From assembly GCA_016432425.1 (NCBI GenBank), contig CP066688.1, positions 20,368 through 84,367 of the forward strand: a stretch of 64,000 nucleotides of DNA, in the 5' to 3' direction. The translations under genes and the position numbers were made by a program. The notes below the pieces were generated by a model. The model saw only the letters and a program-made list of their open reading frames with translations. It was not told where the DNA came from and ran no database searches. This DNA is from Candidatus Daviesbacteria bacterium. GTDB lineage: Bacteria > Patescibacteriota > Microgenomatia > Daviesbacterales > UBA10151. Below, in pieces: positions 1 through 64,000 of this stretch. Numbering within the stretch: position 1 is the first letter of the stretch; every line of letters starts with the position of its first letter.

Positions 1-135
1 GGAGATTGGCTCTCCACAATTGCTGCCCGGGCTTATAATGGCGATATTATGGCCTACCAAAACTTGGCCCAGGTAAACAATATTTCTAATCCTGATTTAA
101 TTTTGCCCGGCCAAGTTATTAATATCCCTAGATAA
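1..135 (+). CDS. LysM domain protein, C-terminal fragment (5' end outside window)
   Basis: The open frame from base 1 translates to GDWLSTIAARAYNGDIMAYQNLAQVNNISNPDLILPGQVINIPR*. This is a typical LysM C-terminal pattern (SIA..YG.....L...N.I.NP.LI.PGQ.L.IP). Confidence 0.55.
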   Translation, partial: GDWLSTIAARAYNGDIMAYQNLAQVNNISNPDLILPGQVINIPR

Positions 136-140
136 TTTTG

Positions 141-212
141 AGCCGGTGGACAGAATCGAACTGTCGATCTTCATTTTACGAAAATGCTGCTTTACCACTA
201 AGCTACACCGGC
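141..212 (-). tRNA. tRNA-Thr (anticodon CGU)
   Basis: The reverse complement folds as a 72-nt cloverleaf. Acceptor GCCGGTG/CACCGGC, D-stem GCTT/AAGC and T-arm GACAG-TTCGATT-CTGTC all pair. The anticodon loop is TTCGTAA with one mismatch at the top of the anticodon stem. CCA is not encoded. Confidence 0.8.
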
Positions 213-325
213 CAACTACTATATTTTAAACTTTTTCCTGTTTTCATGCCAGAATATTACATATTTCCCAAAAAAAGCTTACTTTTATTTGTTAAAGTGA
301 GCTTCTCAAAGGGGGTGATAAATTA

Positions 326-490
326 ATGAGGGGCAGAAAAGGTGGACGCAAGGGCAAAGACCAGAACCAAAGAAGGTCCCAAACTGAAGACCAATCTCGC
401 CAGGATGAATCTGAACGTGGGTTTTACAGTGAGATTAGCCGTCAAGACAGGCAGAAACCAGAGATGGATCAAGGTTCTGAAATACCATAA
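326..490 (+). CDS. small (54 aa) highly charged Arg/Lys/Gln-rich protein, possible KGG-type stress protein
   Basis: An ATG at 326 sits 8 nt downstream of the SD-like AGGGGGTG. The product MRGRKGGRKGKDQNQRRSQTEDQSRQDESERGFYSEISRQDRQKPEMDQGSEIP is low-complexity and probably disordered. It is below the ORF-track size cutoff. Confidence 0.45.
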   Translation: MRGRKGGRKGKDQNQRRSQTEDQSRQDESERGFYSEISRQDRQKPEMDQGSEIP

Positions 491-538
491 ATTAGACCAG
501 CCAATCCCGGGATAGGCTAGAAGGGGGGTGAAAATATA

Positions 539-778
539 ATGCAAAATATTCAAGGGGCTATAGATCATCTTAAAAATCATCAAACTTATCCTGCTACCAA
601 AGAGAATCTTATCCAGGAATGTAATAAACTATCTGATTTCTCGGAAGAGGACAAAAAGGAGTTTATGGATAATCTTCCTGAAGGTAACTACACCTCAGCA
701 GAGGAAGTCATGGAAGCTTTGGGATGGAAGGAGCAGGAGGGGATGCCAAAAAGTCAAGGTACTCAATCTATGGCCTAA
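539..778 (+). CDS. small protein with DUF2795-like pattern
   Basis: A strong SD (GGGGGGTG) lies 7 nt upstream. The pattern YPATKENLIQEC........LPEGNYTSAEEVMEALG resembles DUF2795 proteins. Domain identity is by recall only. Confidence 0.5.
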   Translation: MQNIQGAIDHLKNHQTYPATKENLIQECNKLSDFSEEDKKEFMDNLPEGNYTSAEEVMEALGWKEQEGMPKSQGTQSMA

Positions 779-852
779 ACTTACTATCTAATTTTTGATC
801 TCTAATACATTTATTTAGGGCAGGATTTAGTCTAATTTCGAGCTTGCGAGAA

Positions 853-916
853 ATCAAGCTCTGCTTAATACGAAGTATCAAGCTCTGCTTAATACGAAGT
901 ATCAAGCTCTGCTTAT
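853..916. repeat. 24-bp tandem direct repeat, about 2.7 copies (unit ATCAAGCTCTGCTTAATACGAAGT)
   Basis: Copies at 853-876 and 877-900 are identical, with a partial third copy at 901-916. Upstream, GAGCTTG (842-848) is the inverted complement of CAAGCTC in copy 1, so the two can form a hairpin. Confidence 0.8.
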
Positions 917-984
917 GCTTTAGAACTAAAAAATGTATAAGTATGCATAGTAAATATCGTTTTAGATTTTAGGCTATAGGACAT

Positions 985-1012
985 TGACATTTAGACAACA
1001 CTTTAGTAAAAT
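985..1012 (+). promoter_or_regulatory. sigma70-like promoter (TTGACA, 16-nt spacer, TAAAAT)
   Basis: TTGACA at 985-990 and TAAAAT at 1007-1012 are both near-consensus. No CDS follows before the terminator at 1045-1072. Confidence 0.45.
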
Positions 1013-1044
1013 TCTTTTGCAGTCTGGAAACAGATTGTTATCAA

Positions 1045-1072
1045 CCGCCCGTTGCAAAAGACGGGCTTTTTT
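1045..1072 (+). terminator. intrinsic terminator (GCCCGT stem, 8-nt loop, ACGGGC, then TTTTTT)
   Basis: GCCCGT (1047-1052) pairs with ACGGGC (1061-1066) and is followed by T6 at 1067-1072. It acts on the plus strand only, because the minus strand has no T-run after the stem. Confidence 0.65.
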
Positions 1073-1110
1073 ATGGCCTCCTTTCAATTAGCTTCCTAAT
1101 CTTCCTTAAA

Positions 1111-1248
1111 TCAATATAAGCATCTGCCCTTTCCTCTGTCTTTTGCCGAAAGCTCCAAATTGGCTGCATCAATAAAAACAGCTACTTTCCCTTTAGTAAG
1201 TTTCTTTAATTCTGCGTTCACTAAATTTATCTTAGCATAAACTTTCTG
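1111..1248 (-). pseudogene. remnant of an NYN/LabA-like (DUF88) domain gene
   Basis: The minus frame reads QKVYAKINLVNAELKKLTKGKVAVFIDAANLELSAKDRGKGRCLY*. The KVAVFIDxANL pattern is the N-terminal NYN signature. There is no ATG, a stop lies just upstream, and the frame ends after about 45 aa, so this is a truncated fragment. Confidence 0.35.
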
Positions 1249-1273
1249 TTAATTTTTATTGTATAATTTCAAT

Positions 1274-1825
1274 ATGGCAACAGAGCTAAACAAAGAGTTG
1301 GGTAGTCTTATAGATTCTGGTGAATTCGATCCGGAAGTGACAGAAAGGTACCTGCAAAGAATATCGGAAGGTAATTTAACTAGGGATGAAAATCCGTACA
1401 CACACTTTTGTGTATATTTTGCGGCATTTGACCCTCATAAAAAAAGTGTTTTTGTGGGCCACCACAAAAAATCAGGGTTATGGCTTTTTAATGGTGGTCA
1501 CATTGATAGAGGAGAGGGTATTTCTGATGCCTTAGTGAGAGAATCTGGAGAAGAATGGGGCGTAAAAATACCCATAGAAGACGTAAAGAGACCCTTACTT
1601 CTTACAATTACTCAAATTCCAGCTAACCAAAAACAAATATGTAAAACTCACTACGATATTTGGTGTTTTGTACCCAGCGATGAAGATACAGCTAGGTTTA
1701 ATCAGGATTTACTTGCAAAAGAATTTTTTGAAACCAGATGGTTAAGTATTCCAAATGCAAGAAGCCGTATAACTGATCTCAGTACACTTAAAGCTCTGGC
1801 ATTATTAGAACAAAGGCTCAAATAA
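1274..1825 (+). CDS. NUDIX hydrolase
   Basis: A complete Nudix box is present in GGHIDRGEGISDALVRESGEEWGV (Gx5Ex7REUxEExGU). An ATG at 1274 lies 7 nt after a TATAAT at 1262-1267. The ORF-track start at 1259 is a TTG. Confidence 0.85.
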   Translation: MATELNKELGSLIDSGEFDPEVTERYLQRISEGNLTRDENPYTHFCVYFAAFDPHKKSVFVGHHKKSGLWLFNGGHIDRGEGISDALVRESGEEWGVKIPIEDVKRPLLLTITQIPANQKQICKTHYDIWCFVPSDEDTARFNQDLLAKEFFETRWLSIPNARSRITDLSTLKALALLEQRLK

Positions 1826-2385
1826 AAGAAACTCTATCCCACTGCTTCCTCGCTTACTAACGCCTATGGTTGTTTCACTACAGAATATAAGTGATGTGAT
1901 GAATTAAGATGCTACCTTTAGATGAAATAAGAAAGTATTATCCTAATGCATCGGAAGATAAGTTAAAAGATATACAGGAAGTTGTTTACTTATTGGCTTG
2001 TGCAGTTATGCAAGAATTTTATGGGCCGCCTTTGGCGAGCCTCGCTCATTGAGCGGGTCAAAGTGGATGGGAAATTTTGAAGAGTCTGGTCAAGAGGAGA
2101 AATAGCGAGCTGAAAGCTAGTTCGACTCTCGTTAGGGTGTAAGATTATAAGCCCAAACTTTAACGAATTTTAGTAACATTCCGAAGCTAAAATTTGTCAG
2201 TTCGATTAAATTCCTATGTCCTTCGACTTCGCTCAGGATTATAAGAGCACCGGATGCAAATTATTTTGAACCCCTACCTGAATATGTCATAATCGAGTTT
2301 AACAGAATCAGAAAAGCACTACAAGCTTTAGAGGAGGGATAATTACCTACAATTCTTTCTTACATTCTGATAAAATTGACGGGAA

Positions 2386-3042
2386 ATGAAAATTATTAAT
2401 ACTTCCACCAAGGATAGGATGTATACGGCCTGGCTCAAAAGTGAGTTTTACAGAATGAAGGACACTTTGAGTCAGGAGCAAATAGGCCTTATTGAGACAC
2501 CAAATTTCAATGATCAAGCAGAAAATGAGCAAAGGGAAAATTTGATTTTGAACATATATGGCAGGAGTCCAATAATGGATCATGTTCCGACAGCCATTAC
2601 TTGGTATGAGGTTGAAATTGAAGAAAAAGATTTAGAAAATTTATACCTACTGGCTATATGGGATTGGTTTATCGATACAGGAAGAACATTTAAGCTCTCA
2701 GGAGTTTCGAAAAATTTGTCTAGCGGACACGGACACCGTATTTCTAATTTTCCTCCGGGGGCTGCAGATCACAAGATAAAAATAGATGAAATGTTAAAAG
2801 TTATGAATGACAACGTTCAAGATATTGTAATGATTAGTTCTTCTAAAGATGGACCATTTACAATTATTGATGGTACTCATCGTTCCAGCTTACTAACTAT
2901 TAAAGGTGGTCTACCAGGAACTAAAGCATATTTGGGCGTAGCATCAGACTTATCTAAATGTGTTTGGGCACCTGAATGGGAGAACTATGAACAGAATCTG
3001 GCTGAGCTAAATCGAATAGTAAATGAAGGATACTTATGGTGA
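2386..3042 (+). CDS. hypothetical protein with C-terminal ParB/sulfiredoxin-like fold (DGTHR motif)
   Basis: The C-terminal half reads KIKIDEMLKVMNDNVQDIVMISSSKDGPFTIIDGTHRSSLL. This resembles the ParB/Srx nuclease-domain core (hydrophobic strand, then DGxHR, compare DGQHR/DGQQR families). The N-terminal 120 aa have no recognizable pattern. The stop overlaps the start of the next gene. Confidence 0.5.
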   Translation: MKIINTSTKDRMYTAWLKSEFYRMKDTLSQEQIGLIETPNFNDQAENEQRENLILNIYGRSPIMDHVPTAITWYEVEIEEKDLENLYLLAIWDWFIDTGRTFKLSGVSKNLSSGHGHRISNFPPGAADHKIKIDEMLKVMNDNVQDIVMISSSKDGPFTIIDGTHRSSLLTIKGGLPGTKAYLGVASDLSKCVWAPEWENYEQNLAELNRIVNEGYLW

Positions 3043-3848
3043 GTGAAAGTATAATAGCATCAAGTTCTGCTACGATAAATCAAACGTTACCTACGGTGGT
3101 AAATGGCTTAACAGGTTTGGGTGCAATGGTAGCCGCAGCCTTTTTCGGTGGATTATTTGCCGGAATTTGGACGAATTACTTTGAGACTAAAAGGAGAATC
3201 CATGACAAGCGACACGATAGGTATTACGAACATAGGAATACTATTGTTCAATTCGAGCAAGAGTTAATTCCCCTCAGGGTAAACATCTCTCGAGATATAA
3301 CTTCAATAGCTGATGCCATAAAAAACACTAATGAACTGAATATTCGATTTATATTGAGATTCTACAAATTATTTTTAAGCACAGGTTTGGGGTTAAAACT
3401 CTTAAATTTAGACTTAATCAATAAATATGCAGAACTTTATTCAGCTATTGAGAGTTTAAATTCAGATATTGACTACGTTTCTGGAATGATATCATCAGTC
3501 ATAGAAGATCAAAAAGAGGACAAGATTGATCCCTCTAAAATTGAAGCTTATAAAGTATTCTTGCCTCAATTACAAGACGCATGCGAGCAAATTGACCAGA
3601 AATCATTAGAGCTTTTGGCTACGAGTAAGTTAACAATAGGTAAAGAGGATAAAAGAATAAGAGATAAATATATTGATGATGGTAAGGAAATAAGATACTC
3701 ACTTACCAAAGAAGCACTGGCTAAAAAGTACAAAGGTATTAAAAAAGAGGAGGATGGTTCTCTACATAAAGGTGAGAAACAACCTAAGTTCGTTTCTCCA
3801 TTTCTAGATTTAAAGAAAGTGCTTATTACAACAACTCCCGTAGTGTAA
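3036..3848 (+). CDS. hypothetical membrane protein (one N-terminal TM helix plus a long coiled-coil/charged region)
   Basis: A TM helix (LTGLGAMVAAAFFGGLFAGIW) is followed by about 200 aa of K/E/D-rich helical sequence. It overlaps the upstream gene by 7 nt (ATGGTGA), indicating translational coupling. Confidence 0.55.
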   Translation: MVSESIIASSSATINQTLPTVVNGLTGLGAMVAAAFFGGLFAGIWTNYFETKRRIHDKRHDRYYEHRNTIVQFEQELIPLRVNISRDITSIADAIKNTNELNIRFILRFYKLFLSTGLGLKLLNLDLINKYAELYSAIESLNSDIDYVSGMISSVIEDQKEDKIDPSKIEAYKVFLPQLQDACEQIDQKSLELLATSKLTIGKEDKRIRDKYIDDGKEIRYSLTKEALAKKYKGIKKEEDGSLHKGEKQPKFVSPFLDLKKVLITTTPVV

Positions 3849-3978
3849 AAAGACTAAAGGAAGAGACGGGATTTGAACTCAAAGGAAGCTGGTTCAATGT
3901 AAAAATGTTGAGTGGCGGACGGGGTGCTAAACAAAATATGAATTATTTGTGCCTACAATGTAAAAAATTTCTATTTAG

Positions 3979-4049
3979 AGCGGGATACGGGAGTCGAACC
4001 CGTCTCTCTACCTTGGGAAGGTAGTGTTGAACCGCTCAACTAATCCCGC
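3979..4049 (-). tRNA. tRNA-Gly (anticodon CCC)
   Basis: The reverse complement folds as a 71-nt cloverleaf: acceptor GCGGGAT/ATCCCGC, D-stem GTTG/CAAC, anticodon stem CTACC/GGTAG with loop TTCCCAA, T-arm ACGGG-TTCGACT-CCCGT. The discriminator is U, as expected for bacterial tRNA-Gly. Confidence 0.85.
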
Positions 4050-4091
4050 GTTTCTTTCAATTTTACCCCAATTTGTGGTAAATTTTAAGGG

Positions 4092-4817
4092 ATGAGTTAC
4101 CGATCCAGAATACGTTCCCACTCTACCCGCCGTTCTAAGCAAAATTTTTTTGCCACCATTATTATTGCTTTACTGCTACTTTTTATTAGTATTAACTGGA
4201 TACTGCCAGCTTTAGTTTCAGTCATGGGGAAAATCCGCAATCTTGGGAATCAGACCAGCAAAATCTCTTCCCAAGTAGCTGATAACCCCACTTTGGCTCC
4301 CCCAGTTTTTATTATTCCTTATCAGGCCACCAATTCTGCCCAAATAGACATTAAAGGCTACGCCACCACTAACTCTAAGGTAGAACTTTATTTGGATGAG
4401 GAGTTAAAAGACACTGTGGCTGTAAACGAAGATGGTACTTTTGTCTTCCAAAATATTTCTTTAAATTTGGGTCTTAATAATATTTATGGTAAAACCCTGG
4501 ATGAAAAAGACCAAGCTAGTTTGCCTTCTAAAAACATCCAGCTAATTTATGATAATACCAAACCTTCACTGCAAGTAAATGAGCCGGAAGACGGCAAGAC
4601 AGTTACGGGCGGGGAGAAAAATATTAAAATATCCGGCAAAACTAATCCTGATGCACAAGTTACTGTCAATGAAGTTACCGTAATTGTAGACAAAGAAGGT
4701 AATTTTTCCACTAGTCAAGCCTTAAATGAGGGTGATAATAATTTTACTATTAGGGCTGGCGATGCGGCCGGAAATTACGCTGAGGTAGTAAGGCGGGTAA
4801 GTTACAAATCTTCATGA
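4092..4817 (+). CDS. membrane-anchored extracytoplasmic protein with two Ig-like (Big-type) beta domains
   Basis: An N-terminal basic stretch plus one TM helix is followed by repeated beta-rich modules (NEDGTFVF... / KEGNFST...) ending in GNYAEV. Its stop overlaps the next start (ATGA). Confidence 0.65.
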   Translation: MSYRSRIRSHSTRRSKQNFFATIIIALLLLFISINWILPALVSVMGKIRNLGNQTSKISSQVADNPTLAPPVFIIPYQATNSAQIDIKGYATTNSKVELYLDEELKDTVAVNEDGTFVFQNISLNLGLNNIYGKTLDEKDQASLPSKNIQLIYDNTKPSLQVNEPEDGKTVTGGEKNIKISGKTNPDAQVTVNEVTVIVDKEGNFSTSQALNEGDNNFTIRAGDAAGNYAEVVRRVSYKSS

Positions 4818-6013
4818 GTATTTTAAGTTGGGTATTGGTGGTAGCTATTTGTGCGGGGCAACTGATTAAAATCTCTTTTGGTGAGGGAGGGATTACTATT
4901 TTAGATCTGACAGTGGGATTTTTAGCAATTATTAATTTCTTTAGCTGGATAACTTCTGTCAAAACTTTTAAAATAAATTTAATCAATTTCTCTACTATGG
5001 GTTTTATCATTGCAGCAGTAGTTTCCTTAATCCTGTCACCCATTCACTTAACTGCCAATGAAAAACTGATTGCTGCCTCCTATATTGTCCGGTTAGGAGC
5101 CTTTTTCTCATTGCTGTGGTTTCCGAGTAAATTATTATCCCCTTTACAAAAGGATAGTACAAAAATTTTACTCTTTTCCGGGGTTATCATAGCTGTTTTG
5201 GGGATAGCGCAACTAACCTTTTTTCCGGATTTACAATTTTTAGCTGCTGCAAATTTTGACCCTCATTATTTACGGACCGTTTCGACCTTTTTAGACCCTA
5301 ATTTTACCGGGGCTTTCCTAAGTTTAACAGCCATAATTTTGTGGCCTAAATTATTTACTAAAGATACTTTTAAATCAAATGTGTGGATTTTTATCCTAAT
5401 TTATATTACCCTGTTAACCACTTTTTCCAGAGGAGGATATTTAAGCTTAGTTAGTGGCTTATTAATTATTTCCTTAATTAATAAATCCTTTAAACAAGTT
5501 CTCTTAACCATAGTTTTAGGCGCTATTTTACTTTTTTCTTTTCAACAGTATACTTTACAGGTAGCAGCTCCCAGAAAGATTGACCGGGCCCAGTCAGCAG
5601 CTGCCCGCTTGGATACTTGGCAGCAAGGTTGGAATTTATTTCAAAGATATCCCATTTTGGGGGTAGGGTTTAACGCTTATCGTTATGCCTTGAAACAACT
5701 TAATTTGGCTGATGAACAGTTTTTAAGCAAAAAAGGTGCCTCTACTAATGATTCAAGTTTACTGTATGTGGCCGCTACTACCGGAATAATCGGGCTGGGA
5801 TTTTATTTAAGCTTCTTGGGAGGAATTTTAAAACTAGGCTGGTATAAAATATCACACCTCGGGGGTATGATATTAATTGGAGGTTTAATAGCCCTGCTTT
5901 CTCAAGGCTTTTTCGCCAACACCCTCTTTTATCCATTCCTCCTAATCTGGATAATACTAATAATTTATTCTGTGGGCACTGAGGGACTTGAACCCCCGAC
6001 ATCTGCAATGTGA
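4814..6013 (+). CDS. Wzy_C / O-antigen ligase-family polytopic membrane protein (WaaL/PglL-like)
   Basis: About 10 TM segments flank an external loop with the Wzy_C signature RLDTWQQGWNLFQRYPILGVGFNAY...SSLLYVAATTGIIG. The last 13 codons run antisense through tRNA-Val. Confidence 0.7.
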   Translation: MSILSWVLVVAICAGQLIKISFGEGGITILDLTVGFLAIINFFSWITSVKTFKINLINFSTMGFIIAAVVSLILSPIHLTANEKLIAASYIVRLGAFFSLLWFPSKLLSPLQKDSTKILLFSGVIIAVLGIAQLTFFPDLQFLAAANFDPHYLRTVSTFLDPNFTGAFLSLTAIILWPKLFTKDTFKSNVWIFILIYITLLTTFSRGGYLSLVSGLLIISLINKSFKQVLLTIVLGAILLFSFQQYTLQVAAPRKIDRAQSAAARLDTWQQGWNLFQRYPILGVGFNAYRYALKQLNLADEQFLSKKGASTNDSSLLYVAATTGIIGLGFYLSFLGGILKLGWYKISHLGGMILIGGLIALLSQGFFANTLFYPFLLIWIILIIYSVGTEGLEPPTSAM

Positions 6014-6044
6014 ATGCAGCGCTCTACCACTGAGCTAAGTGCCC
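5973..6044 (-). tRNA. tRNA-Val (anticodon CAC)
   Basis: The reverse complement folds as a 72-nt cloverleaf: acceptor GGGCACT/AGTGCCC, D-stem GCTC/GAGC, anticodon stem CTGCA/TGCAG with loop TTCACAT, T-arm GGGGG-TTCAAGT-CCCTC (one G-U pair). The discriminator is A. Confidence 0.85.
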
Positions 6045-6088
6045 GCATCAAACGGAATTTTAGTAAACACATTTTAACATTACGACTA

Positions 6089-6118
6089 TTGCATCTCAAC
6101 CTGAAACTTTGCGATAAT
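6089..6118 (+). promoter_or_regulatory. promoter of lepB (TTGCAT, 18-nt spacer, TGcGATAAT extended -10)
   Basis: The -35 is TTGCAT at 6089-6094 and the extended -10 is TGCGATAAT at 6110-6118. The ATG at 6126 lies 7 nt after the -10, so the mRNA would be leaderless. Confidence 0.45.
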
Positions 6119-6125
6119 TTAGGTT

Positions 6126-6716
6126 ATGGATCCTAGTTCTTATAATCCCTCTGCTCAGGATGACCGAGGTTTTTGGGGGAGTTTAGGCGCCCATTTTATT
6201 GACCTTTTTGAAACTTTTGTCATTATTGGGGCAATTTTCCTCCTTTTCTACCAATTTGTAGGCCAGCCACATCGGGTTTCCGGTAACTCCATGGTGCCTA
6301 CTTATTTAGATGGAGATTTTATTCTAACTGATAAATTAACCTATCGTTTTAACCACCCCCAAAGAGGAGAGGTGGTGATTTTAAAAAATCCCCGGGATGA
6401 GTCAATAGATTTTATTAAAAGGGTCATTGCTTTGCCGGGAGACAGTATCCAAATTCTGGGAGGCTCTGTTTATCTTAACGAGAAGTTGCTTATTGAACCT
6501 TATTTACCGGCTGACACAGTTACCCAGAGCGGCAATTTCCTGCGTGAAGGAGAGACAGTTACTGTAGGGTCCAATCAATACTTTGTCTTTGGTGACAACA
6601 GAGCCCATTCTTCTGATTCCAGAGAGTGGGGGCCAGCGACTAAAGAAGAAATTATCGGCCGGGCTTTTTTGCGTTATTTTCCCCCTCAGAGGGTAAGGCC
6701 GTTAGTCGGACTTTAG
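6126..6716 (+). CDS. lepB: signal peptidase I (S26 family)
   Basis: An N-terminal TM helix is followed by box B GNSMVPT (Ser nucleophile), box D IKRVIALPGD (Lys) and box E FVFGDNRAHSSDSREWG. Confidence 0.85.
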   Translation: MDPSSYNPSAQDDRGFWGSLGAHFIDLFETFVIIGAIFLLFYQFVGQPHRVSGNSMVPTYLDGDFILTDKLTYRFNHPQRGEVVILKNPRDESIDFIKRVIALPGDSIQILGGSVYLNEKLLIEPYLPADTVTQSGNFLREGETVTVGSNQYFVFGDNRAHSSDSREWGPATKEEIIGRAFLRYFPPQRVRPLVGL

Positions 6717-7565
6717 ATTAAAATAACCGGTGATCGCTTGATGAATATCCTCTAAGATTGGTGTTGTTTGAGAAGGATCTCCTTCTATCACCATATCAAT
6801 TTTGACTCTTTTAGCAGTTTGAGAACATTTAACTTGTGAATTTTTTAACCGGGTAGAAAAAAGCGTGGTTAGATCATCTTGCAATCTATCAACTTCATCA
6901 GAAAGAATATGCATGCTCTCAATCACTGCGCTTTTGCGGGGATTAATGCCTGCTTTAGCCCGGAAACGGCGCACCAGTTCTTCTGTTCCCCTAACAGATA
7001 AATTCCTTTTCAAAACTTCTTTATAAGCTTCAATAATTAAATGAGGGTCTTCTAAGGCTGCTAGCGCTCTGGCATGGCCTTCAGTGGTTTGCCCTGACAT
7101 CAAAGCATCTTTAAGGGCATCAGGTAAAGTTAAGAGCCTAATGGTATTAGAAATATAGGCCGGGCTTTTGCCCACCCTAGTGGCAATTTCATTATTAGTT
7201 AAGGCAAACTCATCCATCAAACGTTTATAAGCTTGGGCCCGCTCCAGAGGATTTAAATCCATCCGCTGCACGTTTTCCACAATAGCCATTTCCAACATTC
7301 CCCGCGGATTGGTCTCCCGGATAATTACCGGCACTTTAGATAACCCTACCAGTTTAGCTGCCCGCCAACGCCGCTCGCCTGCCACAATTTGAAATCCAGC
7401 CGGAGTTTTGGCCACTACTAGAGGTTCCAAAATACCATGCTCTTTAATTGAATCTGCCAACTCCGCCAGGGAATCCGGAGTAATTAAACCACGAGGCTGC
7501 AGGGGATTAGGCTGAAGTAAATTAATATCCAGTTCGTTAATTTGTTCGTTTTGTTGATCGTCCAT
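6702..7565 (-). CDS. parB: ParB/Spo0J chromosome partitioning protein
   Basis: The ParB N-terminal box LLQPNPLQPR...LAELADSIKEHGILEPLVV...IVAGERRWRAAKL is present, with an HTH and a C-terminal dimerization domain. No parA is adjacent. Confidence 0.85.
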   Translation of the reverse strand: MDDQQNEQINELDINLLQPNPLQPRGLITPDSLAELADSIKEHGILEPLVVAKTPAGFQIVAGERRWRAAKLVGLSKVPVIIRETNPRGMLEMAIVENVQRMDLNPLERAQAYKRLMDEFALTNNEIATRVGKSPAYISNTIRLLTLPDALKDALMSGQTTEGHARALAALEDPHLIIEAYKEVLKRNLSVRGTEELVRRFRAKAGINPRKSAVIESMHILSDEVDRLQDDLTTLFSTRLKNSQVKCSQTAKRVKIDMVIEGDPSQTTPILEDIHQAITGYFNLKSD

Positions 7566-7810
7566 TATATAACGCTTACTGTTAGCCTACCGATTCTTTT
7601 TTTAAAAACAACACTACCAGCAGTAGTGGCAAAAATAGTGAAATCATTACCTTGACGGGTACCTATCCCTGGAAAAACTTTATTACCTTTTTGTCTGATG
7701 ATAATATTGCCTGATTTAACTGCTTGCCCACCAAAAACTTTCACGCCTAAACGTTTAGATTTTGAATCTCTATTAGTTCTGGTTGTACCTCCACCTTTTT
7801 TATGTGCCAT
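7565..7810 (-). CDS. rpmA: 50S ribosomal protein L27
   Basis: The sequence [28 protein letters not shown]...IIIRQKG is near-identical in pattern to bacterial L27. Confidence 0.9.
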
Positions 7811-7856
7811 ACCGCAACATTTTAATCGCTGTGAAAAATTTAGTCAAGAATTATTT

Positions 7857-8150
7857 TCACGGAACTAGTTCAACCAAGGTTTTGCGTGGTCTAATACCGG
7901 TAACCCGACGATAATTTGCCTTGGCATGGAATTTAGCCACTCTAATTTTAGGAAGTTTCCGCTCCTCGACTACTTTTAATTCTAATTTGCTATCTAAATA
8001 AGGCTTGCCAACTTTAACTTTACCATCCTCGCTCAGCATGAGCACTTTTACCTCTGGTTGTTTCTCGCCTAGTAAATCTACTAAAAATTTTTGCCCCGGG
8101 GCAACTATATATTGTTTACCTTTAATTTCCAATACTACAAAGTTAGTCAT
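7857..8150 (-). CDS. rplU: 50S ribosomal protein L21
   Basis: The L21 pattern (...KGKQY.V..G......L.......V.......I...GK.VV, basic C-terminal tail) is present, immediately upstream of rpmA. Confidence 0.9.
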   Translation of the reverse strand: MTNFVVLEIKGKQYIVAPGQKFLVDLLGEKQPEVKVLMLSEDGKVKVGKPYLDSKLELKVVEERKLPKIRVAKFHAKANYRRVTGIRPRKTLVELVP

Positions 8151-8178
8151 CGAGGGAATTTTAGCGCAAAGCTAGTTG

Positions 8179-9237
8179 TTATGTCAATTTTCTACTCATA
8201 TTAGCAACAGAAGCAGACAACCCTAAACAGATTAAGGTGGCAAGTAGCGAACTTCCTCCATAGGAAACCAGCGGCAAAGTAATACCGGTAATGGGCAAAA
8301 TACCCACATTCATGCCAATATTGACAAAAACTTGAAATAAAATCATGGTGACTACCCCATAGATGATCAAATAGCCAAAACTATTCCCCGTCTCTTTACT
8401 TACTTTAAGCAGATAAAAAATTAAATAACCATATAAACTTAAAATTACCAAGGCTCCGACTAAACCTAATTCTTCGGAAATAGCGGCAAAAATAAAATCA
8501 GTCCGGAATTCGGGTAAAAATTGTAACCTGGATTGGGTACCGCTGCCCAAACCCCGGCCAAAAACTTGTCCAGAGCCTACGGCAATAGTAGACTGGATAA
8601 TATTGTATCCGGTTCCCAGAGGGTCACTGTTGGGAGAAAGGAAATTAAACACCCTTTGTTTTTGGTAATCTTGCAGGTTTAGCCAGATTAAGGGCATGGT
8701 AATAGTAAATAAAAAACCAAGCAGGACAACTTTTTTAAAGGAAATTCTAGTTATTAAAAGCATTCCTAAAAAGATTGCCGTAATAGTTAAAGTCGTACCC
8801 AAATCAGGTTGTTTAAAAATCAAAAACAAGGCAGGCAAGATAATTCCTACACTTAAGGAAATATTTTTCCAATTTGGTAAATGTTTTGACCAAAAATCAG
8901 CTAACAGTAAAATTAAAACTGGTTTTGCCAGCTCTGAAGGTTGAATATTAAAAAATCCCAGCGGAATCCAACGAACCGATCCTCTAGTTTCTATACCAAC
9001 AACAAATACCACTATTAACAATAGTAAAGTTATTAAATAAGTCGGATAAATAATATGAGTTAAGGCTCGGTAATCGGAATGAGAAAGTAGTAAAAAAATA
9101 ATGAATCCCAAGGCAGTAGCAAATAATTGTTGGCTGGCTAGGGTTAAAGAAGAAGATAAAAGTACGATGATGCCAATGGACAGTAGTAGTAAACTGGACA
9201 AAATTATGGGCAGGTTAATATCTTTTAAAAACCTCAT
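8179..9237 (-). CDS. rodA: SEDS-family peptidoglycan glycosyltransferase, RodA-like
   Basis: A 10-TM protein carries the SEDS motifs GSVRWIPLGFFNIQPSELAKP and PEFRTDFIFAAISEELG. It is distinct from the dcw-encoded ftsW paralog, hence RodA. Confidence 0.75.
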   Translation of the reverse strand: MRFLKDINLPIILSSLLLLSIGIIVLLSSSLTLASQQLFATALGFIIFLLLSHSDYRALTHIIYPTYLITLLLLIVVFVVGIETRGSVRWIPLGFFNIQPSELAKPVLILLLADFWSKHLPNWKNISLSVGIILPALFLIFKQPDLGTTLTITAIFLGMLLITRISFKKVVLLGFLFTITMPLIWLNLQDYQKQRVFNFLSPNSDPLGTGYNIIQSTIAVGSGQVFGRGLGSGTQSRLQFLPEFRTDFIFAAISEELGLVGALVILSLYGYLIFYLLKVSKETGNSFGYLIIYGVVTMILFQVFVNIGMNVGILPITGITLPLVSYGGSSLLATLICLGLSASVANMSRKLT

Positions 9238-12101
9238 GCTACTTTTTCTACTTTTAGCTCCGGCCCTTCATTGATGGATATGGAAGAGGTAGCTTTTAAA
9301 ATTTGTTCTTCAAAATCTTGAGGCCATTTGGGAACTACAACTTTGGTTTTATCAGCCAAAGTTAGGCCTTGTTCTTTTCTTAATTGCTGAATTTGCCTAA
9401 TTAACTCCCTGGCTTCCCCTTCTTGTGCAAGTTCTGGAGTAATATTTGTATCCAGGATTATTTTTGGATCAGCTGATGAAATTTTTTGGTACTCAACTTT
9501 TTTAACATTTAATTCATCTGCCAAAATTTGTTCTAAATCTGTACTCAATTTTTCTGTTGATTCATAAGTTAAATACCCCAAGGGCTGCTTTAGTTTAATA
9601 TTTTCCTCTTTTCTTTTAGCCAAACCTGCTTCGGATATTTTTCTAACTAGCTTCATAGCTTTTTCCAACCCATTATCCAATAACTTTTCCCGAAATTCTG
9701 GCCAATCACTTAAATGAACTGACTGTTTACCAGTTAAATTTCTATATATTTCTTCACTTAAAAATGGAATAAAAGGTGCCAAAATCTTAGAATAATTAGC
9801 CAATACCACCCAAAGAGCTTGCAGGGTATCATTTTTATCGGTAATATCAGTAACTTCTGGTCCTACTCTATCCCTGATACGTCTTACATACCAATTAGAT
9901 AAATCGTCAATAAATATCTCTGCCTGTCCTGTGGCATCACTGGCATCATACTTTTCTAAACTCTCAGCAATATTTTTAATATTTCTATTCATTCTAGAGA
10001 TAATCCATCTATCTAAAACATGTTTTGGCTCAAAATTTTCTTCCGGTTTCCAATCATTTAAATTCGCATACATCACAAAAAATGAATAAACGTTCCATAA
10101 TTTCAACAAGAAAAGTCTTTTAATTTCTTCAAGTACATGGAAACCAAAATTAACATTATGCTCTGGATTAGTCCTTAAATATAACCACCTCATTACATCT
10201 GCCCCAATTTTGTCCGCTGCTTCATTAAACTCAATAGCGTTTCCTTTGGATTTGTGCATTTCCTCGCCTTTCTCATCTCTCACCGAGGCAAAACCCAACA
10301 GGTTTTTAAAAGGAGTAGTTTTCTTTAAGGCTGTACTCATGGCAATAAGAGAATAAAACCAGTTTTTAAATTGTCCGGGGAAACTTTCTGTGATAAAATC
10401 TGCCGGGAACCATTCTTCAGGCAAAGTAGAAAAAGGCACGATTCCGGCATCTAACCAAGGATTACCGACATCAGGAATACGATTTGCAACCTCATTACAT
10501 TTTGAACATTTAATTTTTACTTGATCAATCCAGGGCCGATGAGGAGAATGTCCCTCAAACTTTTCCCACCCCTCCACAGCTTTTTCTTTTAACTCTTTTT
10601 TGCCGCCAACTACTTCAAAATTACCGCATTTTTGACATTCCCAAATAGGCAGTGACAAACCCCAATATCTTTTTTTAGAAATTAACCAGTCATGCATATT
10701 TTTTAACCAATCTAGTTCGCGGTCATACCCCCATTTAGGCAGCCATTTTGCCTCTTTAATAACTTCTATCATTTGCTGGCGATAAGTTTTACCGGATTCG
10801 TCTTTGGTATCCATGGCTATATACCATTCATCAACCACTCTCCAAACTAACTCTGTTTTGCATCGCCAACAAGTAGGATAGCGGTGAGTATATTTAACGA
10901 CGTCAAATAAAAACTTACCATTTTCAAAACTTTTTAGAAAATTAATAATTAATTCCGGATGAGTTTTAGCATTTTGACCGGAAAAATCCCCCAAACCATC
11001 TATATAATTGGCACTTTCATCAATTACCTCAATTATGGGCAGTTGATATTTTTTACCTAATTGAAAATCTTCAGTACCTGCTCCCGGCGCTGTATGTACC
11101 AAACCTGTGCCATCCACGTCAGTAATAGGCATAATCATCGGATCCGTAGCCACCACCTGATGATTATAATTTGATAAAGATTTTTGCATTTGAGGCAGTT
11201 CATCAAAGGGAGACTTATATTCAAGACCAACTAATTCTTGACCTTTTAAATTTTTAACAACATTTAACTTTAATCTTTCAGCTGCTTCTTTGCTTAAATA
11301 ATAGGTATTACCAGGTACGGTACCACTGGCAACTACATAATCTTTATTGGGATCAACTGCTATAGCTACGTTAGCAGGTAAAGTCCATGGTGTAGTTGTC
11401 CAAACTAAGAGATATTCATTTTTTCTGCCTATAATTGGATATTCAATATAGAGGGAATCATGTGTCAGTTCTTGATACTCCTCAGTTAAAATTTCATGCT
11501 GGGAAATAGCTGTACCACACCGGGGGCACCAAGGAACACTGTCGCGACCTTTATAAAGCCAACCTTTAGCATTTACTACTTTTAAAAAATTCCAGATTGC
11601 GTAGTTATTTTCATCTGAGGAAGTATGGTAAGAATTATCCCAATCCATGAAATAACCTAAGCGTTTACTTTGCTGCGTCTGAATAGCCGAATATTTTTTC
11701 ACCCTCTCTTTGCAGAGGTTAATAAATTTTTCCAAAGAAGCAAATTTATCACCCGGTACTAAATTTTCAATATCTTTCTTGCTTTTTAAGCCTAATTCTT
11801 TTTCTACTTCTACTTCCACCCACAGCCCTTGTTCATCAAAACCGTTCTGAAATCTTTGCCTAAATCCACGCATATTAAAAAATCGCTGCCACAAATCTTT
11901 ATAAGTTCTACCCCAGGCATGATGCACTGCCATAGGATTATTAGCAGTAATGGGCCCATCCAGAAAAGAGAATTTTTGACTAGAGTTTTGATTTTTAGTT
12001 AAATATTTTTTAGTTACACCTTCTTGATACCAAAAATCTAGCAACTCTTTCTCTAGGATTGTAAAATCCACTTGTGAAGAAACTGGTTTGAATTTAGCCA
12101 T
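9234..12101 (-). CDS. ileS: class I aminoacyl-tRNA synthetase, most likely isoleucyl-tRNA synthetase (type 2-like)
   Basis: A HIGH-region variant (PITANNPMAVHHAWG), a WLISKKRYWGLSLP motif (WCISRQRYWG-like), a KMSKS variant (MHKSKGN) and a Cys-containing Zn-ribbon region fit an IleRS/ValRS editing synthetase. The 955-aa length and HIGH region favour IleRS. ValRS is not excluded. Confidence 0.6.
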   Translation of the reverse strand: MAKFKPVSSQVDFTILEKELLDFWYQEGVTKKYLTKNQNSSQKFSFLDGPITANNPMAVHHAWGRTYKDLWQRFFNMRGFRQRFQNGFDEQGLWVEVEVEKELGLKSKKDIENLVPGDKFASLEKFINLCKERVKKYSAIQTQQSKRLGYFMDWDNSYHTSSDENNYAIWNFLKVVNAKGWLYKGRDSVPWCPRCGTAISQHEILTEEYQELTHDSLYIEYPIIGRKNEYLLVWTTTPWTLPANVAIAVDPNKDYVVASGTVPGNTYYLSKEAAERLKLNVVKNLKGQELVGLEYKSPFDELPQMQKSLSNYNHQVVATDPMIMPITDVDGTGLVHTAPGAGTEDFQLGKKYQLPIIEVIDESANYIDGLGDFSGQNAKTHPELIINFLKSFENGKFLFDVVKYTHRYPTCWRCKTELVWRVVDEWYIAMDTKDESGKTYRQQMIEVIKEAKWLPKWGYDRELDWLKNMHDWLISKKRYWGLSLPIWECQKCGNFEVVGGKKELKEKAVEGWEKFEGHSPHRPWIDQVKIKCSKCNEVANRIPDVGNPWLDAGIVPFSTLPEEWFPADFITESFPGQFKNWFYSLIAMSTALKKTTPFKNLLGFASVRDEKGEEMHKSKGNAIEFNEAADKIGADVMRWLYLRTNPEHNVNFGFHVLEEIKRLFLLKLWNVYSFFVMYANLNDWKPEENFEPKHVLDRWIISRMNRNIKNIAESLEKYDASDATGQAEIFIDDLSNWYVRRIRDRVGPEVTDITDKNDTLQALWVVLANYSKILAPFIPFLSEEIYRNLTGKQSVHLSDWPEFREKLLDNGLEKAMKLVRKISEAGLAKRKEENIKLKQPLGYLTYESTEKLSTDLEQILADELNVKKVEYQKISSADPKIILDTNITPELAQEGEARELIRQIQQLRKEQGLTLADKTKVVVPKWPQDFEEQILKATSSISINEGPELKVEKVA

Positions 12102-12200
12102 ATGAGGTAAATTCTACCAAAAAAGGTTATTACGATCTATAATGAAAAGGTTAATAAGGCTGGCTACTAATGTAAAGCTATCGTCAGGTGTTTAATTACT

Positions 12201-13364
12201 TTATCTGTTATTCCTTAAAAATGCGGGAATTTCTAAATCATCACTATCATCATCTTCAGTTACCTCTGACTCGGAAGATGCATCTGAAACAGATTTTTGA
12301 TCCTGATCATCACTTTGGCCAGTAGTAGGCGTCGACACCCAAGGAGATGCCTGCTGACCAAGTGAGGCTGAACCAATGCCAGTTCCTACATATTCCCTCA
12401 ACCTCATTCTACTTTCATCAAAGCCAGTGGCAATGACAGAAATTTTTACTTGGTCTAATTGATCTTCTTTGATGGTCGCTCCAAAAATGATGTTAGCATC
12501 AGGATCGGAGGCTTGGGCAATAATTTGGGCTGCCTCATTTACCTCATTCATAGACAGGTCTGATCCGCCCACAATGTTAAATAACACTCCTTTGGCTCCC
12601 TGGATGGAAACTTCCAAAAGTGGTGAGGCAATGGCCATTCTGGCTGCAGCAGCGGCCCGGTTTTCCCCACCAGCCACTCCAATACCCATTAAGGCTGAGC
12701 CGGCATTACTCATAATAGTTTTAACATCGGCAAAATCCACATTAATCAAACCTGGCATGGTAATTAGGTCAGAAATTCCCTGGACTCCTTGACCCAGTAC
12801 CGAATCTGCCAGTTTAAATGCTTCTTGTAGAGTCATATTTTTATCTACTACCTCCAGGAGTCTCTGATTGGGAATTATAATCAAAGCATCAACCTTATCT
12901 TTTAAACTCTCAATACCCTCTTCCGCAGCCACCATTCGCCTGGTTCCCTCAAAGGCAAATGGTTTGGTGACTACTGCCACAGTCAAAGCCCCCACATTTT
13001 TAGCAATTTGAGCCACAATAGGAATTGAACCAGTACCAGTTCCTCCACCCATTCCGGCAGTAATAAAAACCATATCTGCATCTTGCAAAACATCCTCTAA
13101 CTTCTGCGTTGATTCTTCGGCGGCTTGTTTACCCACGTCTGGATCTCCACCAGAACCTAAGCCTCGAGTGAGTGCTTCTCCAATTTGTACCTTGGTGGGA
13201 GAGGGATTAGTGAAAAGAGCCTGGGCGTCAGTATTAATAGCTACAAACTCCACTCCTTGAATTTGTTGCAGAGACATCATAGAGCCAATCGCATTACCAC
13301 CACCACCACCCAACCCAATTACTTTTATCTTAGCGAATCTTTGAACGTCCGGTTTAACTAACAT
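12201..13364 (-). CDS. ftsZ: cell division GTPase FtsZ
   Basis: The tubulin signature GLGGGGGNAIGSMM and the T7 loop are present. The C-terminal peptide DLEIPAFLR is conserved. Confidence 0.95.
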   Translation of the reverse strand: MLVKPDVQRFAKIKVIGLGGGGGNAIGSMMSLQQIQGVEFVAINTDAQALFTNPSPTKVQIGEALTRGLGSGGDPDVGKQAAEESTQKLEDVLQDADMVFITAGMGGGTGTGSIPIVAQIAKNVGALTVAVVTKPFAFEGTRRMVAAEEGIESLKDKVDALIIIPNQRLLEVVDKNMTLQEAFKLADSVLGQGVQGISDLITMPGLINVDFADVKTIMSNAGSALMGIGVAGGENRAAAAARMAIASPLLEVSIQGAKGVLFNIVGGSDLSMNEVNEAAQIIAQASDPDANIIFGATIKEDQLDQVKISVIATGFDESRMRLREYVGTGIGSASLGQQASPWVSTPTTGQSDDQDQKSVSDASSESEVTEDDDSDDLEIPAFLRNNR

Positions 13365-13412
13365 TTTATTTCTGGCAGAATATTATCAAAATCTTAGATT
13401 AATTACAAGACC

Positions 13413-14699
13413 TCACGGCAGAAATGATTTAATTAAGTCAAGACCTTTTTGCAGTACCCCTTTAATAGGTAAATTACCAGATAGCATCGGAATATGAATT
13501 TGTCCTGTCTCCCCCTGGCTGACTCCATAAACAATTAACCCTGTTGCAGTGGCAAAGGATAGGGAATCAATCTCATCTACTAAACCTCCCAAACCCTCTA
13601 TCTTGCCTAAGCGGGCCGGGAAACCCAAAACATATTTGGCTTGATCTAGCGCTCCCACTGTGAGAGACCCTCCGCCACACAAGACTATTCCTGAAGGAAT
13701 TTGTACCCCAAAACCACTTTTCTTAATTTCTTTACCCACGAATTTAAAGATTTCCTGCAACCTAGGTCTGATGATTCCATCTACTACGGCTTTACGGGAA
13801 ATTTTTTGCTGAATATCTTCTTCTAATCCCAACTCTTTAATCTCTAAAATATCATCTTCTTTATTCTTTCCTCCTTTTTCTTTCTCGTCCAAAATAATCG
13901 GTTTTTTAGGTAATTTGCCCAAAGCTAATTTAATTTTCTCTGCTCCCTCCAAAGAAATTCTTAGTCCCACAGCCAAATCAGAAGTAATATGACGGGCACC
14001 AATCGGTACTACTGCCGAGTAAGCCACTGACCCATCTACAAAAATAACTACATCGGTTGTTTCTCCTCCAATATCAATTAGGGCCACCCCCAACTCTTTT
14101 TCTGTATCAGTTAATACCGCCACAGATGAGGCCACTCCGGAAAACACTAATTCTGTCACTTCAATTCCCACCTCAGAAACACATTTGACTAAATTCCTCA
14201 TGGCCGCTGAAGCCCCGGTAATAATGTGGGTTTCTGTTTCTAACCTTACTCCCGTCATCCCCACCGGATCTTTAATTCCCTCTTGTCCGTCTACGGTGAA
14301 AGTCCGGGGAATAACATGAAGGATCTCCCGAGAGGCCGGCAGCGCCACTGCTTTAGCGGCGTCATTAACCCTCAAAATGTCCCCTTCTTTAATCTCTCCT
14401 TCTGGTTGAGCCACAGCCACTACTGCGTGTTGGTTTAAACTTTCAATTTGAGGCCCACCCAAAGAAACATAAGCCGAAGAGATCGAGTACCCAGCCATCC
14501 GTTCTGAAGCTTCTACTGATTCAGTAATAGCAGCTACTGCTTCTTCAATATCTACTATCTGATCTTTCCGAACTCCCTTGGCGGGGGTGCTGGAAACTCC
14601 AATAAGACTAATCTTGTCATCCTCAGAAATTGAAGCAATTAAAGTGGCAACTTTCGATGATCCTACATCAATAGCACAAACAATTCGATCTTTAGCCAT
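13413..14699 (-). CDS. ftsA: cell division protein FtsA (actin-like ATPase)
   Basis: The N-terminus reads IVCAIDVGSSKV and the actin-fold phosphate motifs are present. The gene lies upstream of ftsZ. Confidence 0.9.
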   Translation of the reverse strand: MAKDRIVCAIDVGSSKVATLIASISEDDKISLIGVSSTPAKGVRKDQIVDIEEAVAAITESVEASERMAGYSISSAYVSLGGPQIESLNQHAVVAVAQPEGEIKEGDILRVNDAAKAVALPASREILHVIPRTFTVDGQEGIKDPVGMTGVRLETETHIITGASAAMRNLVKCVSEVGIEVTELVFSGVASSVAVLTDTEKELGVALIDIGGETTDVVIFVDGSVAYSAVVPIGARHITSDLAVGLRISLEGAEKIKLALGKLPKKPIILDEKEKGGKNKEDDILEIKELGLEEDIQQKISRKAVVDGIIRPRLQEIFKFVGKEIKKSGFGVQIPSGIVLCGGGSLTVGALDQAKYVLGFPARLGKIEGLGGLVDEIDSLSFATATGLIVYGVSQGETGQIHIPMLSGNLPIKGVLQKGLDLIKSFLP

Positions 14700-14721
14700 A
14701 GCCTAAATTCTTTTAATCTCC

Positions 14722-15339
14722 TTATATCTCCTTCTTTTGATCAGTAGCATATTTAATAACTGGATTTTCAAAACGCAGATCGATCAATTTAAGCTCCTTG
14801 TTATCAATTTTAGCTTTCTGCAGTATCAATTGTAAAGCAGTCAATTGAATATCCACATTTTTATTAAAATCCGCAATTATAATTGGTGGGCCGTTGAGAA
14901 CCAAAATATTGGTAAAGACCCATGAAGTATTCACTGTAATTTGGAAATCTTTTAATTTGTCTTTCATTTTTACAACTGCAGAAACCAAGGATGCCGGTAA
15001 ATTTTGTCCCACACTAAATTTTTGATCCAACAAAATCAATTTAAGTTGATCTGCCAGTTGGTCAGCTTTTTCAAAAACTACACCTTTTTGGTCTACCGCC
15101 AGAAGATCACCGGAGGCGCTAGCGCTACTGCTAGCCAGAAGAATCACTTGATCCAAAGTTGTAGGTTGGACAATTTCCGGATTTTGCAAAATGATGGCGG
15201 GTTGGCTTTTTTTTACTGAAACTTCTACTTGATTAGTTTTAAAAATTGGCAGCTGTGAAATAAGTATCAGGCTTAAAAAAATAAAAATGAATAGTAGTAA
15301 TATAATTTGAGAAATACCTTTTCTGCCTGCCTTAGCCAT
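14722..15339 (-). CDS. ftsQ: FtsQ/DivIB-like division protein (single TM plus POTRA-like periplasmic domain)
   Basis: The call rests on its position between murG and ftsA, its short length (205 aa) and its N-terminal TM topology. Sequence signal is weak. Confidence 0.5.
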   Translation of the reverse strand: MAKAGRKGISQIILLLFIFIFLSLILISQLPIFKTNQVEVSVKKSQPAIILQNPEIVQPTTLDQVILLASSSASASGDLLAVDQKGVVFEKADQLADQLKLILLDQKFSVGQNLPASLVSAVVKMKDKLKDFQITVNTSWVFTNILVLNGPPIIIADFNKNVDIQLTALQLILQKAKIDNKELKLIDLRFENPVIKYATDQKKEI

Positions 15340-15357
15340 AGTTATATTATATATGTA

Positions 15358-16467
15358 TCAGGAGCGCCCTAACAGGATGATTTCCAAGGCTAATCTTTTT
15401 TCGCTATCTGGAATAACTACCTCTTTGGCAACTTGAGCAGATTTAGTTAAACTAGCTAAATTTTTTAAAGACTTTTTGATAGTTTCCTCCAACACTTCAC
15501 CTGAGGCTTCTTTTTGCCAAATGATTTGACACAGTCCAAGTTTTTGAAAAAATTCTGCATTTTTTGTTTGCTCATCTTGATATAAATAAGGAATAGGAAT
15601 GGTGAGAGCCGGTTTACCCAAATATGCTAACTCTAATAAAGTATTTGCTCCTGCTCTGGTTATGACCAAATCAGCAGATTTAAAAACTACTCCGATCTCT
15701 TCATTAATAAATTTTTTAACTAGAAACCAGGGAGTGGAAAATTTTTCTAATCTCTCAAAATCTTGATATTTAGAATCACCGGTTTGGTGGATAATACAGC
15801 AAAATTTTAAAAGTGAGGACAGCCTTTCTTCGATGAGTTGGTTTATAAAATGTGATCCCTGATTACCACCTGTCACTACCACTATTGGTAGGTGAGCTCT
15901 TTTGGCAAAATTAAAGAAGTTTTTGTATTCTTCCCCGATATTTTTGTGATTGCTTTTGAAAACCTCTCTAATGGGGTTACCTGTTAGAATGTATTTACCC
16001 TCAGTTTTTAAGTTTTGTCTAAAAGAAACCGCAATTTTATCAGCAAATAAACTACTAATTTTATTCGCCAAACCTGTGACCAATGTTTGTTCATGGATTA
16101 AGATGGGAATAGATAAAACCCAGGCACAAATTACCAAAGGCAGGGCTACATAACCTCCAAAAGACACCACCACATCGGGTTTCTCTTGTAAAAGAATTTT
16201 AAAAGCCTGGATAAAACCAATAGGGATTTTAAGAAGTGAAGGAATAGTGTAAGGGGTAAAGGAACGCTGCAGACGACCAGTAATAATGGGGATAAATTTG
16301 ACTCCCAAGCTTGGTAGAATTTGGGACTCAACAGACTTAGTTTGATCACCTTCCATGGTGGTACGGCGCCCCACGTAGACTAACTCTACCTCAGGGTATT
16401 TCTTCAATTCCTGAATAGTAGCTACAGCTGTAGTAAAATGTGCACCAGTTAGAATTATTTTTGACAT
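15358..16467 (-). CDS. murG: UDP-GlcNAc:lipid I GlcNAc transferase MurG (GT28)
   Basis: The N-terminus MSKIILTGAHFTTAVATIQELKK is present, a glycine-rich loop GGNQGS lies in the C-terminal half, and the gene is in the canonical dcw position. Confidence 0.8.
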   Translation of the reverse strand: MSKIILTGAHFTTAVATIQELKKYPEVELVYVGRRTTMEGDQTKSVESQILPSLGVKFIPIITGRLQRSFTPYTIPSLLKIPIGFIQAFKILLQEKPDVVVSFGGYVALPLVICAWVLSIPILIHEQTLVTGLANKISSLFADKIAVSFRQNLKTEGKYILTGNPIREVFKSNHKNIGEEYKNFFNFAKRAHLPIVVVTGGNQGSHFINQLIEERLSSLLKFCCIIHQTGDSKYQDFERLEKFSTPWFLVKKFINEEIGVVFKSADLVITRAGANTLLELAYLGKPALTIPIPYLYQDEQTKNAEFFQKLGLCQIIWQKEASGEVLEETIKKSLKNLASLTKSAQVAKEVVIPDSEKRLALEIILLGRS

Positions 16468-16468
16468 G

Positions 16469-17560
16469 TTATGTTTTAGTATCCCGGGAAATATTCAGCA
16501 ATATCCCTACTGCTGTTAAATTTGCCACCAGAGCTGAGCCGCCATAAGAAATAAACGGTAAAGGTACTCCGGTTAAAGGAACCAAGGCTACCATCGATGA
16601 TAAATTAATCACTGTTTGGATTCCCAACCAAACTATCAGCCCTGTAGCTAAAATTTTACCAAAGCGATCTTCGCAGTGGCGGGCAATTTCAAAACCGCGC
16701 AAAATTAACCCCAGAAAAAGCCCAATTAGAACCAAACTTCCCAGAAAACCTAACTCTTCTCCCACAATGGCAAAAATAGAATCAGTAGTTACCTCCGGAA
16801 TAAAGCCAAATTTTTGGCGCGACTGGCCCAAACCTACTCCTGTCAAACCCCCGGAACCAAGCGCAATTAGTACTTGAGAAATATGGTAAGTAAACCCCTG
16901 GGTATCGGAAAAAGGATTTAAAAAAGCGAGTACTCTCTGGAAACGATAACTGGAAGTAAAAATTAAACCCACCACCGCTAAAAGACCGGCTGGTAAAAGC
17001 AGCAAAAAATGCCACCATCTCCCGCCAGAGACAAAATAAATCATTACTGCGGTAGTGGCAAAAACGATGGTTGAACCTAAATCCTTTTGCAAAACTGCGG
17101 TAATGAAAGTAATTAGGGTAAGTAAAATTAAAAATGGTTTGAGCCTGACCCCTTTTTCAAAAATAGTGGCTAAATAAATTACACTGGTTAATTTAATAAT
17201 TTCAGCCGGTTGGATGACAGCAAATTTTAAATTTAACCAGCGATGTGCTCCCCCGCCAGAGACTCCCAGTCCGGGAATAAACACCGCCACCAGCAATATT
17301 AGGGAAAAAAGTAACATTAAAAAAGATAACCTTTTAAAATTATGGTAATTAAAAAAAGTAAAAAATCCAGCTGAGAGAAGGCCAATTATGACCCAAATAA
17401 TTTGTTGGCGAATATAGTAGTAGCTGTCATTAAAATCTTTAACAGCCTCTACCACGGAAGAGTCATAAACCATTACTAAACCAAATAAACTCAAAACTGC
17501 CGTAAAAAATAGCAGTGTATAATCAATTGAGGATGTTTGTTCCTTAAGTTTGATATTCAT
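16469..17560 (-). CDS. ftsW: SEDS-family lipid II flippase/polymerase FtsW
   Basis: It is SEDS-family with about 10 TM segments. The start is reassigned to ATG at 17560 (MNIKLK...), which abuts the mraY stop. The ORF-track start at 17647 would overlap mraY by 90 nt. Confidence 0.8.
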   Translation of the reverse strand: MNIKLKEQTSSIDYTLLFFTAVLSLFGLVMVYDSSVVEAVKDFNDSYYYIRQQIIWVIIGLLSAGFFTFFNYHNFKRLSFLMLLFSLILLVAVFIPGLGVSGGGAHRWLNLKFAVIQPAEIIKLTSVIYLATIFEKGVRLKPFLILLTLITFITAVLQKDLGSTIVFATTAVMIYFVSGGRWWHFLLLLPAGLLAVVGLIFTSSYRFQRVLAFLNPFSDTQGFTYHISQVLIALGSGGLTGVGLGQSRQKFGFIPEVTTDSIFAIVGEELGFLGSLVLIGLFLGLILRGFEIARHCEDRFGKILATGLIVWLGIQTVINLSSMVALVPLTGVPLPFISYGGSALVANLTAVGILLNISRDTKT

Positions 17561-18570
17561 CGGGAAATTAGGGCTAACCAGAGTCCGAAAATAGCAAACA
17601 ATGCTCCTACCAGCCAAAAACGGAAGACAATTTTGGGCTCTTCCCAACCTAAGTATTTAAAATACATATGTATGGGTGCAACCGGTAAAACTTTGTGGTC
17701 AAAAAATTTCTTAGAAACAATTTGAATTAAAGAGGAAGAAATAATTACCACATATACTCCTCCAATAATTGTTAAAGCTAAAATTTTACCGGTTAAAAGT
17801 CCCACTACTGCCAAGGTTGCTCCAAAAGCAAAAGCCCCGGCATCGCCTAGATAAATTCGGGCTGGATAAACATTAAAATACAAAAAGGCAAATAAAGTGC
17901 CCAACCAAATACCGATAAAACTAGCCAAAGTTAGATTCAGGGTGGCGGAAGCTAAAGCCAAAAAAGCGATTAAACAAATTAGCAGCAGGCCAGTTGAGAG
18001 TCCGTCCAAACCATCAGCAATATTATAAGCATTGGAAAAAGAAACAATAATAAAAGCAGCCAGCGGCACATACCAATAGCCAATTACCAAATTACCAATT
18101 CCCGAGATATAAATATTACTCAAACCCACCACTGAATAAAGCATTAAAGCAATTAGGACGGCAAAAATAATCTGGAACAAAAAAATAAATCGTCCCTGAA
18201 TCCCGGCATATTTACCACTAAAAGCAGTCACGATCTTTTTTAGATCATCAAGCAAACCAATTAAACCAAAAGAGAGTAGGGTATAAATTAAAATATGTAA
18301 ATCACTCTGTCCGGTAGAGTTGTTCCACTGACTAAAAAGTAAAGTTAAAATAATAATCACCGCTACCAGCAATATCCCCCCACCCACCGGCGTACCCACA
18401 TCCTTACCTTTGAGAAGCTGGTTATGGATGGGAGTTTTAGTGTCATCATATCCCTTGGGGATTTTCCTTTTATATCGGCGGCGCAGGAAAAATAAGAAAT
18501 CAATAAAAGGCACCATAAAAATACTAGTGATAAAAAAAGACAGTAGTACTAAACCAAGTAAATTAGTCAT
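17557..18570 (-). CDS. mraY: phospho-N-acetylmuramoyl-pentapeptide transferase MraY
   Basis: The polytopic protein carries the MraY/WecA-family motifs NAYNIADGLDGLSTG and LGDAGAFAFGATLAV. Confidence 0.9.
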   Translation of the reverse strand: MTNLLGLVLLSFFITSIFMVPFIDFLFFLRRRYKRKIPKGYDDTKTPIHNQLLKGKDVGTPVGGGILLVAVIIILTLLFSQWNNSTGQSDLHILIYTLLSFGLIGLLDDLKKIVTAFSGKYAGIQGRFIFLFQIIFAVLIALMLYSVVGLSNIYISGIGNLVIGYWYVPLAAFIIVSFSNAYNIADGLDGLSTGLLLICLIAFLALASATLNLTLASFIGIWLGTLFAFLYFNVYPARIYLGDAGAFAFGATLAVVGLLTGKILALTIIGGVYVVIISSSLIQIVSKKFFDHKVLPVAPIHMYFKYLGWEEPKIVFRFWLVGALFAIFGLWLALISR

Positions 18571-19763
18571 TTTTTAGCCACTCGAGCAACTACCTCATCT
18601 AGGCGGACTGAGCGCGAGCCTTTAATTAAGCAAACATCACCTTTACCTAAATATTTTAAGAGTTTGGCAACAATTTGGGAATTTTGTAAATTACTCTCTA
18701 TACTTTGCTCCCAAAATCCTAAACTTTTTAGCTCTTCAGCGATAATTTGGGCGCTACCTCCCCCCAGCAACACCAAATCTGGTTTTTCCCGATAAATTTT
18801 GCGGGCTATCTCACGATGTAAGTCATCAGAATATTTACCTAGTTCCTTCATCTCGCCCAAAACTATAATTTTTCGGCGGGCGGGAATTTTCATTAAAGTA
18901 TCAATGGCTGCACAAGCAGCAGCGGGAGATGAATTATAGGTATCATCTAAAATAACTGAGTTATTCGGCCCCATTATTGGTTGTAGACGATGATCAGCTG
19001 GAGTCATTGACTCGAGGGCATTTTTGATTTTTATTAAAGGAACTCCATTACTAATTCCCAAAGCTGCGGCCGCTAAGGCCGGATAAACCTGATGTTCCCC
19101 CAACAGCTGATATTCAACTCTCACCCGTTCGACTCCATAATTTAGCTCAAAAATAGTTTTAAAATCTTCAATTTTAATATTCCCGGCCCAAACCTCACAA
19201 TTTTTACTATCAGTTCCAAAATAAATTACCTCAGCTTCAGTCGCTTCTTTTAACTTACGGGTATAAATATCATCATAATTTAAAATCGCCAGGCCATCTT
19301 GGGGCAGTTGGGCGACTAATTTACCTTTTTCCGCCATAATCTGCTCTACTCCACCCAAGAATTCGCTGTGAGCAAAATAGATTCTGGTGACGATGGCTGT
19401 TTTAGGCTTTACCAAGGATAAATAAAAATCCATTTCCCCCGGGTATTCTATGCCCATTTCTAAAATAACCTTTTTGATCTTGGGGGTAATTTTTAAAATA
19501 GTCAGGGGTATATTTAAAATCGGGTCTAAACTAACCTGAGAAGAAAGGGTGGGAAACTTTTTTGATAACACTGCTTGACATGCCAAAACGCAAGTAGTTT
19601 TACCGACTGAACCGGTCACGCCCACAAAAAGCTGCCGGGAAAAAAGTTTGGCATATTGACGAGCCAAAAAAATTCTAATCAGATGAAAAGGTTTTTTAAA
19701 AACAGAAATCCTGGTTTGATAAGGTGTTACCTGAGTCCAAATAGGATGTGAGCTAATGTCCAT
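18567..19763 (-). CDS. murF: Mur ligase, probably UDP-MurNAc-tripeptide:D-Ala-D-Ala ligase MurF (short N-terminus)
   Basis: The P-loop VGVTGSVGKTT and Mur ligase middle and C-terminal domains are present, and it sits in the dcw position between murE and mraY. At 398 aa, the N-terminal domain is shorter than in E. coli MurF. Confidence 0.7.
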   Translation of the reverse strand: MDISSHPIWTQVTPYQTRISVFKKPFHLIRIFLARQYAKLFSRQLFVGVTGSVGKTTCVLACQAVLSKKFPTLSSQVSLDPILNIPLTILKITPKIKKVILEMGIEYPGEMDFYLSLVKPKTAIVTRIYFAHSEFLGGVEQIMAEKGKLVAQLPQDGLAILNYDDIYTRKLKEATEAEVIYFGTDSKNCEVWAGNIKIEDFKTIFELNYGVERVRVEYQLLGEHQVYPALAAAALGISNGVPLIKIKNALESMTPADHRLQPIMGPNNSVILDDTYNSSPAAACAAIDTLMKIPARRKIIVLGEMKELGKYSDDLHREIARKIYREKPDLVLLGGGSAQIIAEELKSLGFWEQSIESNLQNSQIVAKLLKYLGKGDVCLIKGSRSVRLDEVVARVAKK

Positions 19764-19822
19764 TTTTAGATTATAACGGAACGTTACAAGAAGCGCTAGC
19801 GATTATACAAAAACAGGATTAA

Positions 19823-20410
19823 TTAATCGCTCGCCGCTTTAATCTTAAAAGTAGCTGACAAAATTACTTCCCTACCCAGTTTTAAGTTTTTGGGAGAAAT
19901 ATTTTCTATTTTGGAAGAAGGTGTGAGAATTCTGACTTTTTCTGCTGCTTGCTGCAGCAAGGCATTAATAAACAAATTTCCTCCAATTGATCCGGGTAAA
20001 CCAACAAAACTTTCACTTTTCAACCCCTGCTTAATTAAAAATTCCACAAAATTTCCGATGGTAACCCCAGAATCTGCTTCTACCAGAGCCTCTTCTACCC
20101 CAATGCCGAATTTAGAAACTTTACCTTTAATGGAGACTACTTTCATATCCTGGGAGCGATTTTTAATCACCAAACCTTCAAAACCTCTATCCGCAATTGC
20201 CATTTTGCTCCCCGTGCCGAAAAGTAAAAAGGGGATTTTTAATTGGCGGCAGTAGTCAATGACTTTAATAATTTCTCGCTGATTTGTAGCTACGAAAAAA
20301 AGTTTGGCCGGACCACCCAGTTTTAAGACAGTGTGATCAGATAATAGCTCATCTGTTTTGAATAAATTTTGTCCCAAGGAGCTGACAATTAATTTTAATT
20401 TAGTGTCCAT
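19823..20410 (-). CDS. MurB-like FAD-binding domain protein (C-terminal substrate domain absent)
   Basis: LKLGGPAKLFFVATNQREI...IPFLLFGTGSKMAIADRGFEGLVIKN...GLPGSIGGNLFINA matches the MurB N-terminal FAD-binding domain. The frame stops after 195 aa, and only 59 nt separate it from murF. Confidence 0.5.
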   Translation of the reverse strand: MDTKLKLIVSSLGQNLFKTDELLSDHTVLKLGGPAKLFFVATNQREIIKVIDYCRQLKIPFLLFGTGSKMAIADRGFEGLVIKNRSQDMKVVSIKGKVSKFGIGVEEALVEADSGVTIGNFVEFLIKQGLKSESFVGLPGSIGGNLFINALLQQAAEKVRILTPSSKIENISPKNLKLGREVILSATFKIKAASD

Positions 20411-21617
20411 TTAAATACTTTTTAGCTACCTTTACATCTGACCAGGGAATTTCTGTTTTTCCGTCATAATTCATTGAAGTTTCATGTCCTTTACCAAAAA
20501 CTCCCACTGTATCATCCCTGCGAGCTAATTTCCTAATAGCAAATTCAATAGCTTTTTCCCGGTCACCCACCACAAAATAATCTTTATTCTCCTTAAACTG
20601 GTGATTAACACCGGCAACAATTTGTTGATTAATACTATCCAGTAATCCCCGAGGGTCTTCGGCAGTAATTACAGTAAGATCGGCTAAACTAGTCGAAATT
20701 CTTCCCATTAAGGGCCGTTTTTTTTCGTCACGCAACCCGGCACAGCCAAAAACAGAGATTAATCTACCTTTAGTTTCTTTCCTTAAAGTCTTCAAAGCTT
20801 GTTCTAAGGCGTTAGGTGTATGGGCAAAATCTACAATAACTTTAATACCTCGAGAATTTTTCAATACCTGCATACGACCACTCAAGTTAGAGAAATTTTC
20901 TAATGTTTGCTTAATTATTTTGTGATCTATCCCTAACTCAGAAGCTACTGCCGCAGCTGCTAAACCGTTAAGCAAATTATATTCCCCCAACATTTTTATT
21001 TTTAAAGGTAATTTAATAGGATTAAAATCAGCAGTTTTCGAAAAACCAAAGCTGATTATGTTAGACATCGAATGTGTTAAGTGAACCAACCTCTCAAAGT
21101 GTTTTTCGTCACGATTTAAAACAGCTACCTTAATATCTTTTATGAGTTTGGCTTTAGTCTGAAAATAATTTTCCCAAGTTTGGTGGTAATCTAAATGGTC
21201 ATGAGTAATGTTGGTGATAACTCCTATGTTAAATTTAATACCCCAAAATCGGAATTGATCCAAGGCATGAGAGGTTACTTCCAAAATTAAATATTCGTCT
21301 CCATGATCCAAAGCTTGTTTGGCAAATCTTTGGACCATAAAAGGGTCAGGGGAAGTCACATGGAAACCGGTATCTACCACCTTACCGGCAATTTCTGCAT
21401 TAACAGTGGAAACCATGGAAACTTTTTTGTTAGCCTCTTTAAGAATTTGATAAACCATATTGGTAGTGGTGGTTTTACCATCAGTACCGGTTATACCAAT
21501 CACAGTTAGTTTCCTGCTGGGAAATCCATAATAAATATTAGCCAAAATAGCTTTGGGTAAATGGAAAAAGATATTAATAATTTTTTGGGATAGCAAAGAT
21601 TTGATAAATTTTTTCAC
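20400..21617 (-). CDS. murE: Mur ligase, probably UDP-MurNAc-L-Ala-D-Glu:diamino-acid ligase MurE (short N-terminus)
   Basis: The P-loop GITGTDGKTTTT and a C-terminal ITAEDPRG resembling the MurE DNPR motif are present. It is in the dcw position after ftsI. At 405 aa the N-terminal domain is reduced. Confidence 0.7.
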   Translation of the reverse strand: MKKFIKSLLSQKIINIFFHLPKAILANIYYGFPSRKLTVIGITGTDGKTTTTNMVYQILKEANKKVSMVSTVNAEIAGKVVDTGFHVTSPDPFMVQRFAKQALDHGDEYLILEVTSHALDQFRFWGIKFNIGVITNITHDHLDYHQTWENYFQTKAKLIKDIKVAVLNRDEKHFERLVHLTHSMSNIISFGFSKTADFNPIKLPLKIKMLGEYNLLNGLAAAAVASELGIDHKIIKQTLENFSNLSGRMQVLKNSRGIKVIVDFAHTPNALEQALKTLRKETKGRLISVFGCAGLRDEKKRPLMGRISTSLADLTVITAEDPRGLLDSINQQIVAGVNHQFKENKDYFVVGDREKAIEFAIRKLARRDDTVGVFGKGHETSMNYDGKTEIPWSDVKVAKKYLNGH

Positions 21618-21741
21618 TGAAGCTAATTATAGCAAAAGAAGTCTTAAAAATTAACTTTGAGAGGACATCTGCTTTTCAATAAATCTTATTCTTACTCTTT
21701 CCAAAATATCAGTATTGACGATATTTAATTGATAATATTTT

Positions 21742-21772
21742 TTTCAAAGTATATACGGCCGTAAAGAGTTTG
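21742..21772. repeat. left copy of an imperfect 31-bp direct repeat with ACGGCCGT palindrome core
   Basis: TTTCAAAGTATATACGGCCGTAAAGAGTTTG matches the right copy at 22282-22312 at 23 of 31 positions, and at 16 of 18 in the core ACGGCCGTARAKAGTTTG. Confidence 0.6.
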
Positions 21773-21779
21773 AAATAGA

Positions 21780-22280
21780 TTAATCTACATTATCAGTTTC
21801 AATCACCTTAACCCAGTCTTTAATTCCTATACTTTTGATGAACTCTCTTAACGGTTTTGTACAATCCTTTTTTGTTACCCAAACACTTTGCTGCCAAGGA
21901 AGAAACTCCCAACTTTTGAGTTTTTGTCTCAAGAGATCCCTTACTACTCGTCTTTTTTCGGGAATGTCAAAAATAACTATTCTCCATTTACCATCCCACT
22001 TATCTTCATTTATTAATAATTTTGTCAGTACCGCTTTCTCCTTCCCTTTATCCGTCAACTTTATTACTAACGTTTCATCATCAACAAAATCAATTAGACC
22101 ATTTTCTCGAAGTCTTCTAATCGCATTAGACAAAGCTGATTTATTTAATGGATAGTCCCAACCACTTCCCCAGGCATAATATTTTGGTTTGTGGATTAAA
22201 TCATCAAACCTCACATATCCATCAACTGTTTTTTCTAAAATTAGGAGAATTAATTTAGATAAACTTTTCTTTTTATACAT
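21780..22280 (-). CDS. PaaX-like winged-helix regulator (PaaX C-terminal domain pattern)
   Basis: DGKWRIVIFDIPEKRRVVRDLLRQKLKSWEFLPWQQSVWV matches the PaaX_C signature (W..V.F.IPE..R..R..LR..L...GF..L..SVWV). It has a 160-aa winged-helix N-terminus. It interrupts the dcw order between ftsI and murE. Confidence 0.55.
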   Translation of the reverse strand: MYKKKSLSKLILLILEKTVDGYVRFDDLIHKPKYYAWGSGWDYPLNKSALSNAIRRLRENGLIDFVDDETLVIKLTDKGKEKAVLTKLLINEDKWDGKWRIVIFDIPEKRRVVRDLLRQKLKSWEFLPWQQSVWVTKKDCTKPLREFIKSIGIKDWVKVIETDNVD

Positions 22281-22281
22281 G

Positions 22282-22312
22282 TTTCAAGATTATCACGGCC
22301 GTAGATAGTTTG
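22282..22312. repeat. right copy of an imperfect 31-bp direct repeat with ACGGCCGT palindrome core
   Basis: TTTCAAGATTATCACGGCCGTAGATAGTTTG. See the left copy at 21742-21772. A third related copy lies at 33111-33131. Confidence 0.6.
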
Positions 22313-22410
22313 TCGATTGAAAAAAACATTAGAAAATACAACAACCGCACAAGTGGAACATGATAGTGCCTTTGATGAAATTACAAGAGAAGTTATCTAT
22401 AAATAGGTCT

Positions 22411-24108
22411 TTATTCTTCTGGTGCAATTTTGTAGTAGGTAAAAAGATCTTGAGTAATCTTAAAAAAGGTGGGGGCGGCTGTTTCTGCTCCAAAGATTGA
22501 GGCTGAAGGTTGATCAAAACGCACCAGCATGACAAATTTAGGATGGTCAGCCGGAGCAAATCCGATAAAAGAAGCAATTGTTTTAGTGGGGTCATAATGG
22601 CCGGCCACCGGAATCTGAGCCGTACCAGTTTTTCCGGCAATTTTGAAACCTTTAGGTTTGGCAAATTTGGCCTCTCCCTCATCCACCGCTTTGACCATCA
22701 TTTCTTTCACAACTTGAGCGGCATTTTCTGATATGACATTTCTGATTACCCTAGGTTTGATTTCAAAAGTCGAGTTACCATCAACAATTGATTTGACTAC
22801 CTGTGGCTCCATCAAATTCCCCCCATTGGCAATGGCCGAAACTGCTGTGACCATTTGAATAGGAGTTATGGCAATACCCTGGCCAAAAGAGGTAGTTGCC
22901 AGATCAATCTCCCGCCAATTCTTTTTAGGACGAAGTGTGGGTGCAGTTTCATCTTGCAGATCAATATCAGTGGAACCGTCAAAGCCAAATTTTTGTAAAT
23001 AGGCATAAAATTTATCAAGCCCCAGTTTCCGGCTGGTAAATACCATTCCCGTATTATCTGAGTGGATGATTACATCTGTCATGGTTAAGCCGGGACGATA
23101 CTTGTTATCCCAAGTTCGAATCGAGTAATCATTCACTTGTACCGGCCCGCTACAGATATCACATTTAGTATCGCTTTTAACTACATCTTCATTAATAGCA
23201 GCTGACATCACCAGTACTTTAAAAGTAGAACCAGGTTCATATTGGTCAGCTACCACAGCATTTTTATAGTAGTCTTTAGGAAAATTACTAAATCTCAGTG
23301 GATCATAGTTAGGGTAAGCAGCTAGGGCTAAAATTGCTCCGGTATAAGGCTCCATTACCACCGCCGAGGCAGCCTTGGCCCCATACCGCTCCATAGATTC
23401 CTGTAAATATTTTTCCACCGTGTATTGAACTACCCGGTCCAAATTTAAGTTCAAATTTTTGCCATCTTTGGGAGAGTTACCTAAAAATCTGCCGATTAAA
23501 ATCGGCAGGCCAAAAACATCTTTTTCGCTAATTGCCGCCCCAGGAACCCCTCTCAACTCTCCATCATAAAATCCTTCTATTCCAAAATAACCGGTTGGCT
23601 CTCCGCGAGCGTCAGAGCCGACAAATCCCAAAAGCTTAGCAGAGGAAGATCCTTCCGGATAAAATCTGGTGCTGGTATTTTGGAAACCTATTCCTGGTAA
23701 ATTACTTTGCTCTACTTTTTTTTTAAGTGTTAAATCAATATTTTTTTTTAACTGTACCCAATATAAATCTTGAGATAAACTCTCTGAAAAACTCTGTTTT
23801 AAAGATATTTCCTCGGTTTCATCATTTGCTAAAATTTTTGCAAGTTTTGTAGAAACTTGCTTTTTTTGCTCTTCTGATAATGTTTTCGGCAAACCATAGA
23901 GATTAAAGACAAGTTGGGAGCTAGCTAAAATGCTTCCGTCAGAAAAATAAATCTGACCCCGAGTGGCAGGTTGTAGCTGCTCTTGCAGATGTTGCCGGTC
24001 AGCAGTGGCCGCCAAAAAATCGCCGCGCAACATTTGCCAATAAAATAATCTAGAGATAATTAAGGCAATGAAGATTAGGAAAAAAATCCGTAAAATTTTT
24101 AGCCTCAT
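22411..24108 (-). CDS. ftsI: class B penicillin-binding protein / FtsI transpeptidase
   Basis: An N-terminal TM anchor is followed by the active-site triad STFK, SDN (HSDNTG) and KTGT. Confidence 0.85.
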   Translation of the reverse strand: MRLKILRIFFLIFIALIISRLFYWQMLRGDFLAATADRQHLQEQLQPATRGQIYFSDGSILASSQLVFNLYGLPKTLSEEQKKQVSTKLAKILANDETEEISLKQSFSESLSQDLYWVQLKKNIDLTLKKKVEQSNLPGIGFQNTSTRFYPEGSSSAKLLGFVGSDARGEPTGYFGIEGFYDGELRGVPGAAISEKDVFGLPILIGRFLGNSPKDGKNLNLNLDRVVQYTVEKYLQESMERYGAKAASAVVMEPYTGAILALAAYPNYDPLRFSNFPKDYYKNAVVADQYEPGSTFKVLVMSAAINEDVVKSDTKCDICSGPVQVNDYSIRTWDNKYRPGLTMTDVIIHSDNTGMVFTSRKLGLDKFYAYLQKFGFDGSTDIDLQDETAPTLRPKKNWREIDLATTSFGQGIAITPIQMVTAVSAIANGGNLMEPQVVKSIVDGNSTFEIKPRVIRNVISENAAQVVKEMMVKAVDEGEAKFAKPKGFKIAGKTGTAQIPVAGHYDPTKTIASFIGFAPADHPKFVMLVRFDQPSASIFGAETAAPTFFKITQDLFTYYKIAPEE

Positions 24109-24129
24109 AATGTAATTAGAAAGTCCCCT

Positions 24130-24399
24130 TCATTCAGATAAATATTGTACGGCTTTTGCTTTGGAAAAGCCAAGGTTGGCAGCAGCTGAGGCGATATAAC
24201 TCAGGGAAGAAATACTGGCCAAATTGTTTTCCAGGCGCAAATTCTCCCAGTTAATTTCTTGTTGCAGTTTATTAATTTGTACTAATTTTTCTCCCAAACT
24301 AGCGGTAGTATTATTGGCCCAAATTTTTAAAATGGCCAAAATTAAAAGTAGGGCCAAACCGGCTACCAAGTATTTACGCCAATCCTTAATCTGGTTCAT
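24130..24399 (-). CDS. ftsL: FtsL-like small bitopic division protein
   Basis: It is 89 aa with a single TM helix and a coiled-coil, placed between rsmH and ftsI. The call rests on context. Confidence 0.5.
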   Translation of the reverse strand: MNQIKDWRKYLVAGLALLLILAILKIWANNTTASLGEKLVQINKLQQEINWENLRLENNLASISSLSYIASAAANLGFSKAKAVQYLSE

Positions 24400-25280
24400 G
24401 AAACTAATTTTTGAAAAACTCTAAGTTTGGCTGACCTGGCTCGGGGATTTTGATTAATTTCTCTCTCGCTGGGAAGTAAAGGTTTTTTAAAACTACTCTC
24501 ACCCAGCCCCATATTTTGCCAGTGGCGAAAAATGTTTTTCACCGCTCTATCCTCTAATGAGTGAAAACTAATCACTAAGACTAATCCGTCTTTTTCTACC
24601 ACTTTTAAACTTGCTTCCAAACCTTCTTTTAGAGCATTTAGTTCATCATTAACAGCTATCCTCAAGGCCTGGAAAATTTTGGTGGCGGGGTGAATTTTGC
24701 CACTTCTACCCACCTCTTTTTCAATTACCCGGGCTAAATCACCAGTTGTCTTAATTACTGGACGGGCGCTGACCACAGCAGCAGCCAGCTTGCGAGCAAA
24801 TTTTTCTTCACCCAATTTAGTAAATAATTCATTAAGTTCTCCTTTGTTTAAACCACGGATCAGATCCAAAGCAGTTACCGAAAGCTTTGGGTCCATCCTC
24901 ATATCCAGAGGGCCTTCTCTTAAAAAAGAAAAACCCCGCTCCGGAGTTTCTAGTTGTAGACTGGAAACCCCTAGATCAAAAATTACACCAAGAAATTTTT
25001 GATCGATTCCCGTCTGTGCTATTAAATTAGTTAAATCGCGAAAATTACCTTCAATTAATTGATACTGCTTCGCTGGAATTCCCTCTTGCTCAAACCTTTG
25101 GCTAGCTCTCTCTAGGGCTTGGGGGTCAACATCTATCCCCACTAGTTTACTTCCCTGCTTCAAAATTTCTAAACTATGTCCACCATCCCCCAAAGTACAA
25201 TCTAAATACCAGGCACCTTTTTGAATATGTAAGGCTACTAAAGTTTCCTTAAGAAGAACGGACTTATGATAAGTTTTCAT
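24396..25280 (-). CDS. rsmH: 16S rRNA (cytosine1402-N4)-methyltransferase RsmH (MraW)
   Basis: HKSVLLKETL...YLDCTLGDGGHS is the RsmH SAM-binding N-terminus, and the gene is in the canonical position after mraZ. Confidence 0.9.
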   Translation of the reverse strand: MKTYHKSVLLKETLVALHIQKGAWYLDCTLGDGGHSLEILKQGSKLVGIDVDPQALERASQRFEQEGIPAKQYQLIEGNFRDLTNLIAQTGIDQKFLGVIFDLGVSSLQLETPERGFSFLREGPLDMRMDPKLSVTALDLIRGLNKGELNELFTKLGEEKFARKLAAAVVSARPVIKTTGDLARVIEKEVGRSGKIHPATKIFQALRIAVNDELNALKEGLEASLKVVEKDGLVLVISFHSLEDRAVKNIFRHWQNMGLGESSFKKPLLPSEREINQNPRARSAKLRVFQKLVS

Positions 25281-25656
25281 ACTCTTCCTTCAGTTTAGCT
25301 AATTTTTCCTGCCAACGCGACTTGTCCCAAATCTCAAAATGATCACCCACTCCGATAATAACTATTTCCGAACCTAATTTTGCTAACTCTAAGAGAGTGG
25401 CAGGAATAACCAATCTTCCCTGATGATCCAACTCTGCGGAGTAGCTAGCAGAAAAAATTAATCGGCGCTCATCTAAAATCCGCTCTTCTAATTTAAAAGT
25501 GCTTTCCCAATCTTGCCGTGAATAACCTTCAATTACCTCTTCTTCTATCCTTAAAACTAGTTTTTTACCATTGATCTCTTCCCGTAGGCTTTTGGGCAGA
25601 ACCACCCTGCCAACACCAACAAATTTCATTTCAAACTGGCCTAAAAACATACTCAT
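25264..25656 (-). CDS. mraZ: transcriptional regulator MraZ
   Basis: The duplicated MraZ/SpoVT-AbrB domain is present (FLGQFEMKFVGVGRVVLPKSLRE... and ...RLVIPATLLELAKL), as the first gene of the dcw cluster. Confidence 0.9.
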   Translation of the reverse strand: MSMFLGQFEMKFVGVGRVVLPKSLREEINGKKLVLRIEEEVIEGYSRQDWESTFKLEERILDERRLIFSASYSAELDHQGRLVIPATLLELAKLGSEIVIIGVGDHFEIWDKSRWQEKLAKLKEEYENLS

Positions 25657-25718
25657 GCACGTATTAGGCAGTAACTACTTCCAATCTCAATCTTTCCCAA
25701 CCTTTTATCGTCTTTTCA

Positions 25719-25744
25719 CGCCATCTATCACCATCATGCACCAT
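25719..25744 (-). promoter_or_regulatory. candidate MraZ operator: three ATGGYG direct repeats at exact 10-bp spacing upstream of mraZ
   Basis: On the minus strand these read ATGGTG-cATG-ATGGTG-ATAG-ATGGCG (plus-strand CRCCAT at 25719, 25729 and 25739). A TTGACA -35 hexamer lies at 25762-25757 on the minus strand, about 12 nt upstream. Confidence 0.4.
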
Positions 25745-25790
25745 TTTTCACATCCTTGTCAATGGGTATTTTAAAAGAATAGGTGTAAAG

Positions 25791-26708
25791 CTATTTCACC
25801 CGTCGGGTGTTTAAGACAGCAAAGATGCCTGCTCCGGAAGCTGTAGTTGTTAATTTACTGCCGGAAATTTTAGTATCCAATTCCAACCACTTGTTTTCTC
25901 CCTCGTTAAAGTGATAAATTTTAGCTTCAGCCGGCGGATTTTCTGCCAATTCTAATGTGAGCGTTCCCGGTAGTAACTCTTTAGCCAAAGGTACATTTAC
26001 CGCATAAACTTTTCCCAGAACTTGTTTTTCCTCCGGCAGTTTCGGTAACCCAGTCAAGTCATTAATAATAGTGTGGCCAATTAAACTTAAATCTGCCCGG
26101 GCAGCTTTTATTTCATAATTAAAGTGCCCGTCTCCGGAAATTAAATTACCCAAAACTACATCCGGTTGCTGCAGATGCCAAGTAGTAACCATCCGGTAGG
26201 CTTTAGCGCCTTTTCTAATACGGAGTGTTAAAGTGCCATTTTCTACTCCTTTATCATATTTACAAACATTCTTACTGCAAGTTCCAAACAAAATTTCCTG
26301 TTGATATTCTCCTTTTTTCTCTGAGGTGTCAATTTTCCCCACCACTCCCCGGTCAATGGTGCCAGTGGAAACCCCCCCTTCATCTGTTGGGGGAGGAGCT
26401 TTACCACCGACTGTAGTTTCATCTACTCTGCTGGTATAAGCTAACTCATAAGTAATCTCATCATAAGAAGAAGTCCGCTTTAAATTTAGCTGCAGCGCAT
26501 TGCCATCCCGGCGAGGCAAAAGAAGGGCATAAGGACCTTCCGCGTCAAAATTTAAATCTACTTCGGTGATGTTTGCTTGGCTGGAAACCTGGTAATTTCT
26601 ATACAAAGACCAACCCCCTCCCACCAAAAGAATAAGTAAACTTAAAAGTATGATGGTAGTTTTATGAGTAATTATTAAAGCTTTAAGATTGCTGATCATA
26701 TTTTTCAC
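25791..26708 (-). CDS. hypothetical membrane-anchored secreted protein
   Basis: One N-terminal TM helix is followed by a beta-rich, Gly/Thr-rich extracytoplasmic domain. No recognizable motif. Confidence 0.55.
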   Translation of the reverse strand: MKNMISNLKALIITHKTTIILLSLLILLVGGGWSLYRNYQVSSQANITEVDLNFDAEGPYALLLPRRDGNALQLNLKRTSSYDEITYELAYTSRVDETTVGGKAPPPTDEGGVSTGTIDRGVVGKIDTSEKKGEYQQEILFGTCSKNVCKYDKGVENGTLTLRIRKGAKAYRMVTTWHLQQPDVVLGNLISGDGHFNYEIKAARADLSLIGHTIINDLTGLPKLPEEKQVLGKVYAVNVPLAKELLPGTLTLELAENPPAEAKIYHFNEGENKWLELDTKISGSKLTTTASGAGIFAVLNTRRVK

Positions 26709-26976
26709 CGGTATTAGTATCCACTAAATTTTCTGGTCTAACTTTCTTTGGCAAGGGACTTACCTGTATCGTTCCCAAAACAAAATCATAATTTTTACCA
26801 CCTGCCTTACCTGCTTCAATTAATCTTTGAGCCCTACCCTCTGCCTTAGCTAGGGCTTCTTCCGGAGTACTACCTTCTCCGAAGTGGCTCCAAGACTTTA
26901 TTCCTCTTCCCGACCCGCTTACTACTTCTGTAGCTGATATATGATATAAAACAGTTTCTGGATTTTCTTTATCCAT
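26683..26976 (-). CDS. hypothetical small protein (97 aa)
   Basis: The start is reassigned to ATG at 26976 (MDKENPE...), which overlaps the glyQS stop as ATGGATAA and suggests translational coupling. The ORF-track start at 27012 would overlap glyQS by 44 nt. The product is hydrophilic with a GSGRG motif. Confidence 0.5.
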   Translation of the reverse strand: MDKENPETVLYHISATEVVSGSGRGIKSWSHFGEGSTPEEALAKAEGRAQRLIEAGKAGGKNYDFVLGTIQVSPLPKKVRPENLVDTNTGEKYDQQS

Positions 26977-28282
26977 TGATTTTTTTCTGGAGGTACTCTG
27001 GAAGAACTTCAATCTTCACCCGATCCTGAAGAGCACTATCTCTCTCCCGGACTGTGGCTGTTTTATCTTCCAAGCTTTGAAAATCTACTGTCACACAAAA
27101 AGGTGTCCCTATTTCATCTTGTGAAGCATATCTTCCGCCAATATTACCTCTCTCATCCCAGGCTACCAGAAAAACTTCCCGGAGGTCAAGATAGATTTTT
27201 CTGGCTAAATTTATCAGTTCTGGTTTATTACCCAGTAGTGGAAAAACAGCTGCTTTATAGGGGGAGAGTTTCTTCGGCAATTTCAATTTAACTTTACCAT
27301 CTATTTCTTCATAAGAGTTAACTAATACTGCCAGGACAGAACGGTCCACTCCCCAGGTGGGTTCAATCACATGAGGCCAAAATTCCTTTTGAGTTTCCGG
27401 ATCCTTATATTTAGTATTTTGACCACTTGCTTGTTCATGGTTTTTTAAATCAAAATCCCCCCGGTAAGCCAAGCCATATAACTCTTTGATACCAAAGGGG
27501 AATTCAAACTCAAAATCAATGGTCCTTTTGGAATAATGGGCCCGCTCTTTTTCAGGAACCTCCAACTCATGCACTTTTTTAGGATCTAACTTTAAATCAT
27601 TTTTTATCCAAGAAAGCATAGCCTTTCGCCAATGCTCAAAAACCTCCTGCCACTCTTGATCACTTTGGGGAGGGGCAATAAAATATTCAATCTCCATTTG
27701 TTCAAATTCCCGGGTCCGAAAAATAAAATTACCGGGGGTAATCTCATTTCTAAAAGCTTTACCTATTTGAGCAATTCCAAAAGGAAGTTTTTTGCGGGAG
27801 GTATCCAACACATTTTTAAAATCTACAAACATCGCCTGAGCTGTCTCTGGTCTAAAGTAGGCAATATTAGAAGACTCTTCAGCCGGTCCAATAAAAGTTT
27901 TAAACATCAAATTAAAACTTTTAGGAACAGTCAAAGATTTTTTGGCGTTACAGCTAGGGCAATCTGTCCCTGCTACTTGATCTGCCTTAAATCTCTCGTG
28001 GCACTTTCTACATTCCACCAGCGGGTCAGTAAAGTTTTCCAAGTGTCCAGAAGCTTCCCAAACTTTAGGGTTCATAATTAAGGCTGCATCAATTCCCACA
28101 ATATCTTCTCTCTGGTGGACAAATTTCTTCCACCAAAGTTGTTTAATATTATTTTTAAGCTCTACCCCCAAGGGACCATAATCCCAAGAATTAGCCAACC
28201 CTCCATAAATTTCGGAGCCGGGATAAATAAATCCCCGCCTTTTGGCTAAAGAAACTATTTTTTGTAAAAAATTATTATCCAT
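26969..28282 (-). CDS. glyQS: glycyl-tRNA synthetase, class II homodimeric (GlyQS) type
   Basis: The N-terminus RRGFIYPGSEIYGGLANSWDYGPLGVELKNNI and class II motifs are present. The 437-aa length is typical of the alpha2-type GlyRS. Confidence 0.9.
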   Translation of the reverse strand: MDNNFLQKIVSLAKRRGFIYPGSEIYGGLANSWDYGPLGVELKNNIKQLWWKKFVHQREDIVGIDAALIMNPKVWEASGHLENFTDPLVECRKCHERFKADQVAGTDCPSCNAKKSLTVPKSFNLMFKTFIGPAEESSNIAYFRPETAQAMFVDFKNVLDTSRKKLPFGIAQIGKAFRNEITPGNFIFRTREFEQMEIEYFIAPPQSDQEWQEVFEHWRKAMLSWIKNDLKLDPKKVHELEVPEKERAHYSKRTIDFEFEFPFGIKELYGLAYRGDFDLKNHEQASGQNTKYKDPETQKEFWPHVIEPTWGVDRSVLAVLVNSYEEIDGKVKLKLPKKLSPYKAAVFPLLGNKPELINLARKIYLDLREVFLVAWDERGNIGGRYASQDEIGTPFCVTVDFQSLEDKTATVRERDSALQDRVKIEVLPEYLQKKING

Positions 28283-28283
28283 C

Positions 28284-28934
28284 TCACCTCTGTTTTAAAA
28301 ACTGGCGGGATTTTAACTGCCCTTCCAGGGTTCTTTCAATATAGTAACGTAAATATCTTTCTAATTCTAGAGCTTGAATCTCGGTTATCTGCATTTTTTC
28401 AATCTGATCCCAGTCAAAATTTTGTAAATCCTCTAGTATTTTCCTGATTTGTATTGACACCCCGGGGGTGGAAGTAGGGTTTGAAGGGAAAAAAGTGGCG
28501 AAGCCTAAGACTGATAGTATTTTAACCTCAAAAGCCCTGATTAAAATTTGCCGAGGATTTCGAGAAAGTTTCTCCAGTACTCTAACTAAATATTCATATA
28601 AAATTTGATTTTCTTGGCCTTCAGCGGTAATTTTATCTACTAGTTCAATCAAATGATAAGCATAAGTGGAAAGCGTTAAATCTGCTTTTAATTTGGGATA
28701 AGTGTCCAAACTCTCCGCTTCAGTCAAAATAGGCATTCCCTTACCTTGATGGAAATACATAATCGCCCGATTTAGTAGTTCTACGTTGCCGGCCCGGCGA
28801 GAGGTAATCCGGCGCACCCCTTTAGCTAAAACAGAAATTTTACCTTTTTTTTGTGAAAAAACTGTCAAAATCCGATCCGCCTCTCCAAAATTACGTCTTT
28901 TTAAAATAATTCCCTCTGTTTTAAAAGAAAACAT
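28284..28934 (-). CDS. recO: DNA repair protein RecO
   Basis: The N-terminal OB fold EGIILKRRNFGEADRILTVFSQKKGKISVLAKGVRR matches RecO. The 216-aa length is typical. Confidence 0.8.
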   Translation of the reverse strand: MFSFKTEGIILKRRNFGEADRILTVFSQKKGKISVLAKGVRRITSRRAGNVELLNRAIMYFHQGKGMPILTEAESLDTYPKLKADLTLSTYAYHLIELVDKITAEGQENQILYEYLVRVLEKLSRNPRQILIRAFEVKILSVLGFATFFPSNPTSTPGVSIQIRKILEDLQNFDWDQIEKMQITEIQALELERYLRYYIERTLEGQLKSRQFLKQR

Positions 28935-28969
28935 AGCTAGATTTTATGCTAAAAAAGGTGGGTGTGCAA

Positions 28970-30862
28970 TTAAATATCAAATTTAAATTCTTTATCTTGA
29001 TCTAGCTTAAAATTAGCTTCCTGGGAACTGTTTAATTTAATAATATAGCGGAAGTCTTTGGCTCCGGGTTGCTTCTGAATTAATAACTCATATTTATCTC
29101 CCGGTTTGTAGGGAATAATATATTCAAATTCTAGCTTGCGGGAATTTTGGGGCCTGACTGTAATAAAAGCCTCAAAAACAGTTTTGTCTAAATCTTCTAA
29201 AGTCCTGACCCCATCTTCTGAGCCTTTAGAAAAAAGAAGTTTACTACCTTTGGGTACATAAACCCTGACATAATCACGGTTGATCCCGTTTAACCAAATA
29301 TTAAATGGCTGAGGATTTTTATACTCAATAGACAATTTCTTTTTATAACCATAAGTTCCATCAGACTGTTTGCTAATTTCTTGGGTTACGGTTTGCTCCA
29401 CATACAAATTAGACTTCCCTCCGGCAAAATTGGCATCATTAATGTGCAGATAATCACCGCTGTAAGGGCGAATTTGACCTGTCCAATTTAAATTTGAAAA
29501 TGAGGTTTGGACACTACTGTCATGCATGTAAAACATGACATGTTTGTGGTTAGCCAGTCGGACAATTGTCTCCAAAAGTTGTGGAATTCTTTCACTGCTA
29601 CTTCCCAGTGATTTAGCTAAAATTTGTTGCATTAATACTCCTAAAATGGCTTTGCGGTCTTGCTCTCCCCTGGCGGCAATCTCAGAATAATTTTCCAGCT
29701 CATAGATGACATTGGGACAGTTACAACGATGGTCAACTTTGGCAGAATAAGGAGTGCCAAAAATATCAATCGGACCGGTGACCTCGATCAGCTCTTCTAC
29801 CACCTGAGAATCAATAAAAATCACCCCATCAAAAGGTAGGCCTTGCCCTAGCAGTTGGTACATTCTCTCAAATTCTTTGGCTGAAGTTGGCAGGTGCGGC
29901 GAGATATTAGAATCTCTCATACTCCAAGCAGATCTCGCCTTGCCTGAAACTTCCGGTAAATATTTGACGATAGGTTCTGGTGGGGCTAAAGGGCAAATCT
30001 TTGATTGGCAAGTAGCCAACAGCCGCTCATCCAAGCGGTAAATGTCATCGGAGATAGTGGTGGAAATTTGCCCTTTATCAATCCGCAAAAAGGCAAAAGC
30101 GGTGATAAAGCCACCAGTGGGGCGGATTTCTTTATCATTTTGGAATAACATCAGATAATTTTTGGGAGAGTTAATCCCCAGCATGGTGGGCAGCTGCTGC
30201 AGGATATCCCGGTGATTGCTAACCACCTCATCTGCTCCAACTATAAAATCTTTGCTCATTCTGACTAATTGACCAAAGGGCATCCCTCGAAATTCATTAG
30301 GATATTTATTAGTATCAATATTTTCGACACTGCGGCGAGCTTTCTTAAATTGCGGTTGGACACTATCTAGATAAGGCAAAGCTGCTTGCAACAGCTTAAC
30401 TCCTTGAGAAACTCTATCTGGACCAGATAAAGGTGCTCCAATAAAACCTAGTTCCTTTTCTTGGGGCCGCAATTTATTTAAAATAGTTTCTATAGCAGAC
30501 AGTTCTTCTACTCCGGCCCCAGTTAAACTGCGGATATCGGAATAATATCCGCCAACAAAAGGGATGGGGCTCATCCAAATTAAGAAATTCAGCGAAGTAT
30601 TCATCTTTTGTAGTGACTGTTTAGTCGCAGTTACTTCTTGTTGTAATTGTCCAAAATTTTGATTCTGATAAGCAGCAGCCACTGCTTTGGAGTGAAGTTG
30701 TAAATCCTTAACTCCATCAAAGATAATCTTGCCCGGTAAACCCGCTAAAATTACCAAAATTAAAAAAATAATGCCGATCCTAATTAAAAATCTTTTTGCC
30801 CAGGGAGAACGGTTATAATAGTTGCGTCTGTTTAGGCGATTGTTTAAATTAACTAAAGCCAT
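28970..30862 (-). CDS. large membrane-anchored extracytoplasmic protein of unknown function (possibly DUF4012-like)
   Basis: One N-terminal TM helix is followed by a 590-aa external domain. It is the first gene of the glycan locus. The family assignment is by recall only. Confidence 0.55.
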   Translation of the reverse strand: MALVNLNNRLNRRNYYNRSPWAKRFLIRIGIIFLILVILAGLPGKIIFDGVKDLQLHSKAVAAAYQNQNFGQLQQEVTATKQSLQKMNTSLNFLIWMSPIPFVGGYYSDIRSLTGAGVEELSAIETILNKLRPQEKELGFIGAPLSGPDRVSQGVKLLQAALPYLDSVQPQFKKARRSVENIDTNKYPNEFRGMPFGQLVRMSKDFIVGADEVVSNHRDILQQLPTMLGINSPKNYLMLFQNDKEIRPTGGFITAFAFLRIDKGQISTTISDDIYRLDERLLATCQSKICPLAPPEPIVKYLPEVSGKARSAWSMRDSNISPHLPTSAKEFERMYQLLGQGLPFDGVIFIDSQVVEELIEVTGPIDIFGTPYSAKVDHRCNCPNVIYELENYSEIAARGEQDRKAILGVLMQQILAKSLGSSSERIPQLLETIVRLANHKHVMFYMHDSSVQTSFSNLNWTGQIRPYSGDYLHINDANFAGGKSNLYVEQTVTQEISKQSDGTYGYKKKLSIEYKNPQPFNIWLNGINRDYVRVYVPKGSKLLFSKGSEDGVRTLEDLDKTVFEAFITVRPQNSRKLEFEYIIPYKPGDKYELLIQKQPGAKDFRYIIKLNSSQEANFKLDQDKEFKFDI

Positions 30863-31498
30863 TTAAATTGCTCCTTTACCATAGAGTACTGCCGGAATAG
30901 TTTTTAAAATTAACCACAGATCAAAAAAAATACTTCTTTTTTGTACATAATCAGCATCCATTTTGACTCTTCTGTCAAAATCAATTTCTGAACGCCCCGA
31001 AACTTGCCAAAGCCCGGTGAGTCCTGGTTTACCTGATAAAATAATTTTAACATACTCACGGGACTGCGGATATTTTAACTGTTGCTCTTCTAACTCAAAC
31101 GGGTAGTAAGCCCGGGGTCCCACCAAACTCATTTCTCCCTTCAAAATATTAAAAAATTGAGGAAACTCATCAATGGAAAAACGGCGGATAAATTTACCAA
31201 TTTTAGTCACCCTGGGGTCATCAAAAATCTTGTAATTATTTTTTTTATATTCTTCCAACAGCTTGGGATTTTTTTCTAAAATTTCATGGGCATTTTTGAC
31301 CATGGAACGGAATTTATACATTTTAAAAAGTTTCCCGCTTTGCCCTACCCGTTTGGGAGTATCCGCAAAGATTGGCCCAGATGAATCTAATTTAATAGCC
31401 AGTGAAACTAGTAAAAAAATGGGGGATAAAATAATTATCCCCACTAGCGCCCCCACCAAATCAATTATCCGCTTCAGAAAATCATATAACATGGTCAT
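30863..31498 (-). CDS. polyprenyl-phosphate sugar-1-phosphate transferase (small PglC/WbaP-C-terminal type initiating enzyme)
   Basis: The Bac_transf pattern reads IIDLVGALVGIIILSPIFLLVSLAIKLDSSGPIFADTPKRVGQSGKLFKMYKFRSM...DEFPQFFNILKGEMSLVGPRA. Confidence 0.8.
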   Translation of the reverse strand: MTMLYDFLKRIIDLVGALVGIIILSPIFLLVSLAIKLDSSGPIFADTPKRVGQSGKLFKMYKFRSMVKNAHEILEKNPKLLEEYKKNNYKIFDDPRVTKIGKFIRRFSIDEFPQFFNILKGEMSLVGPRAYYPFELEEQQLKYPQSREYVKIILSGKPGLTGLWQVSGRSEIDFDRRVKMDADYVQKRSIFFDLWLILKTIPAVLYGKGAI

Positions 31499-31511
31499 TA
31501 ATTAGTTTACA

Positions 31512-32564
31512 CTACCGGGGCAACTGTTTGCTAAAATTAAGTTTAAAATTTTCCAGGGAAAAACGCCGGGCATTTTTCTGACAATCTTGAGGATTAATCT
31601 GGATATTTTCTAATCTTTTGATAGCCTTTATTAAACTTTCTACTGACTGCTGCGGAAAAAATACTCCGGTTTTACCGCCAATTACCGTTTCCAGCGCCCC
31701 ACCACTTTGATAAGCGATAACTGGTTTACCTAAAGCCTGAGCTTCCAGCGGTGTTAGACCAAAATCTTCTTCTCCTGCTAAAATCAAAGCCCGACAGCCA
31801 GCTAAAAGTCGTACTACCAATTCATCGCTCACCTGACCCAAAAACTCTACCCTGCTGTTACCATCCACCATCTTTCTTAAGTTACTCATCTGCGGACCGT
31901 TGCCTACAATTTTTAAAGGAATTTTTAATTTCTGACAAGCTGTAATTGCCAAATCCACTCTTTTGTATTGGTTTAATCTGGCAATTACTAAAAAATAGCC
32001 TCCATTAAAAATCTCTATGCCTTCAAATCTTTTCAAATCAATATAAGGGTATAAAACTTGAGAGTCCTTATTATAAACCTGTTTAATTCTCTCTTTGGCA
32101 TTTTTTGAACCGGCTAAAAAATAATCCACCCTGGCAGAGGAAACATGATCAAAATATCTTAACCAGTTTAAAAAAGGTATTTTAAATTGACCATTAAAAT
32201 TATATAAAAATCTGGGGGGACTGTGACAATAGCAAATGTGCACGGTTTCTGGCTTAGTAATAATTGCCTTAGCAAAACGGGTAGTATGAGAAATGACTAA
32301 ATCAAAATCAGAGAAATCGAACTGTTCAAAAGCAATTGGATAAAGGGGCAGTAATGCTTTGTAGAGAAATTTCCAACCGGGAATTTTTTGTAAAAAAGAA
32401 GTAATAATTTTTTTGTTAGCAAACCTTTCTTTTAACTGATTATTCGAATAATCGAAAACTGAAGTAAAAATTGGCGCATTGGGATAAATTTGTGTCAATC
32501 CTTCCAAAACTCGCTCCGCTCCACCCCACTGCACCAGGTCATCATGAACAATTGCTACGCGCAT
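31512..32564 (-). CDS. GT4 family glycosyltransferase
   Basis: A GT-B fold with the C-terminal EX7E region EEDFGLTPLEAQALGKPVIA. Confidence 0.75.
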   Translation of the reverse strand: MRVAIVHDDLVQWGGAERVLEGLTQIYPNAPIFTSVFDYSNNQLKERFANKKIITSFLQKIPGWKFLYKALLPLYPIAFEQFDFSDFDLVISHTTRFAKAIITKPETVHICYCHSPPRFLYNFNGQFKIPFLNWLRYFDHVSSARVDYFLAGSKNAKERIKQVYNKDSQVLYPYIDLKRFEGIEIFNGGYFLVIARLNQYKRVDLAITACQKLKIPLKIVGNGPQMSNLRKMVDGNSRVEFLGQVSDELVVRLLAGCRALILAGEEDFGLTPLEAQALGKPVIAYQSGGALETVIGGKTGVFFPQQSVESLIKAIKRLENIQINPQDCQKNARRFSLENFKLNFSKQLPR

Positions 32565-33649
32565 TTTTGATATACCTCCAAAGTTTGTTTAGCTAATTTT
32601 TTCCAGGAAAAATCTTTGACTCTTTGCTGGCCTTTTTTAATTAATTCCTGTCTTAAATTTTCATCATTTAAAACCTGTTGAATTTTTTCCATCATTTCCT
32701 CTAAATTATGGGGGTCAAAATATAAAGCAGCTTCTCCCCCTACCTCCAAAAGTGAACCAGCATTAGAAGAAACTGCCGGACAGGAAGAAGCAAATGCCTC
32801 CAACAAAGGTAAGCCAAAACCTTCCTCATACGAGGGCATGATAAAACACTCTGCATTTTTATATAAAGTTACCAGCTCGCCGTCACTCACAAATCCGGTA
32901 AAAATAATATCGGGATCCTGATATTTCTTTTTTAATTTTTCCCAAAAGAAATGATCATGTCCTGATAAAACTAATTGTAAGGATGGATCATTTTGTCTCA
33001 ATTTTAAAAATACTTCAATTAATCCTTCCACATTTTTATGGGGATGAACATTACCTATATAAAAAATATACGGCGGTTTGATACTAAATTTTTCCCTATT
33101 CAAACTACCTACGGCCGTGATAAGTTTGTCGTCAACTGCTTCCGGAGTAACTATGATTTTTTTATCATCCACCTTCCATTCGTTAATTAATTGATTTTTT
33201 ACAAAATTAGAAGGCGTCAAAATTTGCCGGGATTTTACTACAGCATTTGAAAAAACTTTTTTATAGCCTATTTTTTTTAAATGATAAGTTACAGGGTCTA
33301 AAGTAGTCGCCCTGTTCATAGGATAGTGCTGATGAATCAAGTCATGAATAGTAACCACAAATTTGCCCGTATAAAAAATCGGCACATTAAAATGGGGGAA
33401 ATGAACCAGATCGGGATTTATTTTTTTTAAGATTCCAGGAAGTTTAAATTGTTCTTGCAAAGTATACCATCTAAAATTTACTTCAACTTTTTGGAAATTT
33501 TGAGTTAATTTAAATCTTAAATCCTTTTGCAACAACAAAATAAAATATTCATTAGTTTGATCTAAGGTCTGTAATTCCTGCAACAGATTCCGCAAATACC
33601 TACCAATTCCTGATTCATTTATTAATCTGGCATCAATGGCGATTCTCAT
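32555..33649 (-). CDS. GT4 family glycosyltransferase
   Basis: The EX7E region reads EGFGLPLLEAFASSCPAVSS. It contains an ACGGCCGT-motif copy at 33111-33131. Confidence 0.75.
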   Translation of the reverse strand: MRIAIDARLINESGIGRYLRNLLQELQTLDQTNEYFILLLQKDLRFKLTQNFQKVEVNFRWYTLQEQFKLPGILKKINPDLVHFPHFNVPIFYTGKFVVTIHDLIHQHYPMNRATTLDPVTYHLKKIGYKKVFSNAVVKSRQILTPSNFVKNQLINEWKVDDKKIIVTPEAVDDKLITAVGSLNREKFSIKPPYIFYIGNVHPHKNVEGLIEVFLKLRQNDPSLQLVLSGHDHFFWEKLKKKYQDPDIIFTGFVSDGELVTLYKNAECFIMPSYEEGFGLPLLEAFASSCPAVSSNAGSLLEVGGEAALYFDPHNLEEMMEKIQQVLNDENLRQELIKKGQQRVKDFSWKKLAKQTLEVYQKCA

Positions 33650-33659
33650 AAGGTTCCCC

Positions 33660-34553
33660 TCATACCGTGAGATTTCTTTTAGCTAAAGCCCACTTTAAAT
33701 TAATTCCTAAAAAGACTAGCCAATTAATAAAGAAGGGATAATTTTTCTCCAAATGTTTTTGATAAAAAATTTTCATAGTTTCATAAAAAGAATTAAAAGC
33801 TCGTAGCTGTGACTGCCTGGTGGCAGTAGAGATATTTTGGCTATGTTTTTTTAAGCCCGAAGCCACCCCTTTAAGGTGCAGCACTTTTACCTCTGGCACA
33901 TACATGATTTTAAAACCATTTTGTTTAATCCTAAAACACAAATCTAAATCTTCCCCGTATAACCAATAATCTTCATCAAATAAACCAGTTTTTTCTAAAA
34001 CAGATTTTCGAGTCAACATAAAAGCTCCGGCCAAAGCATCTATCTCGTGAGCTTTGCTCATAGGACGTTTAGTTAAATGGTATAAACTATCATCTCCTAA
34101 AAAGTAATATCTAAAAGCCGCCTCTGGAGTAGGCCAACCTCTGTGAGAGGCCCAATCTAATGTTCCATCAGCTTTTTCCACCCGACAAGTCGAAGCTCCC
34201 ACATCAGGATTTTCTTTCATAAAATTTAACATCAATTCTAATGTACCCGGCAAAACTTGGCTATCGGGATTTAAGATTAAAATATATTCATTTTTAATTT
34301 GTCTCAGAGCCAGATTATTAGCTTTACCAAAGCCTAAGTTTTGCTTTTCGAGTAAATAATTTACATGAGGATATTTTTTGCGCGCTTTTTTAATACTAGT
34401 GTCTAGCGAGGCATTATCTACCACCCAAATCTCTAGATTAACCTCATTTTTAACTTGCTCTAGTGAATCCAAACATTCCACTAAAAAATCACCGCTATTA
34501 AAATTGACAATCACTACGCTTAAATTGTTATTAATCTTTTTTAAAACTTTCAT
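33660..34553 (-). CDS. GT2 family glycosyltransferase
   Basis: VVIVNFNSGDFLVECLDSL...VVDNASLD is the GT-A N-terminus, with the DxD region YGEDLDL. Confidence 0.75.
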   Translation of the reverse strand: MKVLKKINNNLSVVIVNFNSGDFLVECLDSLEQVKNEVNLEIWVVDNASLDTSIKKARKKYPHVNYLLEKQNLGFGKANNLALRQIKNEYILILNPDSQVLPGTLELMLNFMKENPDVGASTCRVEKADGTLDWASHRGWPTPEAAFRYYFLGDDSLYHLTKRPMSKAHEIDALAGAFMLTRKSVLEKTGLFDEDYWLYGEDLDLCFRIKQNGFKIMYVPEVKVLHLKGVASGLKKHSQNISTATRQSQLRAFNSFYETMKIFYQKHLEKNYPFFINWLVFLGINLKWALAKRNLTV

Positions 34554-35721
34554 AGATGTGGCTTAAATTTTGGGCAATTTTTTCGTAAGAATATTCTTCT
34601 TCTACTAATTTGCGCGCTTTTTCCGCTATCTCCTGATATTTTTGCCGGTCATTTAATAAACCAATTGCCAGTTCCGCCAAAATTTCACTACTTTGGCCCA
34701 CCAATACTGACTGACCATTTTTGGCAGCTATTCCCTCAATGCCAATTTGGGTCGTTACCACTGGCACTTTGGCCGCCATTGCTCCCAAAATTTTTAATCT
34801 GGTACCCCCCGGGCCATACAAAGGAGCTACCAAAATACCGGCCTGCAAATAAGCAAGTCTTACTCCCTCGACATCATCAATTTCTAAATCCAGTAATTTA
34901 ATATGATCTCCTTTTAAATCATTTAATTTATCAGTATTTTGCCCCGCTATTATTAGCTGCGCTTCCGGAATCTGTTTTAAAATCCGCGGAAAAACTTCTT
35001 TAGCTAAAATATTAGCTGCTTCAATGTTTTGTAACCAGGCATAATTACCCATAAAAAGAATCTTTTGGGAAAAATGTAACGGTGGATTTTCCATTAAATC
35101 TTCACCCACTCCGTTAGGAACTACATCTACCCGCAAACCTTTGACCAAATTTTTCATAGCCTCTGCATCCCTGGTGGATACTGCCACCACCCGCGAAGCT
35201 TTTTTCCAAAAATAAGTTTCCCAAAATTTAATTTTTAAGACGTCAACCATCAGCAGCGGCTTTAAAAAAAAGAGGGGGAAATTTCGCACAAAATGATGAT
35301 AAACTTCAAATTCAATGGTTTGGTCAACTAAAATAATGGGGATTCGAGTTTTGGGAATATGAGGGCTGACATAAAAAGTTTCTGCATGAATAATATCAAA
35401 GTGGCTATTTGTTAAAATTTCCTGAATCTTTTTTTTCTCTTCTTTAGAATAATTCCTAATTACTAAAAACGGATATAAACTGGTGGCAGTCTTTAAAATA
35501 TTTGATATCGACCAAGGATGTTCTGCTCTTTTAAAAACAAAAACTTCCTGGCAATACTTTTTTAAATTATCAATATATTTTTTTTCAGATTCATATTTAA
35601 TTAAAGAACAAAGAGTAATTTGATGTTTTTGGGAAAGTTGTTTAATCAAATTATAAGAGCGGATTTGTCCTCCGCTTGAGGGCGGATAAGGTAAGTATGG
35701 TGTGAGCATTAATATTTTCAT
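34531..35721 (-). CDS. GT4 family glycosyltransferase
   Basis: A GT-B C-terminal domain (APLYGPGGTRLKILGAMAAKVPVVTT) with an N-terminal Rossmann-like half. Confidence 0.7.
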   Translation of the reverse strand: MKILMLTPYLPYPPSSGGQIRSYNLIKQLSQKHQITLCSLIKYESEKKYIDNLKKYCQEVFVFKRAEHPWSISNILKTATSLYPFLVIRNYSKEEKKKIQEILTNSHFDIIHAETFYVSPHIPKTRIPIILVDQTIEFEVYHHFVRNFPLFFLKPLLMVDVLKIKFWETYFWKKASRVVAVSTRDAEAMKNLVKGLRVDVVPNGVGEDLMENPPLHFSQKILFMGNYAWLQNIEAANILAKEVFPRILKQIPEAQLIIAGQNTDKLNDLKGDHIKLLDLEIDDVEGVRLAYLQAGILVAPLYGPGGTRLKILGAMAAKVPVVTTQIGIEGIAAKNGQSVLVGQSSEILAELAIGLLNDRQKYQEIAEKARKLVEEEYSYEKIAQNLSHIYESFKKD

Positions 35722-37178
35722 GGCTCGGGATCGCTCCCCTCTAGCGGGTGTTGAATTTTAGTTAAATCAGCAATTACAAATTCTGAACTCTTTTTTAAAA
35801 CAGTAAAATGCCGAATCACCCAATTAGTTTTATCATCATAGGAGGTAGAAATATAATAATGTACTCCATATTCTGCCACCAAATCTACCAAGGGCAAAAC
35901 CGTCGTGGCAAAACCTGCCCGGTTAGTTTGATACAAAAAGGCAGTGTCACCGTTATAAGGAGCCACCACCAGCGCATCTTTAGGTAAAATTTGATCCGCC
36001 ATTCTTCCCGCTTGGATAATAGGGGGGTTGTTAATCTTATAAAACTCTTTTACCGGAACCCAAGTTAAATAAAAAGTTAACCCTAAGAAAATTAAACTTA
36101 AAGGTACACTTATCAACCGAGGAATCAATTCCTGCGAACGGTTAATCAAAAAATTTACACCCATTGAGACAAAAACAGCCAACACCGGGACTAAAACTGT
36201 TTGGTAATAATTATGCCTGACATTACCACTGGCAAAAATGGCGATATTTAAAAACATAGAAAATGCCCACCAATGGAAAAAATAATTTCTAGCTTCCGGT
36301 CGGCGCAAAAATCCTAAGAAAAACAAGAAAAACCCTGTTACTCCCAAAATCTCTCCCCCCAATCGGTTTTGAACTATCCACCACCAAAAAGCAGGTCTAA
36401 ATCTAATCCCATCCCCATTTATTAACCAATTAGAAGCCGGAATTCCTTCTGGTTGTTGCAAGATCCACAATCTCCATAGAATAAACGGTATCATTGCCAG
36501 CAAAAATAAAACCATAAATTTAAGTTGCCTCTTAAGAGGTTTTTGAATTCCCAAATAAATAAGCGGTAAGAAAAAAAAGATTGCCCAAGGTTTGATTAAA
36601 AAGGCAATACTGGTAAAAAAGACGGCCCACCATTTAAAATGATTTTCTTCAATAAATTTTATCCAAAAATAAATCATCCCCAAAGAGAAAAAAATTAAAG
36701 TTGGTTCCGGCAAGGTAGTCCGGGAGAAGAAAATATTAAATGGTAAAAAGGTAAAAATGGCAGTTGATAAAACACCTAAAAATTTCCCCTTGAACGCTCT
36801 GACAATTAAAAAAAGAAAGACGCCGGCACCTAAAGAAACTAGGGCAGAAACAAGTCTTAAAAATAAATCACTAATACCAAATAGTAAAAAGAGCGGATAA
36901 ACTAAAATATTATAGACAGGAAACTCGACAAAACGGAAACGGTCTGGATTAGGGATGGGTTTTTCCGCTACCCCAGACATATCGTCATATTTAGGTAAAA
37001 ATGGGTTAAAACCCTCTTTGACAAAATTGCGCGTTACTGCGGCAGTATCTGCCTGACGCCATGAATGCCAGTCAGCAATGGGGGCATTTATTTTATAAAG
37101 ACGCACTCCCAAACCCATTATTAAAATTAAGCTCAACCAAAAATACTGATTTTTAAAAATTGCCAGCAGTCTAATCAT
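35718..37178 (-). CDS. GT-C polytopic membrane glycosyltransferase, PMT_2/GT39/ArnT-like
   Basis: The first loop carries the motif HSWRQADTAAVTRNF, characteristic of PMT_2/ArnT-type enzymes. There are more than 10 TM segments and a C-terminal soluble domain. Confidence 0.6.
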   Translation of the reverse strand: MIRLLAIFKNQYFWLSLILIMGLGVRLYKINAPIADWHSWRQADTAAVTRNFVKEGFNPFLPKYDDMSGVAEKPIPNPDRFRFVEFPVYNILVYPLFLLFGISDLFLRLVSALVSLGAGVFLFLIVRAFKGKFLGVLSTAIFTFLPFNIFFSRTTLPEPTLIFFSLGMIYFWIKFIEENHFKWWAVFFTSIAFLIKPWAIFFFLPLIYLGIQKPLKRQLKFMVLFLLAMIPFILWRLWILQQPEGIPASNWLINGDGIRFRPAFWWWIVQNRLGGEILGVTGFFLFFLGFLRRPEARNYFFHWWAFSMFLNIAIFASGNVRHNYYQTVLVPVLAVFVSMGVNFLINRSQELIPRLISVPLSLIFLGLTFYLTWVPVKEFYKINNPPIIQAGRMADQILPKDALVVAPYNGDTAFLYQTNRAGFATTVLPLVDLVAEYGVHYYISTSYDDKTNWVIRHFTVLKKSSEFVIADLTKIQHPLEGSDPEP

Positions 37179-38562
37179 GTTTAAATTTAACTAAAGCAAC
37201 AGAGGCTCCCAAAACTAACCATAAAATAAAAGAAATTTTTGATGACTCCAACGCATCAATAAAAGTAGAATTTATGAAAATTACTAAAACTCCCACAAAA
37301 GAAGCAGTTAAGAGATAAAAAGTGAAATTTTTATGATCAGGCCGTTTTTTCCAAATAGTCCGCAGTATTATCCACCAAATCAGGGCAAAACTTAAAAATC
37401 CTAACATACCGGTTTCCCCTAAACTTCTTAGATAATCATTATCGGTGGCAATGGTGATAGAGGAATAACCGCTACCCAAAAAAGGATTTTTAAAAAAGGC
37501 TCTTACAGCTCTAGGCCACTCCACATTTAACCTGATTTCAAAAGAGCGGAAAACTCCTAGCTCAGTAGAGTTAATAGGTTCGCCTGGAGCAACGTCAACT
37601 GGTATCCCGGAGAAGGTGGCAGAACTGCTTGCAGCATTTTCAATAGAAAAATGTTTGGTAGGATTGGGCTTTTGGGGGGGCGGGCTATATTTAGCTCCCC
37701 CTCCTCCTAATAAATTCACCGTCACAGTGGCGACAGTTCTGTGCCGAAGATCAGGAGAGATAACAAAAGCTCCCAGACTTAAAAGTATTAATAAAAATAT
37801 TAATTTACGCTGACCCACAAACCACAAAACTGCCGCTGCTCCCAGTATGGTTGACAAAAAAGAAACCCGGGCAGCAGTTAGACTAAGTAATATAAAACCC
37901 AACAAAGAAGAGAAAAGTATCAGTAGTTTTTCTTTTAGCTTTCTAACATAAAACAAAAAGGCTGTGGCAAAGATTAAAAATACTGACAGATAAACCGCCA
38001 GGTCATAATGACCGGCGAAAGTAGAATTAACCCTAGCGCCGGGAGTTAAAAATAATATTAAACCTTTAGAAAATTCCTTATTCATAGTAGAAATAACCGG
38101 GAAGGAAAACCATTGTTGGCCAAAGCCATAAAATATTATTATTAAAGTGGTTAGCAGTGAAATTTTCAGTAAATTTTTAATTTGATTTAAATTCTGGACG
38201 GCATCCAAAGCCACAAAAAATAAAATCATCACCTCTACTCTTCTTAAAAAATGTAAGATACTTAAGTGCCAGGATACAGTATGGGTCACCAAGATGCCGG
38301 AAAAAACTGACAGCGCTCCTACTGCCCAAAATAAAATAAAAGCCTGATATAAAGGCTGTTTTAAACTGTCTCCTATAGAACCTACTTTAGAAATTAACCA
38401 CCATAAAAATACCACTGCCACAATAAAATCTTCTAATCTGACTGCCACATAAGTACCCGGCACACTAATTAAAGGAAATTTAGGGTACAGAGGTATAAAA
38501 ACAAATAAAAAATATACCCACCAAATTAAATATTTACGGCAAAGAAACGATAACTTTTGCAT
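37171..38562 (-). CDS. Wzy_C / O-antigen ligase-family membrane protein (second copy in window)
   Basis: WPRAVRAFFKNPFLGSGYSSI...DNDYLRSLGETGMLGF is the Wzy_C signature. An unusual Gly/Pro-rich insert GGGGAKYSPPPQKPNPTKHF lies in the large external loop. Confidence 0.7.
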   Translation of the reverse strand: MQKLSFLCRKYLIWWVYFLFVFIPLYPKFPLISVPGTYVAVRLEDFIVAVVFLWWLISKVGSIGDSLKQPLYQAFILFWAVGALSVFSGILVTHTVSWHLSILHFLRRVEVMILFFVALDAVQNLNQIKNLLKISLLTTLIIIFYGFGQQWFSFPVISTMNKEFSKGLILFLTPGARVNSTFAGHYDLAVYLSVFLIFATAFLFYVRKLKEKLLILFSSLLGFILLSLTAARVSFLSTILGAAAVLWFVGQRKLIFLLILLSLGAFVISPDLRHRTVATVTVNLLGGGGAKYSPPPQKPNPTKHFSIENAASSSATFSGIPVDVAPGEPINSTELGVFRSFEIRLNVEWPRAVRAFFKNPFLGSGYSSITIATDNDYLRSLGETGMLGFLSFALIWWIILRTIWKKRPDHKNFTFYLLTASFVGVLVIFINSTFIDALESSKISFILWLVLGASVALVKFKHD

Positions 38563-39412
38563 AGGTTAAAGAAATATTAAATTTACCTATTATAAAAAAT
38601 AATACCATTCGCAAGGTAGCAGCTAAATAGACTAATAATTTTATCCCTGAACCTACTAAAAAGTTTTGTTTTTTAAAAAATAAAATCAAACCCTTAAATT
38701 CACCTGTCCATTGTCTAAATTTAGGTTGGTCCAAACTTCCACCAGACAGATGTTTAATCGAAACTGCCGGGTTAATCATAACTTTAAAATTATTTTTTGT
38801 GGCTTTAAAACAATAGTCAATATCTTCAAAATACATAAAATATTCCTCGTTTAAAGGCCCAATTTTAACAATCACTTCTTTTTTAACCATCATAAAATTG
38901 CCGGAAACCCAACCCACCGGATGAGGCCTTTTATAGAAACTGTCTTCATTTCGATGCAATGAGGACAACCCCAAAACATCTAAATTAAATAGCCAGCTAA
39001 AAACAGATAAAAAATTAGGCAGGTCTCCTCCACTGGGTTGCAGGCTGCCATCAAAATTTAAAACCTTGCAACTGGCAATCCCGCAATCCGGATACTCATT
39101 CATAAATTCCACCATCGGATCTATGACATTTTCATCCATCTGGGTATCGGGATTTAAAATCAAATAAAAATCACTTTTAATATTTTTTAAGACCAGATTG
39201 TGTCCACCGGCAAAACCGAGATTTTTTTTACTTTCAATCAATTTAACTTGAGGAAATTCTTTTTTAATGACTGCAACTGAACTGTCACTAGAGGCATTAT
39301 CAACTACTATAATTTGGACTTTATTTTGATATTTAAATTTTAAGAGGTCATTTAGGGAGTTTCTAATTAACTGGCTGCTGTTGAAACTGACAATGCTAAC
39401 TGTGACCAACAT
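38534..39412 (-). CDS. GT2 family glycosyltransferase
   Basis: VTVSIVSFNSSQLIRNSLNDL...IIVVDNASSDSS is the GT-A N-terminus, with the DxD region YFEDIDYC. Confidence 0.75.
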   Translation of the reverse strand: MLVTVSIVSFNSSQLIRNSLNDLLKFKYQNKVQIIVVDNASSDSSVAVIKKEFPQVKLIESKKNLGFAGGHNLVLKNIKSDFYLILNPDTQMDENVIDPMVEFMNEYPDCGIASCKVLNFDGSLQPSGGDLPNFLSVFSWLFNLDVLGLSSLHRNEDSFYKRPHPVGWVSGNFMMVKKEVIVKIGPLNEEYFMYFEDIDYCFKATKNNFKVMINPAVSIKHLSGGSLDQPKFRQWTGEFKGLILFFKKQNFLVGSGIKLLVYLAATLRMVLFFIIGKFNISLTYAKVIVSLP

Positions 39413-39413
39413 G

Positions 39414-39986
39414 TTAAATTATTTCTTTCTGCAGCGATTTTCGCCAAATTTTAAAAACCGAGATTGATAGTCCCCATATTGCCAAATAAACAAAAATTCG
39501 CCAAATAATATTATTAGGGTAAAAACGCAAAGTAGTTTTAGAATCATAATATACCCCGTTAATATGGACATGATCTCCCACAAAATTGTGGGGTGCCTTC
39601 AACAACTCGTTGTGTACAAAAGGCTCATACCCTCCCACAAAAATCGAACCGCGCAGGGGATAAACATATTCTTCCATGAAGGTAACATAAATTTGATCAC
39701 GGACCATTCTTTTAGCTTCCTCCGGAGGGTAATTTAAAGTTAGTGGTGGAAAGAATTTGCCAAAGATAAATGAATCTTGATAATCTTGCCGATAAAACTC
39801 TGTTATCTCAGCTCTTTTAGAAAAAGAAAAGAAAGCCGCAATATTGGGAACTTGCACCGTGTCGCCCGGTTCATCTGATTTTGCAGACTGAGGCAAGGGA
39901 GAAAAATCTTCCACAGAAGTAGGACCAGGTAAAATAATATACAATAAACCAAGTATAAAAATAAAAGGCAAAATTTTTTTTCTCAT
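39414..39986 (-). CDS. hypothetical bitopic membrane protein
   Basis: It has N-terminal and C-terminal hydrophobic helices and no motif. It sits inside the glycan locus. Confidence 0.45.
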
Positions 39987-40624
39987 TGAAAGAGCCGCGC
40001 CCGCCCTAGCAGGTAGTGAAGATTTTTATTTTTCCGTTCACCAATTTTGACAGCTGGCACGCCTCCCACAATTTCATATGGTTTCACATCTTTAGTAACT
40101 ACTGCTCCCGCAGCCACAGTCGCCCCTTCACCAATTTTGACCCCCGGCAAAATAATCACCCTGGGGCCAATAAAAACATAATCACTAATTTTTACCGCAG
40201 CAACAGTCGCCCGAAAATCTTCAGAGTTAATATCATGTTCGCTGTTATAAATTAACACCTGTGAAGCAATATCTACATGATTGCCAATAATTAGTTTATC
40301 CCGGCCATCTAAAAAAGCATCAGCTCCCACAATAGAATCCTCCCCAATTTCTATATTAGGCGGATAAAAAAATTGCGTACCCATGTGCAGGTGAGATCCT
40401 GCTCCAATTTTGACTCCGGCTAAAACATAAAAAAGATAGCGAATAGAATAAAGAGGTATCAACCCTACAATCCGTAAAATTAACAGTTCTGCATCCAGAA
40501 AATAATTAAAAATACGGTTAATTATTTTTCTGATAGCCTCAGTGGTAGACAAAGTTCGCCCGGACTTATCTTTAAAAACCAAACCATCCCGTAGATTTAT
40601 GGCTAAATTATCGGAAAACAGCAT
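39983..40624 (-). CDS. hexapeptide-repeat (LbH) sugar O-acetyltransferase with N-terminal membrane segment
   Basis: Left-handed beta-helix repeats ([10 protein letters not shown]...[11 protein letters not shown]...[11 protein letters not shown]...[29 protein letters not shown]) are present, as in WcaF/WbbJ-type acetyltransferases. Confidence 0.75.
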
Positions 40625-40642
40625 AATTTGAGTATAACAAAT

Positions 40643-41821
40643 TTAAGCTTCTTTTACTAATTTGGTGAAGGTGGATAAAACTACTTTAGCAGCCGTTTCC
40701 CAAGAGTATTTTTGAGCTTGCTGCAGGCCTAATTTACTTAAAGCTTCATTTAATTTTTTATCATTAATGACTGCTCTGATGGCCTGCTCTATCTGAGTTA
40801 CTGAGTAAGGGTCTATTAAAAGCCCAGCTTTGCCTACCACCTCTGGCAGGGAGGAAACGTTGGATACTACCACCGGAGTACCGGTGGCCATAGCCTCTAC
40901 TACCGGAATACCAAATCCTTCCCAAAGTGAAGGTAGGACAAAGGCTGCTGCTCCGGATAAAAGACAGGGTAACTCTTCGGTGGGTACAAACCCTGGAAAA
41001 ATCACTCGCTCCGGGATATCTAATTTTTGAGGTGTTTGTAAAATTTCCTGAAATTGCCAAGCCTCTCTACCCGGACCGGTAGTTTTACCCACTACCACTA
41101 ATTTTAAATCTTCAATATTTTTAACTGCTTCCATTAAGCGAATAATATTTTTTTTAGGTTGAATCGTCCCAATGAAAATAATATAGCGGCCAACAATACC
41201 ATACTTATCCTGAATTTTTTTAATTTGAGAACTATTTTTGATGGGACGAAAAACTGTTTGGTCAAAACCGGGATAAAAAATTGTAATTTTATCTGCTTTC
41301 AACTTATACTGTTTTATCAAATCCTTTTTGGTAAAGTTAGAAATTGTTAAAACGTGCTGTGAGTTTAAAACTGAAAATTTAGTCCAATTTGTTAATTTAT
41401 ATAAGTCTCCTTTATTAAACATTTCCGGAAATTGTAAAAATGACAGGTCGAAAATTGTCACTACTTTCGGAACTGGGCAAAACCTGGGAACATAATGAGT
41501 GGGAGAAAAAAATAGATCTGGTTTAATCCTAGCAAAATATAGCGCAAAAGGCAGAGTTATCCTGGTCCAAAGTTTACTGGGTCTGAGGATTTTATATTTC
41601 CAACCTTCACGTTCCTGAGGCATATCTTCCATGGGAGAAGAGGGGAGGAAAATCGTGTATTCATTTTTTTGGTCTAATTTTTCTAAAGATCTTATAAGTT
41701 CATAGGCTACTTGTGAGGAACCTAGTCTTTGTGGCACATTAGCTTCATATCCATCTATCCAAATTTTCATTTTGTTAACCTCCGATAAACCTCTGTTGTT
41801 TCCTGGGCTGCTTTTTCCCAA
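40643..41821 (-). CDS. GT4 family glycosyltransferase
   Basis: The EX7E region reads EGFGIPVVEAMATGTPVVVS. Confidence 0.75.
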   Translation of the reverse strand: MGKSSPGNNRGLSEVNKMKIWIDGYEANVPQRLGSSQVAYELIRSLEKLDQKNEYTIFLPSSPMEDMPQEREGWKYKILRPSKLWTRITLPFALYFARIKPDLFFSPTHYVPRFCPVPKVVTIFDLSFLQFPEMFNKGDLYKLTNWTKFSVLNSQHVLTISNFTKKDLIKQYKLKADKITIFYPGFDQTVFRPIKNSSQIKKIQDKYGIVGRYIIFIGTIQPKKNIIRLMEAVKNIEDLKLVVVGKTTGPGREAWQFQEILQTPQKLDIPERVIFPGFVPTEELPCLLSGAAAFVLPSLWEGFGIPVVEAMATGTPVVVSNVSSLPEVVGKAGLLIDPYSVTQIEQAIRAVINDKKLNEALSKLGLQQAQKYSWETAAKVVLSTFTKLVKEA

Positions 41822-42792
41822 GAGAAACGTTTCACATTTTCCAGTCCCAATTTAATTAAATCCTCCCGCAATTTAGCATCCTCCATTGCTTCAGTTACTT
41901 TTTTGGTAATTTCCTCTTGATTTAAAGGGTCAACTAAAAGTGCACTTTTACCTGCCACCTCCGGCATACTGGAAATATTAGAGGTAATCACCGGGGTTCC
42001 GCAAGCCTCCGCCTCTAAAATCGGCAGGCCAAACCCTTCATAGAGTGAGGGATATAATAATAAGGTAGCTGTAGAATAAAGTAGCGGCAACTCTGTTTCG
42101 TAATCTAACCATGGCAAACTTTGACCGGCAATAACCAGATGATAATTTTTACAAGCTGCTTTGACTCTTTCTAAGTTACGCCTTTCACCTATGCCGCCAA
42201 TACTCAAAACAAAAGTCTCCGGCAGTTGGTATTTTTTCTTAAATTCCCTAATTTTTTCTTCCAATTGGGGTTTGAATTGTTTTCCTGCTGCTTCATAAAC
42301 TACCGTAATTTTATTCTCCGGTATTTTTGATATCTTCAACAAATCCTCTTTGGTAGAGCGCGACACCGCAATTACCTGATCAATTTCCCGCTCCACCAGT
42401 TTTAAGCGCTCTCGGTGGACAGAGACAATTTTCGGATGTGACCATTGAGGAAATTTTAACGGCACCACATCATGATAAGTAGTTACTTTCTTCGCTCGGC
42501 TTGGAGGTTGAACCCAATCGCTGGAATGGAAAATATTCAGCGGGCCCAAAAACTTCTCAATACTAACGTTATGTAACTTATTGAATAATACTTCAAATAA
42601 AGTTGGCGGAAGCTTAAATTTGCGGACATTTTTTAAATTACCATGGTAAGGTTGTCGCAGTGAGGAATAAAAATAAACCATATCTAAACTAGACAGTTTA
42701 GATAATTCTTCAGTTAAGCTTCTGGTGTAAGTATTGACTCCCCCAGCGTGAGCCAATTGTGAAATATCAAATCCAACTTTAATTTTCGCCAT
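41767..42792 (-). CDS. GT4 family glycosyltransferase
   Basis: The EX7E region reads EGFGLPILEAEACGTPVITS. Confidence 0.75.
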   Translation of the reverse strand: MAKIKVGFDISQLAHAGGVNTYTRSLTEELSKLSSLDMVYFYSSLRQPYHGNLKNVRKFKLPPTLFEVLFNKLHNVSIEKFLGPLNIFHSSDWVQPPSRAKKVTTYHDVVPLKFPQWSHPKIVSVHRERLKLVEREIDQVIAVSRSTKEDLLKISKIPENKITVVYEAAGKQFKPQLEEKIREFKKKYQLPETFVLSIGGIGERRNLERVKAACKNYHLVIAGQSLPWLDYETELPLLYSTATLLLYPSLYEGFGLPILEAEACGTPVITSNISSMPEVAGKSALLVDPLNQEEITKKVTEAMEDAKLREDLIKLGLENVKRFSWEKAAQETTEVYRRLTK

Positions 42793-42804
42793 TTATATAT
42801 TGTA

Positions 42805-44235
42805 TCAAAGCCGGCTGTAATGGGTAATTAAACCCACCCCATTAAAATTATAAACTTCTTTTTTGTTAAAGCCTTGTCTAGTTAAGTTTTTTTCTAAATT
42901 TTTCCCCGGATCGGTAATATCTACTAAATACTCAAATAAGTAAATATTATTGACTGAGACAAATTTAGTTGTATCATTTTCACTGTATGCCGGCAGTTTC
43001 CGCAATCCTGGCAACCATTTTTGGCCTCTGCTATAGTATTCAAAAGGCGATAAATTACCATTACTTTCAAAAACCGCTACTCCCTGATTTTTTTGAGCTA
43101 AATTTTCTACTGTAGAGACTGCCCCTCGCCAATCTTCCCGCTGAAATTTTGGATTGGTGTAATAAAAATACAAACAGCTTAGAGAAATAAGTAGTAAGGA
43201 CAAAATAGTTATTATTTTAAATTGTTTAGCTAAATTTTCCACTCCTTTAGCCACTAATAGATAAAAGAAGGGCAGAATAAACAATAATCTAAAATAAGAT
43301 AAAACTGGCACAAAAAACGAGATTATGGTGGCCAGTATTAATGGGACGGCAGTTAAAAACAGCACTAATTTCAACTGATCGTAAACTTTCCTTAAAGCAT
43401 TAATTATTACCGCTCCATAGATTAATCCGACCACCATCACCACAACACTATAAAAAATTTTGTCATCAAAACTGACTCGGCCTAAAACTGTTTTAGCGAA
43501 AATTAACCCTAAATTTTTAATACTCACCCCTCCCACAACTTCTGCCCAACCAGGTACTAAATTAGCAGTTCTTAAACCATTTAATAGTTGTTGATAAAAG
43601 AAAGGCAACCAAATTAGGAAAGAAACCAAAACGAAACTCCCAACCTTTAAGTAATTTTTTAATTTATCTTTTTGGAAAAATAGTAGGTATAAAAATTGGG
43701 CGGGAAATATTAAATAAGCTAAGTAGTCAGAATAAATTACCAAAACCCCACTGAAAACGAACAAATTCTTGGCTTCGCCAATAAACCCCAGATTTACCTG
43801 AAGTTTATTTTTTAAAAGTCGTACAAAAAAATAGCTATTCAATGCTACCGCAAAAGCGGCGAAACTGTACATTCTGGCTTCCTGGGAATAATAAACATGT
43901 AGTGGCGCCACTGCCAGCAAAAGCGCAGCCAGCGCTCCAATCTTTTTGTTAAATAGTTCTTTACCTAAAAGGTAAACTAACCAGATAGTGCCTACTCCCA
44001 AAAATAACGAGGGAATTCTGACACTAATTTCACTAAAACCAAAGAGGCGTCCCCACAACCAAAGAAGCAAAAAATACCCTGGAGGATGAAAATCCCCAAT
44101 GGGATATTGGGTGAGAAAAGTTAGTAAATTTAAGTTTTGGGCATTAACTACATTAATGGCTTCATCCAGCCAGAGAGATTGATTGAGACTAATTAACCTT
44201 AAAATTAATGCCACTGCCAAAATTAGGTAAATCAT
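42805..44235 (-). CDS. GT-C polytopic membrane glycosyltransferase, PMT_2/ArnT-like
   Basis: The first-loop motif SLWLDEAINV (the DE catalytic pair of the ArnT/PMT family) is present. There are about 12 TM segments and a C-terminal soluble domain. Confidence 0.6.
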   Translation of the reverse strand: MIYLILAVALILRLISLNQSLWLDEAINVVNAQNLNLLTFLTQYPIGDFHPPGYFLLLWLWGRLFGFSEISVRIPSLFLGVGTIWLVYLLGKELFNKKIGALAALLLAVAPLHVYYSQEARMYSFAAFAVALNSYFFVRLLKNKLQVNLGFIGEAKNLFVFSGVLVIYSDYLAYLIFPAQFLYLLFFQKDKLKNYLKVGSFVLVSFLIWLPFFYQQLLNGLRTANLVPGWAEVVGGVSIKNLGLIFAKTVLGRVSFDDKIFYSVVVMVVGLIYGAVIINALRKVYDQLKLVLFLTAVPLILATIISFFVPVLSYFRLLFILPFFYLLVAKGVENLAKQFKIITILSLLLISLSCLYFYYTNPKFQREDWRGAVSTVENLAQKNQGVAVFESNGNLSPFEYYSRGQKWLPGLRKLPAYSENDTTKFVSVNNIYLFEYLVDITDPGKNLEKNLTRQGFNKKEVYNFNGVGLITHYSRL

Positions 44236-45077
44236 TTGTTTGCTTGCTCACCTAAAAATGATCTTAGCAGTGAAATCTCAATCGCTAAATCATAGACTAT
44301 TTTAAATATCAAATAGGTGAAAGAGGCGATCTTTATCGAACCAACCATACCGTTAACCAGACTAAATAAAGGATTATACCTAACCAACGAAATTATTTTC
44401 ATGATGAGCTCATTTTTAATTTTTCTTCTTTTATACTCTGATTTGCCAATCCAACGGGCTTGGCGGAAAACTTCTCCCAAACTGCCGGGGTTTTGGTGAT
44501 AAAAAATAGCTCCCGGAGCCACAGTTGCCAAAACTCGGAGTTGTTCAGCCAAAGTATGGTCATCAATATAGCCAATTGGCTGAAAGCCTCCCGCCCGCTC
44601 AAATTCTTTTTTTAAAATAGCCCGAAAAACCGGCTGGATATCCGGATAATTTCTTGGATGCATCCGATCAAAAGGCAGCCCTTTATTAAGATTCCAACAT
44701 TTACTCCAAATATTATCTTTGTTGGACACTTGTTCTTCTTTGCTAAAAGTACCGATTGTTTCATTTTTAATAATTGGTAGAGTTAATTTTTCTAAAAATT
44801 TTTTATCAAAAGTCATATCAGCATCCACAAAAACCAAAATTTCTCCCTTGGCTACCTTGGCACCTAAATTCCGAGCTCTACCTGGACCCAAATGAGATTG
44901 TTGCAAAAGTTTGACCGGAAATTGCCGGACGATTTCTCTGGTTTTATCTGTTGAACCATCATCAACCACAATAATTTCCTGATCTGCCAAGGTTTGCTGC
45001 TGCAAAGATCTTAAACAATCACCAATGGCAGTCTCTTCATTAAAAGCAGGTATAATAACTGAAACGCTCATTTGCAA
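44232..45077 (-). CDS. GT2 family glycosyltransferase
   Basis: VSVIIPAFNEETAIGDCLRSL...IIVVDDGSTDKT is the GT-A N-terminus, with the DxD region FVDADM. Confidence 0.75.
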   Translation of the reverse strand: MQMSVSVIIPAFNEETAIGDCLRSLQQQTLADQEIIVVDDGSTDKTREIVRQFPVKLLQQSHLGPGRARNLGAKVAKGEILVFVDADMTFDKKFLEKLTLPIIKNETIGTFSKEEQVSNKDNIWSKCWNLNKGLPFDRMHPRNYPDIQPVFRAILKKEFERAGGFQPIGYIDDHTLAEQLRVLATVAPGAIFYHQNPGSLGEVFRQARWIGKSEYKRRKIKNELIMKIISLVRYNPLFSLVNGMVGSIKIASFTYLIFKIVYDLAIEISLLRSFLGEQANK

Positions 45078-46018
45078 ATTTCCTCTATCAATTTTTTATA
45101 CTCGTCTGCTATTTTATCCCAGGAAAATTTTTCCGCCTGTTTCTGCGGGGTATTTTTCCAGTCTTTATTTAATGCTTCCTCAATTGCCTGGGCATATTTT
45201 TTAGCTTCATATACTTGAGTTAATACTCCGGCATTTCCCACAATTTCCCTGCGGGGAGAATCATCTGGAGCAACTACCGGGAGTCCCGAGGCCATCGCTT
45301 CCACATAAACTATTCCAAAAGCTTCCCGGTTCCAAGAAGGTAAAGTAAATAAATCAGCTGACCTGTATACATCTGGCATCTGATCAAATTTTACAGAAAT
45401 TATTTTAAATCTGCCGGGAATTTTTAAATTTGCTAATTCTAATAACTGCTTTAATTTTGACCCACTACCCACTATCAGCAATGAGACATCTTTCAACTTG
45501 GACAGTGCCTCAATGGCTAACTCATGATGTTTGTACCACTCCAACGCACCTACACTTAAAATAATTGGCCCAGGTAAATCGATTTTAATTTTTTTACCCT
45601 GGGAGCTAAATTTAGCTAAATCTACCCCATTGGGGATTTTTTTAACTTTAGTTTTCCAGGCCCATTTTTGGGCCCAATTTTTCTCATGATCAGTTAAGGC
45701 CACATAAACATCGGGTATACAGACGGCAATGTTCCAAAGGTCATCCCTCCCAATCCCCGCCTGACCAGATATTAACAGACGATATTTACCAACTAATCTA
45801 CCCAAACTTGCCTTTAAAGCCTGCATTCGGCCATTGGTCGCAATCACTAAGTCAAAATTTCCTTTAATTATTTTTGATAAATTACCACTATCTTGCCCAG
45901 TCAAAATAGTGACTGTAAAATCTTTCTGCAGTCTTTTCGACAGTTCCCCCACATAAGTTTCTACTCCGCGGTTAACCGTCCCGTAACCCTGACATAAAAA
46001 AGCTATTTTCTTTGCCAC
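45068..46018 (-). CDS. GT4 family glycosyltransferase
   Basis: The EX7E region reads EAFGIVYVEAMASGLPVVAP. Confidence 0.7.
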   Translation of the reverse strand: MAKKIAFLCQGYGTVNRGVETYVGELSKRLQKDFTVTILTGQDSGNLSKIIKGNFDLVIATNGRMQALKASLGRLVGKYRLLISGQAGIGRDDLWNIAVCIPDVYVALTDHEKNWAQKWAWKTKVKKIPNGVDLAKFSSQGKKIKIDLPGPIILSVGALEWYKHHELAIEALSKLKDVSLLIVGSGSKLKQLLELANLKIPGRFKIISVKFDQMPDVYRSADLFTLPSWNREAFGIVYVEAMASGLPVVAPDDSPRREIVGNAGVLTQVYEAKKYAQAIEEALNKDWKNTPQKQAEKFSWDKIADEYKKLIEEICK

Positions 46019-47418
46019 AGCTCAACCTCTCCCATTTGTTTAATTTCCGAAGGAAAGAAGGTTCCCTTCATCTTAGTATAATTTAGTTTAATATACTCCA
46101 CTACTTTTTGAGGTTGATAAACATTTAGGTCAAACCAATTGCCACTGGCGGGAATTTTCCGCAAAATCAACTTAGGTGGATCAGCTGTTAAATCCTTAAT
46201 AAATTTATCCTGCACCCCTGGGATTTCAAAATACCAACCAAAGTTATCCAACCAACCTTTGGGCGGCAAACGGTCACTATAGACATAAAGCGAGGAATTT
46301 AATCCCAGTAAATACACTTTTTCGGAAGAACCTAGATTTTGATTTAAAAAATTAGCCCAGGCAATTTCTTCTGGGCCATAAAATCTTATTGCTTCTTTTT
46401 TAGGCTGATAATAAATTCCAGCTACTACTAAAAAAATTGTCGAAACTAGCAATAAAGTTATGATTTTGAATTTTGTTAAATGATGAATAATTAAGCTTAA
46501 ACTAATTATTAAAAATACTAAAGCCGGTTGCAGATGAAAAAAAGTTAATCGAGGATAAATAATTAATGTAGAGATAACAAAAAAAATTAGACTTAAGATT
46601 AGAGTTTGATTTTTCAATACTTTTTTATTTAATAAGCAAAGCTTTTCTATGAATAAGCAAGTAAAAATAGTTAATCCTAAAATCATAATCGTCAAAAATT
46701 CTCGACGGCTAATCTGAAAACCTGTATATCCGGGAAACTTTGACCAAAAATTAATTGGATAATAGATATTCCAGTTTGTAAAATCCATTAAGGAATTATT
46801 AACTACTAAATAAACAATAAAGCCAATCAGAGGAGCCCCACCATAAATTAGATATAAAATATTTTTATAATTTAACTCTCTATTTTTAATAAGGATAAAA
46901 AGTAAAGGTAGCGAATACAAAACTGCGGTTTGTTTGACCAAAATAGAAAAACTTAAAAAAAGAGCTCCCCAAAATAAATAGATTGGTCTTTTTTTCTCTA
47001 ACCACGCCAAAACCATTAAAAATTCCAGCAGCAAAAACGGCAACATACCAATTTCGAACCACATCATGTTTCCATCTAAAACTGACTGCAATAAAATGTA
47101 GAGGAAAGTTAATAAAAAAGATAGTTTAAGATTATTTGTTAATTTTTTTATAATGAGAAAAATCAACAGGTCCCCCACCAAGATATAGATCCAAGTAAAA
47201 TATTTAAGTACTAAGGGACTAAACTCAAATAAATGATAAACAGCAGATAAAATTAATACTAACCCCGGCGGATAAGGCATCACAAAATCTTTATAAAAGA
47301 AAAAGTTATTACTTAATAAATACGGATAAGAAAGCATCTCCGGCCAAGCAGTAAAGGTTAATTGGTTTAAAACCAAAATATGCAAGATAAGAATGAATAT
47401 TAAAAACAAATACTTCAT
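46003..47418 (-). CDS. polytopic membrane protein, putative GT-C-type glycosyltransferase of unknown family
   Basis: About 12 TM helices are followed by a C-terminal extracytoplasmic domain. It is very AT-rich with no diagnostic motif. The assignment rests on topology and context only. Confidence 0.4.
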   Translation of the reverse strand: MKYLFLIFILILHILVLNQLTFTAWPEMLSYPYLLSNNFFFYKDFVMPYPPGLVLILSAVYHLFEFSPLVLKYFTWIYILVGDLLIFLIIKKLTNNLKLSFLLTFLYILLQSVLDGNMMWFEIGMLPFLLLEFLMVLAWLEKKRPIYLFWGALFLSFSILVKQTAVLYSLPLLFILIKNRELNYKNILYLIYGGAPLIGFIVYLVVNNSLMDFTNWNIYYPINFWSKFPGYTGFQISRREFLTIMILGLTIFTCLFIEKLCLLNKKVLKNQTLILSLIFFVISTLIIYPRLTFFHLQPALVFLIISLSLIIHHLTKFKIITLLLVSTIFLVVAGIYYQPKKEAIRFYGPEEIAWANFLNQNLGSSEKVYLLGLNSSLYVYSDRLPPKGWLDNFGWYFEIPGVQDKFIKDLTADPPKLILRKIPASGNWFDLNVYQPQKVVEYIKLNYTKMKGTFFPSEIKQMGEVELWQRK

Positions 47419-47442
47419 GTAATTAGAAGGTCTCCTTCACTA

Positions 47443-48246
47443 TCATTTTTGGGCAATTATCATTAGATCTGTACCCAAGTTTAGTTTAGAAATTATTAAA
47501 GAGGGAAATAATGTAACCAACTCACTAAAAAATCTTTTTTTAAAGTGAATTAAAGCAAAAATTAATTCTTTAAAAGGATTATCCAGATCAAAAATACCAG
47601 AAGCTCTCTCAGAGTAAATAATTTTAAACTTAAATTCTCTTAATAAAATCTCCAAAGAGAAGTAAGTAAAATGCCATAAATGCTCCTCCGGCAGAAGCAA
47701 ACTCCAGCGGTACCCCTGTTTCCTGGCAGACCAAGAGCCAAAATTGGGCACATCAATATAAATAATTCCTCCTTTGTTCAATAAACTAAAACATTTTTTA
47801 ATAATCCTTCGAGGATTTTCTAAATGCTCCAAAGTGTGGTTTAAAATTATAATATCAAAATTATCCTTAAATTTAATATTTTCAAATTTATCAACAATTA
47901 CTTTAAGGCCTTTTCCTGCTGCAATTTTGGCTGCCCCTGCAGACATCTCTACCCCATAAACAGTAAAACCACGGTCTTGCAGTAGTTGCAGCATTACTCC
48001 TATAGAACAGCCAATTTCTAAAACCTTGCCTGATTTTTTAAAATCAGAGATAATTTTAACCCGCTTTTGAAAAATATTTTTAAATAACTCCGGCTCATTA
48101 ATATAAGTTTCATCACGATGATAATCTCCTACCTGAGAAAATAGATCTCCGGTTATTCCTAATCCACAATTTTTACATTGAGAAATTTCTTTGTCTCCAA
48201 CTGTACAATATAAATCTGCCGCTTGGTTGCAAATAAAACAGTTCAC
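47443..48246 (-). CDS. class I SAM-dependent methyltransferase with N-terminal Cys4 zinc ribbon
   Basis: The ribbon CFICNQ...CKNCG is followed by SAM motif I VLEIGCSIG and post I IILNHTLEHL. Confidence 0.7.
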   Translation of the reverse strand: MNCFICNQAADLYCTVGDKEISQCKNCGLGITGDLFSQVGDYHRDETYINEPELFKNIFQKRVKIISDFKKSGKVLEIGCSIGVMLQLLQDRGFTVYGVEMSAGAAKIAAGKGLKVIVDKFENIKFKDNFDIIILNHTLEHLENPRRIIKKCFSLLNKGGIIYIDVPNFGSWSARKQGYRWSLLLPEEHLWHFTYFSLEILLREFKFKIIYSERASGIFDLDNPFKELIFALIHFKKRFFSELVTLFPSLIISKLNLGTDLMIIAQK

Positions 48247-49101
48247 TTAGCTTAGCCTCCTCTTAATTTTTTTCAAGGGAGTTTGGAAAAAAGCGGGGAT
48301 TTTGTATTTTAAAGGCATTTTCTTTAAAGGATTTTCTACCAAAGTGGGGTATTTTTTAAAAAATACCCCGGGAAGTTTAAAATCTTTGGGGAAAGGAGTA
48401 CCCAGTTCATATTTAAATCTCATTTGTCTTTCAAAAACCTCCCCATCTTTACTGGATCTTCTTAAATGGCTGGCATGTAAATAAGGAGCATCTAAAAAGA
48501 GCAATTTGTCTTCTCCCCGCTCATAAATTAATTTACCGTCCTTATCAAAATAACCCTCGCGGAAAAACCCTTGTTGGTTGGAATGAGTTTCTATATGCAG
48601 CCCGGGGATTTTCATATTAATAGCCCGGACATTAAAATGTCCTTTACGACCAGCAATTTGATACTCACCACCCAGCTCTTCCTGATAATGGAAAATATCT
48701 CCCAATAACATATAAGTGGGAACTACCATACATTCTGCACTATCATTTTGCTCCATGGCAGATGTGAGTTTCCGAATTGAGCCATCCGGCCAAATCTCAT
48801 CTCCATCTAAAATTAAAATCCAGTCTGCTTTTGTTTCATCTAACATCTGCTGGCGATACTTCCCCAGCTCAATCATATCTTTGTTTTTGGGATACTCCTT
48901 TAAAACAATTTTTTTGTTTTTAATGGTTTTAATAATTTCTACAGTATGGTCAGTTGATCCCAAATCATAGACCAAAACCCGATCTACCCAGTCTATGACA
49001 CTATTTATGGCAAACCAGATAAATCTTTCTTCATTCCTAACTAAACAATGTACCCAAATTTTTATTTTCATGTTTTTCTGGCAAACTCCTTGACTGCCCA
49101 A
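48247..49101 (-). CDS. GT2-like (GT-A fold) glycosyltransferase
   Basis: VHCLVRNEERFIWFAINSV...VLVYDLGSTDHT is the GT-A N-terminus, with the DxD region ILDGDE. Confidence 0.6.
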   Translation of the reverse strand: MGSQGVCQKNMKIKIWVHCLVRNEERFIWFAINSVIDWVDRVLVYDLGSTDHTVEIIKTIKNKKIVLKEYPKNKDMIELGKYRQQMLDETKADWILILDGDEIWPDGSIRKLTSAMEQNDSAECMVVPTYMLLGDIFHYQEELGGEYQIAGRKGHFNVRAINMKIPGLHIETHSNQQGFFREGYFDKDGKLIYERGEDKLLFLDAPYLHASHLRRSSKDGEVFERQMRFKYELGTPFPKDFKLPGVFFKKYPTLVENPLKKMPLKYKIPAFFQTPLKKIKRRLS

Positions 49102-50333
49102 AAAGTCGGCAGGATAAAATTTAATATGTTGCCAACTAATACGGTGGCTGCCGCCCCTTCAATTCCCCATAGCGGTATCAATTTGATACTTAAAAAAATC
49201 ACCATTAATAAATTAATAATGGAAAAGATTACAAAAACTTGTGGTTTGGCAAAGTAATAAAAGATGGACTGATGGGCTGGTACGGAAAGCAAAAAAAGCA
49301 GTTGAGCAATAAATAAAATAGTAAATGCTCTGACACTGCCTTCAAAAACCGATCCATAAATTAAGGGAATTAATAAATTGGCCACCGGAATTAATAAAAT
49401 TCCCAAAAACGCCAGTCCTAAAACGAGCAGCTCTACCTTTTTAAAATAATTCCAAGCCTGACTTCTGGTATTGAAACTGGCAAATTTAGGGGCCACCACC
49501 GCAGCTAAGGCAAAAATTAGCTGCGGTAAAACTCCGGCAACCTGCAAAGCCACCCCATATAGACCAACCTGTCCAATAGATAAAAATTTAGCAGCCATGA
49601 AAGTGTCCACTCTGGCACCTAAAGCTGCCACAATAGTCAAAAGTATCATCCATCTATTAAATTTAAAAAATTCCTTGATCACTGATTGTTCATTTTTCTC
49701 TACTAAAAAATTAGGCAAAAGAAACAACCCTAAAAAGAAAAAAATAAAAGGAATAACAATGTAGATTATTAAGGTATTTTCTAAAGTTAATCCAACAGTT
49801 AATGAAAGAAGCAAAATAAGAACTAACCGGATGGAGTTAGAGGTGATATTAAATGCCGACCAAACCCAGTATTTTTGTAGCCCTTGAAAAGATGTAGCAA
49901 TAAAAGAAAAAAACATTGCTCCCCCTGCCCCTAACAAAGACATTCTTAAGGGTTGTACCAGCTCTGACTTCCCGAAAAAGCTCTGTGCTAAAATGGGCGC
50001 AATTAACCAGCCAAATATGGCAACTGTCAGCCAAACTAATATTTTTATCTCTAGCCCCAATTTTAAGAAAAGTTTATATTTACCATTAAGGTATTTACTG
50101 ATAAACCTAATTATCCCTGTATCTATGCCTAGACTGCCAATATCTGCGAGTATTGTAATGGTAGCAACAGCTATGGTAAAAATCCCGAAATTTTCCGATC
50201 CCAGGCTGCGAGCCACTAATATGTAAAATAAAATTCCCAAAACTCCATTGATGACAGTTCCGGAAGTGGTCACAAAAGAATCTTTTAAGGTTTTAGTTTG
50301 TAAAGCTAGTTTAAAAGTATTAATTAATTCCAT
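49068..50333 (-). CDS. Wzx-type oligosaccharide flippase (MOP superfamily, PST family)
   Basis: A 12-TM protein whose N-terminus LKDSFVTTSGTVINGVLGILFYILVARSLG is typical of polysaccharide biosynthesis (Wzx) proteins. Confidence 0.7.
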   Translation of the reverse strand: MELINTFKLALQTKTLKDSFVTTSGTVINGVLGILFYILVARSLGSENFGIFTIAVATITILADIGSLGIDTGIIRFISKYLNGKYKLFLKLGLEIKILVWLTVAIFGWLIAPILAQSFFGKSELVQPLRMSLLGAGGAMFFSFIATSFQGLQKYWVWSAFNITSNSIRLVLILLLSLTVGLTLENTLIIYIVIPFIFFFLGLFLLPNFLVEKNEQSVIKEFFKFNRWMILLTIVAALGARVDTFMAAKFLSIGQVGLYGVALQVAGVLPQLIFALAAVVAPKFASFNTRSQAWNYFKKVELLVLGLAFLGILLIPVANLLIPLIYGSVFEGSVRAFTILFIAQLLFLLSVPAHQSIFYYFAKPQVFVIFSIINLLMVIFLSIKLIPLWGIEGAAATVLVGNILNFILPTFWAVKEFARKT

Positions 50334-53028
50334 AAATTTTTCTTCTTAGGAAATATACCAAGCCACCCACTATTATGACAAGAACAGTTGCCATGGAAAG
50401 ATAAACACTAAATTTGACTGATGATTGGGGCAAATATTGTAACTGCAAGCTTTGAGGCTGGTCTACATAAAAACCATTGATCATGGAATATAAAGGAAAA
50501 TGAGGAGTATTATTTATATTCCAATCTCTATTATAGTGATCAGTAAAAATTATCCATTTGTTGCCTTCATTTAGAGAAATCAGATAATTAGTCGGGTTGT
50601 GCATTTGATAACCAACTTCTTGATATTGTAAATCCTTAAGCTTTTTTTCTATTTGTGTATCTAAGTTAATATGTTCATATTTTTCTATAATTTGATTGGA
50701 TAAACTTAAGGCCTCCTGATAATCTTGCTCTGGTATTAGAGCTATAACGTTGACGGCATTAAACCCGCCCAAATTTTCTAAGCTAATATTTTCATTACCC
50801 TTTTGCAAACTAAGTGGTCCGAGTACATTCCATTTAAAAGAATCTATATTTTTTAAAATTTCCTGGTTTTTAAAATTAATCCTGATTCCTGCACTCTCTT
50901 GATTAGAGATAGTCCTCAGAGCTAGGCGATACTGGCCATTTTGAGGTACCGGAATTTTAAATTGTAATTTTTCATCTTTGATGGACGAAAAATACAAACC
51001 TCGATTAAACCCTAAATCTTTGACTGCAATACCATTTTTTAAAAGTTCATATTTCCAGTTAAGATACTGATTGCTCTTATATACCCCCCAATTATTAAAG
51101 CTGGGAACAAATTCCAAAAAGTTACGCTGTTTTAGTGCCAAAGCCAAATCAATATTATTTCTCTGATTTAAAATTAAATAAGCTGACTGCTTGGGTAAAG
51201 AGACTAACTGGTCCGGATTAAATAATCCATCCTCTACAAAAATAAAACCCTGATTATAGAGGTGAAAGTTAGTATATTTTGTTTTTAAGTTTTCATAAAT
51301 ACTGCCATCCCCCACTACTATAATCACTTTTTCCTGGGTAAAAATCTTGGGGTTGGGGTCTGAAACCTGGTAGCCAGGAAAGGAAATGGGCCAGTTTAGT
51401 ACTTTAAAACTAGTGTTTTGGCTAAGAAAATCTACAAATTTTTCTCTGTCCTTTCTTTCTTGATCGGTCCAGGTTTTTTTTCTGGGGTTTTCCGGGAAAA
51501 AAGCATATTTAATTCCCAATAGTTTAAACCAATCTGATAACTGGCTGTGATGAAGAAAATAAAATAAGTCATATTCTCCCTGAATCATTAAAGCAAAGGG
51601 GAGGTCTTTGTAAAGATTATTGGCAGAGATTGCTTCCTTACCCCAAACCGCATATCCCAAAGGCGGCTTTTCCGGAAACCATACTGACCTAAAAAAAGGC
51701 TCTGACGCTTTTAAATTCCCTGCAATAGTGGAGAAGCTAGGATCCGAAGGTTTTAAGGATAAAGTTCCGGTCAAGCCTCCAAAAGCCGGGGATATTAAAA
51801 TCAGTAAAAAAATATAGACAAAGACAAAAAAAATATTTTTTTTCTTTGGTAATTTTAAAGCAATTTGGCAGACGCTAAATGAAAGCAGCAGTGAAGCAAA
51901 TAAGATTTGCGGGATAAAAAATTTTGAAGAATCCCGAAAGAGAAATCCTAAGGGAATATTATTAACTAAAAATGTATACCAAAGACCCAACGGCTCACTA
52001 CTGCCTTTAGTAATAAAGGCCAGTACTAAAAATATTAAGCCAAAAATTAAAAATTGTTTTTTGCGAGCTAACAAACCACCAAACAGTAACAGCGGAACGA
52101 AAGCGAAATAAAAAGGAACATTGATCGAGCGGCCAAATTCATTTAAGGGGAATTGGGGTTGATAAATAAATAAAGAATTAGTCAGTGAGACAATGCCTTC
52201 TAATTTATCAACTCCGATATTTAAACCTACAGAATTAAAATTTAACCAAGTAGGTAATATCCAAAAAAGATCTGCTAGAAAAGTACTAATTAATAAAACA
52301 GCCACCCCAAAAAGTTTTGAGGATAAATTGACTTTTAATTTATCTAAGTCACCAATCAAAATTAGAAAAACTGTCAAAAGGAGTAGTAAAAAAATTCTCA
52401 TGTCAATATTGGTAAGTAGTAGTAAAAATAAAAGCGACAGGAAAAAATATTTTTTAGTTTCCAGATGTAAATATTGGTAGAGAAAATGAGCTGTTAAAGG
52501 GAACAGGCCATAAGCTAGAGCCACCCCGATTTGTCCTCCATCCGCTACCATCAAAAAATAAGTATTGAAACTGTAAAAAAAACTGCCTAAAAATTTAGGA
52601 ATTTTACCTCCGCCAACTGGCGGAGGCAAGCTCTGCTTACCCTGAACATGGTGAATGGGCAAGCTCTGCTTATCTTTGACAAAACTACCTATTAAAAACC
52701 ATGCTCCCAAGAAAGAAATTAAAGTAGCGGGCAGATAAAAAATAATCCTCACTAAAATATTATTTTCTATTCCTAAAAAATCATTGACTAAACCATATAA
52801 ATAAGTAGGCAAGTAGAGCCAAAGTACATTAAATTGAGGGGCGCCAAAATTATCATTTCTGATATCCCAAGTAAAAGGAAAATTAAACAGCTCTTTCAAA
52901 TTTTCCGGGTAGAAAAAAGGAGCATCACCCCAAGATAGCGGAGAATTGGTAAAAAATGCTCGATAAATTAGTAAATAGGGAACTAAAAAAGCTAAACCGG
53001 CCAAGAAGAGATAAACTTTACTTTTCAT
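50320..53028 (-). CDS. large (902 aa) polytopic membrane protein, YfhO-like putative GT-C glycosyltransferase with internal tandem peptide repeat
   Basis: An N-terminal 13-TM domain (WGDAPFFYPENLKELFNFPFTW...) is followed by a C-terminal 450-aa external domain. An in-frame 33-nt tandem repeat at 52625-52690 encodes IHHVQGKQSLP x2. Confidence 0.5.
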   Translation of the reverse strand: MKSKVYLFLAGLAFLVPYLLIYRAFFTNSPLSWGDAPFFYPENLKELFNFPFTWDIRNDNFGAPQFNVLWLYLPTYLYGLVNDFLGIENNILVRIIFYLPATLISFLGAWFLIGSFVKDKQSLPIHHVQGKQSLPPPVGGGKIPKFLGSFFYSFNTYFLMVADGGQIGVALAYGLFPLTAHFLYQYLHLETKKYFFLSLLFLLLLTNIDMRIFLLLLLTVFLILIGDLDKLKVNLSSKLFGVAVLLISTFLADLFWILPTWLNFNSVGLNIGVDKLEGIVSLTNSLFIYQPQFPLNEFGRSINVPFYFAFVPLLLFGGLLARKKQFLIFGLIFLVLAFITKGSSEPLGLWYTFLVNNIPLGFLFRDSSKFFIPQILFASLLLSFSVCQIALKLPKKKNIFFVFVYIFLLILISPAFGGLTGTLSLKPSDPSFSTIAGNLKASEPFFRSVWFPEKPPLGYAVWGKEAISANNLYKDLPFALMIQGEYDLFYFLHHSQLSDWFKLLGIKYAFFPENPRKKTWTDQERKDREKFVDFLSQNTSFKVLNWPISFPGYQVSDPNPKIFTQEKVIIVVGDGSIYENLKTKYTNFHLYNQGFIFVEDGLFNPDQLVSLPKQSAYLILNQRNNIDLALALKQRNFLEFVPSFNNWGVYKSNQYLNWKYELLKNGIAVKDLGFNRGLYFSSIKDEKLQFKIPVPQNGQYRLALRTISNQESAGIRINFKNQEILKNIDSFKWNVLGPLSLQKGNENISLENLGGFNAVNVIALIPEQDYQEALSLSNQIIEKYEHINLDTQIEKKLKDLQYQEVGYQMHNPTNYLISLNEGNKWIIFTDHYNRDWNINNTPHFPLYSMINGFYVDQPQSLQLQYLPQSSVKFSVYLSMATVLVIIVGGLVYFLRRKIYGIN

Positions 53029-53088
53029 AAACTAATGAATTTTAACCATTATCTTAAATTTTATAACTAACGCATGTGCGAATACAAA

Positions 53089-53117
53089 TTGACACAACCA
53101 ATTTAACTATTTAGAAT
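53089..53117 (+). promoter_or_regulatory. sigma70 promoter (TTGACA, 17-nt spacer, TAGAAT) for the plus-strand operon starting at 53129
   Basis: TTGACA at 53089-53094 and TAGAAT at 53112-53117 form a textbook promoter. The ATG lies 11 nt downstream. It sits in the divergent region between 53028 and 53129. Confidence 0.55.
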
Positions 53118-53128
53118 GAGCTAATCGC

Positions 53129-54019
53129 ATGGAAAAATCTCCGCTAATATTAATGTTAGGGGCAACCGGACTAGTAGCCTCCCAAATTTTAGAAGATTGG
53201 CACCATCCCAGTAATATTCTTACTCCCGGAATTGCCGATTTAGATATATTAAATCAGGAAGCTTTAGCTGTCTATTTAAGAAAAAATCCTACTCCTGTAA
53301 TTATTAACTTTGTCGGTTTCACTAATTTACCGGAGGCAGAAAAAGATAAAGGGAATAAGAAAGGGCTGTGTTGGCAGCTAAATGTCGGAGCCAGCGCCCG
53401 CTTAGCTCAAATTTGCCAAGAAGAGGACATCTTCTTAATACATATCTCCACTGACAATGTTTTTTATGGATTAAAAAGCGATCCCGGGCCCTACAGCGAA
53501 AACCACCCGCTAATGGATGATCATACCCAAGTAAACTGGTATGGATACACTAAAGCACAGGGAGAATTAGCTATTAGAAATAGCAGTATCAAATCAGCCA
53601 TTGTGAGAATCTCCCACCCTTTTGGCAATCCCCAAATAGACCGTGATTTTGCCCAAAAAGTCATTACTTATATTAATGCCGGATACACCCTCTTTGATGA
53701 TCAACATTTTACTCCCACTTATTTACCGGATTTATCCCTAGCGCTTAAAAAAATCGCTGACGAGCAAATTTCTGGTATTTACCATGTAGCTTGCCAGCCT
53801 GTATCTACCCCTTTTGAGTTTGCAGAATATATTGCCAAACAAAAAAAATTAGCTCAAGTTAAAGTGGGGAAGATTGATGAATGGACAGAGAAAAATCCCA
53901 ATAGCTACCCTAGAGTAAAGTTTGGTGGACTAGAAACTGATTTTACCCAAGCAATTTTGCAGGTAAAATTCCATTCCTGGCCAGAAGCTTTAGATGAGTT
54001 TTTACCGAAAATTAAATAG
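53129..54019 (+). CDS. NAD(P)-dependent sugar-nucleotide reductase/epimerase of the RmlD (dTDP-4-dehydrorhamnose reductase) family
   Basis: The N-terminal glycine-rich motif LMLGATGLVASQI, the ISTDNVFYG motif (RmlD ISTDYVF) and a YxxxK (YGYTK) are present. The 296-aa length fits. Confidence 0.6.
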   Translation: MEKSPLILMLGATGLVASQILEDWHHPSNILTPGIADLDILNQEALAVYLRKNPTPVIINFVGFTNLPEAEKDKGNKKGLCWQLNVGASARLAQICQEEDIFLIHISTDNVFYGLKSDPGPYSENHPLMDDHTQVNWYGYTKAQGELAIRNSSIKSAIVRISHPFGNPQIDRDFAQKVITYINAGYTLFDDQHFTPTYLPDLSLALKKIADEQISGIYHVACQPVSTPFEFAEYIAKQKKLAQVKVGKIDEWTEKNPNSYPRVKFGGLETDFTQAILQVKFHSWPEALDEFLPKIK

Positions 54020-55186
54020 ATGAAACTGCGCCTTTTAGTAGCTGCCGGTTCTTTTTTAGTAACTTTAATAATTTTAGAACTATCTTTAAGATCTTATTAC
54101 TGGCTCTCTGCCCAACAATTTTTTCATCCTAACCCCCAAGAAACTACTATCACTTGGCAAAATGATCCGCTGTTAGGACGAAGGCTAACTCCTAAGCAGC
54201 AGGGTTGGTTTGTAAGCTCCACCAAGGAATATTTTACCTGGATTACAGTTAACCAAGCAGGCTGGCCTGATGCAGATCACTCCTTTGCCAAACCAGCTGA
54301 CACTTTCCGAATTGTGATTATTGGCGACTCTTTTGTAGAAAATTTTCAAGTGCCATTTCATCAAACTTTCTTTCGCCAGTTACAAGACAAATTAAATAAT
54401 AAATTACTTGATAAAAAGATCGAGGTGATTGCTTTGGGGCTAGGTGACAGCGGCACTGCCCAGCAGTATTTAATACTTAAAAATTATGCCTTAATTTATC
54501 AACCGGATTTAGTTATTCAATTTTTCTTTTCCGGTAATGATGTTAAAAATAATTCTCTTATTTTGCAAGGTGATCCCCATCGTCCTTATTTTAAATTAGA
54601 AAACAACCAAGTAGTATTACAGTCATTTACTACCAAAAACAGCCTCTTCCCCCAAAATATGCTAATCTTTTTTAAAGATCATTCCAAATTACTCACTTTA
54701 ATTTTAAATTTTAAAGGGCAAATCATCAATCGCTTTAGTACTGATTTAAATGATTACCCCATTGATTATCATGTTTATGACCAAAATCCTTCTGCTGATT
54801 ATCAAGCTGCCTGGGAACTAACTTTGCGGCTTTTGCTCCTGGAAAAACAAACCGCAGAAACTGCTGGGGCTAAATTTTTACTGGTAACCTTAGCTAATAA
54901 TGAACAGGTTAACAAAAATGTTTGGCCAGAAATACAAAATACTTACCCCAAATTAAAAACTGCCAGTTTGGATTTAAAGAAACCGGATGAAATCTTAGCT
55001 GAGTTTTGCCAAATTAATAATTTGGACTGTTTATTTACGCTGTCCTTTTTTCAAGATTTTGTGAAACAAAATCCAGCCACCCCGACTCATTTTCAAAAAG
55101 ACGGCCATTGGAGTCAAACAGGAACTAATTTAGTGGCTAATTTTTTAACAGAAAAATTAGCGCCCATGTTAGAATTTAAAAGATAA
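54020..55186 (+). CDS. SGNH/GDSL-family hydrolase or acyltransferase accessory protein (AlgJ/DltD-like) with N-terminal membrane anchor
   Basis: One TM helix is followed by block I IIGDSFVENF. Its stop overlaps the next start. Confidence 0.5.
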   Translation: MKLRLLVAAGSFLVTLIILELSLRSYYWLSAQQFFHPNPQETTITWQNDPLLGRRLTPKQQGWFVSSTKEYFTWITVNQAGWPDADHSFAKPADTFRIVIIGDSFVENFQVPFHQTFFRQLQDKLNNKLLDKKIEVIALGLGDSGTAQQYLILKNYALIYQPDLVIQFFFSGNDVKNNSLILQGDPHRPYFKLENNQVVLQSFTTKNSLFPQNMLIFFKDHSKLLTLILNFKGQIINRFSTDLNDYPIDYHVYDQNPSADYQAAWELTLRLLLLEKQTAETAGAKFLLVTLANNEQVNKNVWPEIQNTYPKLKTASLDLKKPDEILAEFCQINNLDCLFTLSFFQDFVKQNPATPTHFQKDGHWSQTGTNLVANFLTEKLAPMLEFKR

Positions 55187-55830
55187 TGACTAAACCTAAA
55201 GAAAAAACTCTGACTGCTATTTGGCAACAAGTTCCGGCAGACTATTACGACCAAGGAATGCAGAATAATTTTCTGCAATTTATTTGGCACCGACAAAAGT
55301 GGACCTTTTTCCGAAAACTTATGGAGGGAGTAAAATTTAAATTAATTTTAGATGTTGGTTGTGCCAGCGGCACTTTTACCAACAGGTTAACGGAACTTTT
55401 CCCTCAGGCAAAAATTTATGGAGTGGATGCTTACAGTTCTGCCATTAAATTTGCCCAAAAAAAATATCCTCATCTAAATTTTTTGAAAGCCGACGCTCAC
55501 CAGCTACCCTTTAAACAAAATTCTTTTGACTTAGTTATTTGCTATGAAACCATTGAGCACGTAGTCGACCCGCTCCAGGTTTTAAGACAGATGCACAGAA
55601 TTTTAAAAAAAGACGGTCTGGCCATTTTGGCAATGGACTCGGGTAATTTGATGTTTAGAACTATTTGGTGGTTCTGGGGAAAAACCAAGGGTCGGGTTTG
55701 GGAAGGGGCACATTTGCACCCTTTTCATCATGACCATTTGGAAGAAATTGTGCAAAAAAGTGGTTTTAAAATTCAACAGAAAAAATTTTCCCACTTCGGA
55801 ATGGAAGTAGTGTTCGTTCTCAAAAAATGA
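55186..55830 (+). CDS. class I SAM-dependent methyltransferase (type 11)
   Basis: Motif I ILDVGCASGTF, post I LVICYETIEHV and motif III LKKDGLAIL. Confidence 0.75.
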   Translation: MTKPKEKTLTAIWQQVPADYYDQGMQNNFLQFIWHRQKWTFFRKLMEGVKFKLILDVGCASGTFTNRLTELFPQAKIYGVDAYSSAIKFAQKKYPHLNFLKADAHQLPFKQNSFDLVICYETIEHVVDPLQVLRQMHRILKKDGLAILAMDSGNLMFRTIWWFWGKTKGRVWEGAHLHPFHHDHLEEIVQKSGFKIQQKKFSHFGMEVVFVLKK

Positions 55831-55876
55831 AGGGGATCTTCTAATTGCATTATGAGGGGGACCCTCTAATTATATT

Positions 55877-57829
55877 ATGAAAAATCGTATCTTAGTATTG
55901 TCTTTTTTATCCATACTAGTACTGCTACTGTTTCTACCATTTATTTTAAATCCTCAATTATTACTAAACCGCAATAATGATTTGCAGGAAGTTTTTGGCC
56001 CCATATTTTTGTTTATAAAACAGCAGGTAATTACCAACCACCAGTTCCCTTTTTGGAATAGTCCGTGGTTTGCCGGCCAACCACTACTACCAGATCCTCA
56101 ATTTTCCTTTTTTTATCCGCCTAATTTATTGTTCTTAATTTTACCAATTGGCACAGCATTCATTGTAACTTTCTTTTTTCATCTTTTAATGGGCGGGGTG
56201 GGAATTTTTTTAATTTCTTCTAATATTTTTAAACTCTCAAAATTTAGCAGTTTATTTAGCGCAACTTTATATATCAGCTCACCTAAAATCATGGGGTTCC
56301 TGGTGGCCGGCCATGTGGGATTGGTAGAATCCAGTGCTTGGATCCCTTGGGTAATTTTAGCCACCATTAAACTCTCTTCATCAGCCAACATCTACTGGGT
56401 ACTGCTGTTATCGGCAAGTTTAGCCGGGTTATTTTTTACTCATACAGTTATTTTTATGATCACTATAAGTAGCAGTATCGCATTATTTTTGTATTGTTTA
56501 ACTCTCCAAAGAAAAAATATTTCGTTATCATTCAGGTTTATATTTTTAGCACTCGTAGGTACCGGCGGGCTGACAGCAGTCACCTTGCTACCCCAGCTGG
56601 AATGGTTAAAATCTACTACCAGATTCTTACTATTAAATACTAGAGAAGTTTTTCCTCAATGGAACTCTGTCGGGGAATTTATTAAATCGGTACTGGCTTC
56701 CGTTTACAACCTAAAAAATTTACAAAATATTGACAGCGAAAAATGGCTGCCCTTGGGACTCTTGGTAATTATTTTGTCACTCATTGGTTTTTTAAATTTA
56801 AAGAGAAAATTTAAAATTATTTTGTCAGTAACTCTAGTCTCGATAACACTAATTTCTTTAAATAACGCTTCACCGCTCTATCAATTTTTTTTGAAATTAG
56901 ATCCATATGTCTTAATGCGAGTTTCTACCAGAGTTTGGTTTGTGACGATTATCATTACTACCTTCTTAGCTAGTTTAGGAATTGAATATATTAGAAAAAA
57001 ATTTGGATTTAAAATCGCCGTTGTTATTGCAATTTTAGCGGTAGCAGAATTGTATTCTATTTCCTGGATATATATGCTCAAACCAGTGGAGCAAATCAAT
57101 TTTGCTCCTATTGAAGTTACTAACTATTTTAAAAATGACCACAACCTCTATCGAGTTTTCTGTGTCACCAGATGTTTATCTCAAAAAGAAGCTGCTGAAA
57201 ATAAATTAGAACTTATCGAAGGATACAATACCATCCAGCAATACAATTATTATAAACAGTCCTGGCAGCTGATGGGCAATTACTGGAATTATTATACTTT
57301 AGCCATCCCCCCTTTCGGCATTACCGAGTATGAACAGCTCAAACCGGACGCAAAGTCCCTGGGGGAATTTAATACTAAATATATTATCTCTCCCTATCCG
57401 CTGGAGGATCAAAACTTGAAGCTAGATCAAAAAATTAACGATTTCTTTATTTATCAAAATAACCTTTTTAAACCGCGTTCATATTTTTTTGATGCCGAGA
57501 TAGGAATTTTAGATGGTGCTAAAATTAATTACTACTCCCCTAATTTAGTCCGTGTGGATACATCTGCAAAATTAGCCAGCAGGGTAATCTTGGCTCAAGT
57601 TTATAGCCCGGGCTGGAATGCTTATTTGAATGGGCAAGAAAAAACTCCGGTTCTGGAGCGGCCAAATGCTTTAATGTTGGTTGATATTAAACCCACCACT
57701 AAATATGTTGATTTTCGATACGAGCCCGGTAGTTTTAAAATCGGTTTAATAATTAGTTTAGTAACCTTATCCTTTTACTGTTTTCTTTTAATTAAGGGAA
57801 AGGTCAACTTAAAATGGCTGCAAATCTAA
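55877..57829 (+). CDS. YfhO-like polytopic membrane protein (putative GT-C glycosyltransferase)
   Basis: The N-terminal pattern NDLQEVFGPIFLFIKQQVITNHQFPFWNSPWFAGQPLLPDPQFSFFYPPNLLF resembles YfhO family proteins. It has more than 12 TM helices and a C-terminal external domain. Confidence 0.5.
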   Translation: MKNRILVLSFLSILVLLLFLPFILNPQLLLNRNNDLQEVFGPIFLFIKQQVITNHQFPFWNSPWFAGQPLLPDPQFSFFYPPNLLFLILPIGTAFIVTFFFHLLMGGVGIFLISSNIFKLSKFSSLFSATLYISSPKIMGFLVAGHVGLVESSAWIPWVILATIKLSSSANIYWVLLLSASLAGLFFTHTVIFMITISSSIALFLYCLTLQRKNISLSFRFIFLALVGTGGLTAVTLLPQLEWLKSTTRFLLLNTREVFPQWNSVGEFIKSVLASVYNLKNLQNIDSEKWLPLGLLVIILSLIGFLNLKRKFKIILSVTLVSITLISLNNASPLYQFFLKLDPYVLMRVSTRVWFVTIIITTFLASLGIEYIRKKFGFKIAVVIAILAVAELYSISWIYMLKPVEQINFAPIEVTNYFKNDHNLYRVFCVTRCLSQKEAAENKLELIEGYNTIQQYNYYKQSWQLMGNYWNYYTLAIPPFGITEYEQLKPDAKSLGEFNTKYIISPYPLEDQNLKLDQKINDFFIYQNNLFKPRSYFFDAEIGILDGAKINYYSPNLVRVDTSAKLASRVILAQVYSPGWNAYLNGQEKTPVLERPNALMLVDIKPTTKYVDFRYEPGSFKIGLIISLVTLSFYCFLLIKGKVNLKWLQI

Positions 57830-59238
57830 TTAACCATTTACCAAAATATATCAAAGAATATTTATTAATTGGTTTGATACTTTTAGCTGCCCTGGTGGGG
57901 AGGATTTTATATTTATCACCCTATTTAGAAGATTGGGATAGCGTCCAATTTGCTCTGGCGATGAACCATTTTTCTCTGATTAAAGAGTTACCACATGCCC
58001 CCGGTTACCCACTATATATTTTGCTGGGAAATTTTATGAAGATTTTCTTTTCCTCGGATAATCTAGCTTTAACCATTCTCAGTGCAATGACGGGATCAGC
58101 AACAGTCTTAGTTACTTATTTATTAACTCAAAAAATGTTTAATAATAAATTAACTGCTTTAGGGGCAGCTTTAATTTTTACTTTTATTCCGGTAAGCTGG
58201 AGTCTGTCTGAACAAGCTTTAACTAACGTTCCTGGTTTATTTTTTCTTTCTTTGCTAGCTTACTTACTGTATAAATTTATCGACAACCCCAAAATTATTA
58301 TCCTGATCAGTTTTTTATTTGGGCTGCTGTTAGGACTACGGTTTACTGAACTGCCGATCATAATGGCTTTACTTTTATTTGTATTTGCTTGGAAGAGAAA
58401 TTTAAAACTAGTTTTGTTTTCTTCTTTAAGTTTTGTTGTAGGTATACTCTTTTGGCTGGGACCTTTAATTATAGTCACCGGCTGGACAGACTTTGTTAAA
58501 GCATACCTCAAGATTGCCAATTATATTTTCAATCATGATTCTTTACTGGGAGGTGACCGTTATGGTTTTTATCTAATACGCCTTAGATTAAATCACTTAT
58601 TTTATATTTTGAAAATCGCTTATGGGCAGATCTTCATTCTCATCTCTATACTAATACTAGCATTTACAATCTGGCAAAAAAAACAAAGGACAGATAGTAG
58701 AATTCAATTTTTATTAGTTTGGTTTTTAACATATTTAGTCTTCCTTGTTTTCTTCTTTAATTTGGAAGTTACTCGTTACAGCTTACCTCTAACTGTCCCC
58801 TTAGCCATTTTAACAGCTGCTGCCTTAAGTAAGTTAATCACCAATAAAACAATCTATACAGCAGTAATTTTAGTAACTTGTGTAATTTTGTTTAAAGACT
58901 CTTATTATCAAGTAAGTCAATTCAAAAATTCTCTCCCCCCTACTATGGCTCCGGTTCTTTTGGTTAAAAAAGAGTTCAGTTCATCTGAAACTACTCTTAT
59001 TCCCACTTTGTTAAAACGTCATTTTCAATACTACACTCCGCAGTTCTCATTGGTTGATTTAGATGAGTTCCACTCTCAAATTATCACCAGTAAATTCGTC
59101 ATTATTGATCATCTTTCCACCATTGATAAAATTAAAGATTTGCGCAGTTACAAACTTAAGGATAAAAAAGAATTTTATGGAGATCGGGAAATCTATAACC
59201 GGGTCCCCCGCACTACTATTTATATTTTAGAAAAATGA
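57814..59238 (+). CDS. DUF2723/TMEM260-like GT-C membrane protein (putative protein O-mannosyltransferase family)
   Basis: The first loop DSVQFALAMNHFSLIKELPHAPGYPLYILLG matches the DUF2723 signature (D..EF..A.....aHPPGYPL). About 11 TM segments are present. Confidence 0.55.
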   Translation: MAANLINHLPKYIKEYLLIGLILLAALVGRILYLSPYLEDWDSVQFALAMNHFSLIKELPHAPGYPLYILLGNFMKIFFSSDNLALTILSAMTGSATVLVTYLLTQKMFNNKLTALGAALIFTFIPVSWSLSEQALTNVPGLFFLSLLAYLLYKFIDNPKIIILISFLFGLLLGLRFTELPIIMALLLFVFAWKRNLKLVLFSSLSFVVGILFWLGPLIIVTGWTDFVKAYLKIANYIFNHDSLLGGDRYGFYLIRLRLNHLFYILKIAYGQIFILISILILAFTIWQKKQRTDSRIQFLLVWFLTYLVFLVFFFNLEVTRYSLPLTVPLAILTAAALSKLITNKTIYTAVILVTCVILFKDSYYQVSQFKNSLPPTMAPVLLVKKEFSSSETTLIPTLLKRHFQYYTPQFSLVDLDEFHSQIITSKFVIIDHLSTIDKIKDLRSYKLKDKKEFYGDREIYNRVPRTTIYILEK

Positions 59239-59242
59239 ATAG

Positions 59243-60949
59243 TTACTTTTTAATTAAATAATTTTCTAAAATTAATACATCCAGTTCACTGTTCATAAAT
59301 GTATTGTAAGCTTCCTCATTAGTATTAACTATTGGCTCACCTTTTAAATTAAAAGAGGTATTGAGCAATGTTGATATTCCTGTTTGCTCACCAAAACTTT
59401 TTACCAGATTATAATAAGCAGGGTTAATGGGTTTCTTAATCAGTTGGGGGCGGGCTGTCCCGTCTACATGAGTAACCGCCCCTAATTTAGCTTGCCAAGA
59501 CTTCTTAACCGGTACTACCGCCAGCATATACTCTAAAATAGGAGGGATCGCGGATCCAATTTCAAAATACTGCGATCCTTTTTCATACAAAGATACCGGG
59601 GCAAAAGGCCTAAAGGCTTCCCTAAATTTAATTTTTTTATTTACCAAATCTCTCATTTTTTTACTTCTCGGATCAGCCAAAATGCTGCGCGCCCCCAAAG
59701 CCCGGGGTCCCCATTCAAATCTACCTTTAACCCAACCAATTACTTTACCCGCAGCCAAAAGTTCTGTCACTTGATTATTTAAATCTTGGTCAGAAAGTCT
59801 TTTGGCAGTTAAATTGTTTACTCTTAAAAATTGTTTGACTGAAGACTCTGAGTTCTGCTGCCCCAAAAATACATCCTGAAAAGATTTTTTTCTTGGTTTA
59901 CCTAAAATATGGTAATAAAGATAAAGGGCGGCTCCCACTGCCCCTCCGGAATCCCCTGCCGCCGGATGAATAAAAATATTTTTAAAGCCGGCTTCTTTAA
60001 ATATCCGCCAATTAGCTACCCCGTTTAAAGCCACTCCTCCGCCATAACATAAATTTTCCTCACCGGTTTCCTGTTGCAAAGCTTTAGCAATTACTAACAG
60101 TTTTTCTTCTAAAACTTTTTGGGCGCTAGCAGCAATATCGGCATATTTAATAAAAACTTGATCACCATCTTTGGGGTTAACAGGAGGCAATTTAAAAAGC
60201 TTGACAAATTTATCAGTAAAACTCTTTTTTTCGGAGACATGGAAATTAAAATAATCTATATTCAACCTGAAAGAACCATCTTCCGCTTGTCTAATTAGCT
60301 TTTCTACTTCTGCCACATATTTGGGCTGGCCGTAAGGCGCTAACCCCATTACTTTATATTCTCCTTCATTAATCTCGAACCCTAAATATTGGGTAAAGGT
60401 ACTGTAAAAAAGACCCAGCGAGTGAGGAAATTTTATTTCTCTGTTTAAAACTAGCTTATTACCTTGACCTTTTCCCAAAGCCGTGGTGGTCCACTCCCCC
60501 ACCCCATCACAAGTTAAAATAGCGGCTGATTTAAAATCACTGGTGTAATAAGAGCTGGCAGCATGGGAAAGATGATGGCCGCCAAAAAAAATTTTTTTGG
60601 CTGGAATTTTTAGAGTTGAGGCAATCGTGGCTTTAACCCACAATTTATTTTTTAACCAAGTTTTATAAGCATCTGTAAATAAACCCCTCGCTACTGGTAC
60701 GGTTGCCAGAGCAGATAAAGTGATTCTTTCAAATTTAGTGAACGGTTTTTCATAAAAAATTACATAATCTAAATCTTGGGCAGCAATTTCGGCAAAATTT
60801 AGGCAAAAAGCAATTGCTTGTTTGGGGAAACTAGAGTCGTGTTTTATCCGAGAAAACCGCTCTTCCTCGGCCGCTGCTAAAATTTGGCCATCTTTAATTA
60901 AAGCAGCCGCCCCATCATGGTAATAACAAGAGATTCCTAAAATATACAT
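59243..60949 (-). CDS. carbamoyltransferase (NodU/CmcH family)
   Basis: The N-terminus ILGISCYYHDGAAALIKDGQILAAAEEERFSRIKHD matches Carbam_trans_N, and a C-terminal Carbam_trans_C-like region is present. Length is 568 aa. Confidence 0.8.
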   Translation of the reverse strand: MYILGISCYYHDGAAALIKDGQILAAAEEERFSRIKHDSSFPKQAIAFCLNFAEIAAQDLDYVIFYEKPFTKFERITLSALATVPVARGLFTDAYKTWLKNKLWVKATIASTLKIPAKKIFFGGHHLSHAASSYYTSDFKSAAILTCDGVGEWTTTALGKGQGNKLVLNREIKFPHSLGLFYSTFTQYLGFEINEGEYKVMGLAPYGQPKYVAEVEKLIRQAEDGSFRLNIDYFNFHVSEKKSFTDKFVKLFKLPPVNPKDGDQVFIKYADIAASAQKVLEEKLLVIAKALQQETGEENLCYGGGVALNGVANWRIFKEAGFKNIFIHPAAGDSGGAVGAALYLYYHILGKPRKKSFQDVFLGQQNSESSVKQFLRVNNLTAKRLSDQDLNNQVTELLAAGKVIGWVKGRFEWGPRALGARSILADPRSKKMRDLVNKKIKFREAFRPFAPVSLYEKGSQYFEIGSAIPPILEYMLAVVPVKKSWQAKLGAVTHVDGTARPQLIKKPINPAYYNLVKSFGEQTGISTLLNTSFNLKGEPIVNTNEEAYNTFMNSELDVLILENYLIKK

Positions 60950-60950
60950 T

Positions 60951-61178
60951 TTATTGTTTTTTCAAATCTTTTATCTTAAAATAATTATCTTTAAAATCCT
61001 CCCATTTGGGACTGTCTTTAACATGCAGAAAATCAGCCAAAACCTGGGTTATTAAACCCAAAGGGGTTGCCAGTATAAAATATAATAAAGAAAAAACAAC
61101 TGTGACCTGGAAATTACCTATTTTTTCGGCAATTTTTTTCCATTTTTCCCAAACTTTTTTCATAAAAATATTACTCAA
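60951..61178 (-). CDS. small membrane protein (75 aa), often found 3' of carbamoyltransferase genes
   Basis: A single TM helix (VTVVFSLLYFILATPLGLITQVL). Its stop is 2 nt after the carbamoyltransferase start. Confidence 0.45.
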   Translation of the reverse strand: MSNIFMKKVWEKWKKIAEKIGNFQVTVVFSLLYFILATPLGLITQVLADFLHVKDSPKWEDFKDNYFKIKDLKKQ

Positions 61179-61388
61179 ATATATTTTAGAAGAGCGGATA
61201 AATTATGGGAGCCAAGGGAGAGGAACCCACTAATAAAATTAATAGCCCTACTACTAGGAATACTAGCATCATGGGGATTAACCACCACAATTTTCTTCTC
61301 CATAAAAATATAAAAAATTCTTTGACTATTTCAAACCTATTTAATAAATCATTCATTAAACAACCTTAACATATTAAAAATATAGTTT

Positions 61389-62846
61389 TCAATATGGAAA
61401 AAATGGTGTTAAAGATATCATTTTTTCCTGGTTATATTTTTCACTATCAATCGCTTCATAGTAAACCTTAATCGATAAATCGTTATATAAAAGTTTCAGT
61501 GCATCTGATCCCGATAGTATGTAAAATACTTGTTTAGAAGAGCTTCCCCAATCTTGAGAAATATAGGGATAACCAGGATCATCCTTTATGAAAAAGTTTG
61601 CTCCTTTATCTATTTGAGGAACTTCATGTTTAATACTACTTAGTATCACTTTTGCGGCCTTTGCCCTTTTGGCAGCCCAATGGGTGCTTTGATTAAGTTG
61701 GATAGTTTGCCAAGATAGCCCTAAAAATGCTACCACAAAAAATATCACCACAAATTTACCTATTTTTTGCCAGGTCAATAAATTAGAGATCGGATAGACG
61801 ATAAATCCTGCAAAAAATACCAGTGGTAAATTTAAGTAATAACTAAAAATATGTTTCGGGAAAAAAATAAAAGGTGTCAGCGAAATGATAAATGAAAAAA
61901 ATAAAAAATAAAAAATGGAATTTAAATTGCGAAAATATCTCCCAAAAGCAATGGCGACAGTTATAAGTATAATACCAATAATTGGTGTTATAAGTAGTAA
62001 ATAATCTCCATAATATTTAAATAGATTAGGGTTTATTTCAAATTTTAAGGTCATAAAATCTCTTAACATTTCAGGCAAACCTATGGTCCACAAGGATAAC
62101 CATACAAATGAATTTATCACACTAGGCGGAGAAAACACTGGTTGATATACTTGCTGTTGAGAAATTCCGAAATAAGCAAAATGGACAAGTATTCTTAAAA
62201 ATAAAAGTAGCACGAATGGCAGCAGATTAATAACTATCCTTCTAAAAGAATTTTTCTTGCAGAAAACTTCATATAAAAATAAAATACCAATCAGTACTGC
62301 CGCTGATTCATGTGATAGTAACGCTGTAATAAAAACTAATATAGATAAGTACCAATTAATAATTTTTCTTCCTGTAGAAAATTTATGATAATTTAACAAA
62401 CCAACTAACACAAAAAATGTAGAAAGTAATGTTTGAACAGATGATAAATAGTATAATTCAACACTATGTATAGGACTAATCAGATAAATTAAAAAGGCTA
62501 AAAAACCAATCAGTTCTTTTTTGCTAACCATCTTTATGAGTAGGAAAACTAAAAAAGAATTAATAAATATTAAAACTAGGTTTATTAAATGATATGGAAA
62601 TGGATTTAAATTATACAACTTGAACATGATAAAATTATATAATTCTCGACTTAAAGGGCGATAAAAGGTTTGTTCATCGCTAAATTTAGGAATAAACAAT
62701 GACGGGAGATCTGTTATTTCTTTTCCCAACAATAATCTTAAATGGAAAAAATCATCTTGGGAAAAATAAGAATTGAGAGCATTCCAATTAAAAATTATCA
62801 GTATAAAAACTGACAAGAAGATTACAAAAACGTTAAGAATTTTCAT
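61389..62846 (-). CDS. polytopic membrane protein, putative GT-C-type glycosyltransferase (PMT-like loop motif)
   Basis: The first loop reads SQDDFFHLRL...FYRPLSRELYNFIMFKLYNLNPFPYHLINLVLIF (DD...FRPL...G.NP..YH..N pattern). About 12 TM segments are present. Confidence 0.45.
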   Translation of the reverse strand: MKILNVFVIFLSVFILIIFNWNALNSYFSQDDFFHLRLLLGKEITDLPSLFIPKFSDEQTFYRPLSRELYNFIMFKLYNLNPFPYHLINLVLIFINSFLVFLLIKMVSKKELIGFLAFLIYLISPIHSVELYYLSSVQTLLSTFFVLVGLLNYHKFSTGRKIINWYLSILVFITALLSHESAAVLIGILFLYEVFCKKNSFRRIVINLLPFVLLLFLRILVHFAYFGISQQQVYQPVFSPPSVINSFVWLSLWTIGLPEMLRDFMTLKFEINPNLFKYYGDYLLLITPIIGIILITVAIAFGRYFRNLNSIFYFLFFSFIISLTPFIFFPKHIFSYYLNLPLVFFAGFIVYPISNLLTWQKIGKFVVIFFVVAFLGLSWQTIQLNQSTHWAAKRAKAAKVILSSIKHEVPQIDKGANFFIKDDPGYPYISQDWGSSSKQVFYILSGSDALKLLYNDLSIKVYYEAIDSEKYNQEKMISLTPFFPY

Positions 62847-62857
62847 CTATGAGGATG

Positions 62858-63247
62858 TTATTTTTTAAATACATTACTGTTAATATTTTCAACTAAAAAT
62901 AGTGCCGTTCCAAGTATTAATGTTTGATATACATAAACCGCTGTCCTTTCAGCCCAGACCTCAATTCCACTCAACCTTAAAAAGGCGGCAAAAAGCCACA
63001 GTATCAACCCAATAATAAAAAATGTTTTGCTTCTGGCTCCAATAAGAAATGCTGTTGCCAGCAGTGACATAAATACTACTGCATTTATAGTGATAGAATA
63101 ATAAGGAGAAAAATAGCCTCCCGAGCGAAGCAGTAATAAAAGTATGACTAGAATATTAAATACAAAAAGGCCAACAAGATGATTTTGAGTCCATTTGCTT
63201 AATATCTTTTGATATTGTTTTTTATAACCCAAAATCTCCTTCATCAT
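62858..63247 (-). CDS. hypothetical 4-TM membrane protein
   Basis: 129 aa with four hydrophobic helices. No motif. Confidence 0.45.
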   Translation of the reverse strand: MMKEILGYKKQYQKILSKWTQNHLVGLFVFNILVILLLLLRSGGYFSPYYSITINAVVFMSLLATAFLIGARSKTFFIIGLILWLFAAFLRLSGIEVWAERTAVYVYQTLILGTALFLVENINSNVFKK

Positions 63248-63265
63248 GTTATATAATTTATTACT

Positions 63266-64000
63266 TTATAGTTTATTTTTCCCAGAAACTCTCTTTGAAA
63301 TAAATTGAGCAACAAAATACGTCGTAACTGTAAGCAGCGTTAAACTGGAAATTATAAATCCTATTAACCATAGCTTTTGGCGTTGATAAGAAATTATCAT
63401 CTGATATTTTTTCGGGGTTTCCGGAATGTACCAAGCATTGGCATAAAGGTTGGTAGAAAAATGTATCGGCACAACTTTGAGTTTTTCACCTGTTTCGCTA
63501 AATAAGCTAACTTCCCAGAAGGGTGAGTAATTCTCAGAAAAAACAATGACGTGCGAACCTGAAACTTTATCTATCTCTGCTTTGTAGTAAACAGGTGAAA
63601 TTCTCTTTAATTTTACTTCTGGAGTATCAAGAAGAACAGGTAAGTTTGCTTTGGCGAAAATTAGATTATTAGAAAATATTTTATAAACAAATAAATCATC
63701 ATATATAACTTTTGTCCCTAGTGGATCTTTAATAAGGGGAGCAATCAAAGAAATTCTCATCGTAGAATCAGTAACTACGGGATTATAAAAGAAATTAAAA
63801 GTATGCATCTGTGGATAGTTCGGTAATCTTTCAGTCTGGGCTTTAATCAGGGTATTTTGATTCTGTTGATAAACTATACTACTAGCATTATTCCCATAAA
63901 TTTGCTGGTACTTTAAAGCTATAAAATATGTAGCGAATGGATCAAAAGAGGAAACTATAAAATCGGCAGACGGCTCTCTGGCTTCAAGTCCCTTATTAAG
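63266..64000 (-). CDS. hypothetical protein, N-terminus outside window (5'-partial)
   Basis: The minus-strand frame stays open without stops from 63808 to the window edge at 64000, so the ORF-track start at 63808 is probably internal. A C-terminal TM helix is present. Confidence 0.5.
   Translation of the reverse strand, partial: LNKGLEAREPSADFIVSSFDPFATYFIALKYQQIYGNNASSIVYQQNQNTLIKAQTERLPNYPQMHTFNFFYNPVVTDSTMRISLIAPLIKDPLGTKVIYDDLFVYKIFSNNLIFAKANLPVLLDTPEVKLKRISPVYYKAEIDKVSGSHVIVFSENYSPFWEVSLFSETGEKLKVVPIHFSTNLYANAWYIPETPKKYQMIISYQRQKLWLIGFIISSLTLLTVTTYFVAQFISKRVSGKNKL

Follow-up and report, generated by a model that had tools for sequence, protein, structure and literature searches.

The window analysed here, a 64,000-nt stretch of a Candidatus Daviesbacteria bacterium genome (GCA_016432425.1, contig CP066688.1, forward-strand positions 20,368-84,367), contains two adjacent plus-strand genes: gene A (2386..3042), whose ORF encodes a soluble protein of 218 aa, and gene B (3036..3848), whose ORF encodes a predicted single-pass membrane protein of 270 aa. 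The coordinates of the two ORFs and their 7-nt overlap at ATGGTGA (3036-3042), described in an earlier sequence-only reading of this DNA, were borne out by the sequence. The same applies to their location between two minus-strand tRNA genes, tRNA-Thr(cgt) at 140-212 and tRNA-Gly(ccc) at 3978-4049, which form the left and the right boundary of a variable interval. A NUDIX gene (1259-1825, Pfam E 2.9e-9) and a 560-bp stretch (1826-2385) with no ORF of at least 50 aa and no Rfam match precede gene A, thus the NUDIX neighbour and the approximately 550 bp of non-coding DNA had also been recognized correctly. The supposed NYN-domain pseudogene, however, was not verified, as a 45-aa minus-strand fragment (~1105-1240, '...KVAVFIDAANL...') gave no Pfam match. 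A promoter-like site, TTGAAC-16-CATAAT with TG, was located at 2266..2293 on the plus strand, about 90 nt upstream of A; it is the best candidate promoter for an A-B transcript, found by a consensus scan which in itself is not evidence of function. A short tRNA T-arm-like fragment is located after B.

Both ORFs are real genes: homologues of A form 45 close clusters in a word-indexed search and 808 representatives in an exhaustive one, those of B form 83 clusters in a word-indexed search, and the dN/dS values of 0.06-0.085 obtained for A and for B indicate strong purifying selection. Each gene is present in a single copy within the window, and its composition is not anomalous. Around A-B neither attC-like inverted repeats nor tRNA 3'-end direct repeats were found, and no integrase was detected in the tRNA-Thr/tRNA-Gly interval by the ORF list and Pfam; the interval therefore shows the features neither of an integron cassette nor of a tRNA-targeting integrative element. 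The neighbourhood in the window has a housekeeping character (Wzy_C, a Big-domain protein, signal peptidase, ParB, ribosomal proteins), and the ParB listed among its ORFs (6702-7565) is a canonical one, separate from A.

Neither A nor B had any match in Pfam, NCBIfam, PADLOC or PHROG, in agreement with the earlier view that the pair is not a described system, and in PADLOC-DB v2 neither of them matched at E <=1. The Pfam models of ParB_N (PF02195), GmrSD_N/DUF262 and DndB did not match A or any of 90 superfamily members at E <=0.1. The C-terminal half of A is nevertheless ParB/Srx-like in its core. Its most characteristic element is the box D162-G163-T164-H165-R166 (codons 2869..2883, plus strand), a putative loop for phosphate binding that corresponds to Box II of ParB and is directly preceded by the strand FTII. 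The box is invariant in alignment A1 of the A family, and the pattern PxTII[DE]G[TN]HR is near-invariant across 140 superfamily members, where the Gly was found in 140 of 140, the His in 128 of 140, the Arg in 138 of 139 and the acidic D/E position in 69 of 71. The N-terminal region is a family-specific alpha/beta structure with the invariant residues W16, E20, N47 and R50; D82 and W94 are further family-specific invariant positions.

The assignment of this core, already proposed from the motif, was strengthened by profile comparisons and, weakly, by those of the model. When the PDB was searched with the clean profile A5 (86 sequences), the top three matches were three SbnI sequences, 5uje at E 6.1e-4 and 5ujd and 6nr6 at about 0.02, the similarity extending over about 50 residues, which is a marginal length; the SbnI E-value fell from 0.49 with profile A1 to 0.03 with A3 and 6.1e-4 with A5. 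The hhalign alignment of A with Srx was in the correct register, and the box of A aligns with DGVHR of SbnI, GGCHR of Srx and GERR of ParB (FTIIDGTHR versus FQIVAGERR). The AF2 model of A (pLDDT 90.9) gave weak Foldseek matches in the PDB, headed by Srx, KorB, Noc and SerK (5x0k), and the likewise weak top 50 matches in BFVD were mostly ParB/Sulfiredoxin, Spo0J, DndB-like and GmrSD_N proteins, with a best probability of 0.95. Judged by its sequence, A belongs to a branch of the ParB/Srx nucleotide-binding fold that is large, very divergent and not yet described; among proteins of solved structure it stands nearest to SbnI and SerK, serine kinases that use ATP, and not to the DNA-binding ParB. 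By its [DE]GxHR loop A probably binds NTP, and probably hydrolyses it or transfers phosphate.

The same fold raises the question whether A could be a DNA-acting protein of ParB type, a partition protein or CTP clamp or else a ParB-like nuclease, in the service of a mobile element. The ParB/Srx core, an N-terminal E-N-x-x-R recalling ParB Box III and the occurrence of A in mobile-element contexts are consistent with such a role. However, a canonical ParB has an HTH, a dimerisation domain, a ParA partner and a Box III on the C-terminal side of Box II, and A has none of these: its Box III-like ENxxR sits N-terminal of DGTHR, no HTH was detected by Pfam, the 218 aa hold no C-terminal dimerisation domain, and no ParA gene is adjacent. 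Furthermore the genome already has the canonical ParB mentioned above, the Pfam ParB_N model does not match A, the nearest solved sequence relatives are kinases, and relatives of A were absent from the PLSDB plasmids, the INPHARED phages and IMG/VR. We consider a DNA-acting A extremely improbable.

About 20 representatives of the A family, as well as P0044, carry fused TM segments, and distant relatives of A form the C-terminal cytoplasmic domains of Wzx/MOP-type flippases (Polysacc_synt_3), once together with STAS; one of these fusions is located in a GT2/glycoside-hydrolase cluster. Such fusions would fit a role in envelope housekeeping, with A as a nucleotide-dependent regulator of surface polysaccharide or glycoconjugate assembly and B as its membrane partner, and in the window as well as in locus L017 the pair does lie near Wzy_C, a glycosyltransferase and a Big-domain surface protein. 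The flippase-fused branch is, however, remote from A (profile E ~1e-20) and of EGNHR type, and no enrichment of polysaccharide synthesis was observed among 146 neighbours of stand-alone A genes. The linkage to Wzy_C and the Big-domain protein amounts to one syntenic case in closely related genomes, with tRNA genes in between and an orientation that differs between the window and L017; in L008 A stands elsewhere, beside an HEPN-like gene and AbiEii, and the distribution of both A and B is sporadic and patchy. An envelope function is thus quite improbable in our judgement.

For protein B both fold and sequence searches returned generic helical bundles only (de novo bundles, IncA, BAR domains, chemoreceptor 4HB), and its relatives were absent from the PLSDB plasmids and the INPHARED phages. 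The single N-terminal TM helix that had been expected is present: it spans residues ~24-46 (...AAAFFGGLFAGIW...; 3105..3173, plus strand), has the character of a glycine zipper with a conserved FFGGLFAG, and is followed by the basic stretch KRRIHDKRHDR. The long charged coiled coil also expected was not recovered, since the AF2 model (pLDDT 85.5) gives a bundle of three long helices with two short strands, in which the TM segment is part of one continuous helix, 12-96. By the positive-inside rule, the predicted topology is N-out, C-in, with a cytoplasmic helical bundle.

Just behind the membrane segment a block of polar residues, R59, Y63, H66, R67, N68, V71, Q72, E74 and E76 (3210..3263, plus strand), is invariant in alignment A2 (32 sequences), and we regard it as a candidate active or interaction site beside the membrane. 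So many invariant polar residues suggest that B has a dedicated site for binding or catalysis and is not simply a pore-former. The motif RNTIVQ of B also lies in the juxtamembrane helix. An HEPN reading of this region (R59-x6-H66 / R67-N-x3-Q72) was considered and rejected: the residues belong to the first juxtamembrane helix, a Gln replaces the His, and no HEPN fold was matched.

The distribution of the two genes does not follow the pattern of a conserved two-gene system, and each of them usually occurs without the other. A and B stand together in six of the 55 A-containing loci, namely the window and five closely related metagenome loci in which A is at least 83% identical; the remaining 49 lack B, and the nine B loci fetched without A represent six distinct arrangements. 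As adjacent families co-occurring across diverse genomes A and B were not found. The pair had been proposed as a two-gene module; in the sense of a conserved system this was not upheld, and six loci of one narrow clade come near to the absence of the pair from its relatives which the same reading had named as a refutation.

On the DNA level, homology to related loci covers only 2368-3832, that is the A(-B) cassette, with sharp edges and about 78% identity. At least three of the six A+B loci occupy the same tRNA locus, and tRNA-Gly is kept beside A(-B) in L017, L018 and L009. Since the same tRNA-Thr...tRNA-Gly bracket carries different, though A-containing, cargo in L017 and L009, the interval is a variable hotspot. 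Of the integration-hotspot or defence-island context suggested earlier, therefore, the tRNA-bracketed hotspot stands, whereas the immediate neighbours in the window are not defence genes.

The homologues, looked at independently for A and for B, do show the suspected association with defence and mobile-element genes, among them RM, TIR, GmrSD, AbiEii, recombinase, prophage and conjugation genes. A lies repeatedly 0-200 nt from candidate effector-type genes on the same strand. In L047 this is a TIR_2 protein (E 1.9e-14), the sole effector-type neighbour above a curated Pfam cutoff; in L035 it is a SIR2_2-like protein with a 4-nt overlap with A, a marginal match of 24.0 bits against a cutoff of 24.5. 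Three further loci hold genes called HEPN-like on the basis of motifs and sub-threshold matches: an HEPN-like protein with an invariant RNxCDH 21 nt downstream of A in L008, where AbiEii is also nearby, an Rx4H protein overlapping A in L001, and a pair of an NTase-like and an RHALMH protein beside A in L003. The RNxCDH family comprises more than 4,000 clusters, its genes usually stand alone, and a search of the PDB with its profile found no match. An apparent 'MVSE' overlap of A with the HEPN-like gene of L008 was discarded as an artefact of a TTG-start ORF, the native ATG lying 21 nt downstream and the stop codon of A being TAA.

TM proteins adjoin A in L009, L028, L052 and L014. Type IIG RM, GmrSD_N, a T4SS coupling protein, pAgo, DruA, AbiEii and a serine recombinase with PriCT were likewise found near A, and many A genes look solitary or stand beside metabolic genes (Glu/Leu dehydrogenase in L042, EamA three times). 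No family recurs among the neighbours of A, and no domain is common to its partners; BLAST and phmmer revealed no N-terminal domain shared by the large genes that lie upstream of it (L001, L047, L037, L035, L003 and others). B without A was found in a type I RM operon (hsdS-hsdR-149aa-B-PD(D/E)XK), at a prophage edge next to a serine integrase and a terminase, together with HTH_3 near a recombinase, PLD-SNF2 and Fic, near RM BglII and RadC, near PglZ-like and TCAD9 genes, and with a TIR/deoxyribosyltransferase-like neighbour. Mutual homology was sought among the small genes preceding B and none was found.

The A/B junction (3026..3042, plus strand) deserves separate attention. An SD-like AAGGA (3026-3030) inside A ends 5 nt before the ATG of B and is followed by TTATGGTGA, in which the last codons of A (Leu217-Trp218-stop) contain the start codon of B. 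This ATG arises only where Leu217 of A is encoded by TTA, as in the A-B loci, and the codon is CTT or CTC in A-only loci. Correspondingly, paired copies of B begin with MV[SN]E and unpaired copies with MLIASNS, and it is only in the paired loci that the start codon of B is embedded in the stop region of A. Short gene overlaps are common in the compact genomes of CPR bacteria, therefore the overlap alone is no proof of functional coupling. The dS of B is higher than that of A; nevertheless an exchange of B alleles was rejected, as a sharp identity breakpoint at the junction is absent.

These observations have to be weighed against the simplest account of the locus, that two unrelated accessory genes, each sufficient by itself as a single-gene module, were juxtaposed once in a tRNA-flanked hotspot of a compact genome and are merely co-transcribed, without A regulating B. 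The much higher frequency of each gene without the other argues for it, as do the heterogeneous neighbours of both and the normally solitary state of the HEPN-like family that adjoins A in L008. The pair is restricted to one narrow clade and to a syntenic locus, so that one event of juxtaposition, passed on by vertical descent, may account for it; in L009 A is retained at this locus, and no remnant of B was found there. On the other hand, it is in the paired loci that the TTA codon and the MV[SN]E extension build the start of B into the stop region of A, and an SD-like element lies within A. The cassette stays together as one piece whose homology ends abruptly on both sides, and A is repeatedly found close to same-strand candidate effectors or fused to TM segments. 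We regard coincidental neighbourhood as a strong rival and grant it a considerable, though clearly minority, share of the probability.

The explanation we put forward, tentatively and with slightly less than even confidence, is that A-B is a lineage-specific co-translated operon of an NTP-dependent regulator and a membrane effector, of the abortive-infection or toxin-control type. The operon would have been assembled from two independently mobile accessory genes. A would bind NTP via its [DE]GxHR loop and restrain or trigger the adjoining effector, acting either as a sensor/activator or as an antitoxin-like inhibitor. In this genome the effector would be B: its cytoplasmic bundle would take up the signal, and oligomerisation of its glycine-zipper helix would damage or depolarise the membrane and so arrest the cell or an invading element. 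As a lineage-specific conflict module, A-B is plausible but unproven. A wider claim, in which the A family is the conserved core of a so far overlooked, phylum-spanning modular defence class, a highly divergent, NTP-dependent ParB/Srx sensor or signal enzyme with swappable effectors (membrane, HEPN, SIR2, TIR) of which the CPR bacteria hold the membrane-effector version, seems unlikely to us.

If the regulator-effector explanation is true, A represents a new ParB/Srx-fold branch that is invisible to current Pfam-based surveys and is linked to classic abortive-infection effector classes, and A-B would join the short list of candidate immune or toxin modules that are native to CPR bacteria, ultra-small organisms about whose defences little is known. 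If the genes are merely juxtaposed, A-B is an ordinary hypothetical accessory pair in a tRNA-flanked variable spot. Whatever the function, three sizeable families without a curated model have been delineated, A (808 representatives), B and the HEPN-like RNxCDH family (>4,000 clusters), and these could become profile models.

Among known systems, the closest to A are SbnI of S. aureus and SerK of T. kodakarensis, ParB/Srx-fold kinases of free L-serine; of the solved proteins only SbnI was reached by the profile of A, and SerK by a weak fold match. Both are enzymes that, like A, are small, have a helix-strand-strand-DGxHR-helix core and are not built as ParB-type clamps. Unlike them, A has a 65-residue N-terminal extension and an insertion of about 50 residues, lacks a siderophore or cysteine-biosynthesis context, and is alignable only in the core motif.

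A ParB/Srx NTP module beside or fused to a toxic effector in a defence context is also the design of the ParB-HEPN operons and fusions predicted by Anantharaman et al. 2013 (PMC3710099), who pointed out HEPN families 'in operon with ParB', and of effectors of the DUF262/GmrSD and SspE types, where a ParB-fold NTPase goes with a nuclease. Those systems have ParB or DUF262 domains recognisable by Pfam, DGQHR or DGQQR motifs and nuclease or HEPN effectors; A matches none of the corresponding models. Relatives of A adjoin HEPN-like genes only in L008, L001 and L003, and the partner in the window, unlike that of HEPN-ParB operons, is a membrane protein without HEPN match. The earlier statement that anti-phage systems commonly pair ParB-like domains with a membrane effector was not substantiated by our literature search. 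With single-pass and glycine-zipper effectors of abortive-infection and toxin systems B shares the N-terminal TM helix, the cytoplasmic helical domain and the RM, prophage and recombinase context, although neither its sequence nor its fold resembles that of any described effector.

The ParB fold is documented both as an ATP-using module and as a toxin. Experiments have established ToxB of CDI systems as an ATPase toxin with a ParB fold, its gene being followed by one for immunity (bioRxiv 10.64898/2026.05.05.722872); its likeness to A lies in the divergent ParB fold, which ToxB uses in a conflict system without binding DNA and in dependence on ATP binding. By this precedent, and by the order of the genes with B immediately after A, A might be an ATP-consuming toxin and B the protein that protects from it or exports it. 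ToxB, however, forms the toxic C-terminal part of CdiA and has an immunity protein of its own, while A is free-standing and cytoplasmic, with changing neighbours and without a secretion or CDI context. Additionally, A often lacks an adjacent small partner able to serve as immunity, and B occurs widely in defence islands where A is missing, as would not be expected of a dedicated immunity protein, thus we judge a toxin-immunity pair very improbable. The CTP-dependent clamps ParB, Noc and KorB share with A the position of Box II and were among its weak Foldseek matches, and by analogy with them a nucleotide-switch logic is plausible for A.

Gene A (2386-3042, forward strand, 218-aa ORF) and gene B (3036-3848, forward strand, 270-aa ORF) overlap through ATGGTGA exactly as the sequence-only reading had claimed, and two reverse-strand genes, tRNA-Thr(cgt) (140-212) and tRNA-Gly(ccc) (3978-4049), do flank their region. 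The NUDIX gene beside the pair was confirmed, as was the non-coding stretch upstream of A (560 bp, 1826-2385), which is without sizeable ORF and had no match in Rfam. The supposed NYN pseudogene shrank to a 45-aa fragment: at ~1105-1240 on the reverse strand a truncated, Pfam-negative frame '...KGKVAVFIDAANLELSAKDRGKGRCLY*' resembles the start of an NYN/LabA-like domain and may be a gene remnant. The non-coding DNA from the DUF2795-like gene to this fragment carries a tandem repeat (853-924) with three copies of the 24-nt unit ATCAAGCTCTGCTTAATACGAAGT, the third being degenerate. A and B occur in one copy each within the window, and proteins identical to them (HYW45_00120 and HYW45_00125) are carried on an 820-kb contig. 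Since both have many homologues and dN/dS values of 0.06-0.085, A and B are real genes.

No curated model in Pfam, NCBIfam, PADLOC or PHROG matched protein A, and an exhaustive profile search collected a family of 808 representatives at E <= 1e-3 (308 at <= 1e-10). In the alignment of 140 members the box [IVL][IVL]-[DE]-G-[NT]-H-R, which is DGTHR in A (residues 162-166), is near-invariant (G 140/140, H 128/140, R 138/139), and E20, N47, R50, P68, D82, W94 and T159 are conserved as well. In the confident AF2 model (pLDDT 90.9, pTM 0.88) a family-specific N-terminal region is followed, from residue 72 on, by the order strand-helices-strand-strand-helix-strand-helix. The best profile match among PDB sequences was SbnI, a ParB/Srx-fold serine kinase, the E-value of which went from 0.49 through 0.03 to 6.1e-4 with widening and cleaning of the profile; three different SbnI sequences took ranks 1-3, and in every SbnI match the aligned part was helix-strand-strand-DGxHR. 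In hhalign the GERR of ParB falls on DGTHR, and so, as a lead only, does the GGCHR of Srx. Foldseek gave no significant match; its best PDB hits were Srx, KorB, Noc and SerK, and those in BFVD were mostly ParB/Sulfiredoxin, Spo0J, DndB-like and GmrSD_N (top probability 0.95). The ParB/sulfiredoxin-type core proposed for A is supported by modest evidence from sequence and modelling (the SbnI match, the hhalign register and the weak Foldseek matches), convergent across methods, and we conclude that within the ParB/Srx fold A represents a branch that is undescribed and has diverged very far. Its role is more probably that of an enzyme or switch using NTP than that of a DNA clamp; it has no HTH, a canonical ParB is present separately at 6702-7565, and a DNA-acting ParB was regarded as the least likely identity of A. 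The N-terminal part of A also contains an invariant E-N-x-x-R (residues 46-50, ENEQRENL) like Box III of ParB, which reads ENVQRMDL in the window's own ParB; it precedes the Box II-like DGTHR by ~115 residues instead of following it, and could be a permuted or convergent element of the nucleotide pocket.

Protein B is membrane-anchored by a single glycine-zipper TM helix (~residues 24-46, FFGGLFAG), and the basic stretch after this helix places the C-terminal domain, by prediction, in the cytoplasm. The part after the TM helix had been described as a long charged coiled-coil; the AF2 model (pLDDT 85.5) is instead a helical bundle, where the TM helix runs on into a long helix packed with two short strands and two more long helices. 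At twenty polar or aromatic positions the residue never varies, R59, Y63, H66, Q72, E74 and E76 beside the membrane being among them, which argues for a candidate binding or catalytic site of specific nature. No informative relative of B was found in Pfam, NCBIfam, PADLOC, PHROG or by sequence and fold searches.

In our sample of 55 A-containing and 15 B-containing loci, A adjoins B with the same 7-nt overlap in six only (the window and L017-L021), where A is at least 83% identical and the DNA shared with the window is 2368-3832 and the tRNA-Gly gene, nothing more. The two-gene module did not hold as a conserved system, the pairing being absent from all other loci of the sample, an outcome close to the one that the sequence-only reading had named as refuting it: in L009, A still sits inside the tRNA-Thr/tRNA-Gly bracket and no remnant of B was found, and in L008/L026 (A 81% identical) a different gene stands 21 nt 3' of A. 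B's ATG is present only with TTA as the codon for Leu217 of A (A-only loci have CTT or CTC), an MV[SN]E N-terminal extension is restricted to A-coupled B copies, and an AAGGA Shine-Dalgarno-like element lies within A, 5 nt 5' of B's ATG. These features suggest that coupled translation has been selected for in this clade and is lineage-specific. The main rival explanation, a serious one to which we give about a third of our belief, is that A and B are two self-sufficient accessory genes juxtaposed once in a compact genome; each of them is mobile independently of the other.

For the same genome pairs (window, L017, L018) the synonymous divergence of B is ~2-2.5x that of A (L017 vs L018 dS: A 0.50, B 1.25), and no sharp identity breakpoint was seen at the A/B junction in this comparison. 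L017 (6033-6263, reverse strand) and L018 (3337-3714, reverse strand) share a conserved small ORF of ~76 aa, '...IEPIKDNSxFTKxEIEEFKxxALKEHGVKLTDEQAFEQGY...', convergent to B and overlapping its 3' end; the window is without such an ORF there, and its 47-aa ORF at 1909-2052 (forward strand), in the gap 5' of A, looks unrelated.

Defence or MGE genes are frequent around both A and B. Same-strand neighbours of A include a TIR_2 protein (L047, E 1.9e-14), a SIR2_2-like protein with a 4-nt overlap with A (L035; marginal, 24.0 bits vs 24.5 cutoff), a 572-aa protein that carries Rx4H and also overlaps A (L001), an NTase-like protein with a RHALMH protein (L003), several TM proteins, and in L008 a HEPN-like protein whose family is very large and normally solitary, with invariant DLRN[LK]CDH and no match in the PDB. 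This HEPN-like gene (L008:6675-7466, also L026; family P0274-P0393, L065-L067; ~265 aa) has no Pfam model and bears its C-terminal DLRN[LK]CDH as a HEPN-type RNx3H; with >4,000 clusters at 60-70% identity in distant phyla (CPR, Peregrinibacteria, Bacteroidetes), mostly as lone genes in unrelated contexts, it has the look of an uncharacterised mobile HEPN-like gene of very wide distribution. The wider surroundings of A hold a type IIG RM enzyme, a GmrSD_N giant protein, a T4SS coupling protein, AbiEii, pAgo, DruA and a serine recombinase with PriCT. As evidence to the contrary, other neighbours are ordinary metabolic genes, no family recurred among the neighbours in the examined A loci, and no common domain was detectable in the partners. 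The range of A takes in several CPR phyla as well as Gammaproteobacteria, Zixibacteria, Actinomycetota and Victivallales, and neither A nor B had relatives in the plasmids and phages of PLSDB and INPHARED.

B without A was found in a type I RM operon, 3' of hsdS-hsdR and followed by a PD-(D/E)XK gene, at a prophage-like contig edge where terminase and a serine integrase adjoin it, and after an HTH_3 gene in the vicinity of recombinase, PLD-SNF2 and Fic. Further copies are near BglII RM and RadC, near PglZ-like and TCAD9 genes, and 5' of a TIR/deoxyribosyltransferase-like gene. The B-carrying prophage-like contig, from IMG/VR (L016), also has a ParB_N-N6_N4 methyltransferase fusion (4429-5751, reverse strand) beside both terminase subunits, small and large, and a large serine integrase. 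In L004 a B variant (6001-6825; P0089/P0092 type) has a different N-terminus, which closely matches the glycine-zipper TM and juxtamembrane segment encoded by the 162-aa gene directly 5' of it (5511-5999; common segment LLSGLxGxxxGAVxGGYxSYxG...LYKQ..RR), which suggests a swap of membrane anchors between tandem genes.

A itself is fused to 1-12 TM segments in ~20 representatives, and P0044 has a C-terminal TM tail. In a remote branch A is built into Wzx-type flippases as their cytoplasmic domain, in one case together with STAS and inside a polysaccharide cluster. In these Wzx/MOP-type proteins (P0216 at L068:6001-8475, P0220, P0254, P0242) the A-type ParB/Srx-like domain is C-terminal, and P0216, located in a GT2/glycoside-hydrolase cluster, carries the additional STAS domain; we know of no description of this architecture. 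An envelope-related role of the pair, for which these fusions and the neighbouring Wzy_C would speak, is one we consider improbable.

The tRNA-Thr(cgt)...tRNA-Gly(ccc) bracket is kept in L017 and L009 with different cargo (M3 peptidase, A and B in L017; PIF1 helicase, two small genes and A in L009; DUF2795-like gene, fragment, NUDIX, A and B in the window), so the interval is a variable hotspot. Its orientation relative to LysM, Big and Wzy_C on its flanks varies between loci. Of the hotspot or defence-island setting proposed earlier, the hotspot stood, although no integrase or att-like repeats were found in the interval and its composition is not anomalous; the island did not, the wider neighbourhood in the window being housekeeping. 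Just 3' of B (~3862-3885, forward strand) AGAGACGGGATTTGAACTC is similar to the T-arm region (AGAGACGGGTTCGACTC) of the adjacent tRNA-Gly, which is on the opposite strand, and compared with L017 the bracketed segment is inverted relative to LysM, Big and Wzy_C; together these may be a scar of tRNA-mediated inversion.

Our favoured reading, held tentatively and at somewhat below an even chance, is that A is an NTP-dependent controller of an adjacent toxic effector: A would use NTP through the [DE]GxHR loop and thereby control its neighbour, which in this genome would be B, acting at the membrane. That A is itself the toxin is very unlikely. The pair is a reasonable lead for the discovery of defence systems, especially in CPR bacteria, weakened by the fact that it is not conserved. 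As the sequence-only reading had supposed, it is not a described system: the libraries and literature searched contained no description of the A family, the B family or their pairing, and a 2025 survey of the ParB fold, based on recognisable ParB domains, leaves TM, flippase, HEPN and TIR associations unmentioned. The ParB/Srx fold and the logic of an NTPase plus an effector are already known. HEPN-ParB operons had been predicted in 2013 (PMC3710099), and by now ATP-dependent enzymes and a toxin (ToxB, bioRxiv 10.64898/2026.05.05.722872) with the ParB fold have been documented.

Follow-up and report, generated by a model that had tools for sequence, protein, structure and literature searches.

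The described systems closest to the locus presented here are the WaaL ligases, the PglL/PilO-type protein O-oligosaccharyltransferases (O-OTases) and the Wzy and SEDS polymerases. SEDS polymerases use an Asp at the position of the catalytic His, and Wzy polymerases usually co-vary with their repeat unit. Two arginines of E. coli WaaL, R215 and R288, are functionally important, and the PglL_A motif distinguishes PglL from WaaL (PMC3643930). The catalytic His is H349 in PglL and H324 in PglS (PMC3643930, PMC12800693). An O-OTase gene lying beside the gene of its own substrate has precedent, as many pglL genes adjoin pilin genes (PMC3643930).

We analysed a window of 64,000 nt (the whole stretch of DNA given above) from a Candidatus Daviesbacteria bacterium. 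The original prediction placed an ATGA-coupled pair of genes, encoding an Ig-like and a Wzy_C-family protein, between tRNA-Gly and tRNA-Val and 23 kb from the main glycan locus. All of these positions hold (Table 1), with the main locus starting at about 28970. The surroundings of the pair are shared with other Daviesbacteria. A tRNA-Gly immediately precedes the Ig-like gene in L001, L009, L011, L014, L026 and L036 as well, and a minus-strand tRNA-Val lies directly upstream of the S26 signal peptidase gene in 25 of the 29 species loci in which S26 was reached. The S26/ParB flank is syntenic in L001, L007, L009, the P0100 locus and the surveyed species loci.

Table 1. Features of the Ig-like/Wzy_C locus and of related genes elsewhere in the window.
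Feature	Position	Strand	Description	Basis
tRNA-Gly(ccc)	3978-4049	-	left syntenic anchor	ARAGORN; Rfam, 61.8 bits
Ig-like CDS	4092-4817	+	241 aa; conserved partner of Wzy_C gene	Pfam, AlphaFold
Wzy_C CDS	4814-6013	+	399 aa; 12-TM membrane enzyme, 'Asp-type'	Pfam, AlphaFold
ATGA stop/start overlap of Ig-like and Wzy_C CDSs	4814-4817	+		direct sequence reading
Deletion junction (as read from alignment)	5971-5973			blastn against L001, sequence reads, L065 contig
Non-native Wzy_C C-terminal tail VGTEGLEPPTSAM plus stop	5972-6013	+	absent from aligned orthologues	
tRNA-Val(cac)	5972-6044	-	right syntenic anchor; intact, CCA not encoded	ARAGORN
Promoter-like site	6071-6099	-	TTGAGA-17-TAAAAT, TG-extended; upstream of tRNA-Val; 10/12 consensus match	
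S26 signal peptidase	6126-6716	+	conserved right flank	Pfam and synteny
ParB	6702-7565	-	conserved right flank	Pfam and synteny
True RodA/FtsW of the window	8179-9237			
Other Wzy_C paralogue, main glycan locus	37171-38562	-	Asp-type (DNDYL...); conserved across Daviesbacteria	
Wzx-type flippase, main locus	49068-50333	-		Pfam Polysacc_synt

The final 13 codons of the Wzy_C CDS had been predicted to run antisense through tRNA-Val, and the tRNA calls of ARAGORN and Rfam (the latter at 5973-6044, 72.6 bits) agree with this. The overlap amounts to 42 nt, that is, codons 387-399 and the stop. The resulting tail, VGTEGLEPPTSAM, is read from the strand opposite the acceptor stem, T-arm and anticodon arm. 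On that strand, GTG at 6010-6012 is the reverse complement of the CAC anticodon, and the stop TGA (6011-6013) comes from the stretch opposite the anticodon loop. A topology estimate places the tail in the cytoplasm, and the pLDDT of the last block is about 51. No terminator-like site was found between tRNA-Val and the body of Wzy_C, and read-through from the promoter-like site upstream of the tRNA would presumably run antisense to Wzy_C.

An overlap of this kind could also be produced by mis-assembly at a tRNA repeat, by a sequencing error that removed the true stop, or by a false tRNA call. Metagenome assemblies are frequently broken or mis-joined at tRNA genes, and the Logan contig L065, found in 4 samples, itself terminates within both tRNAs. 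However, L065 is 100% identical to window positions 3979-6000, a stretch that crosses the junction and reaches 28 nt into tRNA-Val. Since this independent contig spans the junction, the join between CDS and tRNA is not an assembly artefact. The Rfam score of tRNA-Val, its synteny in 25/29 loci, and the synteny with L001 that carries on through the right flank also argue against an artefact, which we consider extremely improbable.

Comparison with close relatives accounts for the overlap. In the closest of them, the gene order is tRNA-Gly, Ig-like, Wzy_C, GT2, Wzx flippase, tRNA-Val, S26 and ParB, and the window is without the ~2.2 kb, comprising GT2 and flippase, between Wzy_C and tRNA-Val. 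By blastn against L001, window positions 3971-5959 correspond to L001 1024-3015, 5984-6052 to 5253-5323 (tRNA-Val) and 6089-7567 to 5392-6870, and the intervening 2.2 kb of L001 is unmatched in the window. GT2 and Polysacc_synt genes are present in L001, L003/L004 and L005 (71-74% identity), and a neighbor-joining tree places the window as sister to L003, inside the cassette-bearing clade. The relatives share a native Wzy_C tail, NS[VIL]F[NY][KQ]SK, of which the window retains ...YS before entering the tRNA antisense. Homology of Wzy_C stops at codon 386 (TCT), and the right side begins at the base after the tRNA-Val discriminator, with a junction microhomology of 0-2 nt (GT). The tail VGTEGLEPPTSAM was found in none of ~70 orthologues (23 aligned orthologues and 47 species loci). 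No orthologue has an equivalent of the 13 codons by descent, which favors a junction. Taken together, these results bear out the suspicion that the overlap marks a recombination junction, and on these alignments it is an ordinary deletion scar.

The deletion extended from Wzy_C codon 386 to the base just beyond the tRNA-Val discriminator. It took the native stop and the last ~6 codons of Wzy_C, so that translation now runs 13 more codons to a TGA in the antisense CAC anticodon loop (ATGTGAA). All 12 of 12 TM helices, all family-invariant residues and tRNA-Val are intact after the loss, and ~2.2 kb is about the largest deletion that would spare both flanking genes. The lost genes have not moved elsewhere in the window, where only paralogous matches of 28-32% were found. 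A recent date of the deletion is conceivable, in which case the Ig-like/Wzy_C module may simply have had no time to decay.

The reverse polarity was also considered. Here, Wzy_C abutting tRNA-Val would be the ancestral state, the cassettes of the relatives would have inserted at the tRNA 3′ end, and the window would be primitive. In the distant lineage L032, the Wzy_C tail (YVGTEGL...GIEPPTSTI) does cross a tRNA-Val 3′ pseudo-fragment; a second pseudo-tRNA comes next, ahead of the real tRNA, an arrangement resembling an att-type duplication. L043 likewise carries a partial tRNA-Val 3′ half next to the full gene. However, the window is nested in a clade whose other members all share the GT2-flippase cassette and the native tail, and L032 and the window differ in the junction codon. 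A search with an nhmmer tRNA-Val profile found fragments only in L032 and L043. None was detected at the Wzy_C end of L001, L003 or L005, nor as a second fragment in the window, and no integrase was listed among the loci inspected. These results led us to reject the cassettes as tRNA-integrated islands and make the insertion scenario very unlikely. A junction derived from an L032-like donor was rejected as well: the 3′ end of Wzy_C aligns gap-free with L001 and not with L032. The tRNA-Val of the window matches its counterparts in L032 and L031 at 93-96% identity, has the GGGCAC acceptor stem in common with L003, and is probably of the ancestral type.

Deletion of the cassette fits the behavior of this region across Daviesbacteria. 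The interval from Wzy_C to S26 ranges from 207 to 7510 nt in the 29 species in which S26 was reached, which identifies the region after Wzy_C as a hypervariable glycan cassette. Its types include GT2; GT4 with a methyltransferase and a nitroreductase; PMT_2 with two GT1s; and none at all. Further losses were seen in L051, L032, L014 (with a flippase remnant) and the P0100 locus, and an overlap of the CDS with tRNA-Val was found in the window only. The enzyme retains 43-51% identity beside cassettes of unrelated composition. In 43 of 47 species loci, Wzy_C is preceded at a distance of no more than 3 kb by a co-oriented Ig-like gene; the pairing is thus real and conserved across Daviesbacteria. 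The 4-nt ATGA overlap is also present in L001, L003, L005, L006 and L009, and among lineages with directly adjoining genes it is conserved. In most Daviesbacteria, an opposite-strand, PIG-V-like GT-C gene stands between the two, and translational coupling is thus not general.

The upstream partner had been described as a membrane-anchored protein with two Ig-like domains, and both Pfam (Glucodextran_B/Big_6/Big_7 Ig-like domains) and AlphaFold support this. The model (pLDDT 86.3) consists of an N-terminal helix (residues 8-50), a disordered, variable linker and two beta-sandwiches, with strands at 72-153 and 160-239. Foldseek returned only generic tandem Ig/Fn3 modules, and all 72 matches to the family are from Daviesbacteria/Microgenomates. 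Near-invariant positions comprise W36 and P39 in the TM helix and the LAPPV..IPYEAT strand. Conservation of W36/P39 points to a TM-TM contact. A possible glycosylation sequon in LAPPV..IPYEAT was rejected: the motif is the opening strand of domain 1, with KPxLxIxEPEDG as its parallel in domain 2, hence it is structural. The linker, spanning residues 50-70, has only a moderate S/T content and no invariant Ser/Thr site, its best candidate being an S/T at position 67 in 21 of 27 sequences. PamR, a CPR pilus anchor, has two FnIII domains and a C-terminal TM helix and is encoded in the pam operon (bioRxiv 10.64898/2026.03.03.709456). We do not identify the Ig-like protein with PamR (NF058578): it scores 25.6 bits versus a cut-off of 300, its topology is reversed, with the TM helix N-terminal, and it is without a pam operon, pilin or chaperone neighbors.

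The enzyme matches the Wzy_C HMM (PF04932) over residues 192-332 with 64.1 bits against a gathering threshold of 31.7. Its AlphaFold model (pLDDT 84.9, pTM 0.86) has 12 TM helices in a WaaL-like fold. The best Foldseek match in the PDB is WaaL of Cupriavidus metallidurans (CmWaaL, 7tpg_B; E 9e-7, TM 0.50); beyond WaaL only FtsW/RodA score, with FtsW ranking second and third (TM 0.36-0.38), and no FTSW_RODA_SPOVE domain was matched in the enzyme by Pfam. The motif layout is DxHxxR ... R206 ... R265 ... D313-S-S, with the DxHxxR loop invariant. R206 and R265 correspond to R215 and R288 of E. coli WaaL, as shown by HMMER alignment to 7tpg and hhalign alignment to E. coli WaaL, and are kept in all aligned residues (150 and 149, respectively) of an alignment of 151 sequences, i.e. 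the window protein plus 150 family representatives. A check for the periplasmic-loop Arg/His characteristic of PglL/WaaL therefore gave a split result: both arginines are present, but the catalytic His is replaced by Asp313. Residues 306-327 contain no His; the position of equal spacing is D313 (D-S-x9-G324-x-x-G327), which lies within D-[SN]-S. Asp occupies it in 143 of the 150 representatives. The same change is found in the main-locus paralogue and in a Shapirobacteria homologue.

Membership in the WaaL or PglL/PilO families, to which the pair had been likened, is not borne out: besides the Asp313 replacement, PglL_A (PF15864) was not matched at E<=0.1 in a Pfam scan, the neighbor is not a pilin, and a clear sequon is lacking. 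Because of the invariant Asp at the catalytic His and the absence of PglL_A, the enzyme, judged by its sequence, is not a member of either family. The His-to-Asp change is consistent in the family, the paralogue and the Shapirobacteria homologue; a CPR gene annotated as 'O-antigen ligase family protein' should therefore not be taken for WaaL or PglL. For the same reasons, a general protein O-OTase of PglL/PilO type that has a dedicated substrate in the Ig-like protein appears quite improbable. The Wzy_C domain, a co-oriented and adjoining conserved surface-protein gene (as with pglL beside pilins; PMC3643930) and the disordered, S/T-containing linker of the partner would suit such an enzyme. 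However, an Asp stands at the equivalent of PglL H349, PF15864 and a pilin neighbor are missing, and the NCBIfam exosortase-associated O-glycosylation ligase model gives 40 bits against a cut-off of 188.

Based on these observations, the enzyme is most likely a putative undecaprenyl-diphosphate (Und-PP)-glycan transferase acting with its Ig-like partner. We predict that it acts at the external face of the membrane on Und-PP-linked glycans brought by a Wzx flippase, and that R206 and R265 are the equivalents of the arginines that grip the diphosphate in WaaL and PglL. It would transfer glycans en bloc, as a ligase rather than a polymerase, in complex with the co-conserved Ig-like protein, which may serve as an acceptor or as a docking/scaffold subunit. 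With the cassette gone, glycan donors would be drawn from the main locus. Because the catalytic His and PglL_A are absent, the ligase reading rests on context and not on signature residues. Cassette deletion and a putative Ig-partnered Und-PP-glycan ligase, taken jointly, are in our view the best explanation of the locus, one that we hold with slightly better than even confidence.

The Asp at the His position, as in SEDS polymerases, leans instead toward a polymerase. The enzyme might be the Wzy-type polymerase of a small Wzx/Wzy pathway encoded by the cassette, with the Ig-like protein as a co-polymerase or activator (compare Wzz-Wzy and class B PBP-RodA/FtsW). GT and Wzx flippase genes adjoin Wzy_C in most relatives, the structural matches to FtsW also recall SEDS polymerases, and the partner combines one conserved N-terminal TM helix with extracellular domains. 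On the other hand, a Wzy polymerase would not be expected to remain at 43-51% identity beside unrelated cassettes, the module is kept intact though GT and flippase are lost, the Ig-like fold is unlike any PCP/Wzz, and a single-GT cassette suggests a short glycan. We therefore regard a polymerase as possible but rather unlikely.

The main locus retains a PGT, GTs, Wzx and the Wzy_C paralogue, and its flippase, the sole one remaining in the window since the loss of the cassette, has only a 28% partial match to the cassette flippase of L001. The description of our enzyme as a second Wzy_C protein stands, with one reservation: the main-locus copy scores only 24.8 bits, under the Pfam threshold, but hhalign confirms it as a homologue (probability 91.7%). 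We discarded a contrast between a variable polymerase in the main locus and a conserved ligase here, as conservation is higher still for the copy in the main locus (82% identity to the L001 genome, 2954 matches). Since both paralogues are conserved, conservation cannot allot the ligase and polymerase roles between them.

The overlap itself is ordinary; loss of a cassette in a streamlined CPR genome has trimmed DNA right to two functional genes. The module matters beyond it, as a conserved and lineage-specific combination of a WaaL-fold enzyme and a bitopic Ig-like protein whose genes lie next to a hypervariable glycan cassette. In the literature searched, we found no experimental data on surface decoration in Daviesbacteria, and the module offers a testable way into this aspect of CPR biology. 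We can speculate that it forms a CPR-specific 'protein-anchored O-antigen' system, in which a putative Asp-type WaaL-fold ligase loads variable glycans on an Ig-like stalk; this is an improbable scenario. If true, the stalk protein would fill the role of the Gram-negative lipid A-core, its glycans would be supplied by the cassette or the main locus, and the tRNA-Val-bounded cassette would be a serotype-switching locus. The His-to-Asp active site, common to at least 1394 family representatives, would then set apart a branch of the WaaL/Wzy superfamily with a mechanism of its own.

In comparison with known systems, the enzyme most resembles WaaL of E. coli and C. metallidurans (PDB 7TPG/7TPJ) in its Wzy_C domain, its 12-TM fold with both termini predicted cytoplasmic, its aligned arginine pair and the D/H-[NS]-x9-G-x-x-G spacing kept before TM10; its gene, too, lies outside the main glycan locus. 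In contrast to WaaL, it has an invariant Asp in place of the catalytic His (H338 in E. coli; H-N-x9-G-x-x-G in CmWaaL) and a dedicated bitopic Ig-like partner, and the sequence similarity is marginal (profile E 2e-4). CPR bacteria are generally considered to be without LPS, and in such a host the acceptor cannot be lipid A-core. With PglL/PilO (TfpO)/PglS the enzyme shares the Wzy_C superfamily, the Arg pair and a co-oriented, adjoining surface-protein gene; it differs from them in having neither PglL_A nor the catalytic His, and in that a tandem-Ig protein takes the place of a pilin next to it. Wzy and SEDS (RodA/FtsW) polymerases with their Wzz or class B PBP partners are similar in fold superfamily, single-pass partner and acidic putative catalytic residue, and in the Wzx and GT genes that adjoin the enzyme gene in relatives. 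Unlike these polymerases, the enzyme appears not to co-vary with the cassette, and its partner belongs neither to the PCPs nor to the PBPs. Finally, the locus as a whole recalls variable O-antigen/capsule loci bordered by conserved genes or tRNAs, in that a hypervariable GT/methyltransferase/flippase cassette, at times lost completely, lies between conserved flanks. It differs from them in that one flank is itself the gene of a Wzy_C-family enzyme and that the window has an empty cassette, with this flank fused to a tRNA.

The Ig-like and Wzy_C genes lie in a Candidatus Daviesbacteria (CPR/Microgenomates) MAG. Their products correspond to NCBI 'hypothetical protein HYW45_00135' and, with 100% identity, to a 399-aa NCBI protein, respectively. 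As originally predicted, the two ORFs overlap at a shared ATGA and the last 13 Wzy_C codons run antisense through tRNA-Val. This 42-nt overlap comprises codons 387-399 and the stop, and the TGA (6011-6013) is supplied by the antisense of the tRNA's anticodon loop (ATGTGAA). The nearby S26 signal peptidase and ParB CDSs are also convergent, with a 15-nt overlap at 6702-6716, an arrangement that is frequent in this genome.

Gene pair and adjacent tRNA genes (window coordinates)
Feature	Position	Strand	Details
tRNA-Gly(ccc)	3978-4049	-	
Ig-like ORF	4092-4817	+	241 aa; Ig-like domains by Pfam
Wzy_C ORF	4814-6013	+	399 aa; Pfam Wzy_C 64.1 bits
tRNA-Val(cac)	5972-6044	-	Rfam 72.6 bits

The Wzy_C/tRNA-Val overlap is very probably an ordinary scar, left by a deletion at a variable glycan cassette. 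Judged by Wzy_C identity, the nearest relatives are loci L001 (GCA_030651435.1; 71%), L003/L004 (74%) and L005 (72%), and all of them have the order tRNA-Gly, Ig-like, Wzy_C, GT2 (-), Polysacc_synt/Wzx flippase (-), tRNA-Val (-), S26, ParB. By blastn, window 3971-5959 matches L001 1024-3015, the alignment then skips to the tRNA (5984-6052; L001 5253-5323), and S26-ParB follows (6089-7567; L001 5392-6870; 79.9% identity). The recombination junction of the original prediction is thus borne out as a deletion, since the relatives carry GT2 and flippase genes there and the window lacks any equivalent of ~2.2 kb of L001. Judged by eye, homology extends up to Ser codon 386 (TCT versus TCC), directly followed by the tRNA-Val 3' end, with a microhomology of GT at most. 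A neighbor-joining tree built from Wzy_C proteins places the window as the sister of L003, within a clade of cassette carriers that share the native tail NS[VIL]F[NY][KQ]SK, which indicates that the window state is derived. The window's own tail, VGTEGLEPPTSAM, has no equivalent in any of 23 aligned orthologues or 47 species representatives. A Logan contig, present in four samples, matches window 3979-6000 with complete identity, confirming that the junction is real.

Among 47 GTDB species representatives, 43 have the Ig-like gene upstream of Wzy_C and in the same orientation; it is inverted in two, and two were not assessable. In most loci, a ~1-kb opposite-strand gene separates the pair, as at L007:4934-5998, which matches PIG-V-like Mannosyl_trans2 (mannosyltransferase GT-C) at 48.6 bits. 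The intervening gene encodes ~352 aa, and an equivalent gap occurs in most of L010-L056. The window's clade lacks this GT-C-type gene, and the 64-kb window holds no homologue of it. The pair abuts in eight loci and in the window's clade; the 4-nt overlap is found in that clade and in L009. Of the 29 loci where S26 was reached, 25 have a minus-strand tRNA-Val(cac) immediately upstream of it, and across those 29 the Wzy_C-to-S26 interval spans 207-7510 nt, versus 110 nt in the window. Its contents range from GT2 + Wzx, GT2 + methyltransferase + Wzx, GT4 + methyltransferase + Wzx + nitroreductase and PMT_2 + GT1s + Wzx to nothing. Cassettes were lost independently in L051 (88-nt spacer), L032, L014 and the P0100 locus, where S26 follows Wzy_C directly. 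At L014:2525-2929, between Wzy_C and tRNA-Val, a flippase remnant (ORF of ~135 codons versus 407 aa intact) is a cassette caught mid-decay.

In related genomes the CDS normally ends before the tRNA, and the window alone among the surveyed loci has a CDS overlapping a functional tRNA. The Wzy_C 3' end in relatives often overlaps a convergent GT gene by 15-35 nt, and its C-terminal tails are short, variable and mostly basic, which makes the tail a tolerant region; the tail after TM12 is predicted to be cytoplasmic. Many GTDB records with a Daviesbacteria-type locus, L010, L014, L015 and L022 among other 'binchicken' records, bear the title 'uncultured Gammaproteobacteria bacterium', apparently a mislabelling.

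Further tRNA-Val irregularities were observed. L032:6470-6765 holds three tandem minus-strand tRNA-Val-like sequences: a 3' fragment split by a ~48-nt insert with GGGATT at its flanks, a degenerate copy with CCA (24.9 bits) and an intact one (73.4 bits). The Wzy_C CDS there reads through the fragment (tail YVGTEGL...GIEPPTSTI), and the array resembles what recurrent recombination at the 3' end of the tRNA would leave behind. At L043:12937-13049, beside a flippase, a partial 3' half (profile positions 29-73) adjoins a full tRNA-Val, an att-like duplication. The window's tRNA-Val relationships conflict with its flanking genes, being 96% identical to L031 and 93% to L032 though ParB is ~67%, and only 74% to L001 though ParB is 92%. 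A 77-nt type occurs in L001, L009 and L017, with CCA encoded in L001 and L009. In the window (140-4049), the gap between tRNA-Thr(cgt) and tRNA-Gly(ccc) is 3.7 kb, against 32 nt in L026, and holds a NUDIX protein (1259-1825; weak PADLOC PDC-S07 match) and two overlapping family-less ORFs (2386-3042, 3036-3848); it may represent another insertion bounded by tRNA genes.

The flippase-GT2 genes of relatives follow tRNA-Val at a distance of 20 nt, in the same orientation. In the window, transcription from a promoter-like site at 6099-6071 would run into Wzy_C in antisense, with no terminator-like site in between.

The Ig-like family is restricted to Daviesbacteria (72 matches). Its model shows an N-terminal helix (8-50), a disordered linker (53-63) and two beta-sandwiches, for which Foldseek returned only generic tandem Ig/Fn3 modules. 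W36 and P39 in the TM helix are near-invariant; the linker is variable with 14-35% Ser/Thr, and position 67 is S/T in 21 of 27 sequences. A weak match to PamR was rejected as an identity. We tentatively favor a ligase-like en-bloc transferase acting with this partner, since adjacency to the surface protein is conserved, cassettes are small and single-GT, the pair survives cassette loss, and a second paralogue that could polymerise is available. That the enzyme is instead a polymerase with a bitopic activator seems somewhat less likely.

The original prediction rightly placed the gene apart from the main glycan locus (~28970-59238), which has its own Wzy_C paralogue, a DUF4012 protein, a Bac_transf PGT, many GT4 and GT2 genes, Wzx and four PMT_2-type GT-Cs, one also with a TMEM260-like match. 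Two of its ORFs, 50320-53028 (902 aa) and 55877-57829 (650 aa), have no credible Pfam family. The idea that this paralogue is the variable one was rejected; it is more conserved than the 4814-6013 gene, so ligase and polymerase roles are not assignable by conservation.

The AlphaFold model of the Wzy_C enzyme has 12 TM helices (pLDDT 84.9, pTM 0.86), and loop charges agree with residues 252-315 forming a large outer loop. At E<=1e-30 the family numbers 1394 representatives. In a set of 150 clustered at 50%, with bit scores from 562 down to 220, nearly all members carry D149, H151, R154, R206, R265, S315, G324 and G327. His is absent from residues 306-327; by the spacing H-N-x9-G-x-x-G its slot is occupied by D313, within an invariant N-D-S-S, and this position is Asp in 143 of the 150. 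Asp is also found in the second paralogue (37171-38562, minus strand; DNDYLRSLGETGMLG) and a Shapirobacteria homologue (L057:7929-8993; DNSFLFIWANAGLFS); Proteobacterial and Streptomyces relatives found by pattern scan keep His. PglL_A has no match in the enzyme, and its sole NCBIfam match is far under cut-off. The predicted PglL/PilO or WaaL likeness therefore holds for fold and arginines only, and assignment to WaaL or PglL was rejected. The enzyme belongs to the Wzy_C/WaaL-fold superfamily as an Asp-type member, and the gene pair is a WaaL/Wzy superfamily variant that is uncharacterised and specific to this lineage. The enzyme's best structural match is CmWaaL (Foldseek E 9e-7, TM 0.50), the only significant PDB structure matched besides FtsW/RodA, and the family profile matches 7tpg alone in the PDB (E 2e-4). 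PMC3643930 names two arginines (R215 and R288) and H338 as the residues that matter in WaaL and are also kept in PglL. Alignment to 7tpg, and hhalign to E. coli K-12 WaaL, pair R206 with R215 and R265 with R288, whereas WaaL H338 is replaced by D313.

Follow-up and report, generated by a model that had tools for sequence, protein, structure and literature searches.

A minimal PaaX relative in the dcw cluster

PaaX of E. coli W (PDB 8A39; TIGR02277) is the phenylacetyl-CoA-responsive repressor of the paa genes, and it is built from a winged helix followed by a Cas2-like middle domain. It represses its own synthesis: bound to an inverted repeat, it blocks RNA polymerase at Px (PMC9493321). Here, a gene for a protein of related fold was analyzed in the dcw cell-division cluster of a Daviesbacteria (CPR) genome. 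Within the window, by which we mean the whole 64-kb stretch of DNA that was analyzed, the gene (21780..22280 including the stop codon) encodes 166 aa and lies between ftsI upstream (22411..24108; PBP transpeptidase, Pfam PBP_dimer and Transpeptidase) and a murE-like Mur ligase gene downstream (20400..21617; 405 aa, Pfam Mur_ligase_M/C). All three genes are on the minus strand, and the open reading frame list and Pfam agree with the preliminary description on this arrangement. Pfam also places murF and mraY among the neighbors, and mraZ (25264-25656) belongs to the same cluster. No second paralog of the regulator is present in the window.

The protein had been described as carrying a PaaX_C pattern. 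Its Pfam match is instead to PaaX_M (PF20803; E = 1.6e-21, 76.7 bits against a cut-off of 24, residues 93-164), the central Cas2-like domain; Pfam returned no match to the PaaX_C effector domain, and the chain ends at residue 166, just past the middle domain. The PaaX equivalog model TIGR02277 scores only 23 bits against a cut-off of 264.55, with an alignment confined to model positions 35-140 of 279. A sequence search of the PDB gave nothing significant, and the likeness was seen by fold search. An AF2 model (pLDDT 79.8) shows a winged helix-turn-helix (wHTH), a linker helix and a C-terminal beta-alpha-beta-beta-alpha-beta domain, with the winged helix, H-(E)-H-H-wing, spanning residues 7-75. 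The top Foldseek matches to this model are E. coli PaaX 8a39 (E = 1.2e-5), Rv0674 3kfw (3.7e-4) and 3l09 (1.3e-2). The winged helix is aligned to these three and to many MarR/PadR wHTH proteins, and a weak MarR sequence match covers residues 45-116 (E = 0.14). Because the PaaX_C effector domain is absent, the protein is a minimal PaaX relative (winged helix plus Cas2-fold PaaX_M) and not PaaX itself: it has 166 aa where PaaX has ~305, and without the C-terminal helical effector domain it has no phenylacetyl-CoA pocket. No ligand-binding domain is recognizable in the 166 residues. By analogy with PaaX, the Cas2-fold domain most likely makes the dimer. The genomic setting also differs from that of PaaX, since no paa genes are nearby; nor do they occur beside the homologs in any of the 13 contexts seen, where the neighbors are envelope, ftsH or Fur/Zip genes.

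Several homologs are annotated as 'CRISPR-associated endonuclease Cas2' (NCBI) and others as 'hypothetical'. The Cas2 label has a structural basis, as both share the ferredoxin-like fold in the C-terminal half, where Cas2 chains are matched by Foldseek with an rmsd of ~3 A over 72-78 residues, and the Cas2-like motifs FDIPE (with an invariant Asp) and QxSVW are invariant among homologs. In contrast to Cas2, however, the protein is fused to a wHTH, stays below the Pfam CRISPR_Cas2 cut-off (16.8 bits against 23.8; PADLOC Cas2 models, E = 0.004-0.008) and has no CRISPR-like array in the 64-kb window. A role as a CRISPR/Cas2 component was rejected on the absence of an array in the window and the sub-threshold scores, and no cas genes were called at any homolog locus examined. 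Membership in a defense system was likewise rejected, the PADLOC matches to wHTH and Cas2 models being marginal only. In the functional sense the Cas2 label is a mis-annotation, and such annotations on these genes should not be taken to indicate CRISPR components.

Palindromic sites and predicted promoters around the gene

The preliminary description reported imperfect 31-bp direct repeats flanking the gene at 21742-21772 and 22282-22312. The repeats are real and beyond chance: TTTCAAAGTATATACGGCCGTAAAGAGTTTG and TTTCAAGATTATCACGGCCGTAGATAGTTTG are identical at 23/31 positions, both contain ACGGCCGT, and the 18-nt stretches beginning with ACGGCCGT are identical at 16/18. The pair is the top direct-repeat family of the repeat search (38 nt, 71%, spacing 540). 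In the window, ACGGCCGT occurs three times against 0.21 expected, a count reached by 0/100 shuffles, and 0.00 matches to the degenerate 31-nt pattern are expected. What does not stand is the orientation. Each copy in itself forms an imperfect palindrome of 28-34 bp, CAAACT-N4-ACGGCCGT-N4-AGTTTG, so that the distinction between 'direct' and 'inverted' is largely undefined; the copy at 21742-21772 also fits the degenerate pattern on the minus strand, with one mismatch. The two flanking copies are also joined by a third, at 33098-33128.

The copy upstream of the gene corresponds to a candidate operator, O1 (22285..22312), which reads CAAACTATCTACGGCCGTGATAATCTTG on the gene strand and ends 4 nt before the ATG. 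The copy at the gene end corresponds to a second candidate, O2 (21745..21772), which reads CAAACTCTTTACGGCCGTATATACTTTG on the gene strand and starts 7 nt past the stop codon; its palindrome extends over 21742-21775 and is more symmetric than that of O1. The three conserved blocks of the operator are ~11 bp apart and thus lie on one face of the helix. When the window was scored with a weight matrix built only from the sites of other genomes, exactly three positions scored 34-41 bits (O1, 36.8; O2, 34.1; a site in a GT4 gene, 40.8, the best in the window). All other positions scored below 8 bits, and the best shuffle reached 19.7.

O1 sits between the -35 and -10 boxes of the regulator's own predicted promoter. 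This sigma-70-type promoter (22289..22316, minus strand) consists of TCGACA (22316-22311), a 16-nt spacer and GATAAT (22294-22289), with 10/12 consensus matches in the promoter scan, a prediction from consensus match alone. In silico, the ACGGCCGT core falls inside the spacer, so that the primary site lies over the core promoter, and O2, a second site of the same class, lies within looping distance at 540 bp from O1, center to center. Between the end of the -10 box and the ATG there are 8 nt, a leaderless-type spacing, and a -10 box 6-8 nt ahead of the start codon is common in the window. Homologs L001, L003, L005-L008, L012, L035 and L038 share this layout: a -35 box (TTGACA or TCGACA), a spacer of 16-17 nt that holds a CG-rich core, and a -10 box separated from the start codon by 6-8 nt. 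The downstream murE has a predicted promoter of its own (21615..21634, minus strand), with TGcTATAAT (21634-21626) followed after 8 nt by GTG (21617-21615). The terminator scan found 0 sites in 21300-22700, and thus none between ftsI and the regulator gene.

Of 13 distinct cassettes with homologous genes in other CPR genomes, 12 have palindromes at both positions. A site equivalent to O1 is found at the same position in 13/13, and in 11/13 the start codon lies 4-6 nt past its end. The second site follows the stop codon in 12/13, beginning 0-8 nt after it in 10/12; L030 and L013 have O2 16-49 nt past the stop, and L011 has none. The two sites are 528-564 bp apart, center to center, in 12 of 13 cassettes, spacings that do not correspond to a constant number of helical turns. 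In an alignment of six cassettes, conservation begins at the -35 box and stops at the outer edge of O2, with unalignable flanks, leaving O1 and O2 as the sole conserved non-coding blocks around the gene. The genomic contexts are diverse (dcw, ftsH/DUF5667, Fur/Zip, Wzy_C/MreB and GT2/PMT glycosyltransferase). The bracketed gene always belongs to the same family, and no variable cargo was seen among the cassettes examined.

The class of the operator tracks the protein subfamily. The CAAACT/ACGGCCGT class is shared by the window, L001, L003, L035 and L038; L008 has a ACGATCGT core, L005 the class CATTTAT/ACGACCGT, L011 and L012 the class CATTAAT/ACGGTCGT, L006 and L007 the class GACGGCCGTC, and L013 the class CCGATCGG. 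The outer arms covary with complementarity kept, as in ttt/aaa of the window versus tacc/ggta of L003. The distance from O2 to the next start codon varies between some 40 and about 240 nt, and L006 and L007 have a convergent gene in the next position; judged by these spacings, O2 is tied to the stop codon of its own gene and not to the gene that follows. On this comparative evidence, promoter, O1, gene and O2 form a self-contained cassette of ~575 bp, the standard design of the family in Microgenomates. The family itself is large (about 2,900 clusters at 50% identity, E <= 1e-10, the majority of 165-195 aa) and under strong purifying selection, with a mean column identity of 70% over 30 homologs. 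The regulator is 72-77% identical between genomes whose FtsI proteins are 63-64% and MurE proteins 57-62% identical. No description of this family or of the two-operator design was found in the literature searched.

The third site of the same class (33101..33128; CAAACTACCTACGGCCGTGATAAGTTTG on the plus strand) is intragenic: it falls within the reading frame of a GT4 glycosyltransferase (32555-33649, minus strand), where the linker joining the two Rossmann domains is encoded. At the orthologous codon position a palindrome of another, CATTATAT-type class is found in L035 (perfect, 14/14) and L034 (10/14); the site sequence itself is not kept in L035, a relative with the same operator class. 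The site had been considered a young, lineage-specific accident, a view revised since L034 and L035 carry these other-class palindromes at the same codon position. The regulator probably binds this site as well. Sites of the same class without such a gene beside them, which a transcription factor would be expected to have, were found at 33101 in the window and in L020, L026, L027 and L032. Orphan sites in L012 and L027 are placed just upstream of a -35 box, like O2 of L001, L035 and L038. A scan of genome contigs with this one protein yielded five loci. A motif scan of metagenomes gave 20 matches, of which 11 on GC-rich contigs (GC 0.44-0.66) look like chance matches. The position between ftsI and murE, the site in the GT4 gene and the orphan sites near envelope genes together suggest a lineage-variable link of the regulator to cell-wall or polysaccharide synthesis. 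Transcriptional regulation in CPR/Patescibacteria is almost unexplored, and a large, highly conserved family of small regulators gains a concrete operator candidate from this analysis.

Presence and absence of the gene, and the reading of the repeats

The gene had been proposed to be an addition to the dcw cluster, and it is indeed absent from the two closest relatives. L034 and L037, whose FtsI proteins are 85-86% identical to that of the window, have no cassette between ftsI and murE; in both, ftsI is directly followed by a murE with 75-79% identity to that of the window. Their predicted promoters directly after ftsI (gcgcTATAATtggcctcaATG in L037, cagTATAATtgtctgcaATG in L034) are homologous to the one in front of murE in the window. 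Together with L036, these empty junctions leave 21-35 bp between ftsI and murE. The empty-site comparison thus confirmed the absence of the gene in all three; the single repeat copy that was to be left behind is missing, and no motif copy occurs anywhere in the 7-22 kb of the three loci. Relative to the empty sites, the window has ~750-790 bp of extra DNA, reaching roughly 100 nt past each palindrome. The regulator gene is therefore an indel, a presence/absence polymorphism in the dcw cluster that may stem from gain or from loss.

On the tree ((window, L037), L034) suggested by the FtsI and MurE identities, one gain would be more parsimonious than two losses. Three more distant Daviesbacteria, however, likewise have the cassette directly ahead of murE, and in two of these one or two additional open reading frames follow ftsI. 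Mosaic ftsI 3' or murE 5' ends were not seen. As the window stays closest to L034 and L037 throughout both genes, no recombination tract was detected, and an insertion acquired recently from a carrier lineage through homologous recombination was rejected.

Two readings of the repeats had been offered, the footprint of an insertion and paired operators for the regulator itself. The footprint is not supported in the form proposed, given three empty junctions without the motif and the same site pair accompanying homologs in unrelated contexts: the repeats are not a target-site duplication, because the empty sites hold no copy, and not an insertion scar, because relatives share the same gene and two-palindrome design. 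These direct repeats are thus not evidence of transposition. Paired operators, on the other hand, are backed by comparison, as the sites are palindromic, embedded in a promoter and conserved, with a class that tracks the protein subfamily. The flanking repeats are most likely two copies of the regulator's own palindromic binding site.

We consider it probable, from sequence comparison, that the regulator is an autorepressor with one operator in its promoter and an auxiliary operator at the end of its gene. Transcription from the O1-containing promoter would start at or beside the ATG, and a dimer bound to O1 would exclude RNA polymerase, resulting in negative autoregulation as for PaaX at Px. 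O2 would be an auxiliary operator belonging to the regulator gene and not to its neighbor. It may cooperate with O1 through a DNA loop of ~540 bp around the whole gene, or it may serve as a protein roadblock that shields the cassette from read-through, here of transcription entering it from ftsI and passing on from it into murE. A loop would require higher-order oligomers, and the inconstant helical spacing of the two sites among cassettes counts against it. Beside the anatomy and conservation of the sites, their covariation, the fold and the empty junctions, all of which are observed, protein binding, the sign of the regulation and the loop or roadblock role are what we infer.

Alternatively, O2 could be mainly an operator of the downstream gene, such that the regulator controls murE, and with it peptidoglycan precursor synthesis, and the adjacency to the stop codon is incidental. 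The cassette lies immediately upstream of murE in four independent genomes (window, L001/L009, L035 and L038), and in L001, L035 and L038 a TATAAT probably used by murE follows 30-33 nt past the end of O2, a placement resembling that of the L012 and L027 orphan sites. However, the spacing between stop codon and O2 is the same with a convergent neighbor (L006, L007) or with 1.5 kb to the next gene (L008), and in the window O2 lies ~110 bp upstream of the murE -10 box, which belongs to the same promoter as in the empty junctions that have no site. Control of murE through O2 is doubtful.

The repeats might also be target-site duplications or terminal repeats of a small mobile cassette, mobilized by a protein with a wHTH, a Cas2 fold and the conserved Cas2-type Asp. 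Presence and absence are clean, with the junction empty in three relatives; the conserved block stops exactly at both palindromes; solo sites exist; the two Cas2-like motifs are invariant; and many contexts harbor the cassette, which has at least two copies per genome (L003 and L035 in GCA_964649615; P0001 and P0025 in the present genome). Even so, this is quite improbable. Empty sites carry no repeat copy, and the extra DNA does not end at the palindromes. Searches of Pfam, NCBIfam, PADLOC and PHROGs returned only wHTH and PaaX_M/Cas2-like matches and no transposase, recombinase or HUH domain, and the upstream 'end' is a functional-looking promoter. Recent transposition is not visible because the known copies within a genome are only ~68-74% identical in protein (P0025, on the same 820-kb contig as the window, 68%; L003 versus L035, ~74%). 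Neither relatives nor the motif were found in viral contigs, and phage records gave no match; the plasmid matches were only two remote true PaaX proteins on actinobacterial plasmids, so that a phage or plasmid origin was rejected.

A more far-reaching version, which we regard as slightly more improbable still, takes the ~575-bp unit to be a minimal self-mobilizing or selfish cassette, in which the winged helix would read the terminal palindromes and the Cas2-type core would nick or join DNA. If true, it would explain the presence/absence pattern, the many contexts, the diverged copies per genome and the solo palindromes, the one in the GT4 linker being a site that replaced part of the glycosyltransferase linker; the unit would also represent a novel class of mobile element with a Cas2-fold nuclease at its core.

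It is highly improbable that the sites are bound by another host factor, such as a global regulator or a Xer-type recombinase, instead of the adjacent gene's product. The 28-bp site can be parsed into 11-bp arms flanking a 6-bp center, CGGCCG, and pdif-type modules are single genes bracketed by such 11-6-11 sites. However, the bracketed gene is here always of the PaaX-like family, O1 is integrated with the promoter, and the site sequence shifts with the protein subfamily, which one invariant host factor would not predict. Finally, RNA hairpins in the transcript, acting as terminator, processing site or stabilizer, are scarcely credible: O2 would form part of the mRNA 3' end, and its palindrome has covarying, complementary arms, but a site bound by a dimeric protein would covary symmetrically just as well, the predicted folds are weak (-1.9 to -6.1 kcal/mol; z-scores of -1.3 to +1.3 against shuffles), no T-run follows O2, the terminator scan is empty, no Rfam family matches, and O1 lies upstream of the predicted transcription start.

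Comparison with described systems

Autorepression through paired operators remains the preferred reading, and its architecture is best viewed against several described systems. MraZ, the canonical dcw transcription factor, is likewise a DNA-binding regulator encoded in the dcw cluster, but it has an unrelated fold and a different binding-site logic, and it stands first in the cluster, whereas the present gene is a variable addition between ftsI and murE. RAYT/REP and IS200-type units share the single short gene between two palindromes and the solo palindromes elsewhere. In contrast to these, the protein has no HUH/Y1 domain, the palindromes number three in 64 kb and not tens to hundreds, and the upstream palindrome is part of a promoter.

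For repression from two sites, the lac (O1/O2), gal (OE/OI) and deo systems offer a parallel. Their repressors use a promoter operator together with an auxiliary operator and DNA looping. The likeness lies in mechanism only: a weaker operator, constrained by the promoter, is combined with a more symmetric one a few hundred bp away. Unlike in those systems, the pair here brackets the regulator's own gene and not a target operon. As judged from the cassettes compared, a family architecture with one operator in a leaderless promoter and a second right past the stop codon is unusual, and it is conserved.

Among proteins of known structure, the two-domain core superposes on the PaaX-like Rv0674 (3KFW) and a Jannaschia protein (3L09) in Foldseek. 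These proteins are longer (234-250 aa), having kept a C-terminal extension, and have no assigned role. PaaX is the best structural match, and its self-repression by blocking RNA polymerase is the mode that would apply here. The candidate operator, with its 6-N4-8-N4-6 pattern over 28 bp, nevertheless differs from the TGATTC-N27-GAATCA of PaaX, as does the presence of a second operator copy past the stop codon.

Paired palindromes around the regulator gene

The preliminary description reported a PaaX-like gene between ftsI and murE, bracketed by 31-bp direct repeats interpreted as either an insertion footprint or paired operators. The two repeats are indeed present (23/31 identical; 16/18 from ACGGCCGT onward), and they are far beyond chance, since ACGGCCGT occurs three times in the window against 0.21 expected and the degenerate 31-nt pattern is expected to match 0.00 times. 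Each copy is an imperfect palindrome, TTTCAAACT-N4-ACGGCCGT-N4-AGTTTGAAA, and the copy at the gene end matches the pattern on both strands. This gene-end palindrome (O2, 21745-21772) has 11/14 symmetric pairs versus 8/14 for the promoter-embedded one (O1, 22285-22312), and a third repeat copy lies at 33098-33128. With a weight matrix built only from sites of other genomes, exactly these three sites in 64 kb score 34-41 bits, all other window positions score at most 8 bits, and the top shuffle score is 19.7.

The upstream region of the regulator reads, on the gene strand, TCGACAAACTATCTACGGCCGTGATAATcttgaaacATG. A promoter scan predicts TCGACA-16-GATAAT at 22316..22289 (10/12 matches), which places the CG-rich O1 core within the spacer and the O1 arms over the -35 and -10 hexamers. 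Between the -10 box and the ATG lie 8 nt, a leaderless-type arrangement shared by murE, murF and other window genes, and O2 begins 7 nt 3' of the TAA. A terminator scan detected no terminator-like structure between ftsI and murE, and predicted RNA folds of the palindromes are weak (-1.9 to -6.1 kcal/mol, z -1.3 to +1.3).

Thirteen distinct homologous cassettes (promoter, regulator gene and sites) were compared. All 13 carry a CG-rich-core palindrome in the promoter, directly 5' of the start codon except at L011 and L013 (loci numbered L are from other genomes or metagenome contigs), and 12/13 carry a second copy 3' of the stop codon. The first site ends 4-6 nt from the start codon in 11/13, the second begins 0-8 nt after the stop codon in 10/12, and their centres are 528-564 bp apart. 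Contexts are diverse (ftsI/murE; ftsH/DUF5667 and GT4; Fur/Zip; Wzy_C/MreB; GT2/PMT_2), and in six-cassette alignments conservation extends from the -35 box to the outer edge of O2, with flanks that cannot be aligned. Judged from sequence, the pair of sites appears to belong to the regulator gene.

Operator sequence also tracks protein subfamily, in six classes: CAAACT...ACGGCCGT...AGTTTG (the window, L001, L003, L035 and L038), the same CAAACT/AGTTTG arms with a ACGATCGT core (L008), CATTTAT...ACGACCGT (L005), CATTAAT...ACGGTCGT or ACGATCGT (L012 and L011), ...GACGGCCGTC... (L006 and L007) and a CCGATCGG-centred class (L013). Such tracking would be expected if these sites are bound by the encoded dimeric wHTH protein. 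Together with the palindromy, the promoter overlap and the pairing in 12/13 cassettes, it favors paired operators for the regulator itself. Target duplication does not predict that operator class follows protein subfamily, nor does recognition by an invariant host factor.

Occupied and empty ftsI-murE junctions

In the AT-rich window, the dcw genes all lie on the minus strand: mraZ (25264-25656), rsmH (24396-25280), ftsL-like (24130-24399), ftsI (22411-24108), the 166-aa regulator ORF (21780-22280), murE-like (20400-21617), a FAD_binding_4 murB-like fragment (19823-20410), murF-like (18567-19763) and mraY (17557-18570). The murB-like gene encodes only 195 aa, with the FAD_binding_4 domain alone; it is followed by murA (EPSP_synthase) in L001, L035 and L036, and murA is not at that place in the window or L034. 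The 405-aa murE-like ligase has its Mur_ligase_M domain from residue 42 onward and apparently either lacks the customary N-terminal Mur ligase domain or has a very short one; orthologs in relatives are of equal length (398-405 aa). In many window genes (e.g. 21615-21634, 19763, 22280) a Shine-Dalgarno sequence is lacking and a -10-like box stops 6-8 nt short of the start codon, as at murE (TGcTATAAT-8-GTG, 21615-21634) and murF (TATAAT-6-ATG). The pattern points to widespread leaderless transcription and to promoters inside the dcw cluster.

Empty ftsI-murE junctions were found in L034 (GCA_030651435; FtsI 85% identical to the window; 21 bp, TAA...TATAAT-N8-ATG), L037 (86%; 35 bp) and L036 (64%; 26 bp). 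The cassette lies directly between ftsI and murE in L035 (= L010; FtsI 64%), upstream of murE after two extra genes in L001/L009 (63%), and upstream of murE after a 54-aa ORF in L038, whose contig holds only the 3' end of ftsI. The insertion reading therefore survives in part: the gene is present or absent between relatives, but the repeats are not its scar, since the empty loci L034, L037 and L036 carry no copy of the motif over the 7-22 kb compared. The extra DNA of the window relative to L034 and L037 (about 750-790 bp) reaches ~100 nt past each palindrome, and the window murE has a TATAAT-N8-start promoter, as in the empty junctions. From these comparisons, the cassette is a presence/absence polymorphism at a permissive spacer.

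Cassette proteins are 72-77% identical among carriers; between the window and the carrier genomes, FtsI is 63-64% and MurE 57-62% identical, and neither flanking gene, ftsI or murE, shows a mosaic tract in sliding-window comparison. By identity the likely tree is ((window, L037), L034), which on parsimony favours a single gain in the window lineage over two losses. Ancient presence with losses also fits, given the recurrent occupancy of this spacer in distant lineages. No phage or plasmid link of the cassette was found. Insertions are tolerated at several spacers of the dcw clusters in these organisms: adh_short and an ORF follow ftsI in L001, a 54-aa ORF does so in L038, and in GCA_964649615 an IS200-like Y1_Tnp transposase gene (L035:19918-20616, minus) has murG on one side and a HAD hydrolase gene on the other.

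Sites away from the gene

The third site (palindrome 33101-33128) shares its class (CAAACT/ACGGCCGT) with the dcw cassette. It falls within a GT4 glycosyltransferase gene (32555-33649, minus), at the linker joining the two Rossmann domains; in this stretch the window protein diverges from its orthologs and is 7 aa shorter. At the orthologous codon position, L035:1259-1286 is a perfect 28-bp palindrome of another class, CATTATATTCGCGATCGCGAATATAATG, and L034:958-985 is a 10/14 palindrome 22/28 identical to it; L036 has none there. Since such palindromes are expected 0.28 times per 64 kb, the intragenic element is conserved in position and variable in class, and in three Daviesbacteria genomes it looks like an operator whose specificity has been switched. 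A weak CGCCCG-centred 10/14 palindrome at 28753-28780 (AAATACATAATCGCCCGATTTAGTAGTT), whose counterpart regions in L034 and L035 are recO-like, is probably a chance occurrence at that same rate.

A metagenome scan with the CAAACT-class pattern gave 20 hits, 11 of them on GC-rich contigs (GC 0.44-0.66) that look like chance matches. Orphan sites occur among the nine contigs with GC 0.33-0.41: L020 has one upstream of the ortholog of the hexapeptide transferase at window 39986-40642, L026 one adjoining a GT4 gene, and L027 one 15 nt upstream of the TTGACA-17-TATAAA promoter of a PIN-toxin operon. In a fourth, the short AT-rich contig L032, two different perfect 28-bp palindromes (CAAACTACCCACGGCCGTGGGTAGTTTG at 556-583 and CAAAACTACGACGGCCGTCGTAGTTTTG at 634-661) share an intergenic region flanked by divergent ORFs, with 50 nt between them; the arrangement resembles a control region serving two paralogous members of this regulator family. 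Given the orphan sites, the regulator probably has a small regulon; envelope glycosylation genes recur near them, with no single functional theme proven. Five sites (L027:805-832, L012:2728-2755, L001:5507-5534, L035:12390-12417 and L038:1526-1553) end 15-40 nt upstream of a neighbouring promoter's -35/-10 boxes, with centres near -55 to -65, a recurrent layout that could reflect activation or UP-element interference rather than simple occlusion.

The regulator, its proposed action and known systems

The 166-aa protein is identical to HYW45_00225, a hypothetical protein from a Candidatus Daviesbacteria MAG (Microgenomates, CPR; 820,589-bp contig). Its assignment as a PaaX_C-pattern protein has to be revised, as the Pfam match is to PaaX_M (PF20803, E = 1.6e-21), the Cas2-like domain in the middle of PaaX, and PaaX_C gave none. 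With the NCBIfam PaaX equivalog model the protein reaches 23 bits, where the cut-off is 264.55, and the alignment is confined to model positions 35-140 of 279. An AF2 model (pLDDT 79.8) comprises a winged helix (~7-75), a linker helix and a beta-alpha-beta-beta-alpha-beta domain (98-163). Foldseek against the PDB ranks E. coli PaaX (8a39, E = 1.2e-5) first and also returns Rv0674 (3kfw) and 3l09; Cas2 chains fit the C-terminal half at ~3 A rmsd. Together, these matches identify a two-domain, effector-less relative of PaaX that is neither PaaX nor CRISPR Cas2. No CRISPR-like array is present in the 64-kb window.

The family is large and tightly conserved. A word-indexed search returned 625 homologs at E <= 1e-3, most 58-80% identical, and an exhaustive profile search 5,631 clusters at 50% identity (E <= 1e-3), or 2,861 at E <= 1e-10, mostly 165-195 aa. 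Among 30 members, mean column identity is 70% and the FDIPE and QxSVW motifs are invariant, as is Cys140, a candidate lead, and a lead only, to the sensed signal. Single genomes can hold at least two paralogs: L003 and L035, both from GCA_964649615.1, share the CAAACT/ACGGCCGT operator class, which would imply cross-binding. The window genome has a second paralog, P0025 (172 aa, 68% identity), labelled 'CRISPR-associated endonuclease Cas2' by NCBI.

From the anatomy, conservation, covariation, fold and empty sites, we infer the following mode of action. The regulator would dimerise via its Cas2-fold domain and bind the 28-bp palindrome, in which a spacing of ~11 bp puts arms and core on the same face of the DNA. 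Bound at O1, it would occlude its own leaderless promoter, analogous to the occlusion of promoter Px by PaaX (PMC9493321). O2 would be the cassette's own auxiliary operator, since it is anchored to the stop codon whatever follows, and may either loop with O1 over ~540 bp or serve as a roadblock. A roadblock at O2 and O1 would divide transcription of the dcw cluster into two units, mraZ-ftsI and murE onward. In L001, L035 and L038, O2 ends 30-33 nt 5' of a TATAAT and may additionally act at the murE promoter; such a role is less likely in the window, where the box has decayed and murE uses its native promoter ~110 bp away.

As proposed, an autorepressor with an auxiliary operator would be an ordinary kind of regulator with classical behaviour. 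No prior description of these elements was found in the literature searched. Four features are new: a large CPR family has this minimal two-domain form, predicted operator copies conservedly flank the regulator's own gene on both sides, the cassette resides variably inside the dcw cluster, and a glycosyltransferase gene contains a palindrome of conserved position and variable class. PaaX is the closest known system, and the regulator departs from PaaX proper in effector domain, equivalog score and gene context, and from Cas2 in score and context.
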